DNA of 64,000 nt from Hyphomicrobiales bacterium (GTDB lineage Bacteria > Pseudomonadota > Alphaproteobacteria > Rhizobiales > Aestuariivirgaceae): assembly GCA_038251095.1 (NCBI GenBank), contig JBBSBQ010000018.1:159-64158 (forward strand), given 5' to 3'. How positions within the stretch are numbered: the first letter of the stretch is position 1; each line of letters begins with the position of its first letter. The notes under the pieces are model-generated. The model was not told the origin of the DNA. It saw nothing but the letters and a program-made list of their open reading frames with translations, and did no database searches. The position numbers were made by a program, and so were the translations under genes. Positions 1-64,000 of this stretch are shown here, piece after piece.

Positions 1-360
1 TAACAGGGGATCTTCGGCTTCAACCATGACCTTCCCGTCAACGATATCCGGCCCGATATCGATGCCTTCCTTGTAGGTAGGAATACCATTCTGCAGGGGA
101 AACCAGCCGCGATAGACATTCTTCTGGCCATGATCAAAATCCCACAGCCACAGCTTGCGGATTTCCTTTTCGGGCAGGGAAAATAAACGAAGCAGAAATT
201 TTCGCCGCTCCGCCGTGAGGCTTGCAGAAGCGGGCAGCCCGCTGATGGTCAGAAACCCGGCCGTCGTTGCGGCGTGGAGAATTGCGGCATCCACGGTCTT
301 TTGCTAAGCGCGGTCATCTGCGAAAAGCGCTGATACATCTATTTTGGGAATATCCACCAT
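1..360 (-). pseudogene. 2OG-Fe(II) oxygenase (isopenicillin-N-synthase-like), N-terminal part; runs off the window start; in-frame TAG at 304-306
   Basis: My own minus-strand translation from ATG 358-360 gives MVDIPKIDVSALFADDRA*QKTVDAAILHAATTAGFLTISG...FSLPEKEIRKLW...YRGWFP. This is the typical N-terminal pattern of this oxygenase family. The frame is open to position 1 apart from the single TAG. Confidence 0.45.
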
Positions 361-502
361 GCAGCAAGCGTTGCACTTTCCTGAAAACGAGTCCACCTGA
401 AAGACCATGATCCACTTGAACGCAAGTCATCCCTTCTTGCATAGCGGCCTGCGACAACCTATTTCAAATTCAACTAGAAATTGAACGTGGACAAGGTGGC
501 CG

Positions 503-1396
503 GTGGACCGAGGCGGACAAGACGATCTGGTGGAGGTCCGGCGCAGCGCCAGGCGCAACGAGGCTGAACAATACGCCTTGGTCCTTACCGCCATGGGCAT
601 TCAGTCGCTGATTGCGCCAGAGGGGAAATTCACGACGCTGTTTGTCGCGCACCGGGATGCCTCAAGAGCCAATGAAGAACTCGCGGCCTATGACAGCGAG
701 AACCGCCAGCGCCCGCCAGAGAAAGTCTGGCGGCGTCCTCCGTTGCCGCGTGTCGAGGTGGCAATGGTCTACTGGACCGTGTTGCTCTTCTTTTTTGCCG
801 CTGCGCGCCACGAGACCTTTTCTTTTGACTGGATCAGTGCGGGGGCGGCCCAGACAGGGTTGATGCTCAACGACGAGTGGTGGCGCGCGGTCACAGCACT
901 GTGCCTGCACCAGAGCGGCGCGCATCTTCTCGGCAATCTCGTATTCGGCACGGTCTTCCTGATGCTCCTGTCGCAAGTCACCGGCGCTGGTGTCGCCGCC
1001 CTTGCAATGATCGCTGCCGGCACTGCCGGCAATGTCCTGAGTGCCCTCGTGCGGTCACCGGAGTACACCTCGATTGGCGCCTCCACCGCCATATTTGCGG
1101 GCATCGGCCTGCTGTCGGCATTGCGGCTGATCAGGCGCCAGCATTTTGACTTTTCAGTGCTTCGCAACTGGACTCCGGTGGCCGGCGGACTGGTTCTCCT
1201 GGCATTTCTCGGCTTCAGCGGGGAGAACACCGACGTTCTTGCCCATGTGCTGGGCTTTGGCTCAGGTATTGCCGCCGGTTTGCTGCTTGCAAGATGGGAC
1301 CATGACTGGACCCTTGACCGGGGTCTGCAGTGGACATGCGCAGGCATTGCCGGCGCCGTCGTGGTTTCCGCCTGGGTTGCGGCAGCCCTATCCTGA
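503..1396 (+). CDS. rhomboid family intramembrane serine protease
   Basis: Polytopic membrane protein carrying HLLGNLVFG and GASTAIFAGIG (GxSx catalytic Ser) motifs. GTG start. Confidence 0.75.
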   Translation: MDRGGQDDLVEVRRSARRNEAEQYALVLTAMGIQSLIAPEGKFTTLFVAHRDASRANEELAAYDSENRQRPPEKVWRRPPLPRVEVAMVYWTVLLFFFAAARHETFSFDWISAGAAQTGLMLNDEWWRAVTALCLHQSGAHLLGNLVFGTVFLMLLSQVTGAGVAALAMIAAGTAGNVLSALVRSPEYTSIGASTAIFAGIGLLSALRLIRRQHFDFSVLRNWTPVAGGLVLLAFLGFSGENTDVLAHVLGFGSGIAAGLLLARWDHDWTLDRGLQWTCAGIAGAVVVSAWVAAALS

Positions 1397-2461
1397 TGAG
1401 GTTTGCAGAAACTGCATAAGATTTGATTCAGCCAAACTCAGGTTGCGCTTTCTTGGAGCGTCTTCGATATGCTCAAGCTCGCCTTTTTCAAAGCTCTCAA
1501 TGATCCGCGGATGGATGTAGCTTTTTCTGGTTACTGCCGGTGTGTTGGCAAGTTCTGTGCTGATTTTCCGTGCAACAGCCGCAACGGCGCGCCGTGCCGC
1601 AGCTGTTGTGTCCGGGTGTTCCAAACCCTGAAACTCGTTCAGCGCCACGGAAGATGCAAACAAGGTTCGAAAGTCCTTGGCGGTGATGGGTTTGCCCGAG
1701 CTTTGGGCAAGATATTGATTGAGGTCTCCCGCCGTCATGGGCCGGAAGCCATCGCTTGTTTTCAGTTTGAAGAGCCGCACCCCTGGATAAGTGCGGAGCT
1801 CTTTCAAGGCAGCGATAAGCAAGGGATCGCCACAGCTTTTCTCGATGTGTTTTCCACCCTTGCCGCGGAAGGCCAGATGAAAGCCATCGCTTTCCATTTT
1901 CAGGTGGCGCTTCAGCAGGGTTGAAACCCCTCTTCCGCCTTCGTCGCCCGCATAGGCCTCATGCCCGGCGCGCAGATGCAGGAGATCAACGATGCGGGCC
2001 GCAGCCGCCAAGGGCATATTCGCTGTGCCCTCGGTCAGGTCGCGCTTGATGCATGTCCGCAGGCGGCCCAGCACACTGCCGATTTGCGTAAGGCGAAAGG
2101 CCTTCGCGGCCGCTCTGACTTCAACCCATTCCGGATGGTAAATATATTGCAAACGTCCTGCCGCATCCCGTCCCACCGCCTGCAAATGCGCGTCTTTTTC
2201 AGTCGCAATGCGGACATCCGACCACGCCGGTGGAATGACCAGTTCAGCAATTCTTTTCAAATTGGAGCGGGAAATGCTGCGCTTGCCGTTATCTATATAG
2301 GAAAAGCTGGCGCCATTTTTCGAGCGCTTGATGCCGAGTTCGTTCGCCGTAATGCGGCGGATTCCTAGGAATTCGATGGCATTTCCCTCAACTGTCCCCG
2401 GTTCGTCCAAGCTTGCCACAATAGTCCCTCCGGCCGGAGCCCATAGCCCCACCCCTCCCAC
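1388..2461 (-). CDS. DNA topoisomerase IB (bacterial poxvirus-like type)
   Basis: Family-typical motifs: VIPPAWSDVRI, LRAGHEAYA, ITAKDFRT and a C-terminal RKSYIHPRI region with the catalytic Tyr. Confidence 0.8.
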   Translation of the reverse strand: MGGVGLWAPAGGTIVASLDEPGTVEGNAIEFLGIRRITANELGIKRSKNGASFSYIDNGKRSISRSNLKRIAELVIPPAWSDVRIATEKDAHLQAVGRDAAGRLQYIYHPEWVEVRAAAKAFRLTQIGSVLGRLRTCIKRDLTEGTANMPLAAAARIVDLLHLRAGHEAYAGDEGGRGVSTLLKRHLKMESDGFHLAFRGKGGKHIEKSCGDPLLIAALKELRTYPGVRLFKLKTSDGFRPMTAGDLNQYLAQSSGKPITAKDFRTLFASSVALNEFQGLEHPDTTAAARRAVAAVARKISTELANTPAVTRKSYIHPRIIESFEKGELEHIEDAPRKRNLSLAESNLMQFLQTSSG

Positions 2462-2642
2462 AACCTATAAACAACTCATCAAAGAAAGGTTCCCATTGAA
2501 GGGAAACTCAAAGGACGCCAGGAATTTCGGTTGAACGATTAACGCTAGGTTAATCACGTGCAGACGTTGATTCACCGGAGCTGATGGTTCCAGCCCAGGT
2601 ACTAAGCGTGTCGCTCGACAAAGCCCCTGACTTTCAGAACCG

Positions 2643-2888
2643 TCATTCCGCCTTCAGGCCGAGACCGCTCGCGGCGGCCACGATCCTTCCCGATGCCGCC
2701 GGGTCGTCAACGAAGGCCTCACGCGCCTTCCGGAACGCTTCCGCTGCAAACTCAGCCTCACCCAGCACGACGCGCGAACGCATGAGGCTGATCCAGCCGT
2801 CAACGTCCCGGGGAGAACTCTCCAGGCGTTGCGCCAGTCCATCGACCATCGAGCGGATTGCGGCGTCCTGCTCTTCCCCGGGCACCAC
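2643..2888 (-). CDS. CcmI/CycH-like C-terminal TPR module, in the same frame as 2919..3638
   Basis: The sequence AAIRSMVDGLAQRLESSPRDVDGWISLMRSRVVLGE matches the canonical CcmI C-terminal module. It is separated from the upstream ORF only by TAA at 2919-2921. Confidence 0.5.
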   Translation of the reverse strand: MVPGEEQDAAIRSMVDGLAQRLESSPRDVDGWISLMRSRVVLGEAEFAAEAFRKAREAFVDDPAASGRIVAAASGLGLKAE

Positions 2889-2918
2889 GCCGGGCAGGGA
2901 CGCGGTTGTTTCTGAATT

Positions 2919-3638
2919 TTAATGTCCGGAGGCTTTCGCCCTGGCCTCCTCAAAGGAGAGCTTGAGTTCAGCGGAACCTGGATCGAGTTTCCATGCCCTA
3001 CCAAAGGCTGCAGCAGCCTGTTCATAGCGCTCCGTATGAAAATAGGACCACCCGAGCATGCGCCATCCCTCAATATCCTGCGGCATGGTCTCGAGCCGAG
3101 TCGCCAGCCGTTCGGTCATCGCGTTCACATCGGGCAGGAGCTCGCCGACTGCCGCCTTGGACGGCGGATTTTCAGAGCCAATGGAACGCGCGTAATCCGC
3201 AAGCCGCGCAAGCATTTCACCATCGGGCTCCGAGAACGCGATTGCATCCTGTGAGCCTATTGCCTCCGGCGCACTCCTGTCATAAGAAACAGCCGCGCCG
3301 ATGCCTGACACAAGCAGGAAGGTCGCGGAAACGAGCAATAGTCTTTGCAGGTGGCCTTGAATGCCTTTGCCGGATCCCCAGTGCGGTGACGGCAAGCGGG
3401 AGAGGAGAGCAAGCCGCGCTGCGTCTGCTTCCGCGTCGGTGAGTTCTCCACTCTTTAGCCGCGCGCCGATATCTTCCAGAGAAGCTCGGTAGTTCTCCAA
3501 GTCGCGCTGCTTCCGCAAGCCCCTTGTCCCCATCAGAAAATGCAGCATAACTGGTATTGCCAAGGCAACAAAAAGCCAACCAAAAAAGTCAAAGACATCT
3601 TCCCCTCCCAGACTTCCAATGAAACTGTTCCTTCTCAA
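2919..3638 (-). CDS. CcmI/CycH-like cytochrome c maturation chaperone (two TM helices plus TPR)
   Basis: Two N-terminal TM helices flank a charged loop (YRASLEDIGARLKSGELTDAEADAARLALLSRL). A TPR-like module follows (MTERLATRLETMPQDIEGWRMLGWSY). The TTG start overlaps the upstream stop (TTGA). Confidence 0.6.
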   Translation of the reverse strand: MRRNSFIGSLGGEDVFDFFGWLFVALAIPVMLHFLMGTRGLRKQRDLENYRASLEDIGARLKSGELTDAEADAARLALLSRLPSPHWGSGKGIQGHLQRLLLVSATFLLVSGIGAAVSYDRSAPEAIGSQDAIAFSEPDGEMLARLADYARSIGSENPPSKAAVGELLPDVNAMTERLATRLETMPQDIEGWRMLGWSYFHTERYEQAAAAFGRAWKLDPGSAELKLSFEEARAKASGH

Positions 3639-5299
3639 AACTTTCTGCGAAGCTCCGCGCGGATGCCGAAGTTGTCCTCCTCGCCTTCGAGGATCTGAAA
3701 TGTCGCATCGGCGCGGAACAGCCAGGCCCGGTCGATCGGGACTTGATATCGGGCGCCGAAACCGTATTGCGCGTCCCCGGCGCCAATCCCGTCATCATCG
3801 AAGGCCTGCACCATGGCCATTTCGAAAACGAGTTGCTCGTCCAGATCGAAGAGATACTGCAAACCAATGGCGCCGCCCCAGGCATTGGAGCCGCTGTCGT
3901 CAAGTTTCGGGTAGCCGGTCAGGGCATCAGTTTCGAAGTTGATGCCGACGTTTTTCAGAATGCCCGCGCCATTGCCGTCGACCAGGGGCTGAGGGTTGCC
4001 AAAGCCGACGAAGAAGTTGGCATAGGGCAGCAGCGTGCTGGGCAAGCGTGTGATCAGGCTGTTTTCCGAAACGATTGCAAGCCCATCGTCATCGCCTTGC
4101 GGGTCTTCCCCGAAGTTTGCGAACACGCGGGTCGAGTTTGAAATTGTGTTGGAATAGCGCCGCGTGTAGGCACCTGTCAGGAAGTGTGTCAAAAGTCCCT
4201 CTTGATCGTCGCGGCCATCGATCAGCCCGTAGCCCGTCTCAATATAGCCACTGAAAGCATCGACGAAGGCGGTAGCGCCGAAAAGATTGGAGTTGTTGTT
4301 GTCGTCTCCGTCAGCTCCGATAATTCCGGCATTGTCGACATCATTGAATGCGGCGAACAGTGTGACGTCGAAATTTGCAAGGCCAAACGCCTGCGAATTC
4401 TTTGCCGGAAAAGACACCGCACCACCAAGTATCGCGTCGTTGGCCCAAATGCCGTTCTGCAGGAACAGTGGGAAGAGACCAACTGTGAAAGGCAAATCAA
4501 AGCTGGCCTCCCGCCCGGAAAATCCGGAATAGAGGGAGCCGAAATCACCCTCGAGAAACAACGTCTGCGGCTCGGGATCAAACTCGAAGTTTTCCTTCCC
4601 GTCGCCATCACTGCCACCGAATTCGAAGCGGGTGAATTGATTGTTCTTTTGAAGCGGCGTGAAGAAAGCGTGGATGCGTTCCGTGCCGGTGATCTTGAAG
4701 TCGACGTCGAGGTTCAGCCGCGTCGCGACCTGGGCAATGTCCTTGCCGTTGTTCTTGTTGTAGGCGAGCGCTGTCCGCCAGTCGCCGTAGATGGCAAGCC
4801 CCGGGAGCAGCGGATTTTTTTTGCCCAGCACGGTGCTGCTCTCGTCGTATGCACCGGACGTATATTGCTGGCGGCCCAGCTCAAGCAGCGGGCGTGGTGG
4901 ATCGACCGGTGTTTTGGCGCCATAAACATCGACCTGCCCCTGGGAATTGTAGCTGGTGTCGTACTGCGGGTCGGAGCGGAAAAGATCGCCCTTGCCGTCC
5001 TCGTTGCTGCCGATGTTTTCCCCTGCGCCTGTGGAACCGTCGTCAGACCTTTTTTCGGCACTTGCTTCTGCTTGCTGCGTATCGGCATGATTTTCGGGCG
5101 GGAAGAGTGATTCGCTGGATCTGAAAAGCGCTTGCCACACCCGAACCAATACGTTTCCCTCTTTGGTCTCGCTGCTGCTTGTGCCTGTCGCGGCTTCCGC
5201 CCTGGTATCGGACATCACAAGGCAACCGCAGGTCGCCATTACGGCTATGGCGGTCGATGCCCTGACAAGGTACGCATTACTCAACATACAAAACTCCAA
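3635..5299 (-). CDS. predicted outer-membrane beta-barrel protein (porin-like), function unknown
   Basis: Signal peptide, an acidic/Ser-Gly-rich N-terminal stretch, then long alternating amphipathic sequence. The C-terminus ...FGIRAELRRKF ends in Phe, a typical OMP beta-signal. Confidence 0.6.
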   Translation of the reverse strand: MEFCMLSNAYLVRASTAIAVMATCGCLVMSDTRAEAATGTSSSETKEGNVLVRVWQALFRSSESLFPPENHADTQQAEASAEKRSDDGSTGAGENIGSNEDGKGDLFRSDPQYDTSYNSQGQVDVYGAKTPVDPPRPLLELGRQQYTSGAYDESSTVLGKKNPLLPGLAIYGDWRTALAYNKNNGKDIAQVATRLNLDVDFKITGTERIHAFFTPLQKNNQFTRFEFGGSDGDGKENFEFDPEPQTLFLEGDFGSLYSGFSGREASFDLPFTVGLFPLFLQNGIWANDAILGGAVSFPAKNSQAFGLANFDVTLFAAFNDVDNAGIIGADGDDNNNSNLFGATAFVDAFSGYIETGYGLIDGRDDQEGLLTHFLTGAYTRRYSNTISNSTRVFANFGEDPQGDDDGLAIVSENSLITRLPSTLLPYANFFVGFGNPQPLVDGNGAGILKNVGINFETDALTGYPKLDDSGSNAWGGAIGLQYLFDLDEQLVFEMAMVQAFDDDGIGAGDAQYGFGARYQVPIDRAWLFRADATFQILEGEEDNFGIRAELRRKF

Positions 5300-5356
5300 G
5301 ACACTTTTTTCAAAACCATTGCGGATGCCCGATGGGAAATTCCCGGCTTTTCGGCA

Positions 5357-7177
5357 CTAATCCTTCACTTCAAGTTCCACCGCAAAGGCGTGGAAGTTCA
5401 TGATCCGCTCATTCATGCTTTGCTGCATGTCCTCGGTGGCTCGCACGAAACGCATGAAGTAGATCGGCTCGGACCGGCTCCGCATGCGGAAGGCGAGGCG
5501 GTACTTTCCCGGCTTGGTGATCAGTTTGCCCGGCACCTTGTACTTGGCAACCTTCTCGCCCAGCGGCGGCAGCGAGTGGTTTTCCATGCGCACCAGCGGT
5601 GGATGGTTGAGAACGGTCGTCGGAATCCCCGGTGGGCGCAGATGCGGCAGGGGATCGACGTCGAAATTCACCGGCAGATACATCTCGCGGTCCGTGCCCT
5701 TGACGTTGGTTGTCAGGAACTTTGTCTGGAAGTGCACCAACTGCTGGTCCGTTTTGATTTTGCCGGCCGCGACATCCAGGCTGTGCAGATCGGCCATGTC
5801 GCCATGACTGTCGATATAGCCCGACTCCCAGATGTTCTTGCCGGTGGGATCGATGAGGGCGACATTCACCCAGAGCTGCGGCTGCGCGCCCAGTGATCCG
5901 GACGGCAGGTTATGGCCCGGATTGGTGTTCTTGATCTTGTAGGAGAACGCTAGATCCTTGCCCACCTTCGGTTCACCCAAGATGTCGGGGCCGTCAACGG
6001 AACTGCCGTTTTCCAGAAGCTGCTGCCGGAGCTTGTCGCGCCCGTCTAGCTTCGCGAGGTTCTCGTCGATGAGTAGCCGAGCCTCTTCACGATCAAGCGG
6101 ATCGGCCCAGCGCTTGGGAAACTTGGCCTTGATCTTGCCGTCAGCGACTTTGTCCTCGAACACCGTCGTGCCCCAGCCGGCACGCCAGTCGAACCGCAGC
6201 CAATTCTTCATGCTGACGGATTGTGCCTTCGTATTGTGGGGGAAGATTCCGGGATGGGCGATTGAATAGCCTGGGCCCATGAACCTGTGGTTAGCATGCT
6301 TGCGTCCCGGATTTATTTTCTTGCCGCCCACCTCCGCCGAGGGTGCGGTCGCATAGCCTTTCGCCTTTCCTGGATCCTTGCCCATGTGGCAGTCCTGGCA
6401 GGTGACTCCGGCCTTGCGCGCCGGGCTGTCGCGATACTGCTCCCAGACGATCTCCAACTTGATTCCCAGATTGACGGCAACCTGGTGACAACTCACGCAG
6501 AATTCCGACTTGGTGATCTGGTCGTTTGAGATCATGCCCTTATGGATGTCGTTGCCCCGCCCGTCGGCGCTGGTCTTAACGGAATAGGTTTCCTTGTCGG
6601 CGAGAACGTCTTTGATCACGCTCTTTTGTCCGCTGCCGTAAACCGGCTCGTAAATCTTTCCCGGCTCGATCCGGCGCTCGCCGTTGACCTTGCCATATTG
6701 TTCGCTGACACGGTGGCAGGTTATGCAGGTCACGCCCTCGCGCGAGATCGGACTGTCCGCCCAAAGCGGCGTCTGGCGGGCCTCGCCGAGTTGGATGCCC
6801 ACCTGCTGGTGGCAGCGCACGCAGAAGGTACCCACCGTGCCTTGCGTCAGTTCTTGGAACTTCTGCTCGAATTTGTGGAACATGGGCGAGATCGACGAAT
6901 AGGCATGCTGCGATGAAGACCACTCTTCGTAAATCTGTTTATGGCACTCGCCGCATTTTTCAGCAGTGGGATAAAGGGAGAGCACGTCATCATTGACCGC
7001 GGCAACGGGAACTCCATTGCCGTCCACTGCGGCATCGGCAATGAAGGTTTGCTCGAAAACCGTGCTCATCAACAAAGCGCTCACGAACGCGCAGGAGAGC
7101 AATGAAATGCGGGATAATCTCTTCATTGGCGGCCTAATGGTCTTCAGAGTGGGCCGCCCCATTTTCAATTCGCTCAA
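5357..7177 (-). CDS. periplasmic pentahaem c-type cytochrome with a haem-free C-terminal domain of about 250 aa
   Basis: Signal peptide. Five CXXCH motifs: CGECH, CVRCH, CITCH, CVSCH, CQDCH. Confidence 0.8.
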   Translation of the reverse strand: MSELKMGRPTLKTIRPPMKRLSRISLLSCAFVSALLMSTVFEQTFIADAAVDGNGVPVAAVNDDVLSLYPTAEKCGECHKQIYEEWSSSQHAYSSISPMFHKFEQKFQELTQGTVGTFCVRCHQQVGIQLGEARQTPLWADSPISREGVTCITCHRVSEQYGKVNGERRIEPGKIYEPVYGSGQKSVIKDVLADKETYSVKTSADGRGNDIHKGMISNDQITKSEFCVSCHQVAVNLGIKLEIVWEQYRDSPARKAGVTCQDCHMGKDPGKAKGYATAPSAEVGGKKINPGRKHANHRFMGPGYSIAHPGIFPHNTKAQSVSMKNWLRFDWRAGWGTTVFEDKVADGKIKAKFPKRWADPLDREEARLLIDENLAKLDGRDKLRQQLLENGSSVDGPDILGEPKVGKDLAFSYKIKNTNPGHNLPSGSLGAQPQLWVNVALIDPTGKNIWESGYIDSHGDMADLHSLDVAAGKIKTDQQLVHFQTKFLTTNVKGTDREMYLPVNFDVDPLPHLRPPGIPTTVLNHPPLVRMENHSLPPLGEKVAKYKVPGKLITKPGKYRLAFRMRSRSEPIYFMRFVRATEDMQQSMNERIMNFHAFAVELEVKD

Positions 7178-7425
7178 GAAGAAGGCACTGGCACACTCTT
7201 CAAGATTGATGACAAAGTATGAATCTAAAAAACGGCCATCGTATGTCCGAGCGCTAGCAAAACTATGACGGACATAAAATTCCCGTTCAGAGCATCAATC
7301 GGAAATGATCCGTACAGAGAGAATAGGAGTCGAGAGGACGACATCACTCTCCCGCCAGATTGTCGCCGCAAAACAGACCATGTTTGGAGACGATACTTGC
7401 GAAAAGCCTTGCAGGGGATCAATCA

Positions 7426-8520
7426 ATGGCAATTCATCACCAGATAACCATCGATGGCCGAAGCTTTTTGGCTCCCGATGGCCAGTTGCTGTTGGACGCT
7501 GCCTTGAGCAACGGCATCGAGCTGCCACACGACTGCCGTGCCGGCCACTGCGGTACCTGCTGCGTGCGGCTGATATCCGGTGAAGTGCAAGGCGGCGAAG
7601 GCGCGGAACCGGGCATCGTGCATGCCTGTCAGTTCCGGATCGCCGGCGCCGCGGACATTGCGACTGAACAGCAATCGCGAGTTCGCTGTGTTGACGGCGT
7701 GGTGCATTCATTGCGCCGCCTGTCATCTGAAGTGATGGAGGTCGAAATCAGGATGGAGCAGGCCCTGCCCTATCTTGCTGGGCAATATGCCCAAGTGCGC
7801 TTCAGCGGCTATCCGAGCCGTCCCTTCAGTATTACTCATCCCTTGCGCACCTCGCAAAAGAATCAGAATGGCCGCTCGGTCTGGTTCCATGTCCGGCGCA
7901 TGCGGGATGGGCGCGTCTCCCCGTCGCTTGGAAAGCGAATCAGGCCGGGCCATCGGGTGAAGCTGACCGGCCCTTATGGTTCGGCGCATTTCCGGCCCAA
8001 TCTGCAAAGCCCCTTGATTCTCGTCGCCACCCACACCGGTTTTGCCCCGATCTGGTCTATCGCCGTTGCGGCGCTGCGGGAGAATCCGGAACGCGACATG
8101 ATGATTATCGCCGGTGGCCGTACCCTTGAGTCACTCTATATGTGGCCGGCTCTCGCGCGGCTTGCGACCTTTCCCAATGTCCATGTCGTGCCCGTATGCA
8201 GCACGCCACAGACTTTGATCCAGGCAGTGCAGCGCGGCCGGCCAACCGACTATCTGCCACCCCTGCTGCCGAGCGACGTGCTTTACGCATGCGGCGCTCC
8301 GGGTATGGTCGATGCGATTAAGGAAGTCGCTGCGCGCATTGGCGCGGTTTGCTATGCGGATCCGTTTCTGCCGACCACCGATGACAAAGTCGAAGAAACC
8401 GTTCTGGGCCGCACGACCAAGTGGCTTTCTGCCCTTACGCGGCGGACGGCGGGTTCGGCACAAGCTTATGGGATGGCTGAAGCAAGAGTAAGACGTGAAT
8501 ATCGCTCTCAAAGTGCATAG
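7426..8520 (+). CDS. 2Fe-2S ferredoxin / FNR-family FAD-NAD(P)H oxidoreductase fusion
   Basis: N-terminal plant-type ferredoxin motif CRAGHCGTCC...C. RPFSITHP (RxYS-like FAD site) and a THTGFAP NAD(P)-binding motif follow. The ATG at 7426 is preceded by AGGGGA; the track ORF starts earlier at 7360. Confidence 0.8.
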   Translation: MAIHHQITIDGRSFLAPDGQLLLDAALSNGIELPHDCRAGHCGTCCVRLISGEVQGGEGAEPGIVHACQFRIAGAADIATEQQSRVRCVDGVVHSLRRLSSEVMEVEIRMEQALPYLAGQYAQVRFSGYPSRPFSITHPLRTSQKNQNGRSVWFHVRRMRDGRVSPSLGKRIRPGHRVKLTGPYGSAHFRPNLQSPLILVATHTGFAPIWSIAVAALRENPERDMMIIAGGRTLESLYMWPALARLATFPNVHVVPVCSTPQTLIQAVQRGRPTDYLPPLLPSDVLYACGAPGMVDAIKEVAARIGAVCYADPFLPTTDDKVEETVLGRTTKWLSALTRRTAGSAQAYGMAEARVRREYRSQSA

Positions 8521-9559
8521 CTTTTGGCCAACCGGGTTCAGGTTCAGCATCCGGTTTTCCGTACTTTGTCTCTACGGTTGTTTAATGCTCCTCGGCTTTG
8601 CCGCGGACGGCGCGGTTGCGTCCGATCCGGCTAGGATCGTGGGCGCAAATGCTTGTGCCGAATGCCATAAGCAGGAAGCTGAGGCGTGGAAGGGTACGCA
8701 TCACTTCAAGACCTTCAGTGAAATGCCGCGCAAAGCCCCGGCCAAACAAATTTCGGAAAAGATGGGTCTGCGGCGCATCAAGGCGGAAAGCGTCTGCTTG
8801 AACTGCCATTTCACGGTGCAGCAGAAAAATAACAAGCCGGAAATCGTCTCCGGTATCTCCTGCGAATCCTGCCACGGCGCCGCCCGGGATTGGATCAAGG
8901 TGCACAGCGGGTTCAGCGGCAAGACGGCAAAGACCGAGACCAAGGCCGAGGAGGATGCCCGCTGGAAGCTCGCCGAATCAAAAGGGATGATCAGGCGGCA
9001 CTCGCTCTACCAGCTGGCGAAGAACTGCTACGGTTGCCATGTCGTGCCGCAAGAGGCTCTGGTGAACAAGGGTGGCCACAAGCCCGGAAGCGCTTTCGAG
9101 CTGGTGTCCTGGTCGCAAGGAGAAGTGCGGCACAACACCTGGTATTCCCAAGGCAAGGAAAATGTCGCCGCGAACGCCGCGCGCAAACGCATGCTCTATC
9201 TCGTCGGTCTTGGCGTCGAGCTTGAGACTGGTTTGCGCGCCATCGGAAAAGCGACCGCCAGAAAAACCTACGCCTTTGAAATGGCGAAACGCGTCGACCG
9301 GGCGCGCAAGGAACTCGCCGCCGCAGCGATTGCGGCGCCGGAGGTGCCGGAAATCGCTGAGATGGTCAAATTGGCGCATTCAGCCGGGCTGAGGCTGAAA
9401 AATAACCAGAAGCTGACGGCTGCTGCCGATGGCGTTTCCAAGCTCCTCGTGAACATCACCGCAAAGTATGACGGCAGCACCATGGCCGGGCTGGACGGCT
9501 TGGTTCCCAAATCTGACAAGTTCAAGGGCACGGCGAGAAAAGCGGGCGCAGTCGATTGA
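8495..9559 (+). CDS. periplasmic tetrahaem c-type cytochrome
   Basis: Hydrophobic N-terminus. Four CXXCH motifs: CAECH, CLNCH, CESCH, CYGCH. The start is uncertain (GTG 8495 or ATG 8585). Confidence 0.75.
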   Translation: MNIALKVHSFWPTGFRFSIRFSVLCLYGCLMLLGFAADGAVASDPARIVGANACAECHKQEAEAWKGTHHFKTFSEMPRKAPAKQISEKMGLRRIKAESVCLNCHFTVQQKNNKPEIVSGISCESCHGAARDWIKVHSGFSGKTAKTETKAEEDARWKLAESKGMIRRHSLYQLAKNCYGCHVVPQEALVNKGGHKPGSAFELVSWSQGEVRHNTWYSQGKENVAANAARKRMLYLVGLGVELETGLRAIGKATARKTYAFEMAKRVDRARKELAAAAIAAPEVPEIAEMVKLAHSAGLRLKNNQKLTAAADGVSKLLVNITAKYDGSTMAGLDGLVPKSDKFKGTARKAGAVD

Positions 9560-9593
9560 AAAACCACTGCAAGGGTAATGCGCGGAGGACAGC

Positions 9594-10487
9594 GTGAGGG
9601 CGCGAGCGTCTGATGCCTTAATCGGCGGGAGCGGTCTGGCCGTGGCGGGATATGTCATCAACCGCGCAGTCCTCGGCCTTTTGATTGCGGCTCTATCTGG
9701 CGGCCTGTTCTGGCTCGTCTGGATCTACGGCAATGGGCTCCGTGATCCCCGCTACCTCGATGGCTGGGTGCTGGCCGGCGGCATGGCCCTGCAGGTCTGC
9801 TTTCACATCGTCAAAACCTTTAGCGTGTCGCCGAAATCGGCCACGCGCTGGCGGAAGATTCATATTTTTGCCGGCTATCTGGTGATCGCCGCCTTCATTT
9901 CGCATTCGGATTTCACGCTGCCAGACAGCGGCTTCGAATGGGCCCTGTGGACTGGGTTTGTGCTGGTGACGCTGAGCGGCATCCTCGGCACCTATCTTGC
10001 CTGGTCGCAACGGGCGAAGAGCCGGGTCGATGAAGGCATCAGCTATGACCGCATCCCGGCGCTGCGCGCCGAGCTGGAGATTGCGTTTCTCCGCGCCATC
10101 GCCGAGACCGATCCGTCCGCCGCTGCGATCGATCTGCCGGGGCTGCCCCACGACGCCTGGATTACCGAACTCTACTCCACCCATCTCGGCGACTTCTTCC
10201 AGGGGCCGCGGAATTTCACCGCCCATCTCATCGGCTCGCAACGCCCGCTCAAACGGCTGACCGGCGCAATCGACAACCTGTCACGCTATGTCGATCAGCC
10301 GCGCCAGGCGAAGCTTGCCTATATCAAGACCTTGGTGGCGGAAAAAGACCGGCTCGATTTCGCCCGCGTCTCTCTCGGGCTTACCAGGGGTTGGCTGTTC
10401 GTGCACGTGCCGGTCACCTATGCACTGATCGTGTTGACGGTGCTGCACGTGCTCGTCGTCTACGCCTTTTCATCGGGTGTCTGGTGA
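9594..10487 (+). CDS. integral membrane protein with about five TM helices and conserved-looking intramembrane His residues; possible b-type cytochrome
   Basis: Hydrophobic segments containing His: CFHIV, KIHIFAGY, FISHS, FVHVPV, VLHVLV. A soluble loop of about 115 aa precedes the last helix. The b-haem assignment is inference only. Confidence 0.55.
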   Translation: MRARASDALIGGSGLAVAGYVINRAVLGLLIAALSGGLFWLVWIYGNGLRDPRYLDGWVLAGGMALQVCFHIVKTFSVSPKSATRWRKIHIFAGYLVIAAFISHSDFTLPDSGFEWALWTGFVLVTLSGILGTYLAWSQRAKSRVDEGISYDRIPALRAELEIAFLRAIAETDPSAAAIDLPGLPHDAWITELYSTHLGDFFQGPRNFTAHLIGSQRPLKRLTGAIDNLSRYVDQPRQAKLAYIKTLVAEKDRLDFARVSLGLTRGWLFVHVPVTYALIVLTVLHVLVVYAFSSGVW

Positions 10488-12958
10488 TGGCTTCCCGGCG
10501 CGACCAACTTACTGTGCTGCTGGCGCTCGTAACCGCCATCTGCTTGGGTTCGGCCATTTTTTTCTCCAACGGCACACAGTTGCTCATGCCGGGGCCGCTT
10601 ACGAGCGGGCACGCCGCGATCGAAAATTGCAACGCCTGCCATACCAAGAGCGGCAGCAACAAACTGAGCTGGCTCCACGGCCTTGTCGCCGCCGACCCGC
10701 TTGCCGACAGTAAGGCTTGCCTGACCTGCCACAAAATGCCGGCCACGGCCTTCAACCCGCACGGGGCGGCAGCCGAAGTGCTGGAGCAAAGCACCAGGCG
10801 GCTGACCAGGATCGCTGCGGGTACGACAGCGCCGCGATCAGCGGTCGCGCAGAGCATCGCATTCCCGATGAAAGATGTCATCGCGGGCGGCCTCTATTGC
10901 GCCACCTGCCATCAGGAGCATCAGGGCGCGAGCTTCAACCTGCACAAAATTTCTAGCGAGAAATGCCGCTCGTGCCACGTTGTGAAGTTCGACAGCTTTG
11001 ACGGCGATCACCCGGCCTTCGAAAACTATCCGTTCAAGCGGCGGACGCGAATTATCTACGATCATGCCAGCCATTCCGGCAAGTACTACCCGGACTTGGC
11101 AAAAAAGGATCCAGCAACGCGCACCCCGGCAACCTGCTCGGCCTGTCACAACAGTAACAACGACAGGCGGGTCATGGCCGTGGCGCCTTTCGATCAGATC
11201 TGCGCCTCTTGCCATCTCGGCCAGATCATCGGCAAAGAGCGGGTCAGCGGCCCCAAAGGCATTGCCTTCCTCACTCTGCCAGGCCTCGATCTGGAAACGC
11301 TGAAGAAGAAAAATGCCTCTATCGGGGAATGGCCGGACGGGTCCGATGCCGCGCTGACGCCATTTATGAAGCTGATCATGAACCGGAATGAAAAAGGCCG
11401 CGGGCTGGTCAAGGCGGTGGACGGCCTGAACCTCCTGGATCTTGCCACTGCGAGCGACAGTCAGATCAAGGCGGTGACGGATCTGGCGTGGGAGATCAAA
11501 GGGCTGTTCCATGCACTGATCAAGGGAAAGGCATCAGACGTGCTGGGCAATCTCAGTGCTGGCGACGGGGCGAAACTGAATACGGCTCTCATTTCCGATC
11601 TGACCGCAGGCATTCCCCGTGATGCCGTCATCGGCGCTCAGCAGGAGTGGCTCCCCAATCTCGCAGCGGAAATGACCGGTGGCCCGGTTACGCTTCCCGA
11701 AGCGCCGTCCGGTTCCAATGCGGTTCAGGCAGTTCCGATCCCCTCGCCACAGGAACCGCAGAGTGCGGCGGCAGTCGAAACCAATTCCTCCGACAGCGAG
11801 CCCCCCGAAACTGAGTCCGTTGGCACAGAACCTGCCGGTGCTGAGAAAACAGTCTGCGCCGATGAACCACCTCGCGCCGAGAATATAGCCGCGACGGATG
11901 AAGTGGCGCCGGATTCTGAAGACGAGCCTGAGACCGGGGAGAGTGGAGAAACACTCAGCGCCGAAGAACAACTGGCGGCGGTCAAGGGACGCCTGCCTCT
12001 GCCCAACGGAACCCCGCGCGCCATCAAGACCCGCATCGAGAACGCCAGGAAGAAAAAGCCGCATGAAGAAGCGGAGGCCAAGGCCGAGGGCGCAAAGGTA
12101 GTGCCCTGCACCGACGAACAGCCGCGCCCCGATGCGGCCGGAGAAACCGAAGCTGCTGAGGCCAACGCCAATGAAGGCACCGAAGCGCCCTCCGCCGGGG
12201 GACAGGCTGCCGCCGATACGACAGAGCAATTCGATGATCTGCTCTTCCCCACCGGGTCTGAGAAAGCAGGCCGGACTGAAGAAGCGGATCCCGCTTCAAA
12301 AACCGAAGGCAAGACGCCAGCCGACGCGCTGCCGGAGGCAAACACTGCGCCGCCTGCCCCACAAGTCCAGGCGGCTCCCACGACCGGCATCGAAAGCGAC
12401 GTGGATCCGGAGACCTGGGCTGAATATGGCGGCTGGTATCGGCAGGACTACACGCTTTATTACCGCCCCACCGGCCACAAGGACAAGTTCGTCCAGTCCT
12501 GGCTCGTTCTGACCTGGCCGCAAGCGCCAACGGGCGGCACGAGCCCGGCAGCGGCGGTCTTCGATTACCTCATCGGCAAGGACGCGCAGGGCTCATGCAC
12601 AAAATGCCACAGCGTTGACGATATCCGGGGCAAAGGGCGGGTGGTCAATTTCTCCCCGGCCTCGGTCGCGAACAAACATGGGCGGTTCACGCATTTCATC
12701 CACGAGCCGCATATGGGCATCATGGATAACCGCGGTTGTCTTACCTGCCATGACCTTGAAAGGAACCGCCCCTATCTCAAGAGTTACGAGCAAGGCAACG
12801 CATGGAAATTTACAGCCAACTTCGGCGCAGTGAAGAAGGAGCTCTGCCAGGGCTGCCACACCAGCGGCGTGGCCCGCCAAGACTGCTTGCTGTGCCACAA
12901 ATATCATGTGAACGGCGTGGCCACGCCTGTCATGAACACAAAAATTCCGGCTCAATAG
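10487..12958 (+). CDS. decahaem c-type cytochrome with a long acidic low-complexity linker
   Basis: Ten CXXCH motifs, six N-terminal (CNACH, CLTCH, CATCH, CRSCH, CSACH, CASCH) and four C-terminal (CTKCH, CLTCH, CQGCH, CLLCH). The ATG at 10487 overlaps the upstream TGA (TGATG). It is followed by a TM/signal segment. Confidence 0.8.
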   Translation: MASRRDQLTVLLALVTAICLGSAIFFSNGTQLLMPGPLTSGHAAIENCNACHTKSGSNKLSWLHGLVAADPLADSKACLTCHKMPATAFNPHGAAAEVLEQSTRRLTRIAAGTTAPRSAVAQSIAFPMKDVIAGGLYCATCHQEHQGASFNLHKISSEKCRSCHVVKFDSFDGDHPAFENYPFKRRTRIIYDHASHSGKYYPDLAKKDPATRTPATCSACHNSNNDRRVMAVAPFDQICASCHLGQIIGKERVSGPKGIAFLTLPGLDLETLKKKNASIGEWPDGSDAALTPFMKLIMNRNEKGRGLVKAVDGLNLLDLATASDSQIKAVTDLAWEIKGLFHALIKGKASDVLGNLSAGDGAKLNTALISDLTAGIPRDAVIGAQQEWLPNLAAEMTGGPVTLPEAPSGSNAVQAVPIPSPQEPQSAAAVETNSSDSEPPETESVGTEPAGAEKTVCADEPPRAENIAATDEVAPDSEDEPETGESGETLSAEEQLAAVKGRLPLPNGTPRAIKTRIENARKKKPHEEAEAKAEGAKVVPCTDEQPRPDAAGETEAAEANANEGTEAPSAGGQAAADTTEQFDDLLFPTGSEKAGRTEEADPASKTEGKTPADALPEANTAPPAPQVQAAPTTGIESDVDPETWAEYGGWYRQDYTLYYRPTGHKDKFVQSWLVLTWPQAPTGGTSPAAAVFDYLIGKDAQGSCTKCHSVDDIRGKGRVVNFSPASVANKHGRFTHFIHEPHMGIMDNRGCLTCHDLERNRPYLKSYEQGNAWKFTANFGAVKKELCQGCHTSGVARQDCLLCHKYHVNGVATPVMNTKIPAQ

Positions 12959-13167
12959 CCGCGCGCCCAATCAGCAAATCGCGGTGGATGCAGACCGCTG
13001 CGAACCTGCTTTTGTATCCAATTCCCTGATAACCGGAAAAATAAAGCGGAAGGCATCAGGCATCGAGATACCCATTATGCGCAATTCAGCCCCAGAGCGT
13101 GCGGGCTCACAAGTATTTTGCACGCTTCTCGCGCCAGAAAATAATTCCAGTTAGCAGGAATAAATGA

Positions 13168-13183
13168 CTGGCGGAGAGGGAGG
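13168..13183. repeat. 16-nt exact copy of the 3' end of tRNA-Ser(CGA) (CTGGCGGAGAGGGAGG); att-like island boundary
   Basis: Identical to 35653-35668 in the same orientation. A further 12-14 nt or so are partly similar to the T-arm. Confidence 0.6.
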
Positions 13184-13598
13184 CCTTAGAATTTCCCAAT
13201 CATCTATATGATATTACAGAATTTTTGCGACGCAACTGGAGGTTCATCCTAGCATTCATCCTAGTTTCGGCGCTGGCTCGTGGCAATCATTGGCGGACGT
13301 CAACGTTCGTTTATGCAGGATAAAGTGGCCCTACATTCGTAGATTGCTCTCTGTTCAAATATATGTTGCACCTGGTGAAGCCGTTGCCCTTTGAGCCTTA
13401 ACTGCCTTCAGCTTCAAGCCTGATTGGTCCGATCGTGTGAACAAAGCAGACATCGTGTGAGGATCGCCTGATTTCCGTTTTTGACCCAGAGCGGACATTC
13501 ATTAGCCATATGCCCTCTCTCAAGAGTTAAGTTCAGAGGTACTTGTTCAGGATTTAGATTATTTGGTTGCGACTTTCAGCCAACCAGAAGGATTCATT

Positions 13599-13994
13599 CT
13601 AATCCGCTTCTAAAATCGCGCGCACGTCGCTTTCTCGGAATGGCTTATCAAGTACACCTATGAGCCGTAAATCAAATCGCTTGGCAAATTGCTCCGCTCC
13701 CTTGAGAGCATCAATCTTCGCGCCGCTCATCAAGACAATCGAGGATTTTATCTGATGACTGAACAAAAAGTCTAGAACCTGCAGGCCGTCCATCTCGGGC
13801 ATGTTCATATCGATGAAGATTATGTCAGACTCTGTCATATCATCAAGGTGCGCGGATTTGGCCCGCGTTGTGGTCAATACCTTGTAACCAAAATTACTAA
13901 GCATTCGAGCCATTAACAGACAGAAAGCCTCCTCGTCATCAATGACGAGCACCTTTCGGGCGGTCATCAATTTTGGGAATTTCTGTAACATCAT
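13599..13994 (-). CDS. response-regulator receiver domain, probably the second REC of the upstream hybrid kinase
   Basis: VLVIDDEE...IIFIDMNMPEMDG...VLMSG...LDKPF. The ORF's upstream extension encodes the missing end of the preceding REC domain. Confidence 0.7.
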   Translation of the reverse strand: MMLQKFPKLMTARKVLVIDDEEAFCLLMARMLSNFGYKVLTTTRAKSAHLDDMTESDIIFIDMNMPEMDGLQVLDFLFSHQIKSSIVLMSGAKIDALKGAEQFAKRFDLRLIGVLDKPFRESDVRAILEAD

Positions 13995-14043
13995 TGGAAA
14001 TTTATCTTTGCTCAAAGCGGTCCCATCATTGGCGTCGAGGACT

Positions 14044-16695
14044 TTACGCAATGCGAGGGCCAGATCGCTTTTTCGGTAAGGTTTGTTCAACAAGTTGCAC
14101 GCTCACCGGCGGGCCACCGTCGCCATTGAGTTTAGTCTCGGGGTAGCCAGAGGTCAGGAGTACTTTCAAATCCGGCCATCGGGATGTGGCCTTCAGTGCC
14201 AGATCGTAACCGCTGATGCCGCCCGGCATCATGATATCGGTGAACAGAAGATTAACCGGTTCGCTCTCGAGGATCTTGAGGGCCGCGTTTCCGTCTTCGG
14301 CCTCAAGCACACGATAGCCAAGCTCACCCAGCTGGCGCACCACTACGCGGCGCAGGCCGACATTGTCTTCTACGGCCAGCACAGTCTCGTGGCCACCCTG
14401 TTCGGATACGGCCACCGTCTCAGGCGCCATCGCCTCTCGGTCAGCCGTGGCGCGTGGCAGATAGAGGCGGAACGTCGTGCCGTGACCCACTTCGCTGTAG
14501 ACAGTGATGTGCCCAGAGGACTGCTTCATGAAACCGAAGACCATGCTGAGGCCGAGACCGGTGCCCTTACCTTGCCCTTTAGTGGTGAAAAACGGCTCGA
14601 AGATTTGGTTAAGCATTTCCGGCTCGATGCCGGTGCCGGTATCGCTGATCTCGATCAAGGCATAGTTGCCCGGAGTAAGTTCTGGGTGTAAAGCAGAATA
14701 GTCGTTATCCAAGTATCGATTGCTTGTCGCAATCATCAGGATGCCTCCACTCGGCATGGCGTCGCGCGCATTATTGCAGATATTGATCAGGCTTGCGCTG
14801 AGTTGCGAAGGATCAGCATCCACCGGCCAGATATCCGTTCCAAGCTCAAGCTTAATTGTTATATCCGTGCCTAACGTTCGACTCAGAAGTTTACTAATAC
14901 CTTCGACAAGATCGTTCACAACTACGCGTTGCGGGCGCAGTGACTGGCGGCGTGCGAAGGCAAGTAGACTTTTGGTCAGATCCGAACCCCGCAGCGCTGC
15001 CTCAAGTGCCTCACTTGCAAGCTGGTCGATTCCTGGATCTAACGCAGCACCGCCAATCTTCTGGCCGCGTAGGAGATCGAGATTTCCAATTATAATGCCA
15101 AGCAGATTGTTGAAGTCATGGGCAACCCCCCCTGTTAAGTTGCCAATCGCTTCCATTTTCTGTGCATGGACAAGCTGGCGCGCTCCTTCACGGACTGAAA
15201 CTTCTAACCTTACGCGCTCAATATGGGCCCAAGAACGCTCGGTCACCTCACTTAGGATCGCGAGGTCGCTTGTGCTCCAGATTCTTGGCTTACGGTCATG
15301 AACTGCCATAAGCGCTGTCAAGCGGCCATCCTTGACCAGGGGCATGCAGATGGTTGCGGCAATGCCGATATTCTGAAAGGTCGCGGCCTCCTCGGGCGCA
15401 AGTTCGGCGAGGTTGTCATTCACAACAAGCGGCAGTCCTGCTCCAAGGTTCTTGACGGCGAGTCGGCCAAAATCGGCAAGGCTATAGTAACCAATAATAC
15501 TGGGGGATCCCTCCGCACTCCAGTCGCCCCGGATGGTAAAATGATCCTGATCGAGTTCCATATCGGCATAGGCGCAGATGGCGACATCGAGATGTTCGCC
15601 CATCATGCGTGTCGAAATAGCGAGGATCTCTGCTGCATCGAAACTCTTGGCCGTCTCCTTGCCAAGGGCATCAAGGAAGCGATGCCGTGCCTCACTCTCG
15701 TGGAGCACAGCTTCCGTCTTGTGGTGTTCGGTTATATCTTCGGAGATTGAGAGAAGATACTTCGGTCTCCCGTGATCGTCGGGAACCGCCATCTTCATGG
15801 TTCGCAAGAGGCGTGTCCCTTGATTTCGAGTGTCTATCGGTTCCGCGGGGGTAGTGTGAAGTCCGCCCACCCGCAAAACCTCCCGATCACGTGAAACGAA
15901 GAAGTCGGCTTGTTCTTTTGGGACGAAATCGTAGTCGGACTTGCCAATAAGCTCACTTCGATCCATGCCCAGTAGCTCTTCGCCGGCATGGTTGACAAAT
16001 ACAATGCGGAAATCCAACGCGTCCTTCACAAGGACCATTGCGGGGATGTTCTCGATCATCAGATTATGAAAAGTGCTTTCATTCCTTAGGAGAACTTCTG
16101 CCTTCTTTCGCTCCAAAATTTCAGTCTGCAGTTCAATTGAACGTGCGACGAGTTTCTTCTCAAGCCTTGCGTATTCTTTGGCCTGAATCCCTAACGCCCC
16201 GTCGGATCGAGGAGGGAGCGTCCCGACATTGAGTTGTTCTTGCGATGTTTCGGACACCGATTCACAAACCAGCGGTGGAGCACCTTCGGTGAGATCTTCA
16301 ACCTGGTGAATGATCCACAAGATTTCATCATTCTGATCGAGGATAGGCGCATTGACCTGGCTCCAGTAGCGCGCTTCAAAGACGTTCCCAGCGGAGCCGG
16401 GTAGCGGAATGTCATATTTTTGCTTGGACAACTTATCGGGACGCCGGTGTAGTAATACGCGCTCGAGCGAAGCTCGCGAACTGCTGACGCCGGTAGCGGT
16501 TGGATCGTTTGGGTTGCCCGGAAACACATCGAAAAATCCTAGACCTAGTATTTTTTCAGGTACAGTGAACGTTGCGTCACAATAGGCATCACTGGCGGTG
16601 ACGATGTTAAAGTCTGGAGTTAGAACAAGGTAAAGCTTGGGGGAACCCTCAAAGAGAGTCTGAAACTCAGAAGATGAATCAAAGCGACGTGTCAT
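14044..16695 (-). CDS. cytoplasmic PAS/GAF hybrid sensor histidine kinase (HisKA-HATPase-REC)
   Basis: PAS-like N-terminal repeats, then the H-box GGVAHDFNNLL, the G-boxes DTGTGI and GTGLGLS, and a REC domain (VLAVEDN...FTDIMMPGG...LLTSGY). There are no TM segments. Confidence 0.85.
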   Translation of the reverse strand: MTRRFDSSSEFQTLFEGSPKLYLVLTPDFNIVTASDAYCDATFTVPEKILGLGFFDVFPGNPNDPTATGVSSSRASLERVLLHRRPDKLSKQKYDIPLPGSAGNVFEARYWSQVNAPILDQNDEILWIIHQVEDLTEGAPPLVCESVSETSQEQLNVGTLPPRSDGALGIQAKEYARLEKKLVARSIELQTEILERKKAEVLLRNESTFHNLMIENIPAMVLVKDALDFRIVFVNHAGEELLGMDRSELIGKSDYDFVPKEQADFFVSRDREVLRVGGLHTTPAEPIDTRNQGTRLLRTMKMAVPDDHGRPKYLLSISEDITEHHKTEAVLHESEARHRFLDALGKETAKSFDAAEILAISTRMMGEHLDVAICAYADMELDQDHFTIRGDWSAEGSPSIIGYYSLADFGRLAVKNLGAGLPLVVNDNLAELAPEEAATFQNIGIAATICMPLVKDGRLTALMAVHDRKPRIWSTSDLAILSEVTERSWAHIERVRLEVSVREGARQLVHAQKMEAIGNLTGGVAHDFNNLLGIIIGNLDLLRGQKIGGAALDPGIDQLASEALEAALRGSDLTKSLLAFARRQSLRPQRVVVNDLVEGISKLLSRTLGTDITIKLELGTDIWPVDADPSQLSASLINICNNARDAMPSGGILMIATSNRYLDNDYSALHPELTPGNYALIEISDTGTGIEPEMLNQIFEPFFTTKGQGKGTGLGLSMVFGFMKQSSGHITVYSEVGHGTTFRLYLPRATADREAMAPETVAVSEQGGHETVLAVEDNVGLRRVVVRQLGELGYRVLEAEDGNAALKILESEPVNLLFTDIMMPGGISGYDLALKATSRWPDLKVLLTSGYPETKLNGDGGPPVSVQLVEQTLPKKRSGPRIA

Positions 16696-17157
16696 TTAAT
16701 CTATTCCACACCAACCCTCGCGCTAGGGTACGCTTTACGCATCAAAAATGTCAGCACTTTGGGAAGTTGGAATAATCAAGTTCACGAAACGCTAAGGTCA
16801 TAATCAGGCCTTAGCACGTAACCAATTTCGCTAACTATTTTGGGCTAACGAGAGCTTCAAGTCAAACAGGGCCTGAACATCCGGGTCGAATTTGGCAACT
16901 TACATCTTCGAAGTGAGATTATAGCTAGTGCTGTCTGGTATGCCTTACGTCCGCTTATGGCCCTTAGCAGACATGGCTCTGGCATCGGCCGACTACCGCT
17001 TATGACCCAAACCAGAAATCACGGTTTTTGCGCATTGCCTCAGCCACTAACCAAACCTACCCCATCTCGACGGGAGGCTACCCATGCAATAATCTCTCAC
17101 TGCGTCTGGTACAAAATATCGGGCATGCCACGAGCAACCCATCGGTGACATTGAGAG

Positions 17158-17186
17158 CCCGGCAGAGATGCCGGGTTTCTATTTTT
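17158..17186 (+). terminator. Rho-independent terminator with no annotated upstream gene
   Basis: CCCGGCA-GAGA-TGCCGGG forms a 7-bp GC-rich stem and is followed by TTTCTATTTTT. Confidence 0.55.
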
Positions 17187-17282
17187 CCAGAAAACTAAAA
17201 TTTTAGATATTTCATTGTGACTCATTTAACCGATCTAGTCGCAAGTTGCTTTTTGGGACAGCCCTTTGGCAATTGATTCATC

Positions 17283-17630
17283 ATGCGGAAATTGAATTCC
17301 GACGCGTTCACACGCAAGCATCCTCGGCACCGGGTGCTCAAAGAAGGCAAAATTATTTCTGCCGACATTCACTGCGGCATCGACGTGATTATTCGGGATA
17401 TGAGTGTTGGGGGCGCACGCGTTGAAATCCTCCCAACCATGCAACCGCCAGAAAAGTTCGATCTGTTGTTTTCATCAGAATACCTTTTCTATCCTGCTGT
17501 TGTGAACTGGCAGAGTGGAGGGATGATCGGAATTGAATTTGCGGGTGAGCCATACCGAATGCGAACAGTAATCGACAACCCTTCGCCAATAAAAAACCCT
17601 GGCGCTTATCGCTCTCGTCTGGGTAACTGA
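17283..17630 (+). CDS. PilZ domain protein
   Basis: RKHPRHRV (RxxxR) and DMSVGGARV (DxSxxG) motifs. Confidence 0.75.
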   Translation: MRKLNSDAFTRKHPRHRVLKEGKIISADIHCGIDVIIRDMSVGGARVEILPTMQPPEKFDLLFSSEYLFYPAVVNWQSGGMIGIEFAGEPYRMRTVIDNPSPIKNPGAYRSRLGN

Positions 17631-17664
17631 ACTCGCCCCATTGCTCGCCCACCACGCAATGTAT

Positions 17665-18100
17665 CAGTCCCCACAACAGAACCAGACGCAGCCTACGTCG
17701 GTACCCGACACCAATGGCATGATCGTGCCGCTTGACCCGATGGAACCGCGCTTTCAGGTTAACCTTACGAAGTTTGAACTGTTTGATGGAATTTGATTTT
17801 TTGGATCCGACGAGGCTGTCGTGATCGTCAGGACGGATAGCACAATCCGGAAATCAAGGATTTGGCAATTTGGACAGTGACGGCGCCTTGCAGACATTCG
17901 AACTCGGCGCGACCTACCTCTCTCCCGCAGTAGAAACGGGCCCAAATGATGGACGATGGTCATGCGACCCCAACGGCGCAGCAGCATCCATTAACTTCTT
18001 TCTGGAGGCTTGGGAACAGGACGATTTATACACATACTGCGCACCCAATCTAACCGTCTCAGATGAGTCTCTGCTGCGACTTCGGGACAATTCAGGCTGA
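17665..18100 (+). pseudogene. truncated, degenerate copy of the secreted-protein gene at 29509-30274
   Basis: Matches the other copy at nucleotide and amino-acid level: QSPQQN...RFQVNLTKFELFD, GSDEAVVIVRTD, ETGPNDGRWSCDPNG, FFLEAWEQD. It lacks the signal peptide and the C-terminal half. There is an in-frame TGA at 17794-17796. Confidence 0.6.
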
Positions 18101-18180
18101 CCCACCACCCATGGATGACATAATTTGACTTGCGCTGAAAAAACACCGATGCATGTGAGAGGACACATTTTGAGGAGCAA

Positions 18181-19230
18181 ATGTCCGTAGCAAGCGACAT
18201 TAGTGGAAACACCTTCTCAGTAATCTGGCGTCTTGGAAATTTTCTGGGGTCGTTGGTCTTGACCTTTCTTGGCCTTACCGCCGTGACTTTCGTCATTGGA
18301 CGCTTTATAACGGTCGATCCGGTACTCGCTGTCGTGGGCGACAGGGCCACCCAGGAAGTTTATGACGCCGCCCGCATTTCCATGGGATTGGATCGTTCCG
18401 TGCCGGAGCAGTATTTCCTCTATTTGAAAAAACTGCTTTCCGGCGATATGGGGCATTCGGTTATTACCTCCCAATCAGTTCTCTCTGATTTAATTCATTT
18501 TTTTCCCGCCACCTTTGAGCTCGCGACAATCGCAACCGTTCTCGGAGTCATCATCGGGGTACCGGTGGGCGTCATGGCCGGCGCGCACAAGGGCCGCTGG
18601 CCTGACCACCTCGTTCGCGTCATCGGCCTCTTCGGCTACTCAATACCGGTGTTTTGGTTGGGTCTTGTGGGGCTTCTTGTTTTCTACGGTGAGCTCGATT
18701 GGGTGAGCGGACCCGGACGCATTGATGTGGCCTACGATGATATTGTGACGTCGCGCACCGGGATCATCCTCATCGACAGCGCAATCGAAGGCGAGTGGGC
18801 CATCTTTTGGAATGCCTTCAGCCACCTTGTCCTGCCGGCCTCTATCCTCGGCTACTACTCGCTGGCCTACATAGCGCGCATGACGCGGAGTTTCATGATC
18901 GAGCAACTCGGCCAGGAGTATGTAACCGCCGCCCGGATTAAAGGCCGCTCCTATTACGGTGCCGTTTGGAAGCACGCCTTTCCCAATATCATGGTACCAC
19001 TGATCACCGTTATTGGCCTCAGCTACGCCTCGCTGCTGGAGGGTGCGGTGCTAACAGAAACGGTTTTTGCCTGGCCGGGACTTGGCAACTACATAACGCG
19101 CTCACTCTTCAACGGCGATATGAATGCCGTGCTCGGTGGCACATTGGTGGTGGGTGCTGTATTTATTGGGGTAAATCTGTTTTGTGATTTCCTCTACCAG
19201 ATTTTTGACCCACGATTGCGAACCTCATGA
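18181..19230 (+). CDS. ABC transporter permease, Dpp/Opp type (DppB-like)
   Basis: Polytopic BPD-transporter permease pattern; first gene of a five-gene peptide/nickel-type ABC operon. Confidence 0.85.
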   Translation: MSVASDISGNTFSVIWRLGNFLGSLVLTFLGLTAVTFVIGRFITVDPVLAVVGDRATQEVYDAARISMGLDRSVPEQYFLYLKKLLSGDMGHSVITSQSVLSDLIHFFPATFELATIATVLGVIIGVPVGVMAGAHKGRWPDHLVRVIGLFGYSIPVFWLGLVGLLVFYGELDWVSGPGRIDVAYDDIVTSRTGIILIDSAIEGEWAIFWNAFSHLVLPASILGYYSLAYIARMTRSFMIEQLGQEYVTAARIKGRSYYGAVWKHAFPNIMVPLITVIGLSYASLLEGAVLTETVFAWPGLGNYITRSLFNGDMNAVLGGTLVVGAVFIGVNLFCDFLYQIFDPRLRTS

Positions 19231-20162
19231 GCTCGCCACTGGATCCCCCCGCCCCTGAAATTCGGCCGTCGCTGCGGCAATGGCTGGCCAGTGACGCACC
19301 GACATCTCGGCGGCAGGCGATGCTGGGAAATTTCTATCGCGGCGTAGTGGCCCTCTGCAGCAATCCTGCAGCCCTCACGGGCCTGTTAATTGTTCTCACG
19401 TTGATAATGATAGCGATTTTTGCGCCCCTTATTGCCGGCCATGTGTCGCCCGTCCATCAGTCTCTGGCTGACAGATTGGCCCCTCCGAGTTCCCTCTACT
19501 GGTTTGGCACCGATGAACTTGGCCGCGATATTTTTTCTCGCACCGTACATGGCGCACGGGTGACACTGACCATCGTCATGCTCGTTTCGGTTGTTGTAGC
19601 CCCAATAGGCCTGGCCGTGGGGCTGCTGGCGGGATATCTCGGTGGCTGGGTTGATGCGGTCCTGATGCGGATTACCGATATTTTTCTGGCCTTTCCCCGT
19701 CTCGTATTGGCGTTAGCTTTTGCGGCAGCTTTAGGTCCCGGAATTGAAAATGCGGTAATCGCAATTTCCCTGACAGCATGGCCGCCCTACGCACGTATCG
19801 CCAGAGCCGAGACGGTCACGATCGCCCGAAGTGACTTCATTTCCGCAATCGTGCTGCAGGGCGCCTCGACCTGGAGAATATTGTTCCGCCACATCATGCC
19901 CCTCTGTCTTTCATCCCTTATCGTCCGGCTCACCCTGGACATGGCCGGCATCATTCTGACCGCCGCCGGCTTGGGTTTCCTCGGCTTGGGCGCCCAGCCA
20001 CCCATTCCCGAATGGGGTGCCATGGTCTCCGCCGGGCGCGACGTCATTTTGGATCAGTGGTGGGTGGCTACTATCCCGGGCATTGCCATTTTCGTCGTCA
20101 GTCTGGGCTTCAATCTTTTGGGGGATGGATTGCGCGACGTCTTTGATCCAAAAAACACATGA
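19227..20162 (+). CDS. ABC transporter permease, Dpp/Opp type (DppC-like)
   Basis: Permease with an N-terminal OppC-like extension. Its start overlaps the upstream stop by 4 nt. Confidence 0.85.
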   Translation: MSSPLDPPAPEIRPSLRQWLASDAPTSRRQAMLGNFYRGVVALCSNPAALTGLLIVLTLIMIAIFAPLIAGHVSPVHQSLADRLAPPSSLYWFGTDELGRDIFSRTVHGARVTLTIVMLVSVVVAPIGLAVGLLAGYLGGWVDAVLMRITDIFLAFPRLVLALAFAAALGPGIENAVIAISLTAWPPYARIARAETVTIARSDFISAIVLQGASTWRILFRHIMPLCLSSLIVRLTLDMAGIILTAAGLGFLGLGAQPPIPEWGAMVSAGRDVILDQWWVATIPGIAIFVVSLGFNLLGDGLRDVFDPKNT

Positions 20163-20998
20163 GCGAGGGCCCGCTTCTTGAGGTTGAAGATCTCAGCGTT
20201 TCATTTTCAGGTCGCTGTGGCATAACGCGCGCCGTTCGGAACGCGACCTTCTCGCTGGGGCGGGAACGATTGGGAATAGTCGGGGAATCGGGCTCGGGCA
20301 AATCAACGGCCGGGCGGGCCCTCCTCGGTCTGGTTCCGCCTTCGGGCATCGTGACCGCCAAGCGCATGAGTTTTGCCGGCCAGGATCTGATCAGCCTGCG
20401 CGATGCCGATTGGCAGGCGCTGCGCGGCCGCCGCATCTCCATGGTAATGCAGGACCCCAAATATTCTCTCAATCCGGTCATCAAGATTGGCGATCAGGTA
20501 CAGGAGGCCTACCGGCTGCACCACCGCTCGACCTCTGAAGAAGCCCGCCGCCGGGCCTTGGCGATGCTTGATGCGGTTAAAATCCGAGATCCAGACTTGG
20601 TCTATCACCTCTACCCGCACCAACTCTCTGGGGGCATGGGTCAGCGCGCGATGATCGCCATGATGCTGATCGCCGAACCAGATCTATTGATCGCCGACGA
20701 GCCCACTTCGGCTCTCGACGTAACGGTTCAGAACCAGGTCTTGCGTATTCTCGATAATCTGGTCACGGACCGCGGCATGGGTCTTATCTTCATCAGCCAC
20801 AACCTGACCATCGTCTCCAGTTTCTGCGACCGGGTTCTCGTCATGTATGGCGGCAGGATCGTAGAGGAATGCCAGGCCAACGCCCTGCAGGCCGCCAAAC
20901 ATCCCTACACCCGTGCGCTTCTGAAAGCCGCCCCCTCCCTTGAGCATCCCCTGACCGAACTTGCTGTGGTCAAGCGAAATCCGGAGTGGCTCCTGTGA
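20159..20998 (+). CDS. ABC transporter ATP-binding protein (DppD-like)
   Basis: Walker A GESGSGKST, signature LSGGMGQR, Walker B LLIADEPTSALD. Confidence 0.9.
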   Translation: MSEGPLLEVEDLSVSFSGRCGITRAVRNATFSLGRERLGIVGESGSGKSTAGRALLGLVPPSGIVTAKRMSFAGQDLISLRDADWQALRGRRISMVMQDPKYSLNPVIKIGDQVQEAYRLHHRSTSEEARRRALAMLDAVKIRDPDLVYHLYPHQLSGGMGQRAMIAMMLIAEPDLLIADEPTSALDVTVQNQVLRILDNLVTDRGMGLIFISHNLTIVSSFCDRVLVMYGGRIVEECQANALQAAKHPYTRALLKAAPSLEHPLTELAVVKRNPEWLL

Positions 20999-21750
20999 TT
21001 GAGGTCCATAATCTCTCGGTTACCTTCCGCCACGGTGGACATACAATTCCTGCTGTGCGTGGCGTCAATTTCACGATTGTGGAGGGTGAAACTTTTGGCA
21101 TTGTGGGAGAATCCGGATCAGGCAAATCGACTATACTCAAGGCTATCGCCGGCTTGGTGAAAGCCGATGCCCCCGGTCTGAAAATTAACGGTCAATCCTT
21201 GGGGATAAAACGCACCAAGTCTGACCGTCATCTGATGCAGTTCGTTTTTCAGGACCCCTATGGATCGCTGCATCCCCGCCAGACCGTGGACGACATCCTC
21301 CTCGAGCCACTGCTCATCCACGGCGTTGCCGACGCCGCTGAGAAAGTTACAATAGCCCTGAATGATGTGGGACTATTGCCCCTTCACCGGTTTCGCTATC
21401 CGCACCAGCTCTCCGGCGGCCAGCGCCAGAGGGTAGCCATTGCCAGGGCATTAATTCTCCGCCCCCGCATACTCTTGCTCGATGAGCCAACGTCGGCGCT
21501 TGATGTCTCCGTCCAGGCAGAAATTCTCAATCTCATTTCCCGCCTGCGGCGGAGCTACCAGCTGACCAGCATACTGGTCAGCCATGACCTGGGCGTCGTT
21601 GCCCATTTGTGCAGCCGCATTGCCATCATGCAGAGCGGCCGGTTGGTTGAAGTCCTTGATGTTGACAGCCTGCGGCGCGGCAGGGCCAAGGAGGCCTACA
21701 GTCTCGATCTCCTGGCCGCGAGCCGGGGTTTCAGCAGGACTCCAAGTTAG
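20986..21750 (+). CDS. ABC transporter ATP-binding protein (DppF-like)
   Basis: Walker A GESGSGKST, signature LSGGQRQR, Walker B LLLDEPTSALD. Confidence 0.9.
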   Translation: MAPVIEVHNLSVTFRHGGHTIPAVRGVNFTIVEGETFGIVGESGSGKSTILKAIAGLVKADAPGLKINGQSLGIKRTKSDRHLMQFVFQDPYGSLHPRQTVDDILLEPLLIHGVADAAEKVTIALNDVGLLPLHRFRYPHQLSGGQRQRVAIARALILRPRILLLDEPTSALDVSVQAEILNLISRLRRSYQLTSILVSHDLGVVAHLCSRIAIMQSGRLVEVLDVDSLRRGRAKEAYSLDLLAASRGFSRTPS

Positions 21751-21863
21751 TCCCAGACGAAACTTGCTTTGCCCGCCAAAAGGGTCTGAGATGAACGTTC
21801 AGTCCGACACAGAGCGGGCCACCCCAGCACTGCTCGGGTTCAACAATCGATTTGGAGGTTTAA

Positions 21864-23450
21864 ATGTTACATCGCTTTAGATTTGCGCTTCTTGCTTGCG
21901 CACTCGTCATGGTAACACCTGTCGCGTTCGCCGATACGCCAGCCGACACGCTGGTCATTGCAAAAAATATTGACGATATCATCACGCTCGATCCGGCCGA
22001 GGCCTATGAATTTTCCGGCATCGAGATCATCAGCAATATCTACGACCGAATCATGCGTCTCGAACCCACCGATATCACAAAGCTCGTGGGTGGCGTGGCG
22101 GAAAGCTACACCCTGAGTGAAGACGGAAAAACCCTCACATTCAAAATCAGGGGTGGGCAAAAATTTGCCTCCGGTAATGCCATTACCGCAGCCGATGCAG
22201 TTTTCTCACTGCAGCGCGTTGTGAAGCTCGACAAAACTCCGGCGTTCCTTATCGGACAACTGGGCTGGACCAAAGACAACGTCGATCAACTGGTGAAATT
22301 GGTCGATGACCAGACATTCCAGATCACCATTACAGAGGATTTCGCACCTTCGCTGGTCCTCAGCCTGATGTCGTCGGTGGTAGGTTCGGTGGTCGACATG
22401 AAAGTTGCCATGGAGCACGAAGCCAACGGTGACATGGGTCACGATTGGCTGAAAAGCCATTCAGCCGGGTCCGGCGCCTACTCACTGAGAGCCTGGAAAG
22501 CCAACGAGAGCGTGGCACTCGACGCCAATCCCAACTACCGCGGTGGCCAGCCTGCACTGAAGCGTGTCGTCGTACGCCACGTTCCGGAACCCGCAGCGCA
22601 GCGTCTTTTGATCGAAAAAGGTGACGCTGATATTGCGCGTAACCTTACTGGAGATCAGATCGCCGGTATCGTCGACAACAAGGACATCACCATCACCGCA
22701 GTGCCGCAAGCTACTCTCTATTACGTGGGGCTAAACTTGAAGACGGCCCAGTTCCAGGATGTCAAGGTGCGTCAGGCAATGCATTATCTCGTCGACTACG
22801 ATGGCATGGTCAATTCCTTCCTCAAGGGTGGTTTCAAGGTGCACCAGACATTCTGGCCCTCGGGCTTCTGGGCCGCCCTCGATGAAAATCAGTACACGTT
22901 TGATCCCGCCAAGGCCAAGGCACTTCTGGCCGAGGCTGGTGTTGCAGACGGCTTTGAAGTCACCTTGGATACACCAAACTCTTCGCCCTTCACCAATATT
23001 GCCCAGTCCATTCAGTCAACAATGGCACAGGGCGGTATTAAGGTGACGATACTCCCGGCGGAAGAAAAAACCGTCCTGACCCGTTATCGCGCCCGCCAGC
23101 ACCAGATGCTGCTCATTAACTGGGGCCCGGACTATATGGACCCCCACACGAACGCCTCTTCCTTCGCCCGTAATGACGACAATTCTGACACACCTAAGGC
23201 AAAACCATTGGCTTGGCGCAACGCTTGGGACATTCCCGAGATCACCAAGATGACCGATGCAGCGGTGCGGGAACGCGACGAGGGAAAGCGCGAGCAGATG
23301 TACAAGGACCTGCAGCTCAAGGTCATGGATGAAGGTCCCTTCATCATCATGTTCCAGGACACGACGCAACTGGCCACGCGGGCCAATGTAAAGAACTTCG
23401 TCATGGGGTCGAGTTCTGATGTCGTCTACTATAACCTGACAACAAAGTAG
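21864..23450 (+). CDS. ABC transporter substrate-binding protein, family 5 (peptide/nickel type)
   Basis: Signal peptide, typical SBP_bac_5 length of about 530 aa and typical sequence pattern. Confidence 0.85.
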   Translation: MLHRFRFALLACALVMVTPVAFADTPADTLVIAKNIDDIITLDPAEAYEFSGIEIISNIYDRIMRLEPTDITKLVGGVAESYTLSEDGKTLTFKIRGGQKFASGNAITAADAVFSLQRVVKLDKTPAFLIGQLGWTKDNVDQLVKLVDDQTFQITITEDFAPSLVLSLMSSVVGSVVDMKVAMEHEANGDMGHDWLKSHSAGSGAYSLRAWKANESVALDANPNYRGGQPALKRVVVRHVPEPAAQRLLIEKGDADIARNLTGDQIAGIVDNKDITITAVPQATLYYVGLNLKTAQFQDVKVRQAMHYLVDYDGMVNSFLKGGFKVHQTFWPSGFWAALDENQYTFDPAKAKALLAEAGVADGFEVTLDTPNSSPFTNIAQSIQSTMAQGGIKVTILPAEEKTVLTRYRARQHQMLLINWGPDYMDPHTNASSFARNDDNSDTPKAKPLAWRNAWDIPEITKMTDAAVRERDEGKREQMYKDLQLKVMDEGPFIIMFQDTTQLATRANVKNFVMGSSSDVVYYNLTTK

Positions 23451-23455
23451 GCGAT

Positions 23456-24709
23456 TTGGGTTCTGGTTTCCTAAACCGCCGCCACGCTAACCGGCTGATG
23501 CTGGAACAAGGGCTCTCCGCTCTTGTTCTGGCCCAGCCGGAAAGCATAACTTACGCTGCGGGGACTTTTCCCGGCGTGGCCACCAATTGGCGCCGTGCAG
23601 GCGCCGCCTTCCTCGTGGTGCCGTGTGATGCCGCGGAACCGCTGACTGCCATCGTAGGCGATTTGCAGGCCGATACGTTCAAAGCGCGCTCCGGGATCGC
23701 TGATGTCCGGTCTCATCCCATATGGGTGGAAACCGGACGATACGACAACGACTCTGATCCAGAAAATGTGGCCCGATCCCTCGTTGAAAAGGACTTGGCG
23801 ATTGGAAAGCGTCCGGGCCAGCCACGCCCAGCCCAATATGATCCCCGTGCGTCCCTGGGACTGCTCCGCGATGCACTTGCGGAACGGAATCTTTTGAGCC
23901 AGCGCATTTGCCTCGAAATGGGCTTTGTCGCAGCACGCGACTTCGCAATGTTCACCAATTTAATGCCAAACGTGTTGTGGGCGGATGCAACGCATATTGT
24001 TGAACGCCTGCGCGCGATCAAGGCGCCCCGGGAGATTGCCTATTTGCGGACCGCCGCAGAACTTTCCCGCATCGGATTGGCTGCACTTACCGCAGCAATT
24101 ACCCCCGGCATGGATGCCAAACGGATGACCGCCATCTGGCGAGAAGCCGCACTGGCAGAAGCACATGCCAAAAACCTGCCTCCTCCGGCATCGACGTGGG
24201 CATATATCGCCGTGGGCGGCGATGGCTTCGCGCCTGGCGGCCCTGTCCGCACCGGCGATCTTATCAAAATCGACGTGGGCTGCGTCATAGAGGGTTATAG
24301 CTCTGACGGGGGCCGTACCGCAGTTTTAGGCCACGCGGGAAGGGCCGCTCAAAACGTCTACGACTCTTTGCACAAGTCCTTCGACGCAGGCCTTGCGCTA
24401 CTCAAACCGGGGGTAGCCTTGAATGATGTTTACCGCGCCGTGGCAACAACCATGTGGGATGCCGGATTTACGACCTACGGCCGGGGCCATTTCGGCCATG
24501 GCGTGGGAGCTAGTATCTGGAGCGAGGAATGGCCGTTCATTTCGGCTGATGCCACCGCAACGGCCGAGCCCGGAATGGTGCTCGCCTTTGAAACGCCCTA
24601 CTACATAAAGGGGCTGGGTGGTTTCATAATTGAAGATCAGATTCTGATAACTGAAAATGGCGTCGAGGTGATGGCAACATCATCTCGCAATCTAATAGAA
24701 ATAATGTGA
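23456..24709 (+). CDS. M24 family metallopeptidase (Xaa-Pro peptidase / creatinase-like)
   Basis: Creatinase-like N-domain followed by a pita-bread fold region (DVGCVIEGYSSDGGRT...HGVG...FETPYY). TTG start immediately after the SBP gene. Confidence 0.75.
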   Translation: MGSGFLNRRHANRLMLEQGLSALVLAQPESITYAAGTFPGVATNWRRAGAAFLVVPCDAAEPLTAIVGDLQADTFKARSGIADVRSHPIWVETGRYDNDSDPENVARSLVEKDLAIGKRPGQPRPAQYDPRASLGLLRDALAERNLLSQRICLEMGFVAARDFAMFTNLMPNVLWADATHIVERLRAIKAPREIAYLRTAAELSRIGLAALTAAITPGMDAKRMTAIWREAALAEAHAKNLPPPASTWAYIAVGGDGFAPGGPVRTGDLIKIDVGCVIEGYSSDGGRTAVLGHAGRAAQNVYDSLHKSFDAGLALLKPGVALNDVYRAVATTMWDAGFTTYGRGHFGHGVGASIWSEEWPFISADATATAEPGMVLAFETPYYIKGLGGFIIEDQILITENGVEVMATSSRNLIEIM

Positions 24710-24891
24710 TAGCGATTGCCTCATTCGGTGGCTGCCCAGATTAGTGTGTGGTCCATGATTGAGCAGAAATATTAAGCGCAACTAGGATTCAGACTAGGAC
24801 GATATCAACCGGTCGTATAAATATTATATTTAATTCAATGCCTTATCAATCGAAATAGGCGGACACTAGAGCCGCCATGCAGTTTTTTGTC

Positions 24892-25557
24892 TTATATTCT
24901 GGCTTCTTGATCACCACGGCTTCCCCGCAACCCTGCTTTGGCTAGGGTAGCGCCCTCTCCAACGACCTGGCGCAGAAAATCAGTGTCGCGTCCATCACCG
25001 CACCCAATCCTGTGCTGCTCGCAGATCCAAATATTTCCTGCTTGGCTTCGCGGATTGACTGGAAGATTCGGGATGACTTCATCCGCAGGATCGGCTTCAC
25101 CCTTTAGTAAAACGTCAAGCTCTCCGGTCGAGAAGCCAGTAGCTGTTAGATCAAAATCTACATCTAGGACTGAGAGCTGCTAAAGCTCAATTTTAAGTTG
25201 ATCAGTATCCCAACCCGCATTGAGTGCGATTTTATTGTCAGCCAGCCGAAGGGCGCGCTTTTGGGCATCGCTCAAATGACGCAGTTCAATCGTTGGGACT
25301 TCCTTCAATCCCATCGACTTTGCTGCGAGTAAACGCCCATGCCCCGCTATAATGCGACCTTTCTCGTCAATAATGATGGGGTTGGTAAAACCAAACTCCA
25401 TAATCGAAGTGACGATTTGAGCGACTTGTCGTTTGGGGTGGGTTCTCGAGTTACCAGGATCCGGCACTACGCTATCAACAGAACGATATACTATGCGCAA
25501 TGGCACATTCTTGAGATCAACATCCGTTTCCATCGGCTTCTCCCACGTTGACTTCAT
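24892..25557 (-). pseudogene. ParB-like nuclease domain / DNA methyltransferase gene remnant
   Basis: The ParBc domain is intact (25183-25557). An in-frame TAG lies at 25180-25182. The same frame then reads QLSVLDVDFDLTATGFSTGELDVLL...NIWICEQHRIGCGD, the linker typical of ParB-methylase fusions. The methylase core is absent. Confidence 0.65.
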
Positions 25558-25749
25558 TAGTTTGCGAATCGGAATTCCGCCTACAAAGCCATATGAAAGT
25601 TAACTTGGGGTGGTCCGGAAATCTTAATTTCCTTGAGAATGCGGAATCAGCACCGGGTGACCTGCCATGGAAGTTTCATCCACTAGCTTTTGGTGCCTCA
25701 GGCAGTTGTAAGCCCGTTTGGGCAGGTTGAGGTCCGCAGGACGGCCGGA

Positions 25750-26049
25750 GCACAGAGCCGTCAGTGAGCGCAGTATGCAGGCCTGTTGCGGTGAGCTTGG
25801 CATCAAAGGCCACCGGTGTCTGGTAGGCCAGGGCCGAGTGTGGCCGTGCGGTGTTGTAGTCTTCAACCCGTTCGGCAATGACTTTCCTGACCTAGTCGAG
25901 ATTGAAGAACAGGGTCTCGTTCAGAAGCTCATCACGCATCTGGCTTCCGACAGACCGTGCTTCCTGGCCAGGTCAGCGGCTTTGGTACCCGCCTCATGTT
26001 CCTGCAGAATTCCGATGATCTGCTCTTCCGTGAACCGCTTCCTCTTCAT
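25750..26049 (-). mobile_element. IS3-family remnant with an internal deletion
   Basis: The OrfA start MKRKRFTEEQIIGILQEHEAGTKAADLARKHGLSEA is joined directly to the OrfB tail RDELLNETLFFNLD*VRKVIAERVEDYNTARPHSALAYQTPVAF. There is an in-frame TAG at 25892-25894. Confidence 0.7.
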
Positions 26050-26204
26050 CGTCCGCCCCCTTCTTAAGGGCCGGACTTTAAATCTACGTGGAGGAAATCT
26101 CCAATGGCAGGTCATTTTGTCTCCTTTTGTTTCGAACAATCTTAAAGTAGTTCAAGGGTTTGATCTGATTGGCCCATTCGAAGTTTGGAAGGAACGTGGT
26201 GTTC

Positions 26205-27125
26205 ATGACAAACCACAATTTTGCCCCGACCCGATTCTACAACTCCATCGGGAGCCACGAGCCTGTGCTGATTGTAGGCGATGGTGACACCGTGGTGACC
26301 TAGACGCTCGACGCCCATGGCTTTGACCGCCACGGAGAAAAACGTGCCGATGGGCCAAACCCAATGACCGGACCATTCTATGTGTCAGGCGCGGAGCGGG
26401 GTGATGCACTGCTCATTTGCATACACCGCATCTCAATGACCCGGTCCACCGGCTGGACCTTCCAGGTTCTGAGTCCAAACGTGGTGAACCCAAGTGCCAT
26501 CACGCGCTTTCCCGGGCGCCAAATAACGGACTGGATAATTGACATCGCCACGCAACGGGCACGCCTCACAAAACCTCCGGCCGCCTTGCGTGACTGGTCA
26601 GTGGCGGTGAAACCCATGATTGGCTGTTTCGGCGTGGCCCCTGCAATGGGGCAATCGATCTCAACGGCGACCAGCGGCCCCTACGGCGGCAACATGGATT
26701 ATAGGGGCTTTGGTGCGGGCGTCGATGTCATGTTCCCGGTTTCTGTGCCTGGCGGATTGTTTTTCCTTGGCGATGTTCACGCGGCCCAAGGTGATGGTGA
26801 AATAGTCGGCACCGGCATCGAAACCGCGGCTGAGGTTCAATTCACGGTAGAAGTCGTAAAAAGGAAACCGCTCGGCTGGCCCCGTGGTTCAAACTCAGGC
26901 GAAATCTTCACCATCGGGAATGCGCGGCCCCTTGACCAAGCTTTGCAGCTTGCCACCACCGAAATGCTGGATTGGCTAATGCATGACTATGGACTGGATG
27001 AAGTGGCTGCAAGTCACGTGATGGGGCAAGCGGTGCGCTATGACATAGCCAATGTCTTCAATCCCGCCTATTCAGTTGTCTGCCGGATTGGAAGAGATTG
27101 GCTGACAAACTTGCAGCAGGACTGA
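26205..27125 (+). pseudogene. acetamidase/formamidase family gene with an in-frame TAG at 26301-26303
   Basis: MTNHNFAPTRFYNSIGSHEPVLIVGDGDTVVT*TLDAHGFD...NPMTGPFYVSGAERGDALL... is continuous in one frame. It matches the FmdA/AmdA N-terminal pattern across the stop. Confidence 0.65.
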
Positions 27126-27597
27126 ACAGAGGTTTGGTAGCTGGATAGATAGTGGACGCCGATACATTCCATAACGCCTTGTTATGCGAATCCCTTTCTA
27201 TTTTCCCTGCAACCCGCCTCTCGTCTTACTTGTAGCATGCACGATGATTGAAGTATTTAAATATCAAGTCTTGGATGCGGACGGCAACTTGCGCGAAATG
27301 CCTGACATGATTACTTTTGGACGCGTTGCCGAGTTGAATGCAATCATTGTTTTAGGCAGTGAGCAGAAAGTGCCGCAATCGGAAGTATCAGTAGTAGGCC
27401 ATTATACGCCGCCAGTTGAGGTCAATGCCTAAGCATGCTGTAAAACCCGTATTTGCCTTGAAAAGGTCCGCATGGCGGGGATCAAGAAAGATTCAGCCAG
27501 TGGCTTTAGAGGCGGGATGGCCTATACTCTAAACTTAATTCAGAGTTTGATGAAACTACCGCTGTCAACCTCGATAGCATAACAGGGGAACGAGAGA

Positions 27598-27858
27598 ATG
27601 GCTAAGAAGGCAAAAAAGACCGTTGGTAAAAAAGCAAAGCTGAAGAAGCCAGCAAAGAAAATGGTAGCTGCTAAGAAAACTGCCAAGAAAACATACTCGG
27701 TAAAAGCCGCCAAAAAGACAGCTAGGGCATTTGTGAAAGCGGCTGGCAAAAGAACCTCTGCTGCGAGAAAGTCCGGATCAAAGTTGGTTCGTCGAGCAAT
27801 ACAGGCTGTGGTGGACGTTGCCGCGCCAATCATTCCAGGCGGCGAGACCAAAGACTAA
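27598..27858 (+). CDS. Lys/Ala-rich histone H1-like basic protein
   Basis: MAKKAKKTVGKKAKLKKPAKKMVAAKKTAKK... RBS GGGGAACGAGAGA upstream. Confidence 0.6.
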   Translation: MAKKAKKTVGKKAKLKKPAKKMVAAKKTAKKTYSVKAAKKTARAFVKAAGKRTSAARKSGSKLVRRAIQAVVDVAAPIIPGGETKD

Positions 27859-27868
27859 CTCGTCGGCG

Positions 27869-28524
27869 ATGTGTAACCGATATGCAAATCTCGCAAATCA
27901 AGCGGAGATTAGAGCACGGACGCGAGCACAACGAGACTATGGAGAAAATCAGCCGCCACTTCCGGGAATTTTTCCAGATTATCCTGCGCCGATTGTGCGC
28001 AATAATCAGGGGGAGCGAGAACTTGCCATGGCCCGCTGGGGAATGCCCTCACCTGTATTTGCGCTCAAAGGCCGCAATTCGGATTATGGCATCACCAACG
28101 TCCGGAATGTGAAATCGCCACACTGGAGGCGCTGGCTGGGTGTAGAAAGCCGGTGCGTGGTGCCTTGGACTAGCTTCTCAGAAAACGAGCATCTGTCCGA
28201 TGGCACCAAGCCACCTGTATGGTTCGCCTTCAGTGAAGATAGGCCGCTGGCGTTCTTTGTCGGCATCTGGACACCGCAATGGAAGTCAGTTCGGAAAGTG
28301 AAAGAAGGGGAGACTACCAATGATCTGTTTGCCTTCCTCACGACCGATCCGAATAAAGAGGTCGACGCCATTCATCCCAAGGCATGCCTGTCATTCTGAC
28401 GATGACGGAGGAAATTGAGATTTGGATGACGGCCCCGACTGAGGAAGCCTTGAAGCTGCAGCGGCCATTGCCGGATGGTTTGTTGAAAATAGTGGCGCGG
28501 GGCGAGAAGAAAGACCCGTCTTAG
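27869..28524 (+). pseudogene. SOS-response-associated peptidase (SRAP/YedK family) with an apparent 1-nt frameshift near 28383
   Basis: N-terminal MCNRY, the catalytic Cys2 hallmark. The C-terminal ...AIHPKA / MPVILTMTEEIEIWMTAPTEEALKLQRPLPDGLL continues in the +1 frame to TAG 28522-28524. Confidence 0.7.
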
Positions 28525-28664
28525 CCCCGCTGCTAAACAGTTAGCGGGAATTTTTTTGAATGTCGCATGAACGGTCGGTTCAGCTTCCCCTCATCCGAGC
28601 TATGGCAGCCTCCATTCATCAGACCCTGAATTATCTGGGTCCAGCAAAACGAGAGGAAACGTCC

Positions 28665-29000
28665 ATGAACAAGCCAATTATCAGAACATTACTTAGAGTG
28701 ACAATGTCGGTGGCTTTCATATCGTTGGCTTCCGGCATGGCGAGTGCTGAGAAAAACAACGGAAGTGGAAGTGCAGAAGATATTGCAAGCGTCTGCCTAG
28801 CCGCCGCCAATGTTTGCACAACAACTTGCGAAGTTAATCCCACTGGTGGAAGCAGCAGCTTCAGTGAAGGCCTGAGCAATGCCCTCAACTGCAACGACAA
28901 ATGCGCTGCCAACTATGGGCAGTGTGTTGGGAATGTTGCAGCAAGGCGTCAGAACGGAAAATTGAAGCTGAACAAGTCGGAGATGCTCGAAGCTCAGTAG
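28665..29000 (+). CDS. small secreted Cys-rich protein, unknown function
   Basis: RBS GAGAGGA, signal peptide ...ASGMASA, six Cys in the mature part. Confidence 0.5.
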   Translation: MNKPIIRTLLRVTMSVAFISLASGMASAEKNNGSGSAEDIASVCLAAANVCTTTCEVNPTGGSSSFSEGLSNALNCNDKCAANYGQCVGNVAARRQNGKLKLNKSEMLEAQ

Positions 29001-29199
29001 AAGCGTTATGCTGGCCTGCCCCTTGGCAATCCGGTCCTAAAGCTCGGTGACGCACGTCAAATTCGGCTGACGACGTGACAAGACTTTCGGCAGCCATGGA
29101 CTCGGCCCTAATTCAGTGCTTTTTTAATTGCCGGGTCGTTTATGCACCGTCTTGCAGTGCATCGAGGGTCTTGTGACGACCAATTGGAGGGCCGATTCG

Positions 29200-29409
29200 A
29201 TGGCTAAGGGTACTGTGAAGTGGTTTAACGATCAAAAGGGCTTCGGCTTTATCCAGCCTGAAGATGGTAGCAAAGACGTTTTTGTCCATATTTCCGCTGT
29301 TGAGCGCTCAGGTCTGCGTTCCCTCACAGAAGGCCAGAAGATTTCTTACGAAATCGAGACAGACAAGAAAACTGGCAAGAGCTCGGCCGGCAATCTGACT
29401 ACTGGTTGA
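29200..29409 (+). CDS. cspA: cold-shock protein (CspA family)
   Basis: [33 protein letters not shown] carries the RNP1/RNP2 motifs. Confidence 0.92.
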
Positions 29410-29508
29410 GTTATCGTTAGCCCGACAAACAGAGGAAAGACGCCCATAAAGAGCTTCACCGCTTTCGCAACATTCCAGGAATCTCGGTGAAAGTGATGCA
29501 ACCCTCCG

Positions 29509-30274
29509 CTATTGGTCCACCACCACGCCACCGCCACTTCCAGCAGAGTCTGGAACACGTGTTACAGTATAGTCAACGTTATAGCGCGGCTCGATGTCAT
29601 CCACCCCACAGCGGACCCTGAAACAACCGCCCTCTAGGACAACGTTGGCAGTATAACTCTGACCCACCTGCGGCAGCCTGGACATAAGCGTGGGCAGATC
29701 GAGAGTAACAATCTCTTGGCCGATGATTGAACTGTTGCCAGCTCTATCACCGCAAAGTTCAGTTTCGGGGAGAGACACATCTGAGGCGCTTAGATTGGGT
29801 ACGCAGAAAGTCAACCAACCATCCTGTTCCCATGCCTCCAGAAAAAAACGGATGGGCGCTGCTGTACCATGGCGGTCGCATGACCATTGTCCATCACCTG
29901 GGCCTGTCTCCAGTGCCGGAAAGACGCAAGTTGCACCCTGGTCGAACGAGTGCACGTGCCATCGCTGTCCAGGCTGCCAAACTCCCTGGTTTCAACATTG
30001 TACCTATCCGTTCTGACAATGAAGACGGCTTCATCGGATCCAAAAAATCAAATCCCGTTTCATCAAACACTTCAAATTTCGTAAGGTTGACCTGGAAGCG
30101 TGGCCCGGGCGGGCCAAGCGGTGCGTTCACGCCATTGGTACCGGGTGCGGAGGGAGCCAGCGTTGGGTTCTGTGGTGGGGACTGCTGCGTTGCCTCCTGC
30201 GCGAATGCCGGGATGAGCAATATTGCCCAGACAAGAACAGCGGCGGACCAAAACTTCACTAAGTCATGGGGCAT
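29509..30274 (-). pseudogene. secreted protein of unknown function, readable only across three frames
   Basis: A signal peptide and Pro-rich region lie in ORF 29894..30274. GSDEAVFIVRTD...SLDSDG lies in a second frame. The Cys-containing domain lies in ORF 29509..29955. Frame changes occur at a T6 run (30041-30047) and near 29950. Confidence 0.55.
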
Positions 30275-30535
30275 GCGACATGAACTCCTTCACGCACCGT
30301 CCCACCGTTCTTTCCAATAGCATGGGAGCACGCATCGGACAAGATTTAGCGATCCAATTTCTACTTTGCCGGCTAGCTTGAGAGAAGAATTCAATTCGTT
30401 CAAAATTTATTAGAAGGCGTGGAAATTATGCCCGGGTTAACTGCATTGCTAGGCGTGGTAGGTAATGAAACGCCCGGGATGGAGAAGACGGGAACGGCCA
30501 TTATTTGGTGTCTTTTCTGGCGTTAATTTCGAGTC

Positions 30536-30958
30536 ATGAAACGTCTTGGTTGGCTCGGCTTTGCAATAGTGGTGCATTTGAGCGCCGACGCAGCCCATGC
30601 GGATTTGATCGGCTTTGCTGAAAAAATCTACGATGGCGACACGTTTGCTCTTTGTGATGAAACCATGTGCAACAAAATCCGAATCTGCGGAATCGACGCA
30701 CCGGAAATCGGCGCGAAGGGCTCCTCGCAAGCTACCGCTGCGTTGGCCAGCTTGCTTAGGGGCAGGACTGTGCAGTGCATACAGGTGGGCAAAGGCACGG
30801 TCTGCGACGGACGATCAAGACCGACCAATAGAGACAGGATTGTTGCTCAATGTTTTGTCGGCACAAAGGACGTCGCCGGAGAACTAGTGAAGGGCCGATT
30901 TGTCTGCGAATGGGTAAAGTTTTCGGGAGGAGCTTACCGGGGTACTTCCTGTCCATAA
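30536..30958 (+). CDS. thermonuclease (staphylococcal nuclease-like) family protein
   Basis: Signal peptide; IYDGDTF...IRICGIDAPE...GRTV...DRIVAQC pattern of SNase-like proteins. Confidence 0.7.
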   Translation: MKRLGWLGFAIVVHLSADAAHADLIGFAEKIYDGDTFALCDETMCNKIRICGIDAPEIGAKGSSQATAALASLLRGRTVQCIQVGKGTVCDGRSRPTNRDRIVAQCFVGTKDVAGELVKGRFVCEWVKFSGGAYRGTSCP

Positions 30959-30968
30959 AATCTGTTTC

Positions 30969-31448
30969 TCAGCCGTTATCTGCTTTGCCGGATATGTCGA
31001 GGATGGTGACAGTTTCACCCCTCCCAATATCCAGATCAACTTCCTCCCCGACTTTTGCGCCATCAATTGCGCGGGTCAACGGTGCCGTCCACGCGATTTG
31101 GCCGGTCTTGGGGTCTGATTCATCTTCCTTAACGATGGAAACGGTCACTTCAGAAGACCCTCGCCGGATGGTGACCTGACTACCAAACCCCACGGTATCA
31201 GTATCTCCCTTTGGTGCAACGATCTGCATAGAAGAATGTCGCGCCAACCAGTACCGAAGGTCACGGCGCAATTCTGATTTGATGACAGGGTCTACCTCGC
31301 CGGCCAGTTTAAGCTCAATTGCCCCAATTTGCTCCTTGATGAGTTGCGCACCCCGCGGAGTTACCAGATTGAGTGCCGAGCTGACCGGCCGTTCCTCTGG
31401 TGGGGCCGCAGGCGCATCGTCAGTTTCCCTTGTGAATGCTTTGTTCAT
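30969..31448 (-). CDS. GreA/GreB-family (Rnk-like) transcription factor
   Basis: MNKAFTRE... N-terminus with a C-terminal GreA-type domain (VGFGSQVTI...ESDPKTGQIAWTAPLTRAIDGAKVGEEV). Confidence 0.7.
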   Translation of the reverse strand: MNKAFTRETDDAPAAPPEERPVSSALNLVTPRGAQLIKEQIGAIELKLAGEVDPVIKSELRRDLRYWLARHSSMQIVAPKGDTDTVGFGSQVTIRRGSSEVTVSIVKEDESDPKTGQIAWTAPLTRAIDGAKVGEEVDLDIGRGETVTILDISGKADNG

Positions 31449-31687
31449 TCGACGTTTGTTCCAAGCGCGTACGTAACTGCTAACCTTATCATTAAGCGAA
31501 ATAGTTCAAATCAAAAACCCCGGCGCTGGAAAGGCCCGCACCGGGGTTAAACGCTTGGATTAGGCAAATAAGGGGGACATGACATCCAAGCTGGGTTGGA
31601 GATGTAATTCAGAGCTTTGATATTAGTTCCCGCCTTTACTTCGAATTTCCGACCAAGGCGGCCAAATCTTGGTTTTGTTTTGCAACT

Positions 31688-31873
31688 TTATTGGGCCTTA
31701 TCGGTTGCTGCAGCGGCTCGCAACTCTGCTAGACCAAGTTGCTGCTGACGCTCATCCTTTATAGTTTGCACATTCCCATCGAGTGCGTACCACAGGCTCA
31801 AGGCTGTTTCCGCTGTTTCTGCCCTATGGGTAATCACTCCATCCGAAGTTATTTCAACCAGTTCATACCTCAT
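31688..31873 (-). CDS. hypothetical small protein, 13 nt downstream of ligD
   Basis: ORF only; its position suggests co-transcription with ligD. Confidence 0.35.
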   Translation of the reverse strand: MRYELVEITSDGVITHRAETAETALSLWYALDGNVQTIKDERQQQLGLAELRAAAATDKAQ

Positions 31874-31885
31874 GAAGCGGCTCTT

Positions 31886-34363
31886 CTACTTTTTAAGCGG
31901 TTTGGCAACTTTAAAAAAATCTAGCCAGGCGCTTGGCCTATTCAATATCTGTTCAGTCTCCTCGCCGGTTATGACGAACGCCTTGGGGCTGATTTTGGTT
32001 TTTAACATTTTCCATGTGATCGGCATGGAGATGGCCGCGTATTCGTTGGCCCGTAGCGAGTATGGCGCTACCGTTGTCGAGCCCCTCCCATTGCGCAAGT
32101 AATCAATGAAGATACGGCCTTTGCGGGCCTTCTTGGACAGGGTTGCGGTGTATAGATCAGGCTGGGCCTGCACCATGGCATCGGCAAAATGATGGGCAAA
32201 AGTTTTGACCTCTCCCCATTGGGCTTTGGGCTTCAGCGGCACCACGACATGGAAGCCTTTCCCGCCTGAGGTTTTAACAAATGAAGGAAGGCCGAGTTCA
32301 TCCAGGTGCTTTTTGACTTCCAGGGCGGCTGACCGTACAGCTTCGTCGGCCAAGCCTTCGTCCGGATCAAGATCAAAGACGACCTGATCCGGCGTTTCAA
32401 TCGTATCCACCTTGGCGCCCCAGATGTGAATTTCCACCACGCCGAGTTGCACCAAAGCTGCGATGCCGTTGAAATCGCGGATATAGAGATGTTCCTGCTT
32501 ATCCTGCGGATCCTTCATGGTGGTGATGGCTTTATGCATCCCTGGGGAGGCATGCTTCTGGAAGAACTGCTGGCCGCCGATGCCATCGGGTGCTCGCAAC
32601 AGACTCAAGGGCCGGTCAGTTACGAAGGGTTCCATCAGTGGCCATACGGAAGCGTAGTAATCCAGCAGGTCGTGCTTGGTGATTTTGGCCTTGGGCCATA
32701 ATAGTTTGTCAGCGTTGCTTAAAACCACGTCGGTCTGGACCCTAGAGGTATTCCCTCGTCTTGACTCATTCTTGGGAATAGCCGCGCCTGACGGCTGTTC
32801 TTTTACAACTTCTTTGGCAGGCTTGTCCTCTCTTAGTCCCTGAAACGAGGCTTGCCGCAATATCCCGTCGTTGGTCCAAGCCCGGAATTCCACCTCGGCC
32901 ACCAATTCGGGTCGTACCCAAATTGCATCCTTCTCCTTCTTTTCCAGCCGCGCAACGGCCGGGGACTTCACCTTAATCTTGTCCATTTTGCGCTTGAGGT
33001 CATCGCCCGCTTTCGTTGAAAATCCTGTTCCTACCCTTCCTGCATGCACCAGTTGGTCATTTTTGCGATAACCAACAATGATCGAGCGCAGGCCCCGTCC
33101 TGTTGCGGCAGACGTCAGATAGCCTAGGATGATAAACTCTTGGCGCAAGGTGCATTTTGATTTGATCCAATCCAGTGAGCGCCCACTGCGATAAGGCGCA
33201 TCAATCTGCTTTGAAATCACGCCTTCAAGGCCCATGCGGCAGGCGTGGCTCAGCATTGTCTCGCCTGCCTCGTCGAAGTGTTCGCTATAGCGGATCATCT
33301 TTTTGTCTTTTTGATTCAGGAGGCCTTCAAGCTGTGACTTGCGCCCAATCAGAGGTTCATCAAGCAGAGATGCATTGTAGAGGTGCAGCAGGTCAAAGGC
33401 GTAAAAGATCAACCGGTCGGTGCGGCCTTCCGACAAATCTGCCTGCAATTGGGCAAATGAGGCAACGCCCTTATCCGAAAGTACCACTACTTCGCCGTCG
33501 ATGATTGCCTGCTTGCAATTCAGTCCCAGCAGTTCCCGGCGCAGCGGCTCACCGAAACGATTGGTCCAATCCAAGCCGGAACGGGTGAACAGTTTCACTT
33601 TTCCGGCCGAGATATGAGCCTGGAGGCGGTAGCCATCGAACTTCACTTCGTGTAGCCAGCCCGTGCCTTCGGGTGGCGTCGCTTTCAGTGTTGCCAGGGC
33701 GGGAGGAATGAAACCCGGCATAGCGGTGGACTTCTTCCTAGCTGCGGACGCCTTTGAGGCCTTGATTGCTTTTGGCTTTTTCGCTTTGGCAATATCATCA
33801 TTGGTAAGTCCCGACCTGATGGACTCAGGCGCGCTTTCCAGAATGTCGCCTTCTTCAGTTGCAAACTCGTCCTTGGCTTTGATCAGCAACCAGTTGTCAC
33901 GGTTTTCCTTCTCGCGTGCCTTGAGACGAACGAGATGCCAGCTTCCCTTAAGTTTTTGGCCGGCGAGTTCAAAGCTCAAATGGCCCTTCTTCATGCCGGT
34001 GGCCGCGCCACCTTCCGGTATCCAGGTTCCCTGATCCCAGATAAGTACGGACCCGGCACCGTAAGAACCCTTGGGAATATTGCCTTCGAATTCCGCATAG
34101 TCCAGGGGATGGTCTTCGACATGGACGGCCAGGCGTTTTTCGGAAGGATCAAAGCTCGGTCCACGGGTAACGGCCCAGCTCCACAGCACGCCATTGTGTT
34201 CGAGGCGCAAATCATAGTGTAGTCGTCGGGCATCGTGTTTATGAATGACAAAAAGACCGCCAACGGATTTTGACTTCCGGACCACGCCCTTTTGTCTGCC
34301 TGCAGGCTCACTGCTTTGCTTGAAGTCACGCTTGCGCCAATATTGTTCGAGCACGTTCGCCAT
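31886..34363 (-). CDS. ligD: ATP-dependent DNA ligase LigD (phosphoesterase-ligase-polymerase order)
   Basis: The PE domain has FVIHKHDARRLHYDLRLE. The ligase domain has the HEVKFDGYR adenylation motif. A C-terminal primase-polymerase domain follows. Confidence 0.92.
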   Translation of the reverse strand: MANVLEQYWRKRDFKQSSEPAGRQKGVVRKSKSVGGLFVIHKHDARRLHYDLRLEHNGVLWSWAVTRGPSFDPSEKRLAVHVEDHPLDYAEFEGNIPKGSYGAGSVLIWDQGTWIPEGGAATGMKKGHLSFELAGQKLKGSWHLVRLKAREKENRDNWLLIKAKDEFATEEGDILESAPESIRSGLTNDDIAKAKKPKAIKASKASAARKKSTAMPGFIPPALATLKATPPEGTGWLHEVKFDGYRLQAHISAGKVKLFTRSGLDWTNRFGEPLRRELLGLNCKQAIIDGEVVVLSDKGVASFAQLQADLSEGRTDRLIFYAFDLLHLYNASLLDEPLIGRKSQLEGLLNQKDKKMIRYSEHFDEAGETMLSHACRMGLEGVISKQIDAPYRSGRSLDWIKSKCTLRQEFIILGYLTSAATGRGLRSIIVGYRKNDQLVHAGRVGTGFSTKAGDDLKRKMDKIKVKSPAVARLEKKEKDAIWVRPELVAEVEFRAWTNDGILRQASFQGLREDKPAKEVVKEQPSGAAIPKNESRRGNTSRVQTDVVLSNADKLLWPKAKITKHDLLDYYASVWPLMEPFVTDRPLSLLRAPDGIGGQQFFQKHASPGMHKAITTMKDPQDKQEHLYIRDFNGIAALVQLGVVEIHIWGAKVDTIETPDQVVFDLDPDEGLADEAVRSAALEVKKHLDELGLPSFVKTSGGKGFHVVVPLKPKAQWGEVKTFAHHFADAMVQAQPDLYTATLSKKARKGRIFIDYLRNGRGSTTVAPYSLRANEYAAISMPITWKMLKTKISPKAFVITGEETEQILNRPSAWLDFFKVAKPLKK

Positions 34364-34380
34364 TTTGCCAACTCAACCAG

Positions 34381-35247
34381 TTACCGCTTGCGGCCTGCCG
34401 TTGCTTTTTTGACTGTCTTTGCGGGGGCTCCGACTGACTTGCCCTTCGAAGCAGACTTAACGCTTCCACCTTCCGATGCCAGACTTTTTCGAAGCGCATC
34501 GAACAGATTGACGACATTGGAGGGAGGTTCGGCAGCGGACACAATGGGAGGCTTTTTCCCAGCCTGCTTGGCCTTGATCAACGCCAAAAGCGCATCCTCG
34601 TATCGGTCATCGAACTTCGAAGGGTCAAACTTGCCCTTTTTCTTGTCGATGATATGGGTGGCCAAATCCGTCATTTCCTGATCAACGGAAACCTTGGCGA
34701 TTTCATCGAATACGTTTTCAGGCTGTCGCACCGTATGATCATAACGCAAGGTGGTAAGCAGCATGCCTTTGCCGAGCGCCTCGATGACTACAGGGCGCTC
34801 GCGGCGATAGAGCACAATTCGCGCCAGTCCGGCCATTTTCTTCTCGGCCAGTGCATCCCGTATGACGGCAAAAGCTTCTTGGGATACCTTGTCGGACGGA
34901 GTCAGGTAGTAGGGCGTATCAAGGTAGATTTGCTCAATTTCCGACTTCTTCACGAAGCTTTCGAGGCTCAAGGTATGGGAGGATTCAATCTTGACCGCGT
35001 CTATTTCCTCCTCTTCGAAAAGCAGAAACTTGTCGTTTTCGATTTCATAGCCCTTGATCTCGTTTTTTTCATCGACGGGCTTTCCGGTGACGGAATCGAT
35101 ATATTGCCGCGACACGGTATTGCCGGTGGCCTTATTGAGGATCCGGAAGGAAACCTTCTCGTTCTGGGTTGTGGCGTTTGAAAGCTCTACGCCGCATGTA
35201 ACGAGGGACAATTTGAGGTAGCCTTTCCATGCTGGGCGAACGGCCAT
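34381..35247 (-). CDS. ku: Ku protein (non-homologous end joining)
   Basis: MAVRPAWKGYLKLSLVTCGVEL... typical bacterial Ku N-terminus with a basic C-terminal tail. Confidence 0.92.
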   Translation of the reverse strand: MAVRPAWKGYLKLSLVTCGVELSNATTQNEKVSFRILNKATGNTVSRQYIDSVTGKPVDEKNEIKGYEIENDKFLLFEEEEIDAVKIESSHTLSLESFVKKSEIEQIYLDTPYYLTPSDKVSQEAFAVIRDALAEKKMAGLARIVLYRRERPVVIEALGKGMLLTTLRYDHTVRQPENVFDEIAKVSVDQEMTDLATHIIDKKKGKFDPSKFDDRYEDALLALIKAKQAGKKPPIVSAAEPPSNVVNLFDALRKSLASEGGSVKSASKGKSVGAPAKTVKKATAGRKR

Positions 35248-35558
35248 TAGCTGTTTCCTCCAGCATGCGTGGCATTCATCGCCACTTCGTCTGCGTAATT
35301 CAGATCCTCTTGGGTAACTATAGGAATCGGATCACTGACGATTGCCTCTAATATTTCAGAGCTAAGCACTCCACCGGCCAAGTACGCTTCAAAAGCTTGT
35401 CGGGTCTGCCGTTCCGCTCTCAAGAGAGCAGAAAGAGCGAGGATTAAAGTGTCGCGCTGATCGAATTTGGCAGTCAGTGTTTGTTGATGGCTATCCATGT
35501 CATTGTAACGTGCGGTTTCTGCCAAAGTTCCAGCGAGGTCAGCGAGGTTACAATTCAC
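35247..35558 (-). CDS. hypothetical 103-aa protein translationally coupled to ku
   Basis: Its stop overlaps the ku start (TAATG at 35245-35249). I recognise no motif. Confidence 0.4.
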   Translation of the reverse strand: MNCNLADLAGTLAETARYNDMDSHQQTLTAKFDQRDTLILALSALLRAERQTRQAFEAYLAGGVLSSEILEAIVSDPIPIVTQEDLNYADEVAMNATHAGGNS

Positions 35559-35653
35559 CAGTAAGGTGGTAAGTGAGAAATTAGTTGGTGGTGGGGCAGC
35601 CGCCGACGTGCAAGTATTTTATCTTTATAAATCAATTTTTTAAGGTAAAAAGC

Positions 35654-35743
35654 TGGCGGAGAGGGAGGGATTCGAACCCCCGGTACGCTTGCGCGTACTT
35701 CGCATTTCGAGTGCGACGCGATCGACCACTCTGCCACCTCTCC
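35654..35743 (-). tRNA. tRNA-Ser (anticodon CGA)
   Basis: Hand-folded: acceptor GGAGAGG/CCTCTCC, anticodon stem TCGCA/TGCGA with loop CTCGAAA, long variable arm, T-loop TTCGAAT, encoded CCA. Confidence 0.9.
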
Positions 35744-36099
35744 GCATGCTTGAAAGCCTGTGGTCGCCCCCGCTGAATAGCCAAGACATGAGGCCCTGCC
35801 AAGCCCCCATTTGGCCGGTGGTTGACAGGGCGCGGCGACCTGCTAGAAACCGCCCGAATCAGGAAACAAAGGCCCATCATGACGTTCGCCGTCTCAGCGA
35901 TGCATTCAGACCGGATTGCCCCCGCAATCTTAGGCTGGGCTTGCCTTTCCGCCACCTTCAAAAAACCGACTAAAAAAACCGTTTAGCCTCATCCCCGGCC
36001 TCATCGCTCTCGGGGGTGGTGGCCGAAACCCCCTATGCCGAAAGCGGAGCCTCACGGCTCCAGAGCGGGCGGATCAGAGACCAGGTCAAGGAGACTTCC

Positions 36100-37137
36100 A
36101 TGGGTTACAAGGTTGCAGTCGTCGGCGCCACGGGCAATGTGGGCCGCGAAATGCTGAATATCCTCGCCGAGCGCGAGTTTCCGGTCGATGAGTGCTTTGC
36201 CATCGCCTCGCGGAAATCCATGGGCGTTGAGGTCTCCTTCGGTGACAGGACCCTGAAGTGCAAGGACCTGGAGCAGTTCGACTTTTCCCAGGTGGATTTC
36301 GTGCTGATGTCGGCGGGCTCCGCCGTCTCCAAGGAATGGTCGCCCAAGATCGGCGCCCTTGGCCCCATCGTCATCGATAATTCCTCCTGCTGGCGTTACG
36401 ACCCCGAAGTGCCGCTGATCGTTCCGGAAGTGAACGCTCATGTGCTGGTCGAATACATGGCCCGCAACAAGCGCCGCAACATCATTGCCAACCCGAACTG
36501 CTCCACCGCGCAGCTCGTCGTGGCCCTCAAGCCCCTGCATGATGTGGCCAAGATCAAGCGCGTGGTGGTGTCCACCTACCAGTCCGTTTCCGGCGCCGGC
36601 AAGGAAGGCCTCGACGAGTTGTGGAACCAGACCAAGGGCATCTTCGTCACCGACTCGTCAACGCCCAAGAAATTCACCAAGCAGATCGCCTTCAACGTCA
36701 TTCCCCATATCGACGTGTTCATGGATTCAGGCGAGACAAAGGAAGAATGGAAGATGGTGGTCGAGACTAAGAAGATCCTCGATCCCAAGATCAAGCTCAC
36801 CGCCACCTGCGTGCGCGTGCCTGTCTTCGTGGGCCACTCGGAAGCCGTGAACATTGAGTTCGAGAAGCCGATTTCGGCGGAAGAAGTGCGCGAAATCCTG
36901 CGCGAGGCGCCGGGCTGCATGGTGGTCGACAAGCGCGAGGATGGTGGCTACGTCACCCCGGTTGAATGCGTCGGCGATTTCGCCACCTTCATCAGCCGCA
37001 TCCGTGAGGATTCAACCATCGAGAACGGCATCAATCTCTGGGTGGTCTCCGACAACTTGCGGAAAGGCGCTGCCCTCAACACCGTGCAGATCGCCGAATG
37101 CCTGATCAACCGCGGGCTCTTGAAGAAAGCCGCCTGA
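36100..37137 (+). CDS. asd: aspartate-semialdehyde dehydrogenase
   Basis: MGYKVAVVGATGNVGREML..., IANPNCSTAQ active-site Cys region, RBS AAGGAG. Confidence 0.92.
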   Translation: MGYKVAVVGATGNVGREMLNILAEREFPVDECFAIASRKSMGVEVSFGDRTLKCKDLEQFDFSQVDFVLMSAGSAVSKEWSPKIGALGPIVIDNSSCWRYDPEVPLIVPEVNAHVLVEYMARNKRRNIIANPNCSTAQLVVALKPLHDVAKIKRVVVSTYQSVSGAGKEGLDELWNQTKGIFVTDSSTPKKFTKQIAFNVIPHIDVFMDSGETKEEWKMVVETKKILDPKIKLTATCVRVPVFVGHSEAVNIEFEKPISAEEVREILREAPGCMVVDKREDGGYVTPVECVGDFATFISRIREDSTIENGINLWVVSDNLRKGAALNTVQIAECLINRGLLKKAA

Positions 37138-37368
37138 GGTTCCCCCTGTAATCTTCACGGCAACTTTGCGGCGACGCAGGGCGCCCTGCCCTGCATTGCG
37201 GCAACAGTTTGATAATCCCTCGCGGCATTTGGCGCGCGAGATTAACCCGAGTTAACTGGCTCTCCAAAATTCGCAAGCGTAGCCCTGTGCACGTGGGATG
37301 AAACACCAGGACGGGCGGCGCTGCCCTCTGTTTCACGGCACATCACAACGTTAATCAGGAGAACGACC

Positions 37369-37641
37369 ATGAACATTCGTGTTTTAATGGGCTGCGCCCT
37401 TGCGCTCGCCATCTTCGCACCATCAGCCAATGCCTTGACCATCATGGACAAGGACAAGACCGCTTACACCGTCAAAGTCATGCCCAAGGGCGGCAAGGAA
37501 ATCGATGTGGCGCTCAAAGCCAACGCCAACGCCGATGTTGATTGCAAGGCAGGCTGCCAGCTCTCGCTCAACGGGAAGACCCGCAACGTTGACGGCACCC
37601 TGGCCCAAATCACCATCCAGGACCGCAAGTTCGCAATGTAA
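37369..37641 (+). CDS. small secreted protein, two Cys, unknown function
   Basis: RBS AGGAGA; signal peptide ending ANA. Confidence 0.5.
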   Translation: MNIRVLMGCALALAIFAPSANALTIMDKDKTAYTVKVMPKGGKEIDVALKANANADVDCKAGCQLSLNGKTRNVDGTLAQITIQDRKFAM

Positions 37642-37689
37642 CCGGGCGCAAGCTCTCCCCTCAATCTTCATTGAAGAAAGACTGCAATC

Positions 37690-37992
37690 ATGATCACTCG
37701 TTGTCTCGTCGCTGCCTCAATGGCGGCAGGTCTGATGGTTTCCGCCGCCAATGCCGTGACGGTGACCAACATGGCGCCAACCAAGGCAAACTTCGCTTAC
37801 ACGCCATCTGGCGGCAAGGCTCATCACTACACCCTCGCCTCCAATCACCATGTGAACCTCGCCTGCAAGGATGGCGGCACGCTGACGATTGGCAAATCGA
37901 ACGAAATCTGCACCGCGAAAACCGGCAAGATCATGCTGAAAACCAGCAAGGGCAAATGGGAATTTGTCGTGCCCGAGCCGAAGCAAATCTGA
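37690..37992 (+). CDS. small secreted protein, weak paralogue of 37369..37641
   Basis: Signal peptide ending ANA; similar length and Cys spacing (CKxG...). Confidence 0.5.
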   Translation: MITRCLVAASMAAGLMVSAANAVTVTNMAPTKANFAYTPSGGKAHHYTLASNHHVNLACKDGGTLTIGKSNEICTAKTGKIMLKTSKGKWEFVVPEPKQI

Positions 37993-38049
37993 AAACAAAA
38001 GCAGGGCCGGGCGGAGATTAAGCCCGATCCTGCCACTCCTGCCGCCGTA

Positions 38050-38598
38050 TTACATCTTTGGCAAAAGAACCTTGTCGATCACGTGGATCACGCCGTTAGA
38101 CTGCTCCACATCGGCAATCGTGACATTGGCAACGCCGCCGGTTTCATCGGTCACCGTAACCTTGTCGCCATCGAGCTTCAAAGTCAGCTCGCAGCCGCCG
38201 ACGGTTTTCGCCTTGTGAGCGCCGCCATCATCCTTCACCATTTTCATGACTGCATCGGACATGGCCTTTGCTGGCACGACATGGCATGCGAGGATTTTGA
38301 TCAGCGTGTCTTTGGCTTCCGGCTTCAAGAGGCCTTCGACCGTGCCGGCAGGAAGCGCTGCGAACGCTTCGTTGGTCGGGGCAAATACGGTGAAGGGGCC
38401 AGCGCCCGATAGCGTATCAACCAGGCCGGCAGCCTTGACGGCGGCAACCAGCGTCGTGTGGTCCTTGGAATTGACGGCATTTTCAATGATGTTCTTGGTG
38501 GAGAACATTTCTGCACCGCCAACCATCATGGCCGCGTAGGCTGTCGAAGCGCCGAGCGCTACCGTCATCGAAAGTGCAATAAGGGTCGATTTATGCAT
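38050..38598 (-). CDS. fasciclin (FAS1) domain protein
   Basis: Signal peptide; TLVAAVKAAGLVDTLSGAGPFTVFAPTNEAF and GVIHVIDKVLLP motifs. Confidence 0.85.
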   Translation of the reverse strand: MHKSTLIALSMTVALGASTAYAAMMVGGAEMFSTKNIIENAVNSKDHTTLVAAVKAAGLVDTLSGAGPFTVFAPTNEAFAALPAGTVEGLLKPEAKDTLIKILACHVVPAKAMSDAVMKMVKDDGGAHKAKTVGGCELTLKLDGDKVTVTDETGGVANVTIADVEQSNGVIHVIDKVLLPKM

Positions 38599-38799
38599 GG
38601 GAAACTCCTGTTTGACGTCTGTTGATTGACCAACACTGGCAGGAACGGATCATTTTTCCGCAGAGTTGCAGAAAGGTTAAAAACGTTTTCGTGATCACAG
38701 CGGAAAAATCCGTGACCGAGGGTATCGCCATGTCTATGCCCCCTCTTGCCAGCCCACCTGCAAGGTGTGATACGCTTCCGGAAAGTTTGGGGTGTGAGT

Positions 38800-39378
38800 G
38801 TGGGGAAAGTCGTATTAATTTTTTCGATGTCGTTGGACGGCTTCATAGCCGGGCCGGACATCGGCCTGGATCATGCCATGGGCGTGGGCGGTGACAGGCT
38901 CCACAAGTGGATGTTCCATGGCGGCCCGGAGAACGCCATCGATCTGGGCATGGCCCGCGAACTCTTGTTGAAAGTGGGCGCCGTTGTCCTGGGCCGGAGG
39001 ACCTACAACGTGGGCCTCCAGCACTGGGGGGACACGCCCTACCCCGTGCCAAGCTTTGTCGTCACCCACGAGAAACTTGACAGGCTTGAAATGGAAAGTG
39101 CCGCCTTCACCTTTGTCAACGAAGGTGTCGCGGAAGCCTTGAAGCAGGCCCAGGCGGCGGCGGCCGGAAAAGTCATCATAGTGATGGGAGCCGATGTCGC
39201 GCAGCAAATGCTGAAGGAAAAGCTTGCCGATGAAGTCTATATTCAGCTTGTTCCCGTCCTGCTCGGCAGCGGCAGCAGGTTGTTTGAGAATTTCGGCGCG
39301 ACGCCCCTCGAACTCATCTGTGATCGCGCGGTCAATTCACCCCACATCACACACCTGAAATACAAGATTCCAAAATAA
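38800..39378 (+). CDS. dihydrofolate reductase-like (RibD C-terminal domain) family protein
   Basis: KVVLIFSMSLDGFIAG... and VIIVMGADVAQQ... patterns. The start is uncertain (GTG 38800, or the upstream track start 38746). Confidence 0.65.
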   Translation: MGKVVLIFSMSLDGFIAGPDIGLDHAMGVGGDRLHKWMFHGGPENAIDLGMARELLLKVGAVVLGRRTYNVGLQHWGDTPYPVPSFVVTHEKLDRLEMESAAFTFVNEGVAEALKQAQAAAAGKVIIVMGADVAQQMLKEKLADEVYIQLVPVLLGSGSRLFENFGATPLELICDRAVNSPHITHLKYKIPK

Positions 39379-40122
39379 TCAGGCGCTGGAAGGTGTCCCG
39401 CCCGCGGCGACACCGATAACGCGGCCCACCTTGCCCTCCTGCAGCAGGGCCACCCAGCCCTTGCAGCCCTGCGGAACCACGCTTTCCTTCGGCAGCACGA
39501 TCTTCGCAGCCTCGCCATGCCACATTCCGGCGGGCACCATCTTGCGCACCACATTATGATATTCGACGGTGCTTCCGGCGTTCTCGCCCTTTTTGATTTC
39601 AACTGAAATGGAATGGGCAAATGCCACGAGCCACAGGGTCGCTTCCTTCATCGGCTTGCCCGTTGGAATGCTGATCGTCACATCGGTCGCATTGTCCAAC
39701 ATCTCCATGTCGACCCAGTCCGTTACAACTTCGGTCTTGGCTGCTGCAATGGCGCTGGAAACCCGGTCACGCTGGCTTCCGACAAAATGCCTGCCGCCGT
39801 TGATGATCAATTGCGGGGTATAGACATTCTTGTCGCCCCGCGCTTCCGCATAGTCATATTGCCGCTCGGAAAATTCCGCCCCGCCAAGCGTGTCGCGCCA
39901 GCCCAGGTAATCCCAGTAATCCACATGGTAGGACAGTGCCAAAACATCGGTCTGTTCTTTCAGTGTTTTCAAATAGGCATCCGCCGGCGGGCAGGACGAA
40001 CAGCCCTGGCTGGTGAAAAGCTCAACGACAACCGGACGCTTGACAGCCGCAAACACGGGCTTGGCCAGCACTGCGGCAGCTCCATAAGCAAGTATGTTCC
40101 GTCGGGTAAGCAAGCAGGTCAT
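39379..40122 (-). CDS. DUF1223 family thioredoxin-like secreted protein
   Basis: VVELFTSQGCSSCPPAD hallmark. Confidence 0.75.
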   Translation of the reverse strand: MTCLLTRRNILAYGAAAVLAKPVFAAVKRPVVVELFTSQGCSSCPPADAYLKTLKEQTDVLALSYHVDYWDYLGWRDTLGGAEFSERQYDYAEARGDKNVYTPQLIINGGRHFVGSQRDRVSSAIAAAKTEVVTDWVDMEMLDNATDVTISIPTGKPMKEATLWLVAFAHSISVEIKKGENAGSTVEYHNVVRKMVPAGMWHGEAAKIVLPKESVVPQGCKGWVALLQEGKVGRVIGVAAGGTPSSA

Positions 40123-40216
40123 GCACTGGATATAGCAACCAATGCGCCATTCAGCTACTCACGAGCCGGTGAGGCCCGATCACATGTTTGTTGGGTATTT
40201 GCGTTCTGAACCCGGC

Positions 40217-40567
40217 CTACATGGCTACCAATTTCTTAAAACCGCCCTGGAGCATCCGTTTTGCGTCGAAAGGCGCGTTCTTGAAGTCAAAATTGGCCAT
40301 GAAGGGATCCTTCATGACTTTCGCATTCACCTGGTCCCGGTGTCTGCGGGACTTGTAGGTGATCCAGGAAAAAACCACCACCTCGCCATTTTTCAGCTTT
40401 ATGCTTTGCGGAAACGAAGTGGGTTTTCCCGGCTTCACGTCATCGGCAACACTTTCCACGTAGGAAAGCGCCCCGTGCTTCAGCCAGGTTTTTGCAGCCT
40501 TGCTCGCCAGCTTGCGATAGACAGCCAGCCTGTTCCTGGGAACCGGAATGACGAAACTCATTATCAT
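40217..40567 (-). CDS. DUF1428 family protein
   Basis: Family-typical length and YRKLA...KHGAL...FDAKRM..GGF pattern. Confidence 0.6.
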   Translation of the reverse strand: MIMSFVIPVPRNRLAVYRKLASKAAKTWLKHGALSYVESVADDVKPGKPTSFPQSIKLKNGEVVVFSWITYKSRRHRDQVNAKVMKDPFMANFDFKNAPFDAKRMLQGGFKKLVAM

Positions 40568-40625
40568 GTTCCTCGTTGGCGCAACTCATTGTAACCGGGA
40601 CGGGGATCTAATGTCCCCAAATTGA

Positions 40626-43334
<2,709 letters not shown>

Positions 43335-43416
43335 GCTGGCTTTCCTGGGCTGGAATTTCAAGGCTGGCTATATCTCTTATTGCACCGCAGCACAATTCTA
43401 ACAATAAACATAAGGG

Positions 43417-44193
43417 CTATGCCCGCCGCTCCACCATCAGTTTCTTGATCTCGGCAATGGCTTTTGCCGGGTTCAGCCCCTTGGGGCAGGCCTTGGCGCA
43501 ATTCATGATGGTGTGGCAGCGGTAAAGCTTGAACGGGTCTTCGATGGTGTCGAGGCGGTGCTTTTTTGCCTCGTCGCGCGAGTCGATCAGCCAGCGATAG
43601 GCCTGCAGGAGAGCAGCGGGTCCGAGATAGCGGTCCCCGTTCCACCAGTAGGACGGGCATGATGTGGAGCAGCAGGCGCAGAGAATGCACTCATATAGTC
43701 CATCGAGCAGCGCCCGGTCGCTGTGCGACTGCTTCCATTCCTTCACCGGTTCCGGCGTGGTGGTCTTGAGCCACGGCTCAATGGCCCGGTGCTGCGCATA
43801 AAACCGTGAGAGATCGGGCACCAGGTCCTTCACCACCGGCATGTGCGGCAGCGGATAAATCCGGACCGCCCCCTTCACCTCATCGCACGCCTTCAGGCAC
43901 GCCAGCGTATTGGTGCCGTCAATATTCATGGCGCAGGAGCCGCAAATGCCCTCGCGGCACGAGCGGCGGAAGGTCAGCGTCGGGTCCTGCTCATTCTTGA
44001 TCTTAATGATGGCGTCAAGCACCATGGGCCCGCAGGTTTCCATGTCCACATGATAAATGTCCACTTGCGGATTCTTCCCGTCATCCGGATTCCACCGGTA
44101 AATCCGGAACTCCTGCAGCTTCCTGCCAACCGGCTTCGGCCAGCTCTTTCCCGGCTGGACCTTGGAGTTCTGAGGAAGTGCAAATTCAACCAT
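43417..44193 (-). CDS. sdhB: succinate dehydrogenase iron-sulfur subunit
   Basis: [24 protein letters not shown] and [12 protein letters not shown] cluster motifs. Confidence 0.95.
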
Positions 44194-44201
44194 CTTGTTT
44201 C

Positions 44202-46001
44202 CTAATACACCCTTGCCTTTGGCTTGATGTAGTCAATGTCCTTCGACATGGTGAAATCATGCACCGGGCGGTAGCCGAGCTTCACTTTGCGCTTGGCCCC
44301 GTCGGTCCAGCTCAGCGTATGCTTCATCCAGCCCTTGTCATCGCGCTTGGGGAAATCTTCCCGCGCATGCGCCCCGCGGCTTTCCTGCCGCGCCAGGGCG
44401 CCTTCGACGGTCACCGCCGCCTGCACGATGAGATTGTCATATTCCAGGGTTTCGATGAGATCGCTGTTCCAGATCAGCGAACGGTCCGTCACCCTTATGT
44501 CATCGCTGGCCTTCCAGATATCGGCAATTCGGCGCACACCCTGCTTGAGCGTCTCGCCGGTGCGGAACACCGCCGCATCTTCCTGCATGGTCCGCTGCAT
44601 GCGCAGCCGCAATTCCGCTGTTGGTATGCTGCCTGAGGCATTCCGGAAATGATCGAGCCGCGCGATCGCCGCCTCGCCCGCATCCTTCTTCAATTCTTTG
44701 TGCGGCGCTCTCGGCTTGATGTCCTCGATGCACTTCAAGCCCGCCGCCCGGCCGAACACCACAAGATCAATCAATGAATTTGAACCCAGGCGATTTGCTC
44801 CGTGTACGGAAACACAGGCCGCCTCCCCCACCGCCATCAGCCCCGGAACGGTCTTCTCCGGATTCTTCACATCCCACGCCAGCGCCTCGCCATGATAGTT
44901 CGTGGGGATGCCGCCCATGTTGTAATGCACCGTGGGCAGGATCGGAATGGGTTCGCGCGTCAGGTCAACGCCCGCGAAAATCCACGCCGATTCCGAAATG
45001 CCGGGCAGCCGCTCATGCAAGACAGCGGGATCGAGATGTTCGAGATGTAGATGGATATGGTCCTTCAGCGGCCCAACGCCGCGGCCCTTGCGAATTTCAA
45101 TGGTGCAGGAGCGCGACACTACATCACGTGACGCCAGATCCTTGGCCGATGGCGCATAGCGTTCCATGAAGCGCTCGCCTTCCGAATTGGTGAGATAGCC
45201 GCCCTCGCCCCGCGCGCCCTCGGTGATCAGGCAACCCGCCCCGTAAATGCCGGTGGGATGGAACTGCACGAATTCCATGTCCTGCAGCGGCAGCCCCGCC
45301 CGCAGCACCATGGCATTGCCGTCGCCGGTGCAGGTATGCGCCGAGGTGGCGGTGAAATAGGCCCGGCCATAGCCGCCCGTCGCCAGAATGGTCTTATGCG
45401 CCCGGAACCGGTGGATGGTGCCGTCTTCCATCGACAGCGCCATAACGCCCCGGCACACGCCGTTTTCCATGATGAGATCAAGTGCGAAATACTCGATGAA
45501 AAATTCCGTCTCATACCGCAGCGACTGGCCGTAAAGCGTATGCAGCATGGCATGGCCCGTGCGGTCAGCAGCCGCACAGGTGCGCTGCGCCGGCGGGCCT
45601 TCGCCGAAATTCTGCATCATGCCGCCAAAAGGCCGCTGGTAAATCCGCCCGTCCTCGGTACGCGAAAACGGCATGCCGAAATGCTCTAGCTCGTAAACCG
45701 CGGTCGGCGCCTGGCGACAGAGATATTCAATGGCGTCCTGGTCGCCCAGCCAGTCCGAACCCTTCACCGTGTCATACATGTGCCAGCGCCAGTCATCAGC
45801 CCCCATGTTGCCAAGCGAAGCCGCAATGCCGCCCTGCGCCGCAACGGTGTGCGAGCGCGTCGGAAAAACCTTCGAAATGCAGGCGGTTTTCAACCCCGCC
45901 TGTGACGCGCCAAGAGTTGCGCGCAAACCCGCACCCCCGGCGCCGACAACGACCACATCAAAGCTGTGGTCGGTTATGGGGTAAGCATCTTTGGTGGCCA
46001 T
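44202..46001 (-). CDS. sdhA: succinate dehydrogenase flavoprotein subunit
   Basis: [17 protein letters not shown] motif, SHTVAAQGG (covalent FAD His), typical length. Confidence 0.95.
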
Positions 46002-46345
46002 CAGCTTCCAAAACTCATTCTTAAAATCGCGTAAAGTGCCGCCACGCCGGCAGCTGCCGTGAACAGTGTATTGAGCAGAAGGCTAGCGCGAAGCATACGC
46101 TCGTCATGCACGTAATCCTCAAGCACCATCTCCATGCCAAGCCGCATGTGCCAGAGAATGGAGGCAAATGACAGCACAAGCAGGATTGCATTAAGGGGAT
46201 TCTGCACGCTCGCCACCACATCCGCCCGCGCCGCACCCAGATGCGAAACGATGAACCACAGCAAAAACAAAACCAGCGGCACATTGGCAACGGCCGTTGC
46301 GCGCTGCTGCCAGAAATGCCGCGTGCCTGATTTGTCCGGAGTCAT
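46001..46345 (-). CDS. sdhD: succinate dehydrogenase membrane anchor subunit
   Basis: Three-TM protein between sdhC and sdhA. ATGA overlap with the sdhC stop. Confidence 0.8.
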
Positions 46346-46740
46346 GCCATCACCCCGTAACCGATAACCCACAGCAAGAGTGTAAGCACAATGGAACCGG
46401 CGAGATTGGCCCGCGCCAGCCATTCTATGAGGGTGAGATCAAAGCCCCGGCCCGTGTCCCACAGCAAATGCCGCAGCCCGCCCAACGCATGGTGGATCAG
46501 CGCCCATGTAAAGCCAAAAAGCGGCAGCCTGCCAAACCAATGGCCGAATAACCCCTGCACAAAATCGAAATAGCCATCGGAAATTGACGCAGCGGTCAGC
46601 CACCACACTAGCAGCACAGTCCCGAAATAAAGCCCCACCCCCGTAATGCGGTGCATGATCGACATCATCATGGTGAGCATGGGCCGATAGATTTGCAGAT
46701 GCGGCGACAGGGGACGCGCCGCAGACTTGTCGTTTGCCAT
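46342..46740 (-). CDS. sdhC: succinate dehydrogenase cytochrome b556 subunit
   Basis: RPLSPHLQIYRP...SIMHRITG hallmark. Confidence 0.9.
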   Translation of the reverse strand: MANDKSAARPLSPHLQIYRPMLTMMMSIMHRITGVGLYFGTVLLVWWLTAASISDGYFDFVQGLFGHWFGRLPLFGFTWALIHHALGGLRHLLWDTGRGFDLTLIEWLARANLAGSIVLTLLLWVIGYGVMA

Positions 46741-46823
46741 TCAATCGCCTCGAAATCCTGTCTTTCTTTTAGCTTGTGCGCCGCAACATGGCAAATGGGC
46801 AATAAGTCTTATAGAAACCGCAA

Positions 46824-47531
46824 ATGTCGCTTTCTTTCCGCCGTCTGCGCTTTCTCCTGGCGCTCATCCTTGTATGTATTGTGACGGCCTATGGCCTCTC
46901 CCGGCTGGGATATTTTGACTGGCCCCGGGAATATGATCCGTTCGTCCTGCCGGATCTCAATGCCCCATCCAATTTTCTCACCCCCTTCAAGCTGAAACGC
47001 ATCGATACAAACGCCGAAAACTGCCGCGCCGCTTTCGCCCGCGACGGAATACCTGTGACAATCGAACCGTCCCGCACCGATTCGGCCCAATGCATCAGGC
47101 AGGACACCATCAGGCTTGCGAGCCTTTCAACTGCAAAACTACGCCAGGAAGAAACCCGTTGCGCCATCGCCGCCCGTCTTTTCATGTGGGAGCACAACAT
47201 CGTGCAGCCCGCGGCGCGCAAATATTTCAACGAGCCCGTCGCCGAACTCCTCCATTTCGGCTCCTATTCCTGCCGCACCATCCGCGGCTCGTCGGCCACG
47301 AGCGAGCATGCCAGCGCCAATGCCTTCGATATTTCTGGCTTCCGCCTGCGCAGCGGAAAACTCGTGACCGTGAAGCAAGGCTGGCAAGGCAGTCAGCCGC
47401 CAGCGGAATTCCTGCGCGAGGTGCGTGACGGCGCCTGTGATTATTTCAACGTGGTCCTCAGCCCCGATTACAACGCCGACCACCACGATCACCTGCACGT
47501 CGACATGGGCTGGTACCGAACCTGCCGCTAG
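46824..47531 (+). CDS. extensin-like C-terminal domain family protein
   Basis: HASANAFDISGFRL...SPDYNADHHDHLHVDMG motif. Confidence 0.7.
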   Translation: MSLSFRRLRFLLALILVCIVTAYGLSRLGYFDWPREYDPFVLPDLNAPSNFLTPFKLKRIDTNAENCRAAFARDGIPVTIEPSRTDSAQCIRQDTIRLASLSTAKLRQEETRCAIAARLFMWEHNIVQPAARKYFNEPVAELLHFGSYSCRTIRGSSATSEHASANAFDISGFRLRSGKLVTVKQGWQGSQPPAEFLREVRDGACDYFNVVLSPDYNADHHDHLHVDMGWYRTCR

Positions 47532-47534
47532 AAC

Positions 47535-48074
47535 TCAGATCACGATGACCTTGGTGCCGATCTGCACACTCTCATAGAGCTTGGAGACTTCCTCATTCAG
47601 CATGCGGATGCAGCCCGAGGAGGCCGCCGTGCCGATGCTTTGCGGCTCATTGGTGCCATGGATGCGAAACAGCGTGTCGCGGCCGCCGGCAAACAGGTAG
47701 ATCGCCCGGGCGCCGAGCGGATTTTCTTTTCCGCCGGGCATGCCATTGCGCCACTTTTCCAGATCCGGCCGCCGCCTGATCATCGAAGCCGGCGGCGTCC
47801 ATGTCGGCCACTCCACCTTGCGCCCCACCTTGGCAATGCCAGCCCAGTCGAACCCGTCCTTGCCCACCGCCACGCCATAGCGGATGGCGGTTTCCCGCCC
47901 GATGACATGATAAAGGGCTTTTTCCTCGGTGTTGACGATGACCGTCCCACGCCTTTCCGGCGTCGCGAATTCAATCACCTCGGCCCCGCGATAGAAAACG
48001 GCTTTTTTCTTGGCCGCAAGGGCCGAGCCCGGCACCAGTGCCGCCACGCCGAATATGAAGTTTCGCCGGTTCAT
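47535..48074 (-). CDS. L,D-transpeptidase (YkuD domain)
   Basis: Tat/Sec-like signal (MNRRNFIFG); IHGTNEPQSIGTAASSGCIRM active site. Confidence 0.88.
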   Translation of the reverse strand: MNRRNFIFGVAALVPGSALAAKKKAVFYRGAEVIEFATPERRGTVIVNTEEKALYHVIGRETAIRYGVAVGKDGFDWAGIAKVGRKVEWPTWTPPASMIRRRPDLEKWRNGMPGGKENPLGARAIYLFAGGRDTLFRIHGTNEPQSIGTAASSGCIRMLNEEVSKLYESVQIGTKVIVI

Positions 48075-48168
48075 TGAAAAATCCGTTCCATGGGGATTTC
48101 TAGCGCCGGACTCTGGGCGAAAACATGGCAGGCACGGGAGGGGAGAAACCGTGCCTGCCCTTCTGGGG

Positions 48169-49491
48169 CTATGGCTTTTTAGCCAAACCGCCAGGCAATC
48201 CCAGAGCGCAGCTTGCGGTCAACGGCACGAAATTGCTGGCCAGGCCGCCCTGGCCCGGAACAACCGCCGAATAGGTCGTGTTGATGCTGTTGATAATCGA
48301 GAGCGTCTTGGAATAGGTGGCCATGTAGCCGGACGCCGACTTGACTGATGGCACGAAAATCATCGGGCCAACCGGTCCGTCTTTGCGCATCAGCCGGAAG
48401 CCAACGTTTCCTGGCTTGTTTGTCTTGAACCATGCCATGACTGTTGCCTTGTTCGGGCAAACCTTTGTCTTCGGTCCCTTGATGCCGAGCTGCGCGCTCA
48501 GCACCTTGAAGGGTGCCGCCGGCGGATTGGCAAGTTCGCCGCCGCCGCCAAGGCCGATCTTGCACGGCACATTCAGGCTTTGCCAGTCCGAGATGATGCC
48601 CTTGCCCACCACTTCAACCATGTATTTCGTATCCATGGCCTTCTTGATGTCGACAACCTGGTTGTGCACGGCAAAGAATTTCCCATCGGGCATTTTCTTC
48701 GATGTCACCGTGATCGGAGCGGACTTGCCGCCGCCAGCCTGCCGGTAGATGAAGGTAACCTTGCCGTCGAAATTCGTCTCAAACCGGGCGTTGATCTGCG
48801 CCGTTGTCGGACACACGTTTGACTGCGGCTTGTGAATGCCGAGCGCTGCCGAACGCACCTTGAACTTCTGTCCCGGCTTCAAACCGTCAACGTCGGCAAC
48901 CGGCGGCGGCGTGGGATCGGGCTGCTGAACGTCCTGGCTGATCGGAACGGCAAGGCATTTTACCGTGATCGGGAAGGTTCCAGAGCCGCTGCGCGTCAGC
49001 TTCTCCGAGATGGTTTCGGCTGCCGCAAATAATTCGAGATCGGCAGTGATGCCCGTGTACTGTTCCTTGTAGATTTCAGCGCCCGTTTTGAGCTTGGCGT
49101 TGCAGGCCGATACGGCCGAAAGTGCTGCAATGCCAAGACTATTGGTTTTGGTAGGCAGGTTCACTTCCTTCTTGAAGGAATTACTGCGGCCTGTCGCACC
49201 CTGGGCAATTTCCTTGCTGCCGTGCTTGACCCAGAACCAGACAACCTTTCCCTTGTCCATCTTGATATCGACGGTACCGGACAAGAGAAAGTTCGACGAC
49301 TTGAGTTTCGTCCATGACGAGCCGTTTTCCGATTCAACAACTAGCACCGGCGGAATGCCGCTAGGCGTGAGCGTGATATGGTCAAATTTGGGCCACTGCG
49401 CGTGGGCGTGCTGCGCTGAAAGGGCCAATCCTGCCAGAGGTAATGCAATCTTAAGAAGACGATGACGCGGCATTTGAACATTCCTTCTCAT
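48169..49491 (-). CDS. secreted protein with tandem modules of about 110 aa, each with two Cys; unknown function
   Basis: Signal peptide MRRNVQMPRHRLLKIALPLAGLALSAQHAHA. Two clearly related C-terminal repeats begin FKVRSAALGI... and FKVLSAQLGI... Confidence 0.55.
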   Translation of the reverse strand: MRRNVQMPRHRLLKIALPLAGLALSAQHAHAQWPKFDHITLTPSGIPPVLVVESENGSSWTKLKSSNFLLSGTVDIKMDKGKVVWFWVKHGSKEIAQGATGRSNSFKKEVNLPTKTNSLGIAALSAVSACNAKLKTGAEIYKEQYTGITADLELFAAAETISEKLTRSGSGTFPITVKCLAVPISQDVQQPDPTPPPVADVDGLKPGQKFKVRSAALGIHKPQSNVCPTTAQINARFETNFDGKVTFIYRQAGGGKSAPITVTSKKMPDGKFFAVHNQVVDIKKAMDTKYMVEVVGKGIISDWQSLNVPCKIGLGGGGELANPPAAPFKVLSAQLGIKGPKTKVCPNKATVMAWFKTNKPGNVGFRLMRKDGPVGPMIFVPSVKSASGYMATYSKTLSIINSINTTYSAVVPGQGGLASNFVPLTASCALGLPGGLAKKP

Positions 49492-49601
49492 GGCAATTGC
49501 CCCAACTTGGGCACGGACATGAGGGCCCGGTCGTGAATGTTGCCTGAGGCTGCAATTCATCGGATATTCATCGCGCCGCCCCTGCGATAAGGAAAAATGC
49601 A

Positions 49602-49820
49602 TTGGCAGATTTCGACTGGCACAAGGACAGGCTCACGCGGGCGACTCCCATCACTGCGTCCTATCGCAACACCCAGAACGTCCGGCGCTTCTTCAAGGCC
49701 GAATGCGGCAGCCATTTCAAGTTTGACCGCCCTTTCATGGCCTGGCTCAAGGACGCCCACCCCAAAACCATGGGTGACGCCGCCAATGAATGGCTGCGAA
49801 TAAAAAAAGAATATGAATAG
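49602..49820 (+). CDS. small conserved protein (resembles the DUF6434 type; tentative)
   Basis: The YRNTQNVRRFF...FKFDRPFMAWL pattern recalls that family from memory; not verified. Confidence 0.4.
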   Translation: MADFDWHKDRLTRATPITASYRNTQNVRRFFKAECGSHFKFDRPFMAWLKDAHPKTMGDAANEWLRIKKEYE

Positions 49821-50577
49821 GCACCGGTAGTGTGTCAGTTTGAATAAGGCAGGTATCGCGCCCGCCCGGTAATTCCTGTATGCTCGCCGGAATGCCGTAC
49901 ACCGTTCTTGAACATACTAGATTTGGCCCAATTTCTCACGACTGCCCGACAGCAGAGGAGGCCTTGCGCCTTAGGAAGGAATTTGACGATAGGATGGCTG
50001 TTGCCACATGATCATCAATCCACTCGGCAAGAAAGTAACCGCCGGTACTCTTGAATCCGAAATTCAGAAGGCAGGAAAGATCAATACTAAAATGTCCTAA
50101 AAGCGAACGCCGCCCAGCCGATGTTATAGGCACCTCTTGACAGTAAATTCCTAATATGACATCTATGTTCCTGTTCATCCCGGAAGGGGTCTCGGTCGCG
50201 ACGGTGATCATAGATGGGGGTGGGTGTGGCGCCTGCGGGCGGGGTGAGACGAACACCTCGCGCTCGGGAGTTTCCGGCAAGTTCCGCGGGCATTAAGACC
50301 CGCGCGCCGAATGGCAGTTAGGCAGTCTGAAGAAGACAGGGCCGAAATACGAATCGGAAGCCGAAATCGCCGCAAAAGCGTGGGCGCAGTTTGCGTCAAC
50401 CGCCGGACGTCACGACCGGCATTTTCGCGTAGGCTGCGTTCACGCAACCCTTCGCTTCTCACCTGCCCCGGAAACGGCATAACCGTTTTCACCAAGGGCG
50501 AAACCGTGCCCAACGTTCATTGAAATGTGAACCTTGCATTGTCCTCTCCCGCTGAACCGGAGAGGACATGAACGAAA

Positions 50578-51036
50578 TTACGCCTTCGCGTCTTCCAGTG
50601 CCTTGACCACGATTTTCTCGATCTTGTCGATGGGATGATTGGTCAGGTCCTTGTCGATCTCCATGATCGTGGCCTCCGTCAGCGCGCTCGACGAAGCCTT
50701 GCGGAACTCGCCCAGCGCGATGGCCGGAGCTGCAAGCACGAAGTTGGTGAACGCCCCCGCCTTCAAGTCCTTGGCCATGTCGTCGGCGATCAGCTGCACG
50801 AAACGGTCCTCGGCAATGCGGTGATAGTCCGTCGCTTCCATCGCGGATTTGCGGCCAAGGCTGTCATTCGTCCGCCCCGGCTTGTCGCTTCCCTGTTCGC
50901 TGGTGGCGGGATTGTCCTGTCCATAGCTGCGTTCCAGCCGGAGGTTTGGAAACGCGCCGTCGCCATCATTGCGCAGGACAAGGGCATGGGAGCCATCGGC
51001 CACAAGTACGCGGGTACCGCCGGACAAATGTTTCAT
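50578..51036 (-). CDS. host-attachment family protein
   Basis: The sequence pattern ...VLVADGSHALVLRN... with DRFV...LVLAAPA..LGE.R is typical of the Host_attach family. Confidence 0.6.
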   Translation of the reverse strand: MKHLSGGTRVLVADGSHALVLRNDGDGAFPNLRLERSYGQDNPATSEQGSDKPGRTNDSLGRKSAMEATDYHRIAEDRFVQLIADDMAKDLKAGAFTNFVLAAPAIALGEFRKASSSALTEATIMEIDKDLTNHPIDKIEKIVVKALEDAKA

Positions 51037-51120
51037 GGGGGACTCCAGACGTTAATCACGTCGCCACACGGGCGCGCAACATGATATCAACGCTTGCGCC
51101 GCCCAAAGGTTCCCCAGCGC

Positions 51121-53064
51121 CTAGGCCTTTTTGTTCTGCCGGTTCGCAATCAAATCATCCACCACGGTTGGATCGTTAAGAGTGGAAGTATCGCCCAACG
51201 AACCAAAATCATCTTCGGCGATCTTGCGCAGGATGCGGCGCATGATTTTTCCCGAGCGCGTCTTGGGCAGGCCCGGCGCAAACTGGATCCTGTCCGGCGT
51301 GGCGAACGGCCCGATTTCTTTGCGCACATGGGCCACCAGATCCTTCCGCAGCTCATCGTTGCCGGTCTGGCCCACCATCAGGGTGACATAACAATAGATG
51401 CCCTGTCCCTTGATGTCGTGCGGATAGCCGACAACCGCCGCTTCCGAAACTTTTTCATGGGAGACCAGCGCCGACTCAACTTCCGCCGTGCCAAGCCGGT
51501 GGCCTGAAATATTGAGCACGTCATCAACCCGTCCGGTGATCCAGTAGTAGCCGTCTTCGTCGCGCCGGCAACCGTCCCCCGTGAAATACATGCCCTTGTA
51601 GGTGGAGAAATAGGTTTGCACGAAACGGTCATGGTCGCCGTAAACCGTCCGCATCTGGCCCGGCCACGAATCGAGAATGACCAGATTGCCCGAGGTGGCC
51701 CCTTCGAGGAAGGCGCCCTTCTCGTCAACCAGGGCAGGCTGGCAACCGAAGAACGGCAATGTCGCCGAACCCGGCTTGAGTTTTGTGGCCCCCGGCAGCG
51801 GCGAAATCAGCGCCGCTCCCGTCTCCGTCTGCCACCATGTGTCCACGATCGGGCAGCGGCCATCGCCCACCACGCGGTGATACCATTCCCAGGCTTCCGG
51901 ATTGATCGGCTCGCCCACCGTTCCCAGCAGCCGCAGGGATTTGCGTGAGGTTTTGGTAACGGGATCTTCCCCCGCGCCCATCAGGGCCCGGATCGCCGTT
52001 GGCGCCGTGTAGAAGGTGTTGACCTTGTGCTTGTCGATCACTTCCCAGAAACGCGAGTTCGTCGGGTAGTTCGGCACCCCCTCGAACATCAGCGTGATGG
52101 CCCCGTTCGCCAGCGGCCCGTAAACGATGTAGCTGTGGCCTGTCACCCAGCCCACATCCGCCGTGCACCAGTAGATGTCGCCGTCATGATAATCGAAAAT
52201 ATACTGGTGCGTCATGGACGCATAAACCAGATAGCCTCCCGTGGTGTGCAAGACGCCCTTGGGCTTGCCGGTGGAGCCTGAAGTGTAAAGGATGAACAGC
52301 GGATCTTCCGCCTTCATTTTTTCGGGTTTGCACTCGGCGGAAACTTTTGCCGCTTCCTCATGGTACCAAAAATCTCGCGCTGGGTCGAAAGGCACCGCCC
52401 CGCCCGTCCGACGGATGACCAGCACCTTCTCGTTGCCGGCGCACTTTTTGAGCGCCTCGTCGGTATTCACCTTCAGGGGAATCTTCTTGCCGGCACGAAT
52501 GCCCTCATCGGCCGTGATCACGAGTTTTGAATCGCAATCATTGATGCGCCCGGCAAGCGAATCGGGCGAAAAGCCGCCGAACACGATGGAGTGCACGGCG
52601 CCAATGCGGGTGCAGGCCAGCATGGCATAGGCCGCCTCCGGGATCATCGGCATATAGATGGTCACCCGGTCACCCTTCTTCACGCCATGGAGCTTCATCA
52701 CATTAGCCATGCGGCACACCTGCGCATGGAGCTCGCCGTAGGTAATTTTCTTGTCGTCGTAGGGGTTGTCGCCTTCCCAGATGATCGCAGTCTGGTTGGC
52801 CCGCTTCTTCAGATGCCGGTCAATGCAGTTGTAGGAAACATTGAGAACCCCATCCTCGAACCATTTGATGGAAACTTTCTCATAGGCGAAAGAAGTGTTC
52901 TTAATTTTTGTCGGCACCTTGAACCAGTCCAGCCGCTTGGCATGTTTCGCCCAGAACTTGTCGGGATTTTTTACCGACTCCGCATACATCGCCTTGTAGC
53001 CGGCTTCATCAACGAAGGCGCGTTTTTTCCAACTGGCGGGAACCGGATAAGTCTTGGACGACAT
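51121..53064 (-). CDS. acs: acetyl-CoA synthetase
   Basis: [14 protein letters not shown]-binding motif, about 647 aa, ...[16 protein letters not shown]-terminus. Confidence 0.95.
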
Positions 53065-53157
53065 GTGCGTTTTCCTCATAAGTTATGCCGCAATGTAAGG
53101 TCAGTTCTGCGTTCCTATCAAGTAGCTTAAAGTTTAAGCAGGTGCCATACAGCAGCC

Positions 53158-54066
53158 ATGATTATTTCCCGCCATTTCGTCTATTTCATATTTTTGGGCC
53201 TATTCTGGGGAATTTCCCAATCGCTCTACAAGGCCATGGCGTTGCAGGACATGCCGATAAGCCATGTCATCGTCTATGCGGGCTTTGGCGTGGGCCTTGG
53301 TCTTGTGGTCGCCGCTAGGATTTCCGGCACGCGCCTGGATTTCAGCCGTGAGGTCATTATTTTCGGCCTGGGCTGCGCCATTCTCCTCAACGTTCCCTTC
53401 GCCATCGGCCTCTATCTGATCCGCCACCTGCCCGCCACGGAAATGGCGCTGATCGTCTCCACCGCGCCTTTCTTTAATTACGTGATCGCCTTGGCCACTG
53501 GCCGGGAAAACGCCGTGCCGCGCCGCTTGCTGGCCGTGGCCGCAGGATTTGTTTCCAGCGCCATTCTGATTCTCTCGCGCGAAGGCATGCTGTCCGGGCA
53601 GATTTCCTGGTGGACTTTGGCTGCCTTCAGCGCCCCCATCATGTACACCGGCTACAACTGGTTCGCCGCCCATTTCTGGCCAAAGGACCGGGACGTGTAT
53701 TCCATAGGCGCGTCCGAGAGCTTCTGGTCCGGCCTCGTGGCGGTTCCATTCATGCTCTATTATGCCGCCCCCTGGGGGCCGGCCACGCCGGAGCTTTTGG
53801 CCTATTGGACGGTTCTCGTTGCGGGCATCCTGTGGATCATCGAGCGCATCGCCTTCTTTACGCTTATCCGTGACAAGGGCGCGGTTTACACCATTCAGGC
53901 CGTTTATGTTTCAACCCCCGCCGCCGTTCTTTTTGCCATATTCTTCTATGGCGGCGGCGCCGATATCTGGCTGTGGCTGTCCCTGTCGATCTTGATGCTG
54001 GCCCTCTGGCTCAACAATTCCGGTTCGGCCGTCAGTCCCGTAGCTGCCACACAGCCGTCTTCTTGA
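53158..54066 (+). CDS. DMT superfamily (EamA-like) transporter
   Basis: About ten hydrophobic helices arranged in two halves. Confidence 0.6.
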   Translation: MIISRHFVYFIFLGLFWGISQSLYKAMALQDMPISHVIVYAGFGVGLGLVVAARISGTRLDFSREVIIFGLGCAILLNVPFAIGLYLIRHLPATEMALIVSTAPFFNYVIALATGRENAVPRRLLAVAAGFVSSAILILSREGMLSGQISWWTLAAFSAPIMYTGYNWFAAHFWPKDRDVYSIGASESFWSGLVAVPFMLYYAAPWGPATPELLAYWTVLVAGILWIIERIAFFTLIRDKGAVYTIQAVYVSTPAAVLFAIFFYGGGADIWLWLSLSILMLALWLNNSGSAVSPVAATQPSS

Positions 54067-54676
54067 TTTCCGCGTCTTCAAGGTCGCGCGTTACCGGAAC
54101 ATTATACTCGACAAGTTTTTCAAGCTGATCCTTGGGCAAATAGCTCCGCCCGGGATCGCCGATGAATACCTTAGCGCCTTGACCCTGCGCCTGCCGCAGC
54201 CACGTCAGACAACGTGCGGCCAAAGTCTTTTCATAAAACAGATCGCCCACAAGAATGACATCGGCGGGTGGCGGTTGCTGATGCAACACGTCCTCCAGTT
54301 TGATGTCGAGACTCACCCGATTGAGGATGGCATTCATCTCAGCCGCAGTCGTTGCAAATTCATCGATGTCCGTTGCCACAATCGACGCGGAACCAGCCTG
54401 CACTGCAGCAATGGCCACAAGCCCGGAGCCAGTCGCCAAATCCAGAACCCGGAGATTTTCAACTCTGTCGGAATAATCCAGCACATAGCGCGCCAACGCC
54501 TGTCCGCCAGCCCAGGCAAAGGCCCAGAATGGCGGCGCCAGGCCCATTTCACCAAGCTCTTCCTCGGTCTTCTGCCACAGGGGCACAGCTTCATGGGCCA
54601 GATGCAATCTTATTTCCGGCACCAGCGGCGGCGACATCACACTCGTATTCTGCCGGATGAACTCCGCCTTGCTCAC
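54032..54676 (-). CDS. class I SAM-dependent methyltransferase (PrmA/METTL-like)
   Basis: VLDLATGSGLVAIAA motif I; DVILVGDLFYE. Confidence 0.7.
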   Translation of the reverse strand: MSKAEFIRQNTSVMSPPLVPEIRLHLAHEAVPLWQKTEEELGEMGLAPPFWAFAWAGGQALARYVLDYSDRVENLRVLDLATGSGLVAIAAVQAGSASIVATDIDEFATTAAEMNAILNRVSLDIKLEDVLHQQPPPADVILVGDLFYEKTLAARCLTWLRQAQGQGAKVFIGDPGRSYLPKDQLEKLVEYNVPVTRDLEDAEIKKTAVWQLRD

Positions 54677-55107
54677 GTCAGCCGCGGCGGCGTTTTAACC
54701 CCGCCGAGATCACAGATGATTTTCCATTCCTCGGCCGTCACCGGCTGCACCGAAAGGCGCGAGTTCTTCACCAACACCATCTCTTTCAGGCGCTTGTCCA
54801 GCTTGATGTCGTCAAGGGAAACCGGCTTCGGCACATCGATCAACGCGCGAAGATCAACGCACTCCCATGTATCGGCGTCAGCGGTTGAATCCTTGTGCGC
54901 CAGCTTGCACACCTCGACGATGCCGACAATCGCCCGCGCTTCATTCGAGTGATAGAAGAAACCTTTCTCTCCAAGCTTCATCAACCGCATGTTGTTGCGC
55001 GCCTGGTAATTGCGAACCCCGGTCCATTCCTCGCCGGCACTCCCCTTGGCCTTCTGCATGTCCCATGACCAAACGCCAGGTTCCGATTTGAAAAGCCAGT
55101 AGGCCAT
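54673..55107 (-). CDS. EVE domain protein
   Basis: MAYWLFKSEPGVWSW...VRNYQARNNMR...GFFYHS. Confidence 0.8.
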   Translation of the reverse strand: MAYWLFKSEPGVWSWDMQKAKGSAGEEWTGVRNYQARNNMRLMKLGEKGFFYHSNEARAIVGIVEVCKLAHKDSTADADTWECVDLRALIDVPKPVSLDDIKLDKRLKEMVLVKNSRLSVQPVTAEEWKIICDLGGVKTPPRLT

Positions 55108-55139
55108 GCTTACTTCTCCGGATTTTTGATCAGCCACTT

Positions 55140-55397
55140 TCATGGCTTGATTTCGACGGAAGCAAAAAGCCCGGCAACCGCATACGGATCGCGCCCCGCG
55201 ATTTCTGCAATCGCCGCGCGATTTGCGGCCTCGATAACCACCAGGCTGCCTGTGGGCTTGCCCTCATCATCGGTGAAGGGGCCCGCAGCCTTCAGCGTGT
55301 TGCCGAGGCCCTCAAGGAACTTGAGGTGTTCGGGACGCGATTGCTGGCGCAATTCAAGGCTGTCTGGTTTGTCCGTGCATATCAACGCAAATAGCAT
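55140..55397 (-). CDS. YciI family protein
   Basis: MLFALICTDKPDSLELR...RPEHLKFL... pattern. Confidence 0.75.
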   Translation of the reverse strand: MLFALICTDKPDSLELRQQSRPEHLKFLEGLGNTLKAAGPFTDDEGKPTGSLVVIEAANRAAIAEIAGRDPYAVAGLFASVEIKP

Positions 55398-55406
55398 GTC
55401 TTCTCC

Positions 55407-56312
55407 CTATCTGATTTCTTCACGAGCCGGCCGTGCCAGAAGCCTGGCAATTTCCAGGGCAGGTTCCGCCCCGTGATCAATAATCGCCGAAACCGCGGCC
55501 ACAATGGGCATGTCAACCTCATGCCGCATGGCAAGGGCCTGCGCAACCCTGGCCGTATGGGCCCCTTCAACAACCCCACGTGATGCGGCCAGCGCGGCAC
55601 TGACCGTTGCGCCCTGCCCGATCGCAAGGCCAAAGGAATAATTGCGCGACTGATGGCTGGAGCAAGTGAGCAAGAGGTCACCGAGACCTGAAAGTCCAGT
55701 CAACGTTTCGGGCCTTGCCCCTAGTTTTTTGCCAAAGCGCATCAGTTCGGCAAAGCCGCGCGTCGTCAGTGCCGCTCGCGCGCTGTCTCCAAGGCCTTTT
55801 CCATCGGAAATGCCACAGGCAATGGCCAGGACATTCTTCAAGGCGCCGCCGATTTCAACGCCCAGAATGTCGTCCGAGCCATAAACCCGGAACATCGGGA
55901 GGGAAAGGGCCTGGGCCCATTCACCGGCTTCCGCCAAGGTGGGAGCAGCAAGCGTCACAGCCGTTGGCAGGCCCTTGAGCACGTCGCTTGCGAAACTCGG
56001 GCCCGAAAGCACAAAGGTGAGCGCCCTCGGCACGACGTCCGCCACCACTTCATTCATGAATTTGGCCGTCCGCTGCTCAATCCCCTTGGCGATGATGATC
56101 AGCGGAATACCCGTGGGCGGCTTGATCAGCGTCAGCACATCGCGCACCGCCTGCGCCGGAACCGCCACGATGATGGCATCATGGCTGGCAAAAGAAATCA
56201 CATCAGATTTTTGCCGCGACCACATGCTCACGTCATGGCCTGCGGTTCTTGCAACATGGGCTAATGCCTGGCCCCACGCACCATTTCCCGCAATGGTGAT
56301 GCGCCGCTTCAA
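55407..56312 (-). CDS. gpsA: NAD(P)H-dependent glycerol-3-phosphate dehydrogenase
   Basis: [12 protein letters not shown] Rossmann motif; [12 protein letters not shown]; conserved neighbour of tsaD. Confidence 0.88.
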
Positions 56313-57403
56313 ATCTTCGCCCCCAGCTTGCCGGAACCATAAATCGGCGTTGACACCTCATCAAGCGGCCAGCGGGCCCGCGCCATGAAATTGAGATCAT
56401 CGACAAGGCCAAGCACCAAACGCTCGGCCCCAGCCCAGGCGATCATCGCCGCATTGTCGGTGCAAAGGCTAGCTGGCGGCACAATGTGTTTGAAACCAAA
56501 CTCATTGGCCGAATTTGCCAGAACGGTTTTCAATGCCATGTTCGCGGCAACCCCGCCAGCCACAATCAGGGCTGGCTCCTTCACCGCGGGATAGGCCTCG
56601 CGAAAAGCCGCAAAGGCCATCTTCAATCTGTCCTGCAGCGTTTCAGCCACCGCCAATTCAAAGCTGGCACAGACATCAGCAATGTCCTGCTCCGCCAGAT
56701 GCCCCAGGTTTTGCACCGCCTCGCGCACCGCAGTCTTCAATCCCGAAAAGGAAAAGTTGCAGTCCTTCCGCCCCTTGAGCGGGCGCGGGAAATCAAAACG
56801 CCGTGCATTGCCCTTGCGTGCGTATTGCTCCACCACGGGGCCACCGGGATAACCCAGTCCCAAGAGCTTTGCCGTCTTGTCGAAGGCCTCTCCCAGGGCA
56901 TCATCGATGGTTGTGCCCAGCCGGCGATAACGCCCGACACCTTCAACCAATTGAAATTGCGTATGCCCGCCGGAAATCAGCAAGAGCAAATAGGGAAAGG
57001 GGCAAGGCCCCAGCAGGCGGGGCGTGAGTGCGTGCCCCTCGAGATGGTTGATGGCGAGCAAGGGCTTGCCATGGGCCATGGCAATGGCCTTGGCCGTGGT
57101 AAGGCCTATGATGACGCCGCCCAGAAGCCCCGGCCCTGCTGTGGCGGCCACGCCGTCAAGCATCGGAAAGGCAATCCCCGCCTCGTCCATGGCTTGGGCG
57201 ATCAAACGGTCCAGGTGCTTGATATGAACCCGCGCCGCGACTTCCGGCACCACCCCGCCATAGGGTGCATGGTCCGCAATCTGCGAAAGCACGATATTGC
57301 TGACGATTTCCCCGTTGCCATCGGCAGTCCGGCGAATGACGGCGGCGGCCGTTTCATCACAGGACGTTTCGATACCGAGGATATGGATAGCAGCGGTGGC
57401 CAT
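56309..57403 (-). CDS. tsaD: tRNA N6-adenosine threonylcarbamoyltransferase
   Basis: [15 protein letters not shown]; LISGGHTQ; typical length. Confidence 0.92.
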
Positions 57404-57478
57404 GGGTAATGGATGACGTCTCACAATTTAGCGGCTAGAACGAGGCCCGCTCTAGCATCCACCGGACATAACTTGCAA

Positions 57479-58393
57479 ATGCCGCGAATTAAGATTGGAA
57501 CCCGGGGGTCGCCCCTCGCCCTTATACAGGCCCGCGAAACTCGCGACCGCCTGATTGCCGCCCATGGCTTTGCTCCCGCTGACATCGAGATTGTCTCTAT
57601 TACGACCACGGGAGACCGCATCAGAGACCGCCCGCTGAATGAGATCGGCGGCAAAGGCCTTTTCACCAAGGAAATTGAAGAGGCCCTCTTGTCAGGTGAA
57701 ATTCAGCTCGCGGTTCATTCCATGAAGGACCTGCCCGCAAACCTGCCAAGTGGACTTACCATTGCCGCCGTCCTCCCCCGCGAGGATCCTCGGGACGCCT
57801 TTATGAGCCCCGTTGCAAACTCACTTGCCGAACTCAAATTGGGCGCCACTATCGGCTCCTCGTCGGTTCGCCGCACGGCGCAAGTGCTCAGGCTGCGGCC
57901 TGATCTGAAAACTGTGCAGTTTCGCGGCAATGTCGAAACGCGGCTGCGCAAATTGTCGGAAGGTGTTGCCGATGCCACTTTCCTCGCCTGCGCTGGGCTG
58001 AACCGCCTGGGCTTTGCCGATAAAATTACCGCAGCCATTCCGGTGGAGGTCATGCTGCCCGCCATCGCCCAGGGAGCCATTGGCATTGAAATCCGCGAAG
58101 ATGACGAGGCAACACGCAAATTGCTAAGCGCCATCAACCATCGCCAGAGCGAAATCACCTTTACCTGCGAACGCGCCTTCCTCAGGGCTCTTGATGGTTC
58201 CTGCCGTTCGCCCCTTGCGGGCTTCGCAACACTGAACGACGACACATTGAGTTTTCGCGGCCACGCCCTGACGCCCGATGGCATCCATTGTTTTGAAACC
58301 ACGCGCACAGGTTCGGCAAACGATGCGGCAAAAATGGGCGAAGATGCAGGCAAGGAAGTGAAGGCGCTCGGCGGCGCGCTGATTGCATTCTGA
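57479..58393 (+). CDS. hemC: hydroxymethylbilane synthase
   Basis: IKIGTRGSPLALIQA; AVHSMKDLP; GSCRSPLAG. Confidence 0.92.
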   Translation: MPRIKIGTRGSPLALIQARETRDRLIAAHGFAPADIEIVSITTTGDRIRDRPLNEIGGKGLFTKEIEEALLSGEIQLAVHSMKDLPANLPSGLTIAAVLPREDPRDAFMSPVANSLAELKLGATIGSSSVRRTAQVLRLRPDLKTVQFRGNVETRLRKLSEGVADATFLACAGLNRLGFADKITAAIPVEVMLPAIAQGAIGIEIREDDEATRKLLSAINHRQSEITFTCERAFLRALDGSCRSPLAGFATLNDDTLSFRGHALTPDGIHCFETTRTGSANDAAKMGEDAGKEVKALGGALIAF

Positions 58394-59076
58394 TGCGCCT
58401 TATCATCACCAGGCCGGAAGACGACGCGCTTCCCTTAAAAGCAAAATTGGAAAGCCGCGGCCATAGCGCCATCCTCGCCCCGCTCCTGAAAATTGTTCCG
58501 CGGCCCGGAGCCTATGTGCCACCGCTCGCCTATCAGCTCATTTGCACCACCAGCGCAAATGCCCTCAAGTTTCTGAACGTCGAGGACCGGCTGAAAACCA
58601 TTCCCCTGTTGGCGGTCGGTTCCCAATCGCTCACGACGGCAGAGGAAAATGGTTTCAAATTTGCCGAGGCCCACGGTGGGGATGTGCAGGGGCTCGCCGC
58701 TCATGCCTCCGCGAAGTTCGATCCGCAAAAAGGTCCCGTGCTTTATCTGTCCGGAGCGGAAACCTCCGCCGATCTGCAAGCCCTGTTGATGGTCTCCGGC
58801 TTCGCGGTGGAACGGGTCATCACCTATGATGCCGTTACTCAAACACCTGATGATATCGGGCCGGCGGTCAAGGGTGCCCATGGCGTTTTGCTGTATTCTC
58901 CGCGCAGCGCCCGCCTGTGGTACGACCTCATCGAGAATTCCGGCCTGGAAAGAAGGGCGGCGGCACTCATCTATTATTGCCTGTCGGAAAACGTGGCAAA
59001 AGCCCTTCCCGGATCATGGCAAAAGCGTGTCGCAAAAACGCCTGATGAAGCTGCGATGCTGGCCCTTCTTGATTGA
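58393..59076 (+). CDS. hemD: uroporphyrinogen-III synthase
   Basis: MRLIITRPEDDA... Position directly after hemC (TGATG overlap); typical length. Confidence 0.8.
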   Translation: MRLIITRPEDDALPLKAKLESRGHSAILAPLLKIVPRPGAYVPPLAYQLICTTSANALKFLNVEDRLKTIPLLAVGSQSLTTAEENGFKFAEAHGGDVQGLAAHASAKFDPQKGPVLYLSGAETSADLQALLMVSGFAVERVITYDAVTQTPDDIGPAVKGAHGVLLYSPRSARLWYDLIENSGLERRAAALIYYCLSENVAKALPGSWQKRVAKTPDEAAMLALLD

Positions 59077-59103
59077 CGCCCGCGAACCCGTTAGGCCTGT
59101 GAC

Positions 59104-60216
59104 ATGACACATGAAAATCCTGAATCACCCCTGAAGCCGCAGGTCATCGACCTGGAGGCCGAGGACGTAACCATGGAGGAGACGGGCCCTCCCGAAACTC
59201 CGCCGCCTCCACCTGTGCCGCCGAAGAAATCGGCGTTTCCCGCAGTCTGGCTGGCCGTCGCTCTGCTCATCGGGGCCGTTGCCGGCGGCTGGCTTTATAA
59301 GGATGTATTGTCATCTTACTTGCCCAGCAATGAACTGGTCACGGCCCTGGGCCGCATCGATACGCTTGAGGCCCAAGGCAAAACACTGGGCGAACAGCTC
59401 GCTTCCGTAGCCGCTGCTTCCGACCAATTGAAAACCGAAATTCAAGGCGCCGCGGAAATATCTTCCGCCGCACAAACTACAACAGCCGCCCTTGAAACGA
59501 GCCTCGCCGATCTCGAAGTCGCAATGCAAGCGGCAAAGGCGGAATTGGAAAAACTGAAAACCGCTCCTTCCACCGGAGGAACCTCAGGTATACCGGTGGA
59601 CACCAGCGCCGTGGCGGCCTTGGCACAACGCCTCGACGCCCTGGAAAAAGATGTGGCCAGCCTGAAAACGGTCAGTACGCCAAGTGATCAAACGGCGGCC
59701 ACCGCAACCCTTTCCCAATCCCTGTCCGATCTCAAAGCCAAGATTGCCGCAGGTGCTCCCTACCGCGCCGAGCTTGATCGCATTTCGCGCATGGTACCCG
59801 CCGCCGCGGGTCTCGACACTTTATCCGCCAACGCCAATGAAGGCCTGCCCACCGCGGCGGGCCTGGCTGCGGAATTGACCGCCCTCATACCCTTGCTGCC
59901 CAAGCCGGACATTGCATTGCCGTCATCGGAAAATTCTTACCTCGACAGTTTCTGGGATGCCATGAAAAGCGTGATCACCATTCGCCGCATTGGCGATACG
60001 GATTGGCCCGACCTTGCCGCGAAATCCGCCGCCCTTGCCGAGAGCGGTGATCTCGCTCAGGCCATTGAAAAAATCGACAAGGCGGAAGGCGCAAAGCCCT
60101 CGGTCCTCACCGGCTGGCGTGACCGCGCGGCGGCGCGCATTGCCCTTGAAGCAGCCCTTGAAGACACCTCGCAAGCCGTTCTGCGCCAGATCACCAGCAT
60201 GGGCGCCACGCCATGA
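59104..60216 (+). CDS. mitofilin (Mic60)-like membrane protein (COG4223 type)
   Basis: An N-terminal TM helix and a coiled-coil region. The C-terminal part reads ...SFWDAMKSVITIRR...GDLAQAIEKIDK... Position after hemCD matches the known alphaproteobacterial synteny. Confidence 0.7.
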   Translation: MTHENPESPLKPQVIDLEAEDVTMEETGPPETPPPPPVPPKKSAFPAVWLAVALLIGAVAGGWLYKDVLSSYLPSNELVTALGRIDTLEAQGKTLGEQLASVAAASDQLKTEIQGAAEISSAAQTTTAALETSLADLEVAMQAAKAELEKLKTAPSTGGTSGIPVDTSAVAALAQRLDALEKDVASLKTVSTPSDQTAATATLSQSLSDLKAKIAAGAPYRAELDRISRMVPAAAGLDTLSANANEGLPTAAGLAAELTALIPLLPKPDIALPSSENSYLDSFWDAMKSVITIRRIGDTDWPDLAAKSAALAESGDLAQAIEKIDKAEGAKPSVLTGWRDRAAARIALEAALEDTSQAVLRQITSMGATP

Positions 60217-61658
60217 TCAAGCTTCTTTGGCGCTTTGGCCTCCTGATTCTTGCCGCCCTTTTCTTTACCTGGCTGGCTGACAGGCCCGGCATCGTCACCA
60301 TTCAATGGATGGGCCGCGAAATCCAGATGGCCTTCGTCATTGCGGTCGCCCTCGCGTTTCTCACCCTCGCACTCCTCTGGTTTGTGTGGGGATTTTTCCG
60401 CAGGATTTGGCGCAGCCCCACGGCGGCGCGCGACTATTGGCGCTTTCGCAAGAACCGCAAGGCCTATGAATCCCTGTCGCGCGGCATCATCGCGGCCGGC
60501 GCCGGTGACAGCATCGCGGCGTCAAAACACGCAGCCATCGCCGGCAATGCCCTGGCGGATGAGCCGCTTGTGAATGTGCTGGCCGCACAAGCCGCACAAC
60601 TCAAGGGCGACCGCGCTTCAGTGAAGCTCATCTTCGAAGAGATGACGAAATCTTCGGAGACGGAAGCCCTGGGCCTGCGCGGGCTTTTTGCCGAAGCCCA
60701 GCAGAATGGCGATGTAACCTCGGCGATGAATCATGCGGAGCGTGCGCTTAAACTCAATCCGCGATTGGCCTGGGCCTCATCTGCCGTGCTGCAACTGCAA
60801 TCGCTGCGCAAGGATTGGCCGGGGGCGGCTGCAACTTTGCAGCAGCAGGCAAAATCCGGCCTCATGCCAGCCGAAGAAAGCAATCAGAAGCAGGCCATCA
60901 TGCTGGCGGCCCAGGCCCTTGCCATCGAAGATACAAATTCTGCCGAGGCACTCACCCTAGCGCTCAAGGCCCACAAGCTTGATGCCAGTCTTGTTCCCGC
61001 AGCGCTTGTTGCCGCGCGCAATTTCGCCAGCCAGAATTCACTGCGCAAAGTAAACAAGATCATCCGCGAAACCTGGGGGCACGCGCCCCATCCCGATCTG
61101 GCCGAAGTCCTCGCCCACGCAAAGCCAGGGGATGGCCCCGAACCCCGCTTCGAGCGCGTGCGCGATTTGGTGAGTGGGTCTCCTGACTCACTTGAAGGCG
61201 CTTACGCCCTTGCCCGCGCCGCGGTCGCTGCCCAGCGCTGGGACGCTGCCCGCAAAACACTTGAACCCTTTCTGGCTGACCAGCCCCAGGCGAGGATTTG
61301 CGCCCTCATGGCTGATATCGAGGAAGCCAGCGGCGACAAGGGCCGGGCTCGCGAATGGCTGGCCCGCGCCATCCGTGCGCCGAGGGATCCCATGTGGGTG
61401 TCCGACGGTGTGGCCTCCCCGCGCTGGGTGCCAATTTCGCCCGTTTCCGGCGAAATTGTCCCCTGCCAGTGGAAAACACCCTTTGAAATGCTGGCCGAAC
61501 AGAAGCCGGAAACTATCGCCGCACCCACCCCCGGAGTTGAATCCACACCAGTTAAGATTGCCACCCCCGCCATGGTCGAACTGCCACGGCCACCCGACGA
61601 TCCGGGCCTGGAAGATGACACAGGGCTTCGGAACCGAACCCTTGCGACAGACGGTTGA
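60213..61658 (+). CDS. HemY-like TPR membrane protein
   Basis: Two N-terminal TM helices plus TPR-like repeats. The gene follows the mitofilin-like gene with an ATGA overlap. Confidence 0.7.
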   Translation: MIKLLWRFGLLILAALFFTWLADRPGIVTIQWMGREIQMAFVIAVALAFLTLALLWFVWGFFRRIWRSPTAARDYWRFRKNRKAYESLSRGIIAAGAGDSIAASKHAAIAGNALADEPLVNVLAAQAAQLKGDRASVKLIFEEMTKSSETEALGLRGLFAEAQQNGDVTSAMNHAERALKLNPRLAWASSAVLQLQSLRKDWPGAAATLQQQAKSGLMPAEESNQKQAIMLAAQALAIEDTNSAEALTLALKAHKLDASLVPAALVAARNFASQNSLRKVNKIIRETWGHAPHPDLAEVLAHAKPGDGPEPRFERVRDLVSGSPDSLEGAYALARAAVAAQRWDAARKTLEPFLADQPQARICALMADIEEASGDKGRAREWLARAIRAPRDPMWVSDGVASPRWVPISPVSGEIVPCQWKTPFEMLAEQKPETIAAPTPGVESTPVKIATPAMVELPRPPDDPGLEDDTGLRNRTLATDG

Positions 61659-61702
61659 ATCCCGCGGCAAAACCGTATATCCACCCCCTGTTCATTGGCG
61701 TT

Positions 61703-61740
61703 GCCGCTTTAGCTCAGTTGGTAGAGCCCATCATTCGTAA
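61703..61740 (+). repeat. copy of the 5' half of tRNA-Thr(CGU), acceptor to anticodon loop, one mismatch
   Basis: GCCGCTTTAGCTCAGTTGGTAGAGCcCATCATTCGTAA compared with the tRNA at 62052. Confidence 0.8.
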
Positions 61741-61929
61741 GCAGTAAATCACTGCACCGTATGTGGAATCGGCAGGTGGACAACAGAAAGTGGTCAAAAA
61801 TCCGTCCGGCTTGAGTTTTTAGGGTATAGAGCTCAGATCGGAACTACTAGTAGAATACCCTGATTTCTGCCCTCAGAGTTCGCCGGTTGCAAATCGGCTG
61901 CAAGTCTGAAAAAAGACCCTACGTCTTGG

Positions 61930-61968
61930 GCCGCTTTAGCTCAGTTGGTAGAGCACATCATTCGTAAT
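61930..61968 (+). repeat. copy of the 5' half of tRNA-Thr(CGU), exact through the anticodon loop
   Basis: GCCGCTTTAGCTCAGTTGGTAGAGCACATCATTCGTAAT is identical to 62052-62090. The downstream sequence is only vaguely tRNA-like. Confidence 0.8.
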
Positions 61969-62051
61969 TAGCGGGTGGGTGCTCCAAAACTCAGTAGAAA
62001 CGGAAACTTTGACGAAACGATCTTCATCTAGTAGGCCATTAGTAGGCAACA

Positions 62052-62127
62052 GGCCGCTTTAGCTCAGTTGGTAGAGCACATCATTCGTAATGATGGGGTC
62101 AGGTGTTCGAGTCACCTAAGCGGCACC
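62052..62127 (+). tRNA. tRNA-Thr (anticodon CGU)
   Basis: Hand-folded: acceptor GCCGCTT/AAGCGGC, anticodon stem CATCA/TGATG with loop TTCGTAA, T-loop TTCGAGT, encoded CCA. Confidence 0.9.
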
Positions 62128-62260
62128 ATTATTAGACAGACACACAAACGCTGACTCTGTTTGTCTAGGTTTGAATCCTAGTCCCCAGCCAACAAAATCA
62201 AGCACTTACTACAACAGATCGCCCGCATAGTCATCCTACAGTCATCGAGCAGAGGAATAC

Positions 62261-62506
62261 ATGGCAAAAAGCGCAAGTTATCGCGGAGTGTATTGGGGAA
62301 TAAACCGGCAAGGAAAGGTCGACTGCGTTTACGAGAGCTTCGCCAAAGGTGCAGCATCGCTTCACCATCACGGCACGACACACCCTGTAATGCCTGGGCA
62401 TATGTCTCAGTCCGAAGTGATAATTGTATTTGGCCTTACCGACGTTCAATATGTGCACGGCTCAGTCATGGGTTCCGAAATGGAAAAACAGATTATTGCT
62501 GACTGA
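62261..62506 (+). CDS. hypothetical ORF truncated by the IS insertion (possible AP2-like YRGVYW motif)
   Basis: Its TGA stop is formed by the first bases of the IS left inverted repeat (62504-62506). Confidence 0.3.
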   Translation: MAKSASYRGVYWGINRQGKVDCVYESFAKGAASLHHHGTTHPVMPGHMSQSEVIIVFGLTDVQYVHGSVMGSEMEKQIIAD

Positions 62507-62521
62507 ATAGCCCCGAGTTTC

Positions 62522-63436
62522 CTAGACACCTTGCAGGTTCAGTTTTTGCTGCTTCTCAAATTCGATTGGTGACAGCATGCCGTTTCTAACATGTTTGCGT
62601 TGGGGGTTATAGAACATCTCGATGTAGTCGAATACATCTTGCCTCGCTTCATCCCTGGTCTTGTAGGTTTTGCGCCTGACACGTTCGCGTTTGAGCAGGT
62701 TGAAGAAGCTCTCAGCAACAGCATTATCATAGCAGTTTCCCCTGCGGCTCATACTGTGTTCGAGATTGTGCTGCTTCAGGAATGAAGCCCAGTCGATGCT
62801 GGTGAACTGTGAGCCTTGGTCAGAGTGGATCAAAACCTTTCCTGCTGGCTTTCTGCGCCAGACGGCCATGAGCAAAGCTTGCAGGACAAGATCAGTGGTC
62901 TGGCGGCTTTGCATCGACCAGCCCACAACACGCCGGGAATACAGGTCAATCACGGCTGCAAGATATGCAAAACCCTCATTGGTCTTGATGTAAGTGATGT
63001 CTGTGACCCATGCCGTATCAGGTGCAGTGACATCAAACTGGCGATCCAGGGTGTTGTCGACAATGATTGATGGCTTGCCGCCATACTTACCGGAGCGACG
63101 TTTGTAGCCGATCTGGGCTTTGATCCCTGCCATTCTGGCTAGTCTGGCAACCCGGTTGGGGCAGCAGCTCTCGCCCTGGTCTCGAAGATCATCGTGCAGT
63201 TTGCGGTAACCATACACCTTGCCGCTGTCTTCCCAAGCGTGCTTGAGAAGCTCGGTCTGTTGCTTATCTTCCACAGCCCGTTTGCTGAATGGCCGCTTCA
63301 GCCAGGCATAAAACCCGCTAGGATGAACAGTCAGCAAACTGCACATGCTGCGGACATTGAATTGCTGGTGATGCCCTTTGATGAACGCGTATCTCATTTT
63401 GCATCCTTGGCGAAATACGCGTTCGCCGGGGCTCAC
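62522..63436 (-). CDS. IS3-family transposase OrfB (DDE/rve integrase domain)
   Basis: WVTDITYI...AAVIDLYSRRVVGW...HSDQGSQFTS...DNAVAESFF... Confidence 0.88.
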   Translation of the reverse strand: MSPGERVFRQGCKMRYAFIKGHHQQFNVRSMCSLLTVHPSGFYAWLKRPFSKRAVEDKQQTELLKHAWEDSGKVYGYRKLHDDLRDQGESCCPNRVARLARMAGIKAQIGYKRRSGKYGGKPSIIVDNTLDRQFDVTAPDTAWVTDITYIKTNEGFAYLAAVIDLYSRRVVGWSMQSRQTTDLVLQALLMAVWRRKPAGKVLIHSDQGSQFTSIDWASFLKQHNLEHSMSRRGNCYDNAVAESFFNLLKRERVRRKTYKTRDEARQDVFDYIEMFYNPQRKHVRNGMLSPIEFEKQQKLNLQGV

Positions 63437-63442
63437 CTCTTT

Positions 63443-63679
63443 TTAGGATTCACGCTCCTCAGTGACACGGGCCAGTTCCTGTTTCAGTCGCTTGATCTCC
63501 GCCGACTGATCTTCCTTCATCATCACAGGCGGAGAAGCGGCATACCGCTTCATCCAGCCGTAAAGCGAGTGGGTACTAACCCCCAAACGCTGGGACACGT
63601 CAGCGACCGAGTGCCCACGCTCCGTAATCTGCTTGATTGCATCCAACCTGAAATCTTCGGTGAAATTGGCCTTGCCCAT
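63443..63679 (-). CDS. IS3-family transposase OrfA (HTH)
   Basis: FTEDFRLDAIKQITERGHSVADVSQRLGVSTHSLYGWMKRY, followed by a leucine-zipper-like tail. Confidence 0.85.
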   Translation of the reverse strand: MGKANFTEDFRLDAIKQITERGHSVADVSQRLGVSTHSLYGWMKRYAASPPVMMKEDQSAEIKRLKQELARVTEERES

Positions 63680-64000
63680 GATCGTCTCCTTGCCTCATTT
63701 TAAAGGGGCAAAGTGTCTACAAATCTAGGGGCTATTCACAGTGCATTAGTTTCCGATCTGGTTTATGCGCGAGAACTTCTTGACGATCCTTCCAATATCA
63801 GCGGTTTCAGGTGATCAAGGCTTGTTCAAATGTAATGCGTTTCAATACTATGACAGGGCGACAAGGAGCCGAATAAGCGGGACGCAACCACAACAGGATA
63901 ACGAAATGGATAAACGAAATGAGTACCCCGCATTAAAAACAAATACTTGGATGCGCTATGTGAATGGCATCCCTGCCCCGACCATATGGCAACACAATTG

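Follow-up and report, generated by a model that had tools for sequence, protein, structure and literature searches.

The gene cluster closest to the one described here has been named twice, both times from genomes: as PCC4, with its subgroups, by He, Barco, Emerson and Roden in 2017 (Front Microbiol 8:1584, PMC5566968), and as ptdABCDEFG by Elbon, Stewart and Glass in 2024 (bioRxiv 10.1101/2023.11.21.568154). In its passages on PCC4, PMC5566968 places subgroup I in Hyphomicrobium-type freshwater and soil bacteria and describes a porin, three periplasmic multihaem cytochromes (4, 5 and 10 haem sites), a five-TM inner-membrane protein with two WX3HX13H motifs and SGXXG (both motifs being defined there), and a redox protein with Fer2, FAD and NAD domains, in divergent gene directions and without an Fe–S gene; a difference in the domain order of the reductase between the two subgroups is also reported. 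The novelty implied by an earlier annotation of this DNA (the sequence-only reading) does not hold, since the same architecture, including the divergent Hyphomicrobium-type subgroup I without the Fe–S gene and with the rearranged reductase, was presented in PMC5566968 and published a second time as ptdABCDEFG.

As judged from sequence comparison, the locus in the window (the whole 64-kb stretch of DNA analysed) represents the PCC4 subgroup I cluster, that is, ptd, in a Hyphomicrobiales bacterium similar to Aestuariivirga (so placed by its closest loci, L003 and L006), and every published defining feature that was checked is present. Its assignment to subgroup I follows from the haem counts of 4, 5 and 10, the inner-membrane protein with WX3HX13H twice and SGXXG, the Fer2/FAD/NAD reductase, the missing Fe–S gene together with divergent gene directions, and the adjacency of the porin and pentahaem genes, which is kept in 81/82 and 76/80 loci in two surveys; relative to subgroup I as outlined in PMC5566968, no architectural difference was seen, the host being Aestuariivirga-like instead of Hyphomicrobium. 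Its identification with ptd follows from the homology of the window proteins to those of metagenome loci in which the complete D-E-F-G-A-B-C set, including the additional Fe–S/cNMP gene (PtdE), is colinear. PtdA, PtdB, PtdC, PtdD, PtdF (the FRD-like TM protein) and PtdG are all found in the window, PtdA being related to Thermochromatium tepidum c552 as in the published set, whereas PtdE (cNMP-binding, with two [4Fe–4S] clusters) is missing, the ferredoxin domain of PtdC is N-terminal instead of C-terminal, two divergent operons replace one colinear operon, and the host lineage is mostly non-marine, against the exclusively saline habitats given in bioRxiv 10.1101/2023.11.21.568154. An ORF check found the seven genes where the sequence-only reading had placed them:

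2643..3638, minus strand: CcmI/CycH-like gene, disrupted, in pieces 2919-3638 and 2643-2888
3635..5299, minus strand: PtdB, PCC4 porin, 554-aa ORF with likely ATG at 5287, ending RRKF
5357..7126, minus strand: PtdA, pentahaem cytochrome, ORF reaching upstream to 7177 (606 aa), 5 CXXCH
7127..7425, no strand: divergent intergenic (promoter) region between ptdA and ptdC
7426..8520, plus strand: PtdC, reductase, open frame from 7360, Fer2 + FAD_binding_6 + NAD_binding_1
8495..9559, plus strand: PtdD, tetrahaem c554-like cytochrome, 4 CXXCH
9594..10487, plus strand: PtdF, inner-membrane protein, five TM helices, two predicted haems b
10487..12958, plus strand: PtdG, decahaem cytochrome, open frame from 10391, 10 CXXCH
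12979..13003, plus strand: terminator-like hairpin directly after ptdG, 9-bp stem, T-rich tail

Gene calls on L001 together with signal peptides gave the likely starts, namely ATG 7126 for PtdA (589 aa), ATG 5287 for PtdB (550 aa), ATG 7426 for PtdC (364 aa) and ATG 10487 for PtdG (823 aa). The back-to-back arrangement proposed earlier stands and recurs in 66 loci, but the shared promoter region, put at 7178-7425 (~250 bp), is extended by the revised PtdA and PtdC starts to 7127-7425 (~299 bp). A sigma-70 pattern scan of 7127-7425 found no site, a miss that says little either way, and an Rfam search of the intergenic region returned no family. The TGATG gene overlap at 10485-10489 is present. 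The count of 19 haem-binding motifs was reproduced (5 + 4 + 10 CXXCH), and since the window's 221 open frames of 100 aa or more contain 20 CXXCH, 19 of them within the three cytochrome genes, chance is excluded as the source of this concentration.

The seven-gene set is strongly conserved, being syntenic in ~70 Hyphomicrobiales species, and the gene-neighbourhood comparison across loci bears out the view that its genes are conserved together as a single module in which every envelope compartment is represented. An Fe–S gene occurs in 0/69 loci, where the median gap is 61 bp. Between the subgroups, identity amounts to 55-65% for PtdA, 41-51% for PtdB and 21-38% for PtdD, PtdF and PtdG, values that make PtdA the best conserved component by a wide margin. 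An NAD(P)H-type reductase is always part of the set, in either of two domain orders; L106, the only subgroup II locus that was examined, has a reductase with the same three cofactors in reversed domain order, so that the cofactor set, and not one particular gene, appears to have been retained.

The CcmI-like protein, with two TM helices and two periplasmic TPR-type repeats, matches Pfam TPR_CcmH_CycH at E 9.5e-10 (39 bits, below the cut-off of 42), and 68/82 loci have a homologue close to the cluster; no such linked gene is mentioned in the passages of PMC5566968 on PCC4. Its start had been read from a TTGA overlap with the porin stop at 3638-3635, a sequence that is indeed present. In five close relatives (L003-L007), however, the gene begins at a conserved Shine–Dalgarno sequence and ATG, corresponding to 3598-3596 in the window, and DNA alignment with these loci revealed a 1-nt deletion near 3587/3588, 11 nt past that ATG, which brings the upstream TTG into frame; the TTG start is thus probably an artefact. 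An in-frame TAA follows at 2921-2919, where the relatives read on to a continuous protein of ~330 aa, and the 81-aa ORF at 2643-2888 is the severed C-terminus of a gene disrupted in the source genome by both frameshift and stop codon. The earlier argument for a specialised maturation need is weakened accordingly: the gene is co-conserved in subgroup I, but the copy in this genome has both lesions.

For the function of the cluster, the reading we favour, at a probability of roughly one half, is that this subgroup I/ptd copy exports NAD(P)H electrons, independently of quinones, to a terminal PtdA reductase located at a dedicated PtdB channel. PtdC begins with a plant-type [2Fe–2S] ferredoxin domain, after which come the FAD and NAD(P)H domains, its best NCBIfam match being BenC-like and under the cut-off; its motifs CX4CX2C, RPFS (RxFS) and CGAPGM (CGxxxM) are intact and no signal peptide was found, in agreement with the claim that a cytoplasmic Fd-FNR reductase is integral to the set. 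PtdF, for which no Pfam family was found, has five TM helices with a ~120-aa soluble domain between TM4 and TM5; with W86 and W267, its invariant His pairs H90/H104 and H271/H285, situated at opposite ends of TM3 and TM5, make up the two WX3HX13H motifs, and S128-G129-x-x-G132 is also present. With 8 His in 297 aa, this protein is not as notably His-rich as had been said, although four of these are invariant. PtdC would pass electrons from NAD(P)H via FAD to the [2Fe–2S] centre and dock on the cytoplasmic domain of PtdF, whose two stacked haems b would carry them across the inner membrane, bypassing the quinone pool, the two proteins together constituting a divided NOX/FRE- or Fre–MsrQ-like module. 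Electrons would then be relayed in the periplasm by membrane-anchored PtdG and soluble PtdD. In PtdG, a hydrophobic N-terminal anchor precedes a six-haem domain and a helical region, which an acidic linker of ~250 aa, rich in Pro, Ala, Glu and Thr, separates from the four-haem domain at the C-terminus; haems 6 and 7 lie 90 to 618 aa apart, depending on the homologue, and the linker may serve as a flexible tether joining the two haem domains. Ten CXXCH are kept in 54/68 and 32/33 PtdG homologues (the GTDB shortfall being due to locus truncation), and four in 69/70 and 37/37 homologues of PtdD, a periplasmic protein with a helical C-terminal extension that matches Pfam Cytochrome_C554 (E 3.6e-17) and Nitrosomonas c554 (1BVB, E 3.6e-9). 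Outward, NAD(P)H-linked flow is suggested by the intact motifs of PtdC and its lack of a signal peptide, by the retention of its cofactors across subgroups despite the reversed domain order, and by the opposed His pairs of di-haem PtdF. By established bioenergetics, inward electron transfer to NAD(P)+ would have to overcome the redox potential as well as the membrane potential, which argues for the same direction. As a chain that bypasses the quinone pool should dissipate membrane potential, a role in detoxification, acquisition or redox balancing seems likelier than energy-conserving respiration.

The chain would end at PtdA, acting as terminal reductase at or under PtdB, whose putative ~18-strand channel may admit the substrate or be plugged by PtdA. 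PtdA (3562 homologues found) carries CXXCH at ORF residues 75, 119, 151, 227 and 260, and a cleavable signal peptide without an anchor. Its C-terminal half is large and free of haem, with a beta-sandwich and, in comparison with subgroup II copies, long invariant blocks, GHNLPSGSLGAQP among them. A PDB search matched it, as a distant relative in sequence, to T. tepidum pentahaem c552 (5ZE8, E 2.4e-6), the similarity extending over haems 1-3 and 4-5 and over a His-x-x-Pro-x-Gly loop in the Ig-like domain. The enzyme MccSep, which has been structurally compared to this c552, has its active site at haem 2 and a loop of its Ig-like domain (bioRxiv 10.1101/2025.11.18.688581). The highest identity across subgroups, the invariant haem-free blocks and these relationships point to PtdA as the functional core, and it resembles an enzyme-type protein more than a wire. 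On the other hand, six invariant non-motif His for five haems would allow all of them to be bis-His, and PtdA could then resemble a pure electron carrier, counting against a terminal reductase. The AF2 models of PtdA and PtdB are poor (pLDDT 39-40), which makes the strand number of PtdB and the fold of PtdA tentative. PtdB, with no Pfam family or PDB sequence match, has a signal peptide, ~100 disordered residues towards the N-terminus and a conserved ~450-aa barrel core ending in G-x-R-x-E-x-R-x-K-F; core and motif are conserved across 712 clusters at 50% identity, and no cytochrome or haem fusion occurs among 150 family representatives. Its low-confidence model (pLDDT 38.7, ~18 strands by DSSP) retrieved outer-membrane porins only in Foldseek, the best being 18-stranded MOMP, Occ/OprD, AlgE and LamB (TM 0.55-0.61). 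These matches and the absence of fusions speak for a channel; as modelled, the predicted outer-membrane barrel resembles ~18-strand substrate channels and not MtrB.

The sequence-only reading and Elbon et al. (bioRxiv 10.1101/2023.11.21.568154) instead saw an outward porin–cytochrome conduit in the Mtr/Pcc sense, with a haem part such as the PtdA stem or the C-terminal tetrahaem domain of PtdG inserted in PtdB, for reduction of extracellular or insoluble Fe(III), Mn(III/IV) or humics. Components in every compartment with 19 c-haems, the strict porin–cytochrome gene pairing, the high conservation of the PtdB loops and the haem-free half of PtdA, as expected of a tight complex, and the transcription of ptdAB in an oxygen-deficient zone with Fe reduction are in its favour. 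Small barrels are able to serve extracellular electron transfer, as in Cyc2 and Geobacter OmbB, which counts against our preferred reading. The conduit is nevertheless unlikely: the set has no predicted extracellular or lipoprotein cytochrome (as PMC5566968 also remarks in discussing PCC4), MtrB is not among the best 50 Foldseek matches of the low-confidence PtdB model and no MtrB_PioB Pfam signal appears even at E <=10, PtdA is a two-domain protein of ~590 aa unlike the thin MtrA-type wire, and an NAD(P)H-fed, quinone-bypassing chain would conserve no energy, which is odd for respiration. The opposite direction, proposed in the PCC4 model of PMC5566968, with extracellular or periplasmic Fe(II)/Mn(II) oxidised at or through the porin and electrons led via multihaem cytochromes and the di-haem membrane protein to quinones, is less probable again. 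The PCC4 occurrences reported there, in Fe(II)-oxidising Zetaproteobacteria, a pyrite-oxidising Hyphomicrobium enrichment and drinking-water filters clearing Fe and Mn, favour uptake and count against an outward chain, and the resemblance of the membrane protein to quinone-reactive cytochrome b subunits also favours uptake; but uptake leaves the ever-present cytoplasmic NAD(P)H/FAD/[2Fe–2S] reductase, and PtdE of subgroup II, without a role, many hosts are ordinary heterotrophs, methylotrophs or nitrite oxidisers, and electrons passing from Fe(II) to NAD(P)+ via a simple di-haem protein would have to climb in redox potential and work against the membrane potential. Least probable is a NOX-like chain whose NAD(P)H electrons reach O2 at the surface or in the periplasm, giving superoxide or peroxide (e.g., for indirect Mn(II) oxidation), or else a periplasmic peroxidase or NO/NH2OH detoxifier, which would suit the split FRD-type module, with its NOX/FRE logic, the two c554-like components and hosts such as Mn-depositing Hyphomicrobium, nitrite oxidisers and nod-expressing bacteria of oxygen-deficient zones, but no open-coordination haem could be identified, and small, freely diffusing substrates need neither 19 c-haems nor a dedicated porin.

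Our preferred reading of a quinone-independent chain ending at PtdA is worth comparing with known systems. With MtrCAB, MtoAB, PioAB and Geobacter Pcc, the locus shares multihaem cytochrome genes beside an outer-membrane barrel gene and a proposed trans-envelope path. It is otherwise distinct from them, as had been claimed, and lies outside the Mtr/Mto/Pio profile definitions: an MtrA/DmsE-family decahaem (18.7 and 36.6 bits against a cut-off of 192), an MtrB_PioB barrel signal and a surface lipoprotein cytochrome are missing, and the input is an NAD(P)H reductase instead of a CymA/NapC or Cbc quinol dehydrogenase. The absence of a membrane-anchored NapC/NirT-type protein likewise agrees with the earlier reading, the Cytochrom_NNT match of PtdA, with its cleavable signal peptide, being limited to residues 220-270. 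In MccSep/ExtKL polysulfide reductase of Geobacter and in c552 (5ZE8), as in PtdA, five c-haems in an N-terminal cap precede a beta-sandwich; PtdA is ~150 aa longer, lacks the distal Cys ligand and any Cys beyond its CXXCH motifs and signal peptide, hence a catalytic Cys/Sec, scores 40.5 bits against the ExtKL cut-off of 250, and is always paired with a porin. Finally, NOX/FRE and E. coli Fre–MsrQ also lead electrons from NAD(P)H through flavin and a TM domain with two haems b, bound by paired His 13 residues apart, to an acceptor on the outer face, whereas in the window the dehydrogenase is encoded separately and has an extra [2Fe–2S] centre, PtdF has five helices and no Pfam Ferric_reduct match, and a chain of 19 c-haems takes the place of the acceptor.

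Judged by its architecture and by homology to metagenome loci with the full published gene set, the cluster in the window belongs to a kind that two papers have already described, as PCC4 (He et al. 2017, PMC5566968) and as ptd (Elbon, Stewart, Glass, bioRxiv 10.1101/2023.11.21.568154), so that the novelty implied by the sequence-only reading does not hold. Its account of the cluster parts was correct, the feature is real, and all seven genes that it claimed were found in place in the ORF list and translations.

Features of the cluster in the window
2919-3638, minus strand, CcmI-like piece (Pfam TPR_CcmH_CycH, E 9.5e-10, 39 bits against a cut-off of 42)
3635-5299, minus strand, PtdB, putative porin, 554-aa ORF (no Pfam match)
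5357-7177, minus strand, PtdA, pentahaem cytochrome, 606-aa ORF (Pfam Cytochrome_C554 and other multihaem families)
7360-8520, plus strand, PtdC, reductase (Pfam Fer2, FAD_binding_6, NAD_binding_1)
8495-9559, plus strand, PtdD, tetrahaem cytochrome (Pfam Cytochrome_C554, E 3.6e-17)
9594-10487, plus strand, PtdF, membrane protein (nothing significant in Pfam)
10391-12958, plus strand, PtdG, decahaem cytochrome (Pfam Paired_CXXCH and MtrC-domain-type matches)
12979-13003, terminator-like hairpin after ptdG, the last gene

The stated total of 19 haem-binding motifs was borne out by a census of the whole window: its 221 open frames of 100 aa or more contain 20 CXXCH motifs, of which all but one fall in ptdA (5), ptdD (4) and ptdG (10). 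The sole CXXCH outside the cluster lies in a 106-aa open frame (46024-46341, minus strand) directly upstream of an SdhA-like gene (44202-46001). The overlaps TGATG (10485-10489) and TTGA (3638-3635) are both present in the sequence. The genes called in L001, a separate assembly of this sequence, and the signal peptides favour later starts for PtdA (ATG 7126), PtdB (ATG 5287), PtdC (ATG 7426) and PtdG (ATG 10487). With these starts, the shared divergent intergenic region extends over 7127-7425 and not 7178-7425.

PCC4 comprises three cytochromes of the periplasm, whose haem sites number 4, 5 and 10, a porin, an inner-membrane protein of five TM helices with WX3HX13H on TM3 and TM5 and SGXXG on TM4, and other redox proteins (He et al. 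2017, PMC5566968). In the ptdABCDEFG operon, as named by Elbon et al., PtdB is a porin, PtdC an FAD/NAD(P) oxidoreductase, PtdD a tetrahaem cytochrome, PtdF a ferric-reductase-like TM protein and PtdG a decahaem cytochrome (bioRxiv 10.1101/2023.11.21.568154). The window matches these descriptions in the haem counts of its cytochromes, in the porin gene next to the pentahaem gene, in PtdF as the five-TM protein with WX3HX13H twice and SGXXG, and in PtdC as the 2Fe-2S/FAD/NAD(P) redox protein. Subgroup I of PCC4 is Hyphomicrobium-type and mostly freshwater, with divergent gene directions, a rearranged reductase and no Fe-S gene (pfam13247), and subgroup II is mostly marine; the order of the reductase domains differs between the two (He et al., PMC5566968). 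All testable subgroup I features, that is, the missing Fe-S gene, the divergent directions and the different reductase order, are present in the window, where PtdC begins with Fer2, the reverse of the FAD-NAD-Fer2 order in the subgroup II metagenome locus L106. Elbon et al. noted homology to cytochrome c552, found ptdAB well transcribed in an oxygen-deficient zone, listed marine Alpha- and Gammaproteobacteria, Nitrospina/Nitrospirales, Planctomycetes and others as hosts, and called the function of ptd completely unknown (bioRxiv 10.1101/2023.11.21.568154); no functional test was found in the later literature on PCC4/ptd.

When one genome per species was scanned with two strict peptide patterns, 510 species-level genomes proved to encode a relative of PtdA; the best 80 of the 510 species are all Hyphomicrobiales (Aestuariivirga, Hyphomicrobium, Rhodomicrobium, Rhodobiaceae), and Aestuariivirga MAGs, at 91% identity, are closest to the window. 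The gene-neighbourhood comparison that had been proposed showed the set to be co-conserved across 82 Hyphomicrobiales loci (PtdA in 82, PtdB 81, PtdC 73, PtdD 74, PtdF 72, PtdG 72, CcmI-like gene 68), the order PtdG-F-D-C, divergent region, PtdA-B being kept in all sufficiently long contigs. The ptdA and ptdB genes are adjacent in 81 of these 82 loci, and PtdA lies directly upstream of PtdB in 76 of 80 metagenome loci, obtained with distant PtdB barrels as query (10-sequence alignment), the remaining four ending at contig edges. The flanking genes in the window (topoisomerase IB, rhomboid) are not common to the Hyphomicrobiales loci, which makes the cluster a self-contained module.

Most metagenome loci are colinear, with PtdD, a gap of 1.6-2.0 kb, PtdF, PtdG, PtdA and PtdB, whereas the PtdD-PtdF gap is 34 bp in the window and has a median of 61 bp in Hyphomicrobiales loci. 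In L106, the gap holds the gene of PtdE, a protein with cNMP_binding and Fer4_11 (4Fe-4S dicluster) domains, and the reductase follows PtdB; a Fer4-bearing ORF occupies the gap in 17 of 28 metagenome loci as against none of 69 Hyphomicrobiales loci. In three further subgroup II metagenome loci (L145, L161, L087), the PtdF open frame extends about 2.5 kb upstream, suggesting from the sequence a fusion or an in-frame overlap of PtdE with PtdF there; the same arrangement is described in Oceanospirillum beijerinckii (He et al., PMC5566968). Near-identical copies, at 82-83% identity, of PtdB (P0199) and PtdA (L071) are labelled Woeseiaceae (Gammaproteobacteria) and Alteraurantiacibacter (Sphingomonadales), respectively; both come from MAGs with short contigs and reflect either mis-binning or recent horizontal transfer. 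A tblastn search of a plasmid collection with PtdA returned only remote relatives of about 22% identity, with no link to named ptd hosts.

The cluster is widespread: its carriers are Hyphomicrobiales of soil and fresh water, marine Alpha- and Gammaproteobacteria, Nitrospina/Nitrospirales, Planctomycetes and Zetaproteobacteria. Its function can be tested, as some carriers are in culture, among them Hyphomicrobium facile DSM 1565, Hyphomicrobium sp. 2TAF46 and LHD-15 and Rhodomicrobium sp. R_RK_3 from the species scan, as well as Roseibium aggregatum and Tistlia consotensis (Elbon et al., bioRxiv 10.1101/2023.11.21.568154).

By sequence comparison, PtdA is the conserved core of the cluster. Between the window and subgroup II loci, identity is 55-65% for PtdA, 41-51% for PtdB, 26-38% for PtdD, 21-32% for PtdF and 24-32% for PtdG. 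PtdA has 3562 database relatives at E <=1e-5, of which the best 120 are 75-100% identical, and its CXXCH count is kept in 82/82 and 52/54 homologues of the two locus sets. When 31 diverse PtdA sequences are aligned, the haem-free half shows long invariant blocks, such as GHNLPSGSLGAQP, KFLTTN.KGT.REM and RAEPIYFM. The only solved relatives detectable by sequence are c552 of T. tepidum (5ZE8, E 2.4e-6), an unnamed cytochrome c and MccA; the match to 5ZE8, whose fold joins a five-haem N-terminal domain to an Ig-like domain at the C-terminus, spans haems 1-3, with weak matches beyond, and an invariant His-bearing loop stands in PtdA where c552 has PHAMPTG.

The best NCBIfam model for PtdA is that of ExtKL (NF040886), at 40.5 bits far under the cut-off of 250. 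ExtKL, that is, MccSep, is a periplasmic polysulfide reductase built of a five-haem cap and an Ig-like stem, with haem 2, bearing a distal Cys, and a selenocysteine in a loop of that stem as its active site (bioRxiv 10.1101/2025.11.18.688581). Apart from those of the five CXXCH motifs, mature PtdA contains no Cys, and no further Cys is conserved in the 31 diverse sequences; since both the conserved distal Cys on haem 2 and the Sec/Cys of the Ig-like loop are absent, PtdA is not an MccSep. The AlphaFold2 (AF2) models of PtdA and PtdB were both built from alignments of close relatives only (70-90% identity). That of PtdA has a pLDDT of 39.9, with a beta-sandwich as its sole confident part, and its Foldseek matches, generic beta-sandwiches from so poor a model, were discarded. 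A lipoprotein assignment through an LLSC lipobox was also rejected, as the Cys, which subgroup II does not conserve, sits within the hydrophobic core of the Sec signal peptide.

PtdB, encoded 57 bp downstream of the ptdA ORF, has 1627 database relatives at 66-100% identity, and its profile, run against 1.84 billion representative proteins, collected 712 clusters at 50% identity, 228 of them with E <1e-30. The family has signal peptides, a variable N-terminal extension, a conserved core of about 450 residues and a conserved C-terminal G-x-R-x-E-x-R-x-K-F. Neither the PDB, searched by sequence, nor Pfam at E up to 10 gave a match to PtdB. The AF2 model, of low confidence (pLDDT 38.7), has about 18 strands by DSSP and matches exclusively outer-membrane porins in Foldseek, the best being 18-stranded (C. 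jejuni MOMP, Occ/OprD proteins, AlgE, LamB) with TM-scores of 0.55-0.61 normalised to the target; MtrB is not among the 50 best matches. The signal peptide, the C-terminal motif and the all-porin matches of this low-confidence model are consistent with PtdB being a porin, and the model weakly suggests a barrel of solute-channel size. A cytochrome-barrel fusion was considered and rejected, as no full-length PtdB representative contains CXXCH; the sole occurrence in the family set, three motifs, is in a partial match (P0387) lacking the C-terminal barrel motif.

In PtdC, which lacks a signal peptide, the motifs CX4CX2C, RPFS and CGAPGM are all in place. The motifs of PtdF, W86-H90-H104, S128-G129-x-x-G132 and W267-H271-H285, are invariant in 24 homologues, all His and Gly included; Ferric_reduct (PF01794) gave no match in PtdF, and only DUF4079 matched weakly (E 0.0084). 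The CXXCH count is kept in 69/70 and 37/37 homologues of PtdD and in 54/68 and 32/33 of PtdG, the shortfall in the former PtdG set being due to locus truncation. PtdG, of 823 aa, has a conserved hydrophobic anchor at its N-terminus, and its haems are divided between a six-haem and a four-haem domain. The spacer between the two domains, of 90 to 618 residues across homologues, looks like a tether; in the window, about 250 of its residues form an acidic, Pro/Ala/Glu/Thr-rich stretch.

Apocytochrome chaperones of the CcmI/CycH type have two TM helices at the N-terminus and a TPR domain in the periplasm. The CcmI-like gene (2643-3638, minus strand) encodes, by its sequence, two hydrophobic helices and two TPR-like repeats and carries two lesions when compared with five close relatives. 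These relatives share a conserved Shine-Dalgarno sequence and an ATG start, corresponding to 3598-3596 in the window, and a 1-nt deletion near 3587/3588 lies 11 nt past this ATG. The start said to overlap the barrel stop (TTGA) is probably an artefact, its TTG being in frame solely through the deletion. An in-frame TAA at 2921-2919 then truncates the protein, which is continuous in the relatives (about 330 aa), leaving the C-terminal repeat as an 81-aa ORF (2643-2888). Both lesions also occur in the Logan assembly L001, and the gene is either a pseudogene or an assembly error.

A palindrome search of the ptdC-ptdA intergenic regions gave three enriched patterns, two of which lie within the PtdA signal-peptide coding region and were hence rejected. 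The palindrome CATCATGGTCAGACAATGACCGTTTGA (TGGTCA-N5-TGACC), found in 24 of 66 Hyphomicrobium-type divergent regions (L015-L080; for example, near position 302 of the region extracted from L028), is by its sequence probably an operator for a regulator; it is present neither in the window nor in its closest Aestuariivirga relatives. No Fur, Irr, RirA or FNR-type box was seen by eye in 7127-7425, and Rfam gave no riboswitch. An AT-rich stretch at 12960-14040 (GC 0.46 against about 0.58-0.62 in the flanks), which contains all five sigma-70-like matches of a scan of 2400-13900, adjoins, on the side away from ptdG, a PAS-GAF-HisKA-HATPase-receiver hybrid kinase (14044-16695, minus strand). The rest of the window is ordinary chromosome, with an oligopeptide ABC transporter, LigD and Ku (a non-homologous end-joining pair at 31886-35247, minus strand), aconitase, SdhA, acetyl-CoA synthetase, hemC, a HemY-like gene, two tRNAs and an IS-type integrase (rve, 62522-63436) adjoining the tRNA at 62053-62125; no ccm or nitrogen-oxide genes were seen among its 20 largest ORFs.

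The analysis demonstrates which genes are present, which cofactor motifs they encode, that they are conserved together and how strongly each part is conserved relative to the others. Beyond this, we infer an electron path that would run from NAD(P)H through FAD and [2Fe-2S] of PtdC to two haems b of PtdF and on through PtdG and PtdD, with PtdA as its end point. In PtdF, the positive-inside rule would place H90 and H271 towards the cytoplasm and H104 and H285 towards the periplasm; the conserved TM4-TM5 domain of about 120 aa would be cytoplasmic and well placed to dock the ferredoxin domain of PtdC or, in subgroup II, PtdE. Because no other part is as constrained as PtdA and because MccSep, a relative, is an enzyme, PtdA may be the terminal reductase of this path, with PtdB as a channel of its own. 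Candidate substrates are nitrite, NO, NH2OH, polysulfide, tetrathionate, thiosulfate, sulfite, selenite, iodate, chromate, chelates of Fe(III) and Mn(III), H2O2 and O2. We give about one chance in three to the reading in which PtdA is a new periplasmic multihaem reductase that works without Cys/Sec chemistry, has its own outer-membrane channel and is fed by cytoplasmic NAD(P)H through a quinone-independent, NOX-like PtdC-PtdF pair, PCC4/ptd being an NAD(P)H-driven reductase system and not a wire for extracellular electron transfer. The main rival is just such a wire of porin and cytochrome, in which a portion of PtdA or PtdG would occupy the PtdB barrel. Outward flow is favoured over electron uptake to the quinone pool, the model of He et al. 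(2017), because in the reverse direction electrons would have to be driven, without a coupling device, against both the membrane potential and the redox gradient. If electrons from NAD(P)H do cross both membranes or reach a new periplasmic enzyme, the cluster would add something new to metal, nitrogen or sulfur cycling.

The comparison with known systems upholds the earlier view that the cluster is unlike MtrCAB, PioAB and MtoAB, as neither an MtrA/DmsE decahaem nor an MtrB_PioB signal was found. The periplasmic MtrA/DmsE decahaem cytochromes of the Mtr, Mto and Pio systems have about 300-350 aa, in contrast to the 823 aa and 6+4 haem split of PtdG, and the decahem_SO model (TIGR03508, cut-off 192.2) gives 18.7 bits for PtdG and 36.6 bits for PtdA. 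Likewise, the MtrB/PioB barrel (PF11854) has 24-32 strands, unlike the low-confidence PtdB model, and PF11854 gave no match in 41 PtdB family members even at E <=10. PtdA is distantly related in sequence to c552, a pentahaem protein that has been compared structurally with MccSep. NOX/FRE proteins (PF01794) have six TM helices and a fused FAD/NADPH domain, whereas PtdF has five and its reductase is a separate protein, so that only the logic of the bis-His motifs is common to both; if the proposed path is correct, the cluster would be a bacterial counterpart of NOX/FRE.

Follow-up and report, generated by a model that had tools for sequence, protein, structure and literature searches.

A 2Fe-2S flavoreductase linked to a probable di-haem cytochrome b in a PCC4-type cluster: a possible NAD(P)H-driven electron entry at the inner membrane

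A 64,000-nucleotide stretch of DNA from a Hyphomicrobiales bacterium (the window) raises the question of what a soluble ferredoxin-type flavoreductase does in an operon of multihaem cytochromes, and whether, together with the single membrane protein of that operon, it could pass electrons from cytoplasmic NAD(P)H across the inner membrane directly to c-type cytochromes. An original prediction from the sequence alone had proposed such a by-pass of the quinone pool. The open reading frames on which it rested are borne out, including a reductase with Fer2, FAD and NAD domains and no N-terminal signal, and the rest of the operon comprises, as predicted, cytochromes (tetrahaem with a signal peptide, decahaem with an anchor) and one five-helix membrane protein, hereafter the IMP (Table 1). 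The stop of the reductase gene overlaps the start of the tetrahaem gene by 26 nt, an arrangement kept in orthologous loci, and the ATG of the decahaem gene shares 1 nt with the TGA stop of the IMP gene; both overlaps suggest co-translation. In total the cluster encodes 19 c-haems.

Table 1. Features of the cluster, numbered from the first nucleotide of the window
Feature	Position	Strand	Evidence
CcmI/CycH-like TPR protein	2919..3638	-	PF23914 TPR_CcmH_CycH E 9.5e-10, 39 bits, below the curated cut-off of 42
Outer-membrane beta-barrel, porin-like, PCC4 part	3635..5299	-	AF2, Foldseek, C-terminal Phe
Pentahaem cytochrome c, divergent, PCC4 part	5357..7177	-	5 CXXCH, signal peptide, PF13435 and NapC/NirT-like matches, syntenic in related loci
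Fer2-FAD-NAD(P)H reductase, cytoplasmic, BenC/MmoC-type domain order, 364 aa	7426..8520	+	Pfam, motifs, ribosome-binding site
Tetrahaem cytochrome c, periplasmic, c554-like	8495..9559	+	4 CXXCH, signal-like N-terminus, PF13435 E 3.6e-17
IMP (PCC4 inner-membrane protein), 297 aa, 5 TM helices, probable di-haem cytochrome b	9594..10487	+	Conservation, AF2, sub-threshold Pfam matches, fusions
Decahaem cytochrome c, N-terminal hydrophobic anchor	10487..12958	+	6 + 4 CXXCH with a long acidic linker between
Terminator-like hairpin, operon end	12979..13003	+	Consensus scan alone

The porin-like protein is all-beta from about residue 139 in its AF2 model, with a disordered N-terminal segment of about 115 aa, and matches the 18-strand porins MOMP, AlgE and OprD/Occ (Foldseek E 3e-13 to 1e-8). 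The barrel of MtrB has 26 strands, and because the one encoded here belongs to the much smaller 18-strand class, a cytochrome-in-porin wire to the outside is not assured.

The locus as such is not new. It matches, feature by feature, Subgroup I of the porin-cytochrome cluster PCC4, which He, Barco, Emerson & Roden described from genomes in 2017 (Front Microbiol 8:1584; PMC5566968): both have divergently oriented genes, a porin, three multihaem cytochromes (4, 5 and 10 haem motifs), a "redox gene" that precedes the tetrahaem one, no Fer4_11 gene before the IMP, and an IMP of about 300 aa whose five transmembrane (TM) helices include TM4 with SGXXG and TM3 and TM5 with WX3HX13H. The host here is Aestuariivirga-like, whereas Subgroup I was exclusively from Hyphomicrobium in that study, which also recorded PCC4 in several other phyla (PMC5566968); among 301 sampled genomes of the order we found the cluster in 29, about a tenth. 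The comparison with NOX/FRE is likewise less novel than the original prediction supposed, since He et al. had already likened the WX3HX13H motifs of helices 3 and 5 to the ferric-reductase domains of that group (PMC5566968). We found no role assigned to the reductase in their paper (PMC5566968), and in the literature we found no experiments on any PCC4 protein and, besides He et al. 2017, only one passing mention of the cluster. What the present comparisons of sequences appear to add are the conservation of four histidines across 122 IMP relatives, the counts of linkage to the reductase gene, and the fusions of the IMP to cNMP/4Fe-4S and multihaem modules.

An AGGGGA ribosome-binding site precedes the ATG of the reductase gene (7426) by 7-8 nt. 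The protein is composed of Fer2 (residues 8-71), FAD_binding_6 (96-188) and NAD_binding_1 (199-299) domains, with neither a hydrophobic nor a twin-arginine signal at its N-terminus. In 42 orthologues the 2Fe-2S cysteines C37, C42, C45 and C68, the R-P-F-S motif for FAD, and the G-P-Y-G, T-G-F-A-P and C-G motifs show little or no variation. The protein shares its domain order and cofactor motifs with the class IB oxygenase reductases BenC, MmoC and AntC, but it scores far below every equivalog cut-off and carries an additional conserved C-terminal tail of about 50 aa, beyond an invariant C-Y-A-D-P-F motif. Its top NCBIfam match is BenC, at 106.7 bits where 430 would be required, and it therefore does not count as an equivalog of any named reductase.

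In the IMP, hydropathy and an AF2 model (pLDDT 90.5) place hydrophobic helices at about 22-46, 55-75, 86-108, 113-137 and 265-293, so that the chain ends four residues past TM5, and a helical extramembrane domain of about 125 aa (about 138-264) between TM4 and TM5, where a loop of 115 aa had been predicted. The motifs are W86-x3-H90-x13-H104 on TM3, S128-G-x-x-G132 on TM4 and W267-x3-H271-x13-H285 on TM5. Histidines had been noted in helices 2, 3 and 5 (H71; H90 and H104; H271 and H285), and those of helices 3 and 5 are conserved in 99-100% of 118-122 relatives with identities down to about 25%, whereas H71 is replaced by Asn in 51% and is rejected as a haem ligand because its position is not conserved. 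Two HX13H motifs occur in all 122 aligned relatives, and both complete WX3HX13H motifs in 113, against a mean column identity of 27%; judged on this alignment, the conservation of the histidine motifs is far beyond chance, and the expectation of conserved His pairs in homologues is upheld. In a five-helix protein with its N-terminus inside, TM3 and TM5 run parallel, and a spacing of 14 residues corresponds to about 21 Å of helix length, matching the arrangement of two stacked bis-His haems. The sequences favour histidines that share a face rather than lie on different ones, and in the IMP they form a conserved bis-His pattern like that of transmembrane cytochromes b with two haems, the haems themselves being predicted.

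As regards known families, the IMP has no match above any curated Pfam or NCBIfam threshold. Sub-threshold Pfam matches among the 122 relatives are to DUF4405 (66), Ni_hydr_CYTB (41), Ferric_reduct (19) and DUF4079 (15). PF01794 has no match in the window IMP and is found in 19 of the 122 at E <= 1, the best value (2.6e-4) still lying under the cut-off; aligned with the host genome's PF01794 protein, the IMP alignment obtains an hhalign probability of 1.6%, with only the W-x3-H...H stretch of TM5 aligned. Against PF01292 (Ni_hydr_CYTB) the window IMP scores 12.1 bits, the cut-off being 30.1, and the host's own PF01292 protein shows no significant hhalign relation to the IMP alignment. Searching PDB sequences with a profile of the 122 aligned proteins brought up nothing meaningful. 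At the level of structure, Foldseek found nothing in the PDB at E <= 0.001, its top rows being TorS/McpS sensor bundles, and in a wider structural alignment (VIA-align) generic helical bundles dominate and none of the solved structures is prominent. Membrane redox proteins are represented among the fold matches only by CybB (5oc0; Z 8.4, rmsd 3.3, 133 aligned), Dcytb (Z 7.1), SpNOX (8qt6; Z 6.9, rmsd 4.4, 129 aligned), STEAP4 (6hcy; Z 6.8, rmsd 4.7, 166 aligned) and STEAP1 (8ucd; Z 6.8), all of them within the noise range of helical proteins. Searches of the ESM Atlas by shape returned unnamed clusters and DUF2231 (TM 0.36/0.49), and by features one cluster automatically named "Ferric reductase like transmembrane component", which is to be taken as a lead only. 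Of the features that define the ferric-reductase domain (FRD), the two bis-His pairs of TM3 and TM5, with a spacing of about 13 residues, are present and the six TM helices are not, the IMP having five; the C-terminally fused FAD/NADPH dehydrogenase of NOX proper is also absent, the reductase being a separate gene two genes upstream.

The genomic context of the IMP offers a further line of evidence. A reductase gene lies upstream in all 76 close loci, these being all related loci with enough upstream DNA, and a gene with FNR-type NAD-binding and Fer2 domains belongs to the cluster in five of six distant, rearranged loci that had enough context and an IMP 27-41% identical, even though the domain order is reversed in four of these reductases and the gene position shifted in some. 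The sixth, L097, has no reductase gene within 8 kb and encodes a 4Fe-4S protein; its gene order is otherwise that of L087. Among distant relatives, three proteins (P0156, P0217, P0276) have the N-terminus of the IMP fused to three cNMP-binding domains and a 4Fe-4S dicluster, and in others (P0201, P0271-P0275) multihaem cytochromes are fused to its C-terminus. A gene for the same cNMP-binding 4Fe-4S protein directly precedes that of the IMP in L084, L085, L087, L096, L097, L098 and the P0192 contig. These fusions show that the cytoplasmic face of the IMP meets Fe-S proteins and its periplasmic end multihaem cytochromes; in the topology that they fix, the TM4-TM5 domain, whose conserved pieces are K251/L254/D255 and H211, is cytoplasmic. 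No IMP fused to an FNR module, the true NOX architecture, turned up among the longer homologues, although this counts for little as evidence. The 4Fe-4S protein is a likelier direct partner of the IMP on the cytoplasmic side in Subgroup II than the reductase is. The host genome lacks an orthologue of the cNMP-4Fe-4S protein, and for this reason the 2Fe-2S cluster of the reductase is the only cytoplasmic redox centre encoded by the cluster.

Taken together, we give about an even chance to the reading that the three genes from reductase to IMP form the inner-membrane module of a PCC4-type trans-envelope conduit, which would be two-component, NOX-like and outward-running. In this scheme the FAD of the reductase would accept a hydride from NAD(P)H and release single electrons to the enzyme's own 2Fe-2S cluster, which would dock at the cytoplasmic face of the IMP, the side on which the large TM4-TM5 domain lies. 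Two b-haems held between helices 3 and 5, with H90 and H271 as the putative pair near the cytoplasm and H104 and H285 as that near the periplasm, would carry the electron across the membrane with no need of quinone. The membrane-anchored, translationally coupled decahaem cytochrome and the soluble tetrahaem cytochrome may act as periplasmic collectors, passing electrons towards the outer-membrane pentahaem cytochrome and porin. An outward direction is suggested by a thermodynamic argument, in that inward flow to NAD(P)+ would have to overcome the redox gap as well as the membrane potential. Co-folding of the IMP with the reductase, carried out with two haems and one 2Fe-2S cluster and with FAD left out, supports their docking weakly, with a score of 0.38 against 0.01 for the best of three controls; at least 60% of contacts recur between the runs, and partner pLDDT is 74 or higher. 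The mark used is passed by 58 of 80 solved complexes and two of 110 mismatched pairs, and scores <= 0.60 among those that pass belong to only seven of the 80 solved complexes and to both passing mismatches, counts that hold here only roughly because custom alignments and riding ligands were used.

A precedent for the proposed path is the two-component system Fre-MsrQ of E. coli, for which NADH-driven reduction of an FRD-type haem protein has been reported and quinones have been argued to be too oxidising as donor (PMC12525009). With it and with NOX, FRE and STEAP it would share a cytoplasmic-side NAD(P)H flavoreductase, soluble or fused, a bis-His haem b membrane domain with histidines on TM3 and TM5, and export of electrons to a periplasmic or extracellular acceptor (PMC12525009; PMC5566968), although MsrQ itself has one haem plus FMN (PMC12525009). 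The IMP differs from FRD proteins in having five rather than six TM helices, no PF01794 match above threshold and about 125 aa inserted on the cytoplasmic side; the reductase differs from Fre and NOX in its own 2Fe-2S domain; and several multihaem c cytochromes would take the place of O2 or MsrP as acceptor. The architecture, by contrast, recalls the TmcABCD and Hmc complexes, in which a periplasmic multihaem cytochrome c, a membrane cytochrome b and a cytoplasmic Fe-S protein are combined to move electrons across the membrane, and which come closest to Subgroup II clusters. We detected no sequence relation between the PCC4 proteins and Tmc/Hmc; the Fe-S protein of PCC4 is a cNMP-binding 4Fe-4S dicluster protein as against an HdrD-like one, and PCC4 has an FNR-type reductase and an outer-membrane barrel in addition. 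By analogy, the module might be described as NOX/Fre-MsrQ-like in its working principle and Tmc/Hmc-like in its architecture.

The alternative that fares best, though we think it rather unlikely, comes from the one paper devoted to the cluster (He et al. 2017), in which the IMP is a quinone-active cytochrome b that receives electrons flowing inward from Fe(II) (PMC5566968). It would act on quinol or quinone as a functional analogue of CymA or of the cytochrome b of bc1 or hydrogenase, connecting the quinone pool with the multihaem cytochromes of the periplasm, for example in Fe(II) or Mn(II) oxidation, and the reductase would be accessory or regulatory. A quinone site is compatible with the IMP sequence. 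The same histidine pattern is indeed found in quinone-active di-haem b proteins (bc1 cytochrome b, Ni_hydr_CYTB), and the sub-threshold Ni_hydr_CYTB matches of IMP relatives, the reductase-free cluster L097 and the origin of the hosts in Fe/Mn-cycling habitats (PMC5566968) agree with it. However, it leaves unexplained both the retention of the reductase in the close and the distant loci and the fusion of a 4Fe-4S module to the IMP; it offers no quinone-site motif to look for, and a quinone donor has been challenged for the FRD protein MsrQ (PMC12525009).

A second alternative, which appears very improbable, turns the path inward, from a low-potential donor in the periplasm or outside the cell, by way of the multihaem cytochromes and then the di-haem b protein, to cytoplasmic Fe-S and flavin centres and finally NAD(P)H. 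The set of components is that of Tmc/Hmc; in sulfate reducers these complexes work inward, and FNR-type enzymes are reversible. Yet, on thermodynamic inference, such uptake would be opposed by an inside-negative membrane potential, and Fe(II) and Mn(II) would be far too oxidising for NAD(P)+ unless energy were put in; the cluster encodes no coupling device, and the hosts are mostly aerobic or denitrifying methylotroph-type Hyphomicrobiales. Just as improbable is co-regulation of reductase and IMP with no exchange of electrons, the reductase serving, for instance, in haem or iron handling during maturation of the c-haems. Gene linkage alone does not prove contact, the co-folding support is weak, and the cluster includes the CcmI/CycH-like gene, which is syntenic in most related loci; against this, the occurrence of IMPs fused to Fe-S modules suggests that electrons are exchanged at the cytoplasmic side of the IMP. 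We know of no cytochrome c maturation system that uses a Fer2-FNR reductase. Service to a distant oxygenase is judged unlikely on account of the linkage to the cytochrome cluster, since the cluster has no partner oxygenase gene and the neighbours are cytochromes in all 76 loci, which, at the level of sequence, favours the predicted tie of the reductase to the IMP.

The Gram-negative routes of extracellular electron transfer known to us (Mtr/CymA, and ImcH, CbcL and CbcBA of Geobacter) start at the quinone pool. If PCC4 truly starts at cytoplasmic NAD(P)H, with a separate Fer2-FNR reductase and a di-haem b protein as its first carriers, it would constitute a different, non-energy-conserving entry point and a simple bacterial model of a two-component NOX-like system, and the reading of PCC4-like clusters in metagenomes, where they are presently taken as markers of Fe(II) oxidation, would change. 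For biochemistry, the conserved pieces are now defined as the four histidines, the cytoplasmic domain of the IMP with its conserved residues, and the tail of the reductase. A bolder extension, which we regard as improbable, is that PCC4 is a quinone-independent, NAD(P)H-driven line of electron export from the cytoplasm to the cell surface in aerobic or denitrifying Hyphomicrobiales, in effect a trans-envelope bacterial NOX, gated in Subgroup II by cyclic nucleotides and FHA-domain signalling, with Fe(III), Mn(IV), humics or superoxide as its output. Were this true, extracellular superoxide might explain the association of Hyphomicrobium with Mn oxide deposits.

The cluster centres on a four-gene plus-strand operon that starts with an ATG at 7426 and closes with a terminator-like hairpin (12979-13003), and further genes diverge from it (see table). 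Directly 3' of the operon, at 13001-14000, G+C falls to 0.46, against about 0.58-0.62 inside it. The observation of a reductase co-operonic with a membrane protein is borne out, with the genes, the domains and the signal-less reductase being as originally described. He et al. 2017 (PMC5566968) describe the porin-cytochrome gene cluster PCC4 as the combination of a porin with multihaem cytochromes, three in number and carrying 4, 5 and 10 haems, a redox gene lying upstream of that for the tetrahaem cytochrome, and a five-helix inner-membrane protein whose TM4 bears SGXXG and whose TM3 and TM5 each bear WX3HX13H; they explicitly liken this protein to the ferric reductase domain of FRE/NOX. The locus in the window has every defining feature given there, and its arrangement is that of Subgroup I, which lacks the gene for the cytoplasmic 4Fe-4S protein of Subgroup II. 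This new member extends to another genus a cluster type known since 2017 and still uncharacterised; we found no experimental follow-up on PCC4 in the literature after that paper.

Genes of the cluster, with window coordinates
Product	Position	Strand	Features
CcmI-like TPR protein	2919-3638	-	Divergent from operon
Beta-barrel protein	3635-5299	-	Divergent from operon
Pentahaem cytochrome	5357-7177	-	Divergent from operon
Reductase, 364 aa	7426-8520	+	Fer2, FAD_binding_6, NAD_binding_1; signal peptide absent
Tetrahaem c554-like cytochrome, 354 aa	8495-9559	+	Start overlaps reductase stop by 26 nt
Membrane protein, 297 aa	9594-10487	+	Third operon gene
Decahaem cytochrome, 823 aa	10487-12958	+	ATG shares one base with the TGA of the membrane protein gene

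The decahaem cytochrome has a hydrophobic N-terminal anchor and carries six CXXCH motifs up to residue 243 and four beyond residue 704, the two groups being separated by a long acidic low-complexity linker. The barrel protein is modelled by AF2 as an all-beta barrel with an N-terminal region of ~115 aa that is predicted to be disordered, and its structural matches are the 18-strand porins MOMP, AlgE and OprD/Occ (E down to 3e-13). A barrel of this class is much smaller than the MtrB-type cytochrome sheaths, so that the modelled protein may take in a small haem domain, or a soluble species, instead of enclosing a large cytochrome. The label "porin-cytochrome complex" may hence be mismatched to the working mode of the cluster.

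Hydropathy and an AF2 model (pLDDT 90.5, pTM 0.83) give the membrane protein five transmembrane helices, with a four-helix domain of ~125 aa separating TM4 from TM5 and with TM5 forming the end part of a single 59-residue helix. A full-library HMMER search detected 661 relatives, of which 118-122 entered the conservation alignments, the lowest identity to the query being about 25%. Among these, H90, H104, H271 and H285 are conserved at 99-100% and W86, W267, G129 and G132 at >=94%, while H211, K251, L254 and D255 of the extramembrane domain are also conserved; the two HX13H motifs are present in 122 of 122 aligned relatives. Of the intrahelical histidines originally noted, those of helix 3 (H90, H104) and helix 5 (H271, H285) are the conserved ones; H71, on helix 2, shows no conservation in the same 118-122 relatives.

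Fusions in distant relatives orient the protein in the membrane. P0156, P0217 and P0276 join three cNMP-binding domains and a 4Fe-4S dicluster to its N-terminus, and P0201 and P0271-P0275 join multihaem cytochrome domains to its C-terminus, although the database entries P0271-P0275 may in part be gene-call artefacts of a stop/start overlap. Since cNMP-binding domains and signal-less Fe-S domains belong to the cytoplasm and c-type cytochromes to the periplasm, the fusions put the N-terminus on the inner side, the C-terminus on the outer side and the 125-aa domain in the cytoplasm. On this topology, derived from sequence, TM3 and TM5 are parallel and run from inside to outside, which would assign one histidine pair (H90, H271) to the inner leaflet and the other (H104, H285) to the outer, the arrangement expected of two stacked bis-His haems. 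Fold and profile searches returned no solved structure that stands out as a match; the fold matches include no membrane redox proteins other than CybB (Z 8.4), Dcytb (7.1), SpNOX (6.9) and STEAP4/STEAP1 (6.8), whose scores lie within the range usual for helical proteins. Members of the family give sub-threshold Pfam matches to DUF4405, Ni_hydr_CYTB, Ferric_reduct and DUF4079, which belong to a single di-haem cytochrome clan, and the membrane protein therefore appears to be a remote and unclassified relative of that superfamily. Membership of PF01794 was rejected, the family's matches to it lying under the Pfam threshold.

In 42 orthologues of the reductase, the four 2Fe-2S cysteines and the motifs R-P-F-S, G-P-Y-G, T-G-F-A-P, C-G and terminal C-Y-A-D-P-F are invariant or nearly so. 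Its nearest NCBIfam models are BenC, MmoC and AntC, and it reaches no equivalog cut-off, scoring far under all of them (106.7 vs 430 bits). Unlike ordinary oxygenase reductases, it extends beyond C-Y-A-D-P-F in a C-terminal tail of ~50 aa (8360-8520, +), in which the 42 orthologues share conserved stretches: a T-D-D-x-V-E-E...W-L stretch and, after a linker of variable length, an A-E-A-R-V-R end. This tail could serve in docking or in association with the membrane, and its conservation may come partly from the overlap of its last codons with the start of the next gene.

The order reductase, tetrahaem cytochrome, membrane protein, decahaem cytochrome is kept in 76/76 loci with enough upstream DNA, out of 80 related loci (64-88% identity) that come from named genomes. 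Among ten distant representatives (27-41% identical), context sufficed in six, and in five of these the cluster includes a reductase gene that encodes both an FNR-type NAD-binding and a Fer2 domain. The reductases of loci L082, L084, L085 and L087 have these domains in reverse order, Fer2 being C-terminal; the gene lies beside the porin on the opposite strand in L082, and its product has an extra FHA domain in L084. L097 has no reductase gene in the cluster and otherwise the gene order of L087, with a 460-bp gap (L097:4667-5129) where the porin and tetrahaem cytochrome genes flank the missing gene.

In L084, L085, L087, L096, L097, L098 and the P0192 contig, the membrane protein gene directly follows a gene for a cNMP/4Fe-4S protein, and in L088 the two are fused. 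This cytoplasmic 4Fe-4S protein of Subgroup II has as many as three cNMP-binding domains (L084:89-3745; L085:1970-7994; L087:6298-8001; P0156, P0217, P0276). In L084, FHA domains are found on it and on the reductase alike, and a guanylate/adenylate cyclase-family gene adjoins the L085 cluster. These features suggest second-messenger and phospho-threonine gating of the electron conduit. No orthologue of the cNMP/4Fe-4S protein was found in the window's genome, where the reductase 2Fe-2S is the sole cluster-encoded cytoplasmic redox centre.

Conservation, fusions and linkage, all added here, connect cytoplasmic NAD(P)H/Fe-S input with a putative di-haem membrane protein, and in part support the original reading of a split NOX/FRE-like entry point, which would bypass quinone. 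Electrons would pass from NAD(P)H through FAD to the 2Fe-2S centre within the reductase, thence to the inner and then the outer haem b within the membrane protein, on to the membrane-anchored decahaem cytochrome and the soluble tetrahaem one, and finally to the pentahaem cytochrome and the barrel; we give this whole outward chain about an even chance. Such export of NAD(P)H electrons would dissipate membrane potential, as it does in NOX, and the system would then act as an outlet for reduction or redox balancing and not as energy-conserving respiration. If true, this departs from the published model, in which (PMC5566968) the membrane protein exchanges electrons with quinone and flow is inward from an extracellular donor; in the sections and main-text terms searched there, no role is given to the reductase. 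Quinone coupling of the membrane protein seems to us unlikely, though a serious contender. Outward flow is favoured by thermodynamics, because inward transfer from Fe(II)/Mn(II) to NAD(P)+ would oppose both the redox gap and the inside-negative membrane potential, and inward uptake resembling Tmc, the transmembrane redox complex of sulfate reducers, is accordingly improbable. That the reductase and the membrane protein exchange no electrons directly we consider equally improbable.

The pairing on which the outward chain depends was modelled in a co-fold of reductase and membrane protein, each with its alignment, to which two haems and one 2Fe-2S were added. The score was 0.38, against 0.01 for the best of three controls, and the runs share >=60% of contacts, with a partner pLDDT of >=74. 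By a calibration that is only rough here, the mark is reached by 58/80 solved complexes and 2/110 mismatched pairs, and passing scores of <=0.60 come from only 7/80 solved complexes and from both passing mismatches. The co-fold weakly favours the pairing.

The named relatives of the membrane protein belong to Aestuariivirga and Hyphomicrobiaceae. One culturable host of the cluster is Hyphomicrobium zavarzinii ATCC 27496 (locus L024). The cluster is patchy, occurring in 29/301 sampled genomes of the order, and the membrane protein is found in 1/6 other genomes of the same genus and in 5/5 of one other genus. This distribution would agree with the entire cluster having been transferred horizontally.
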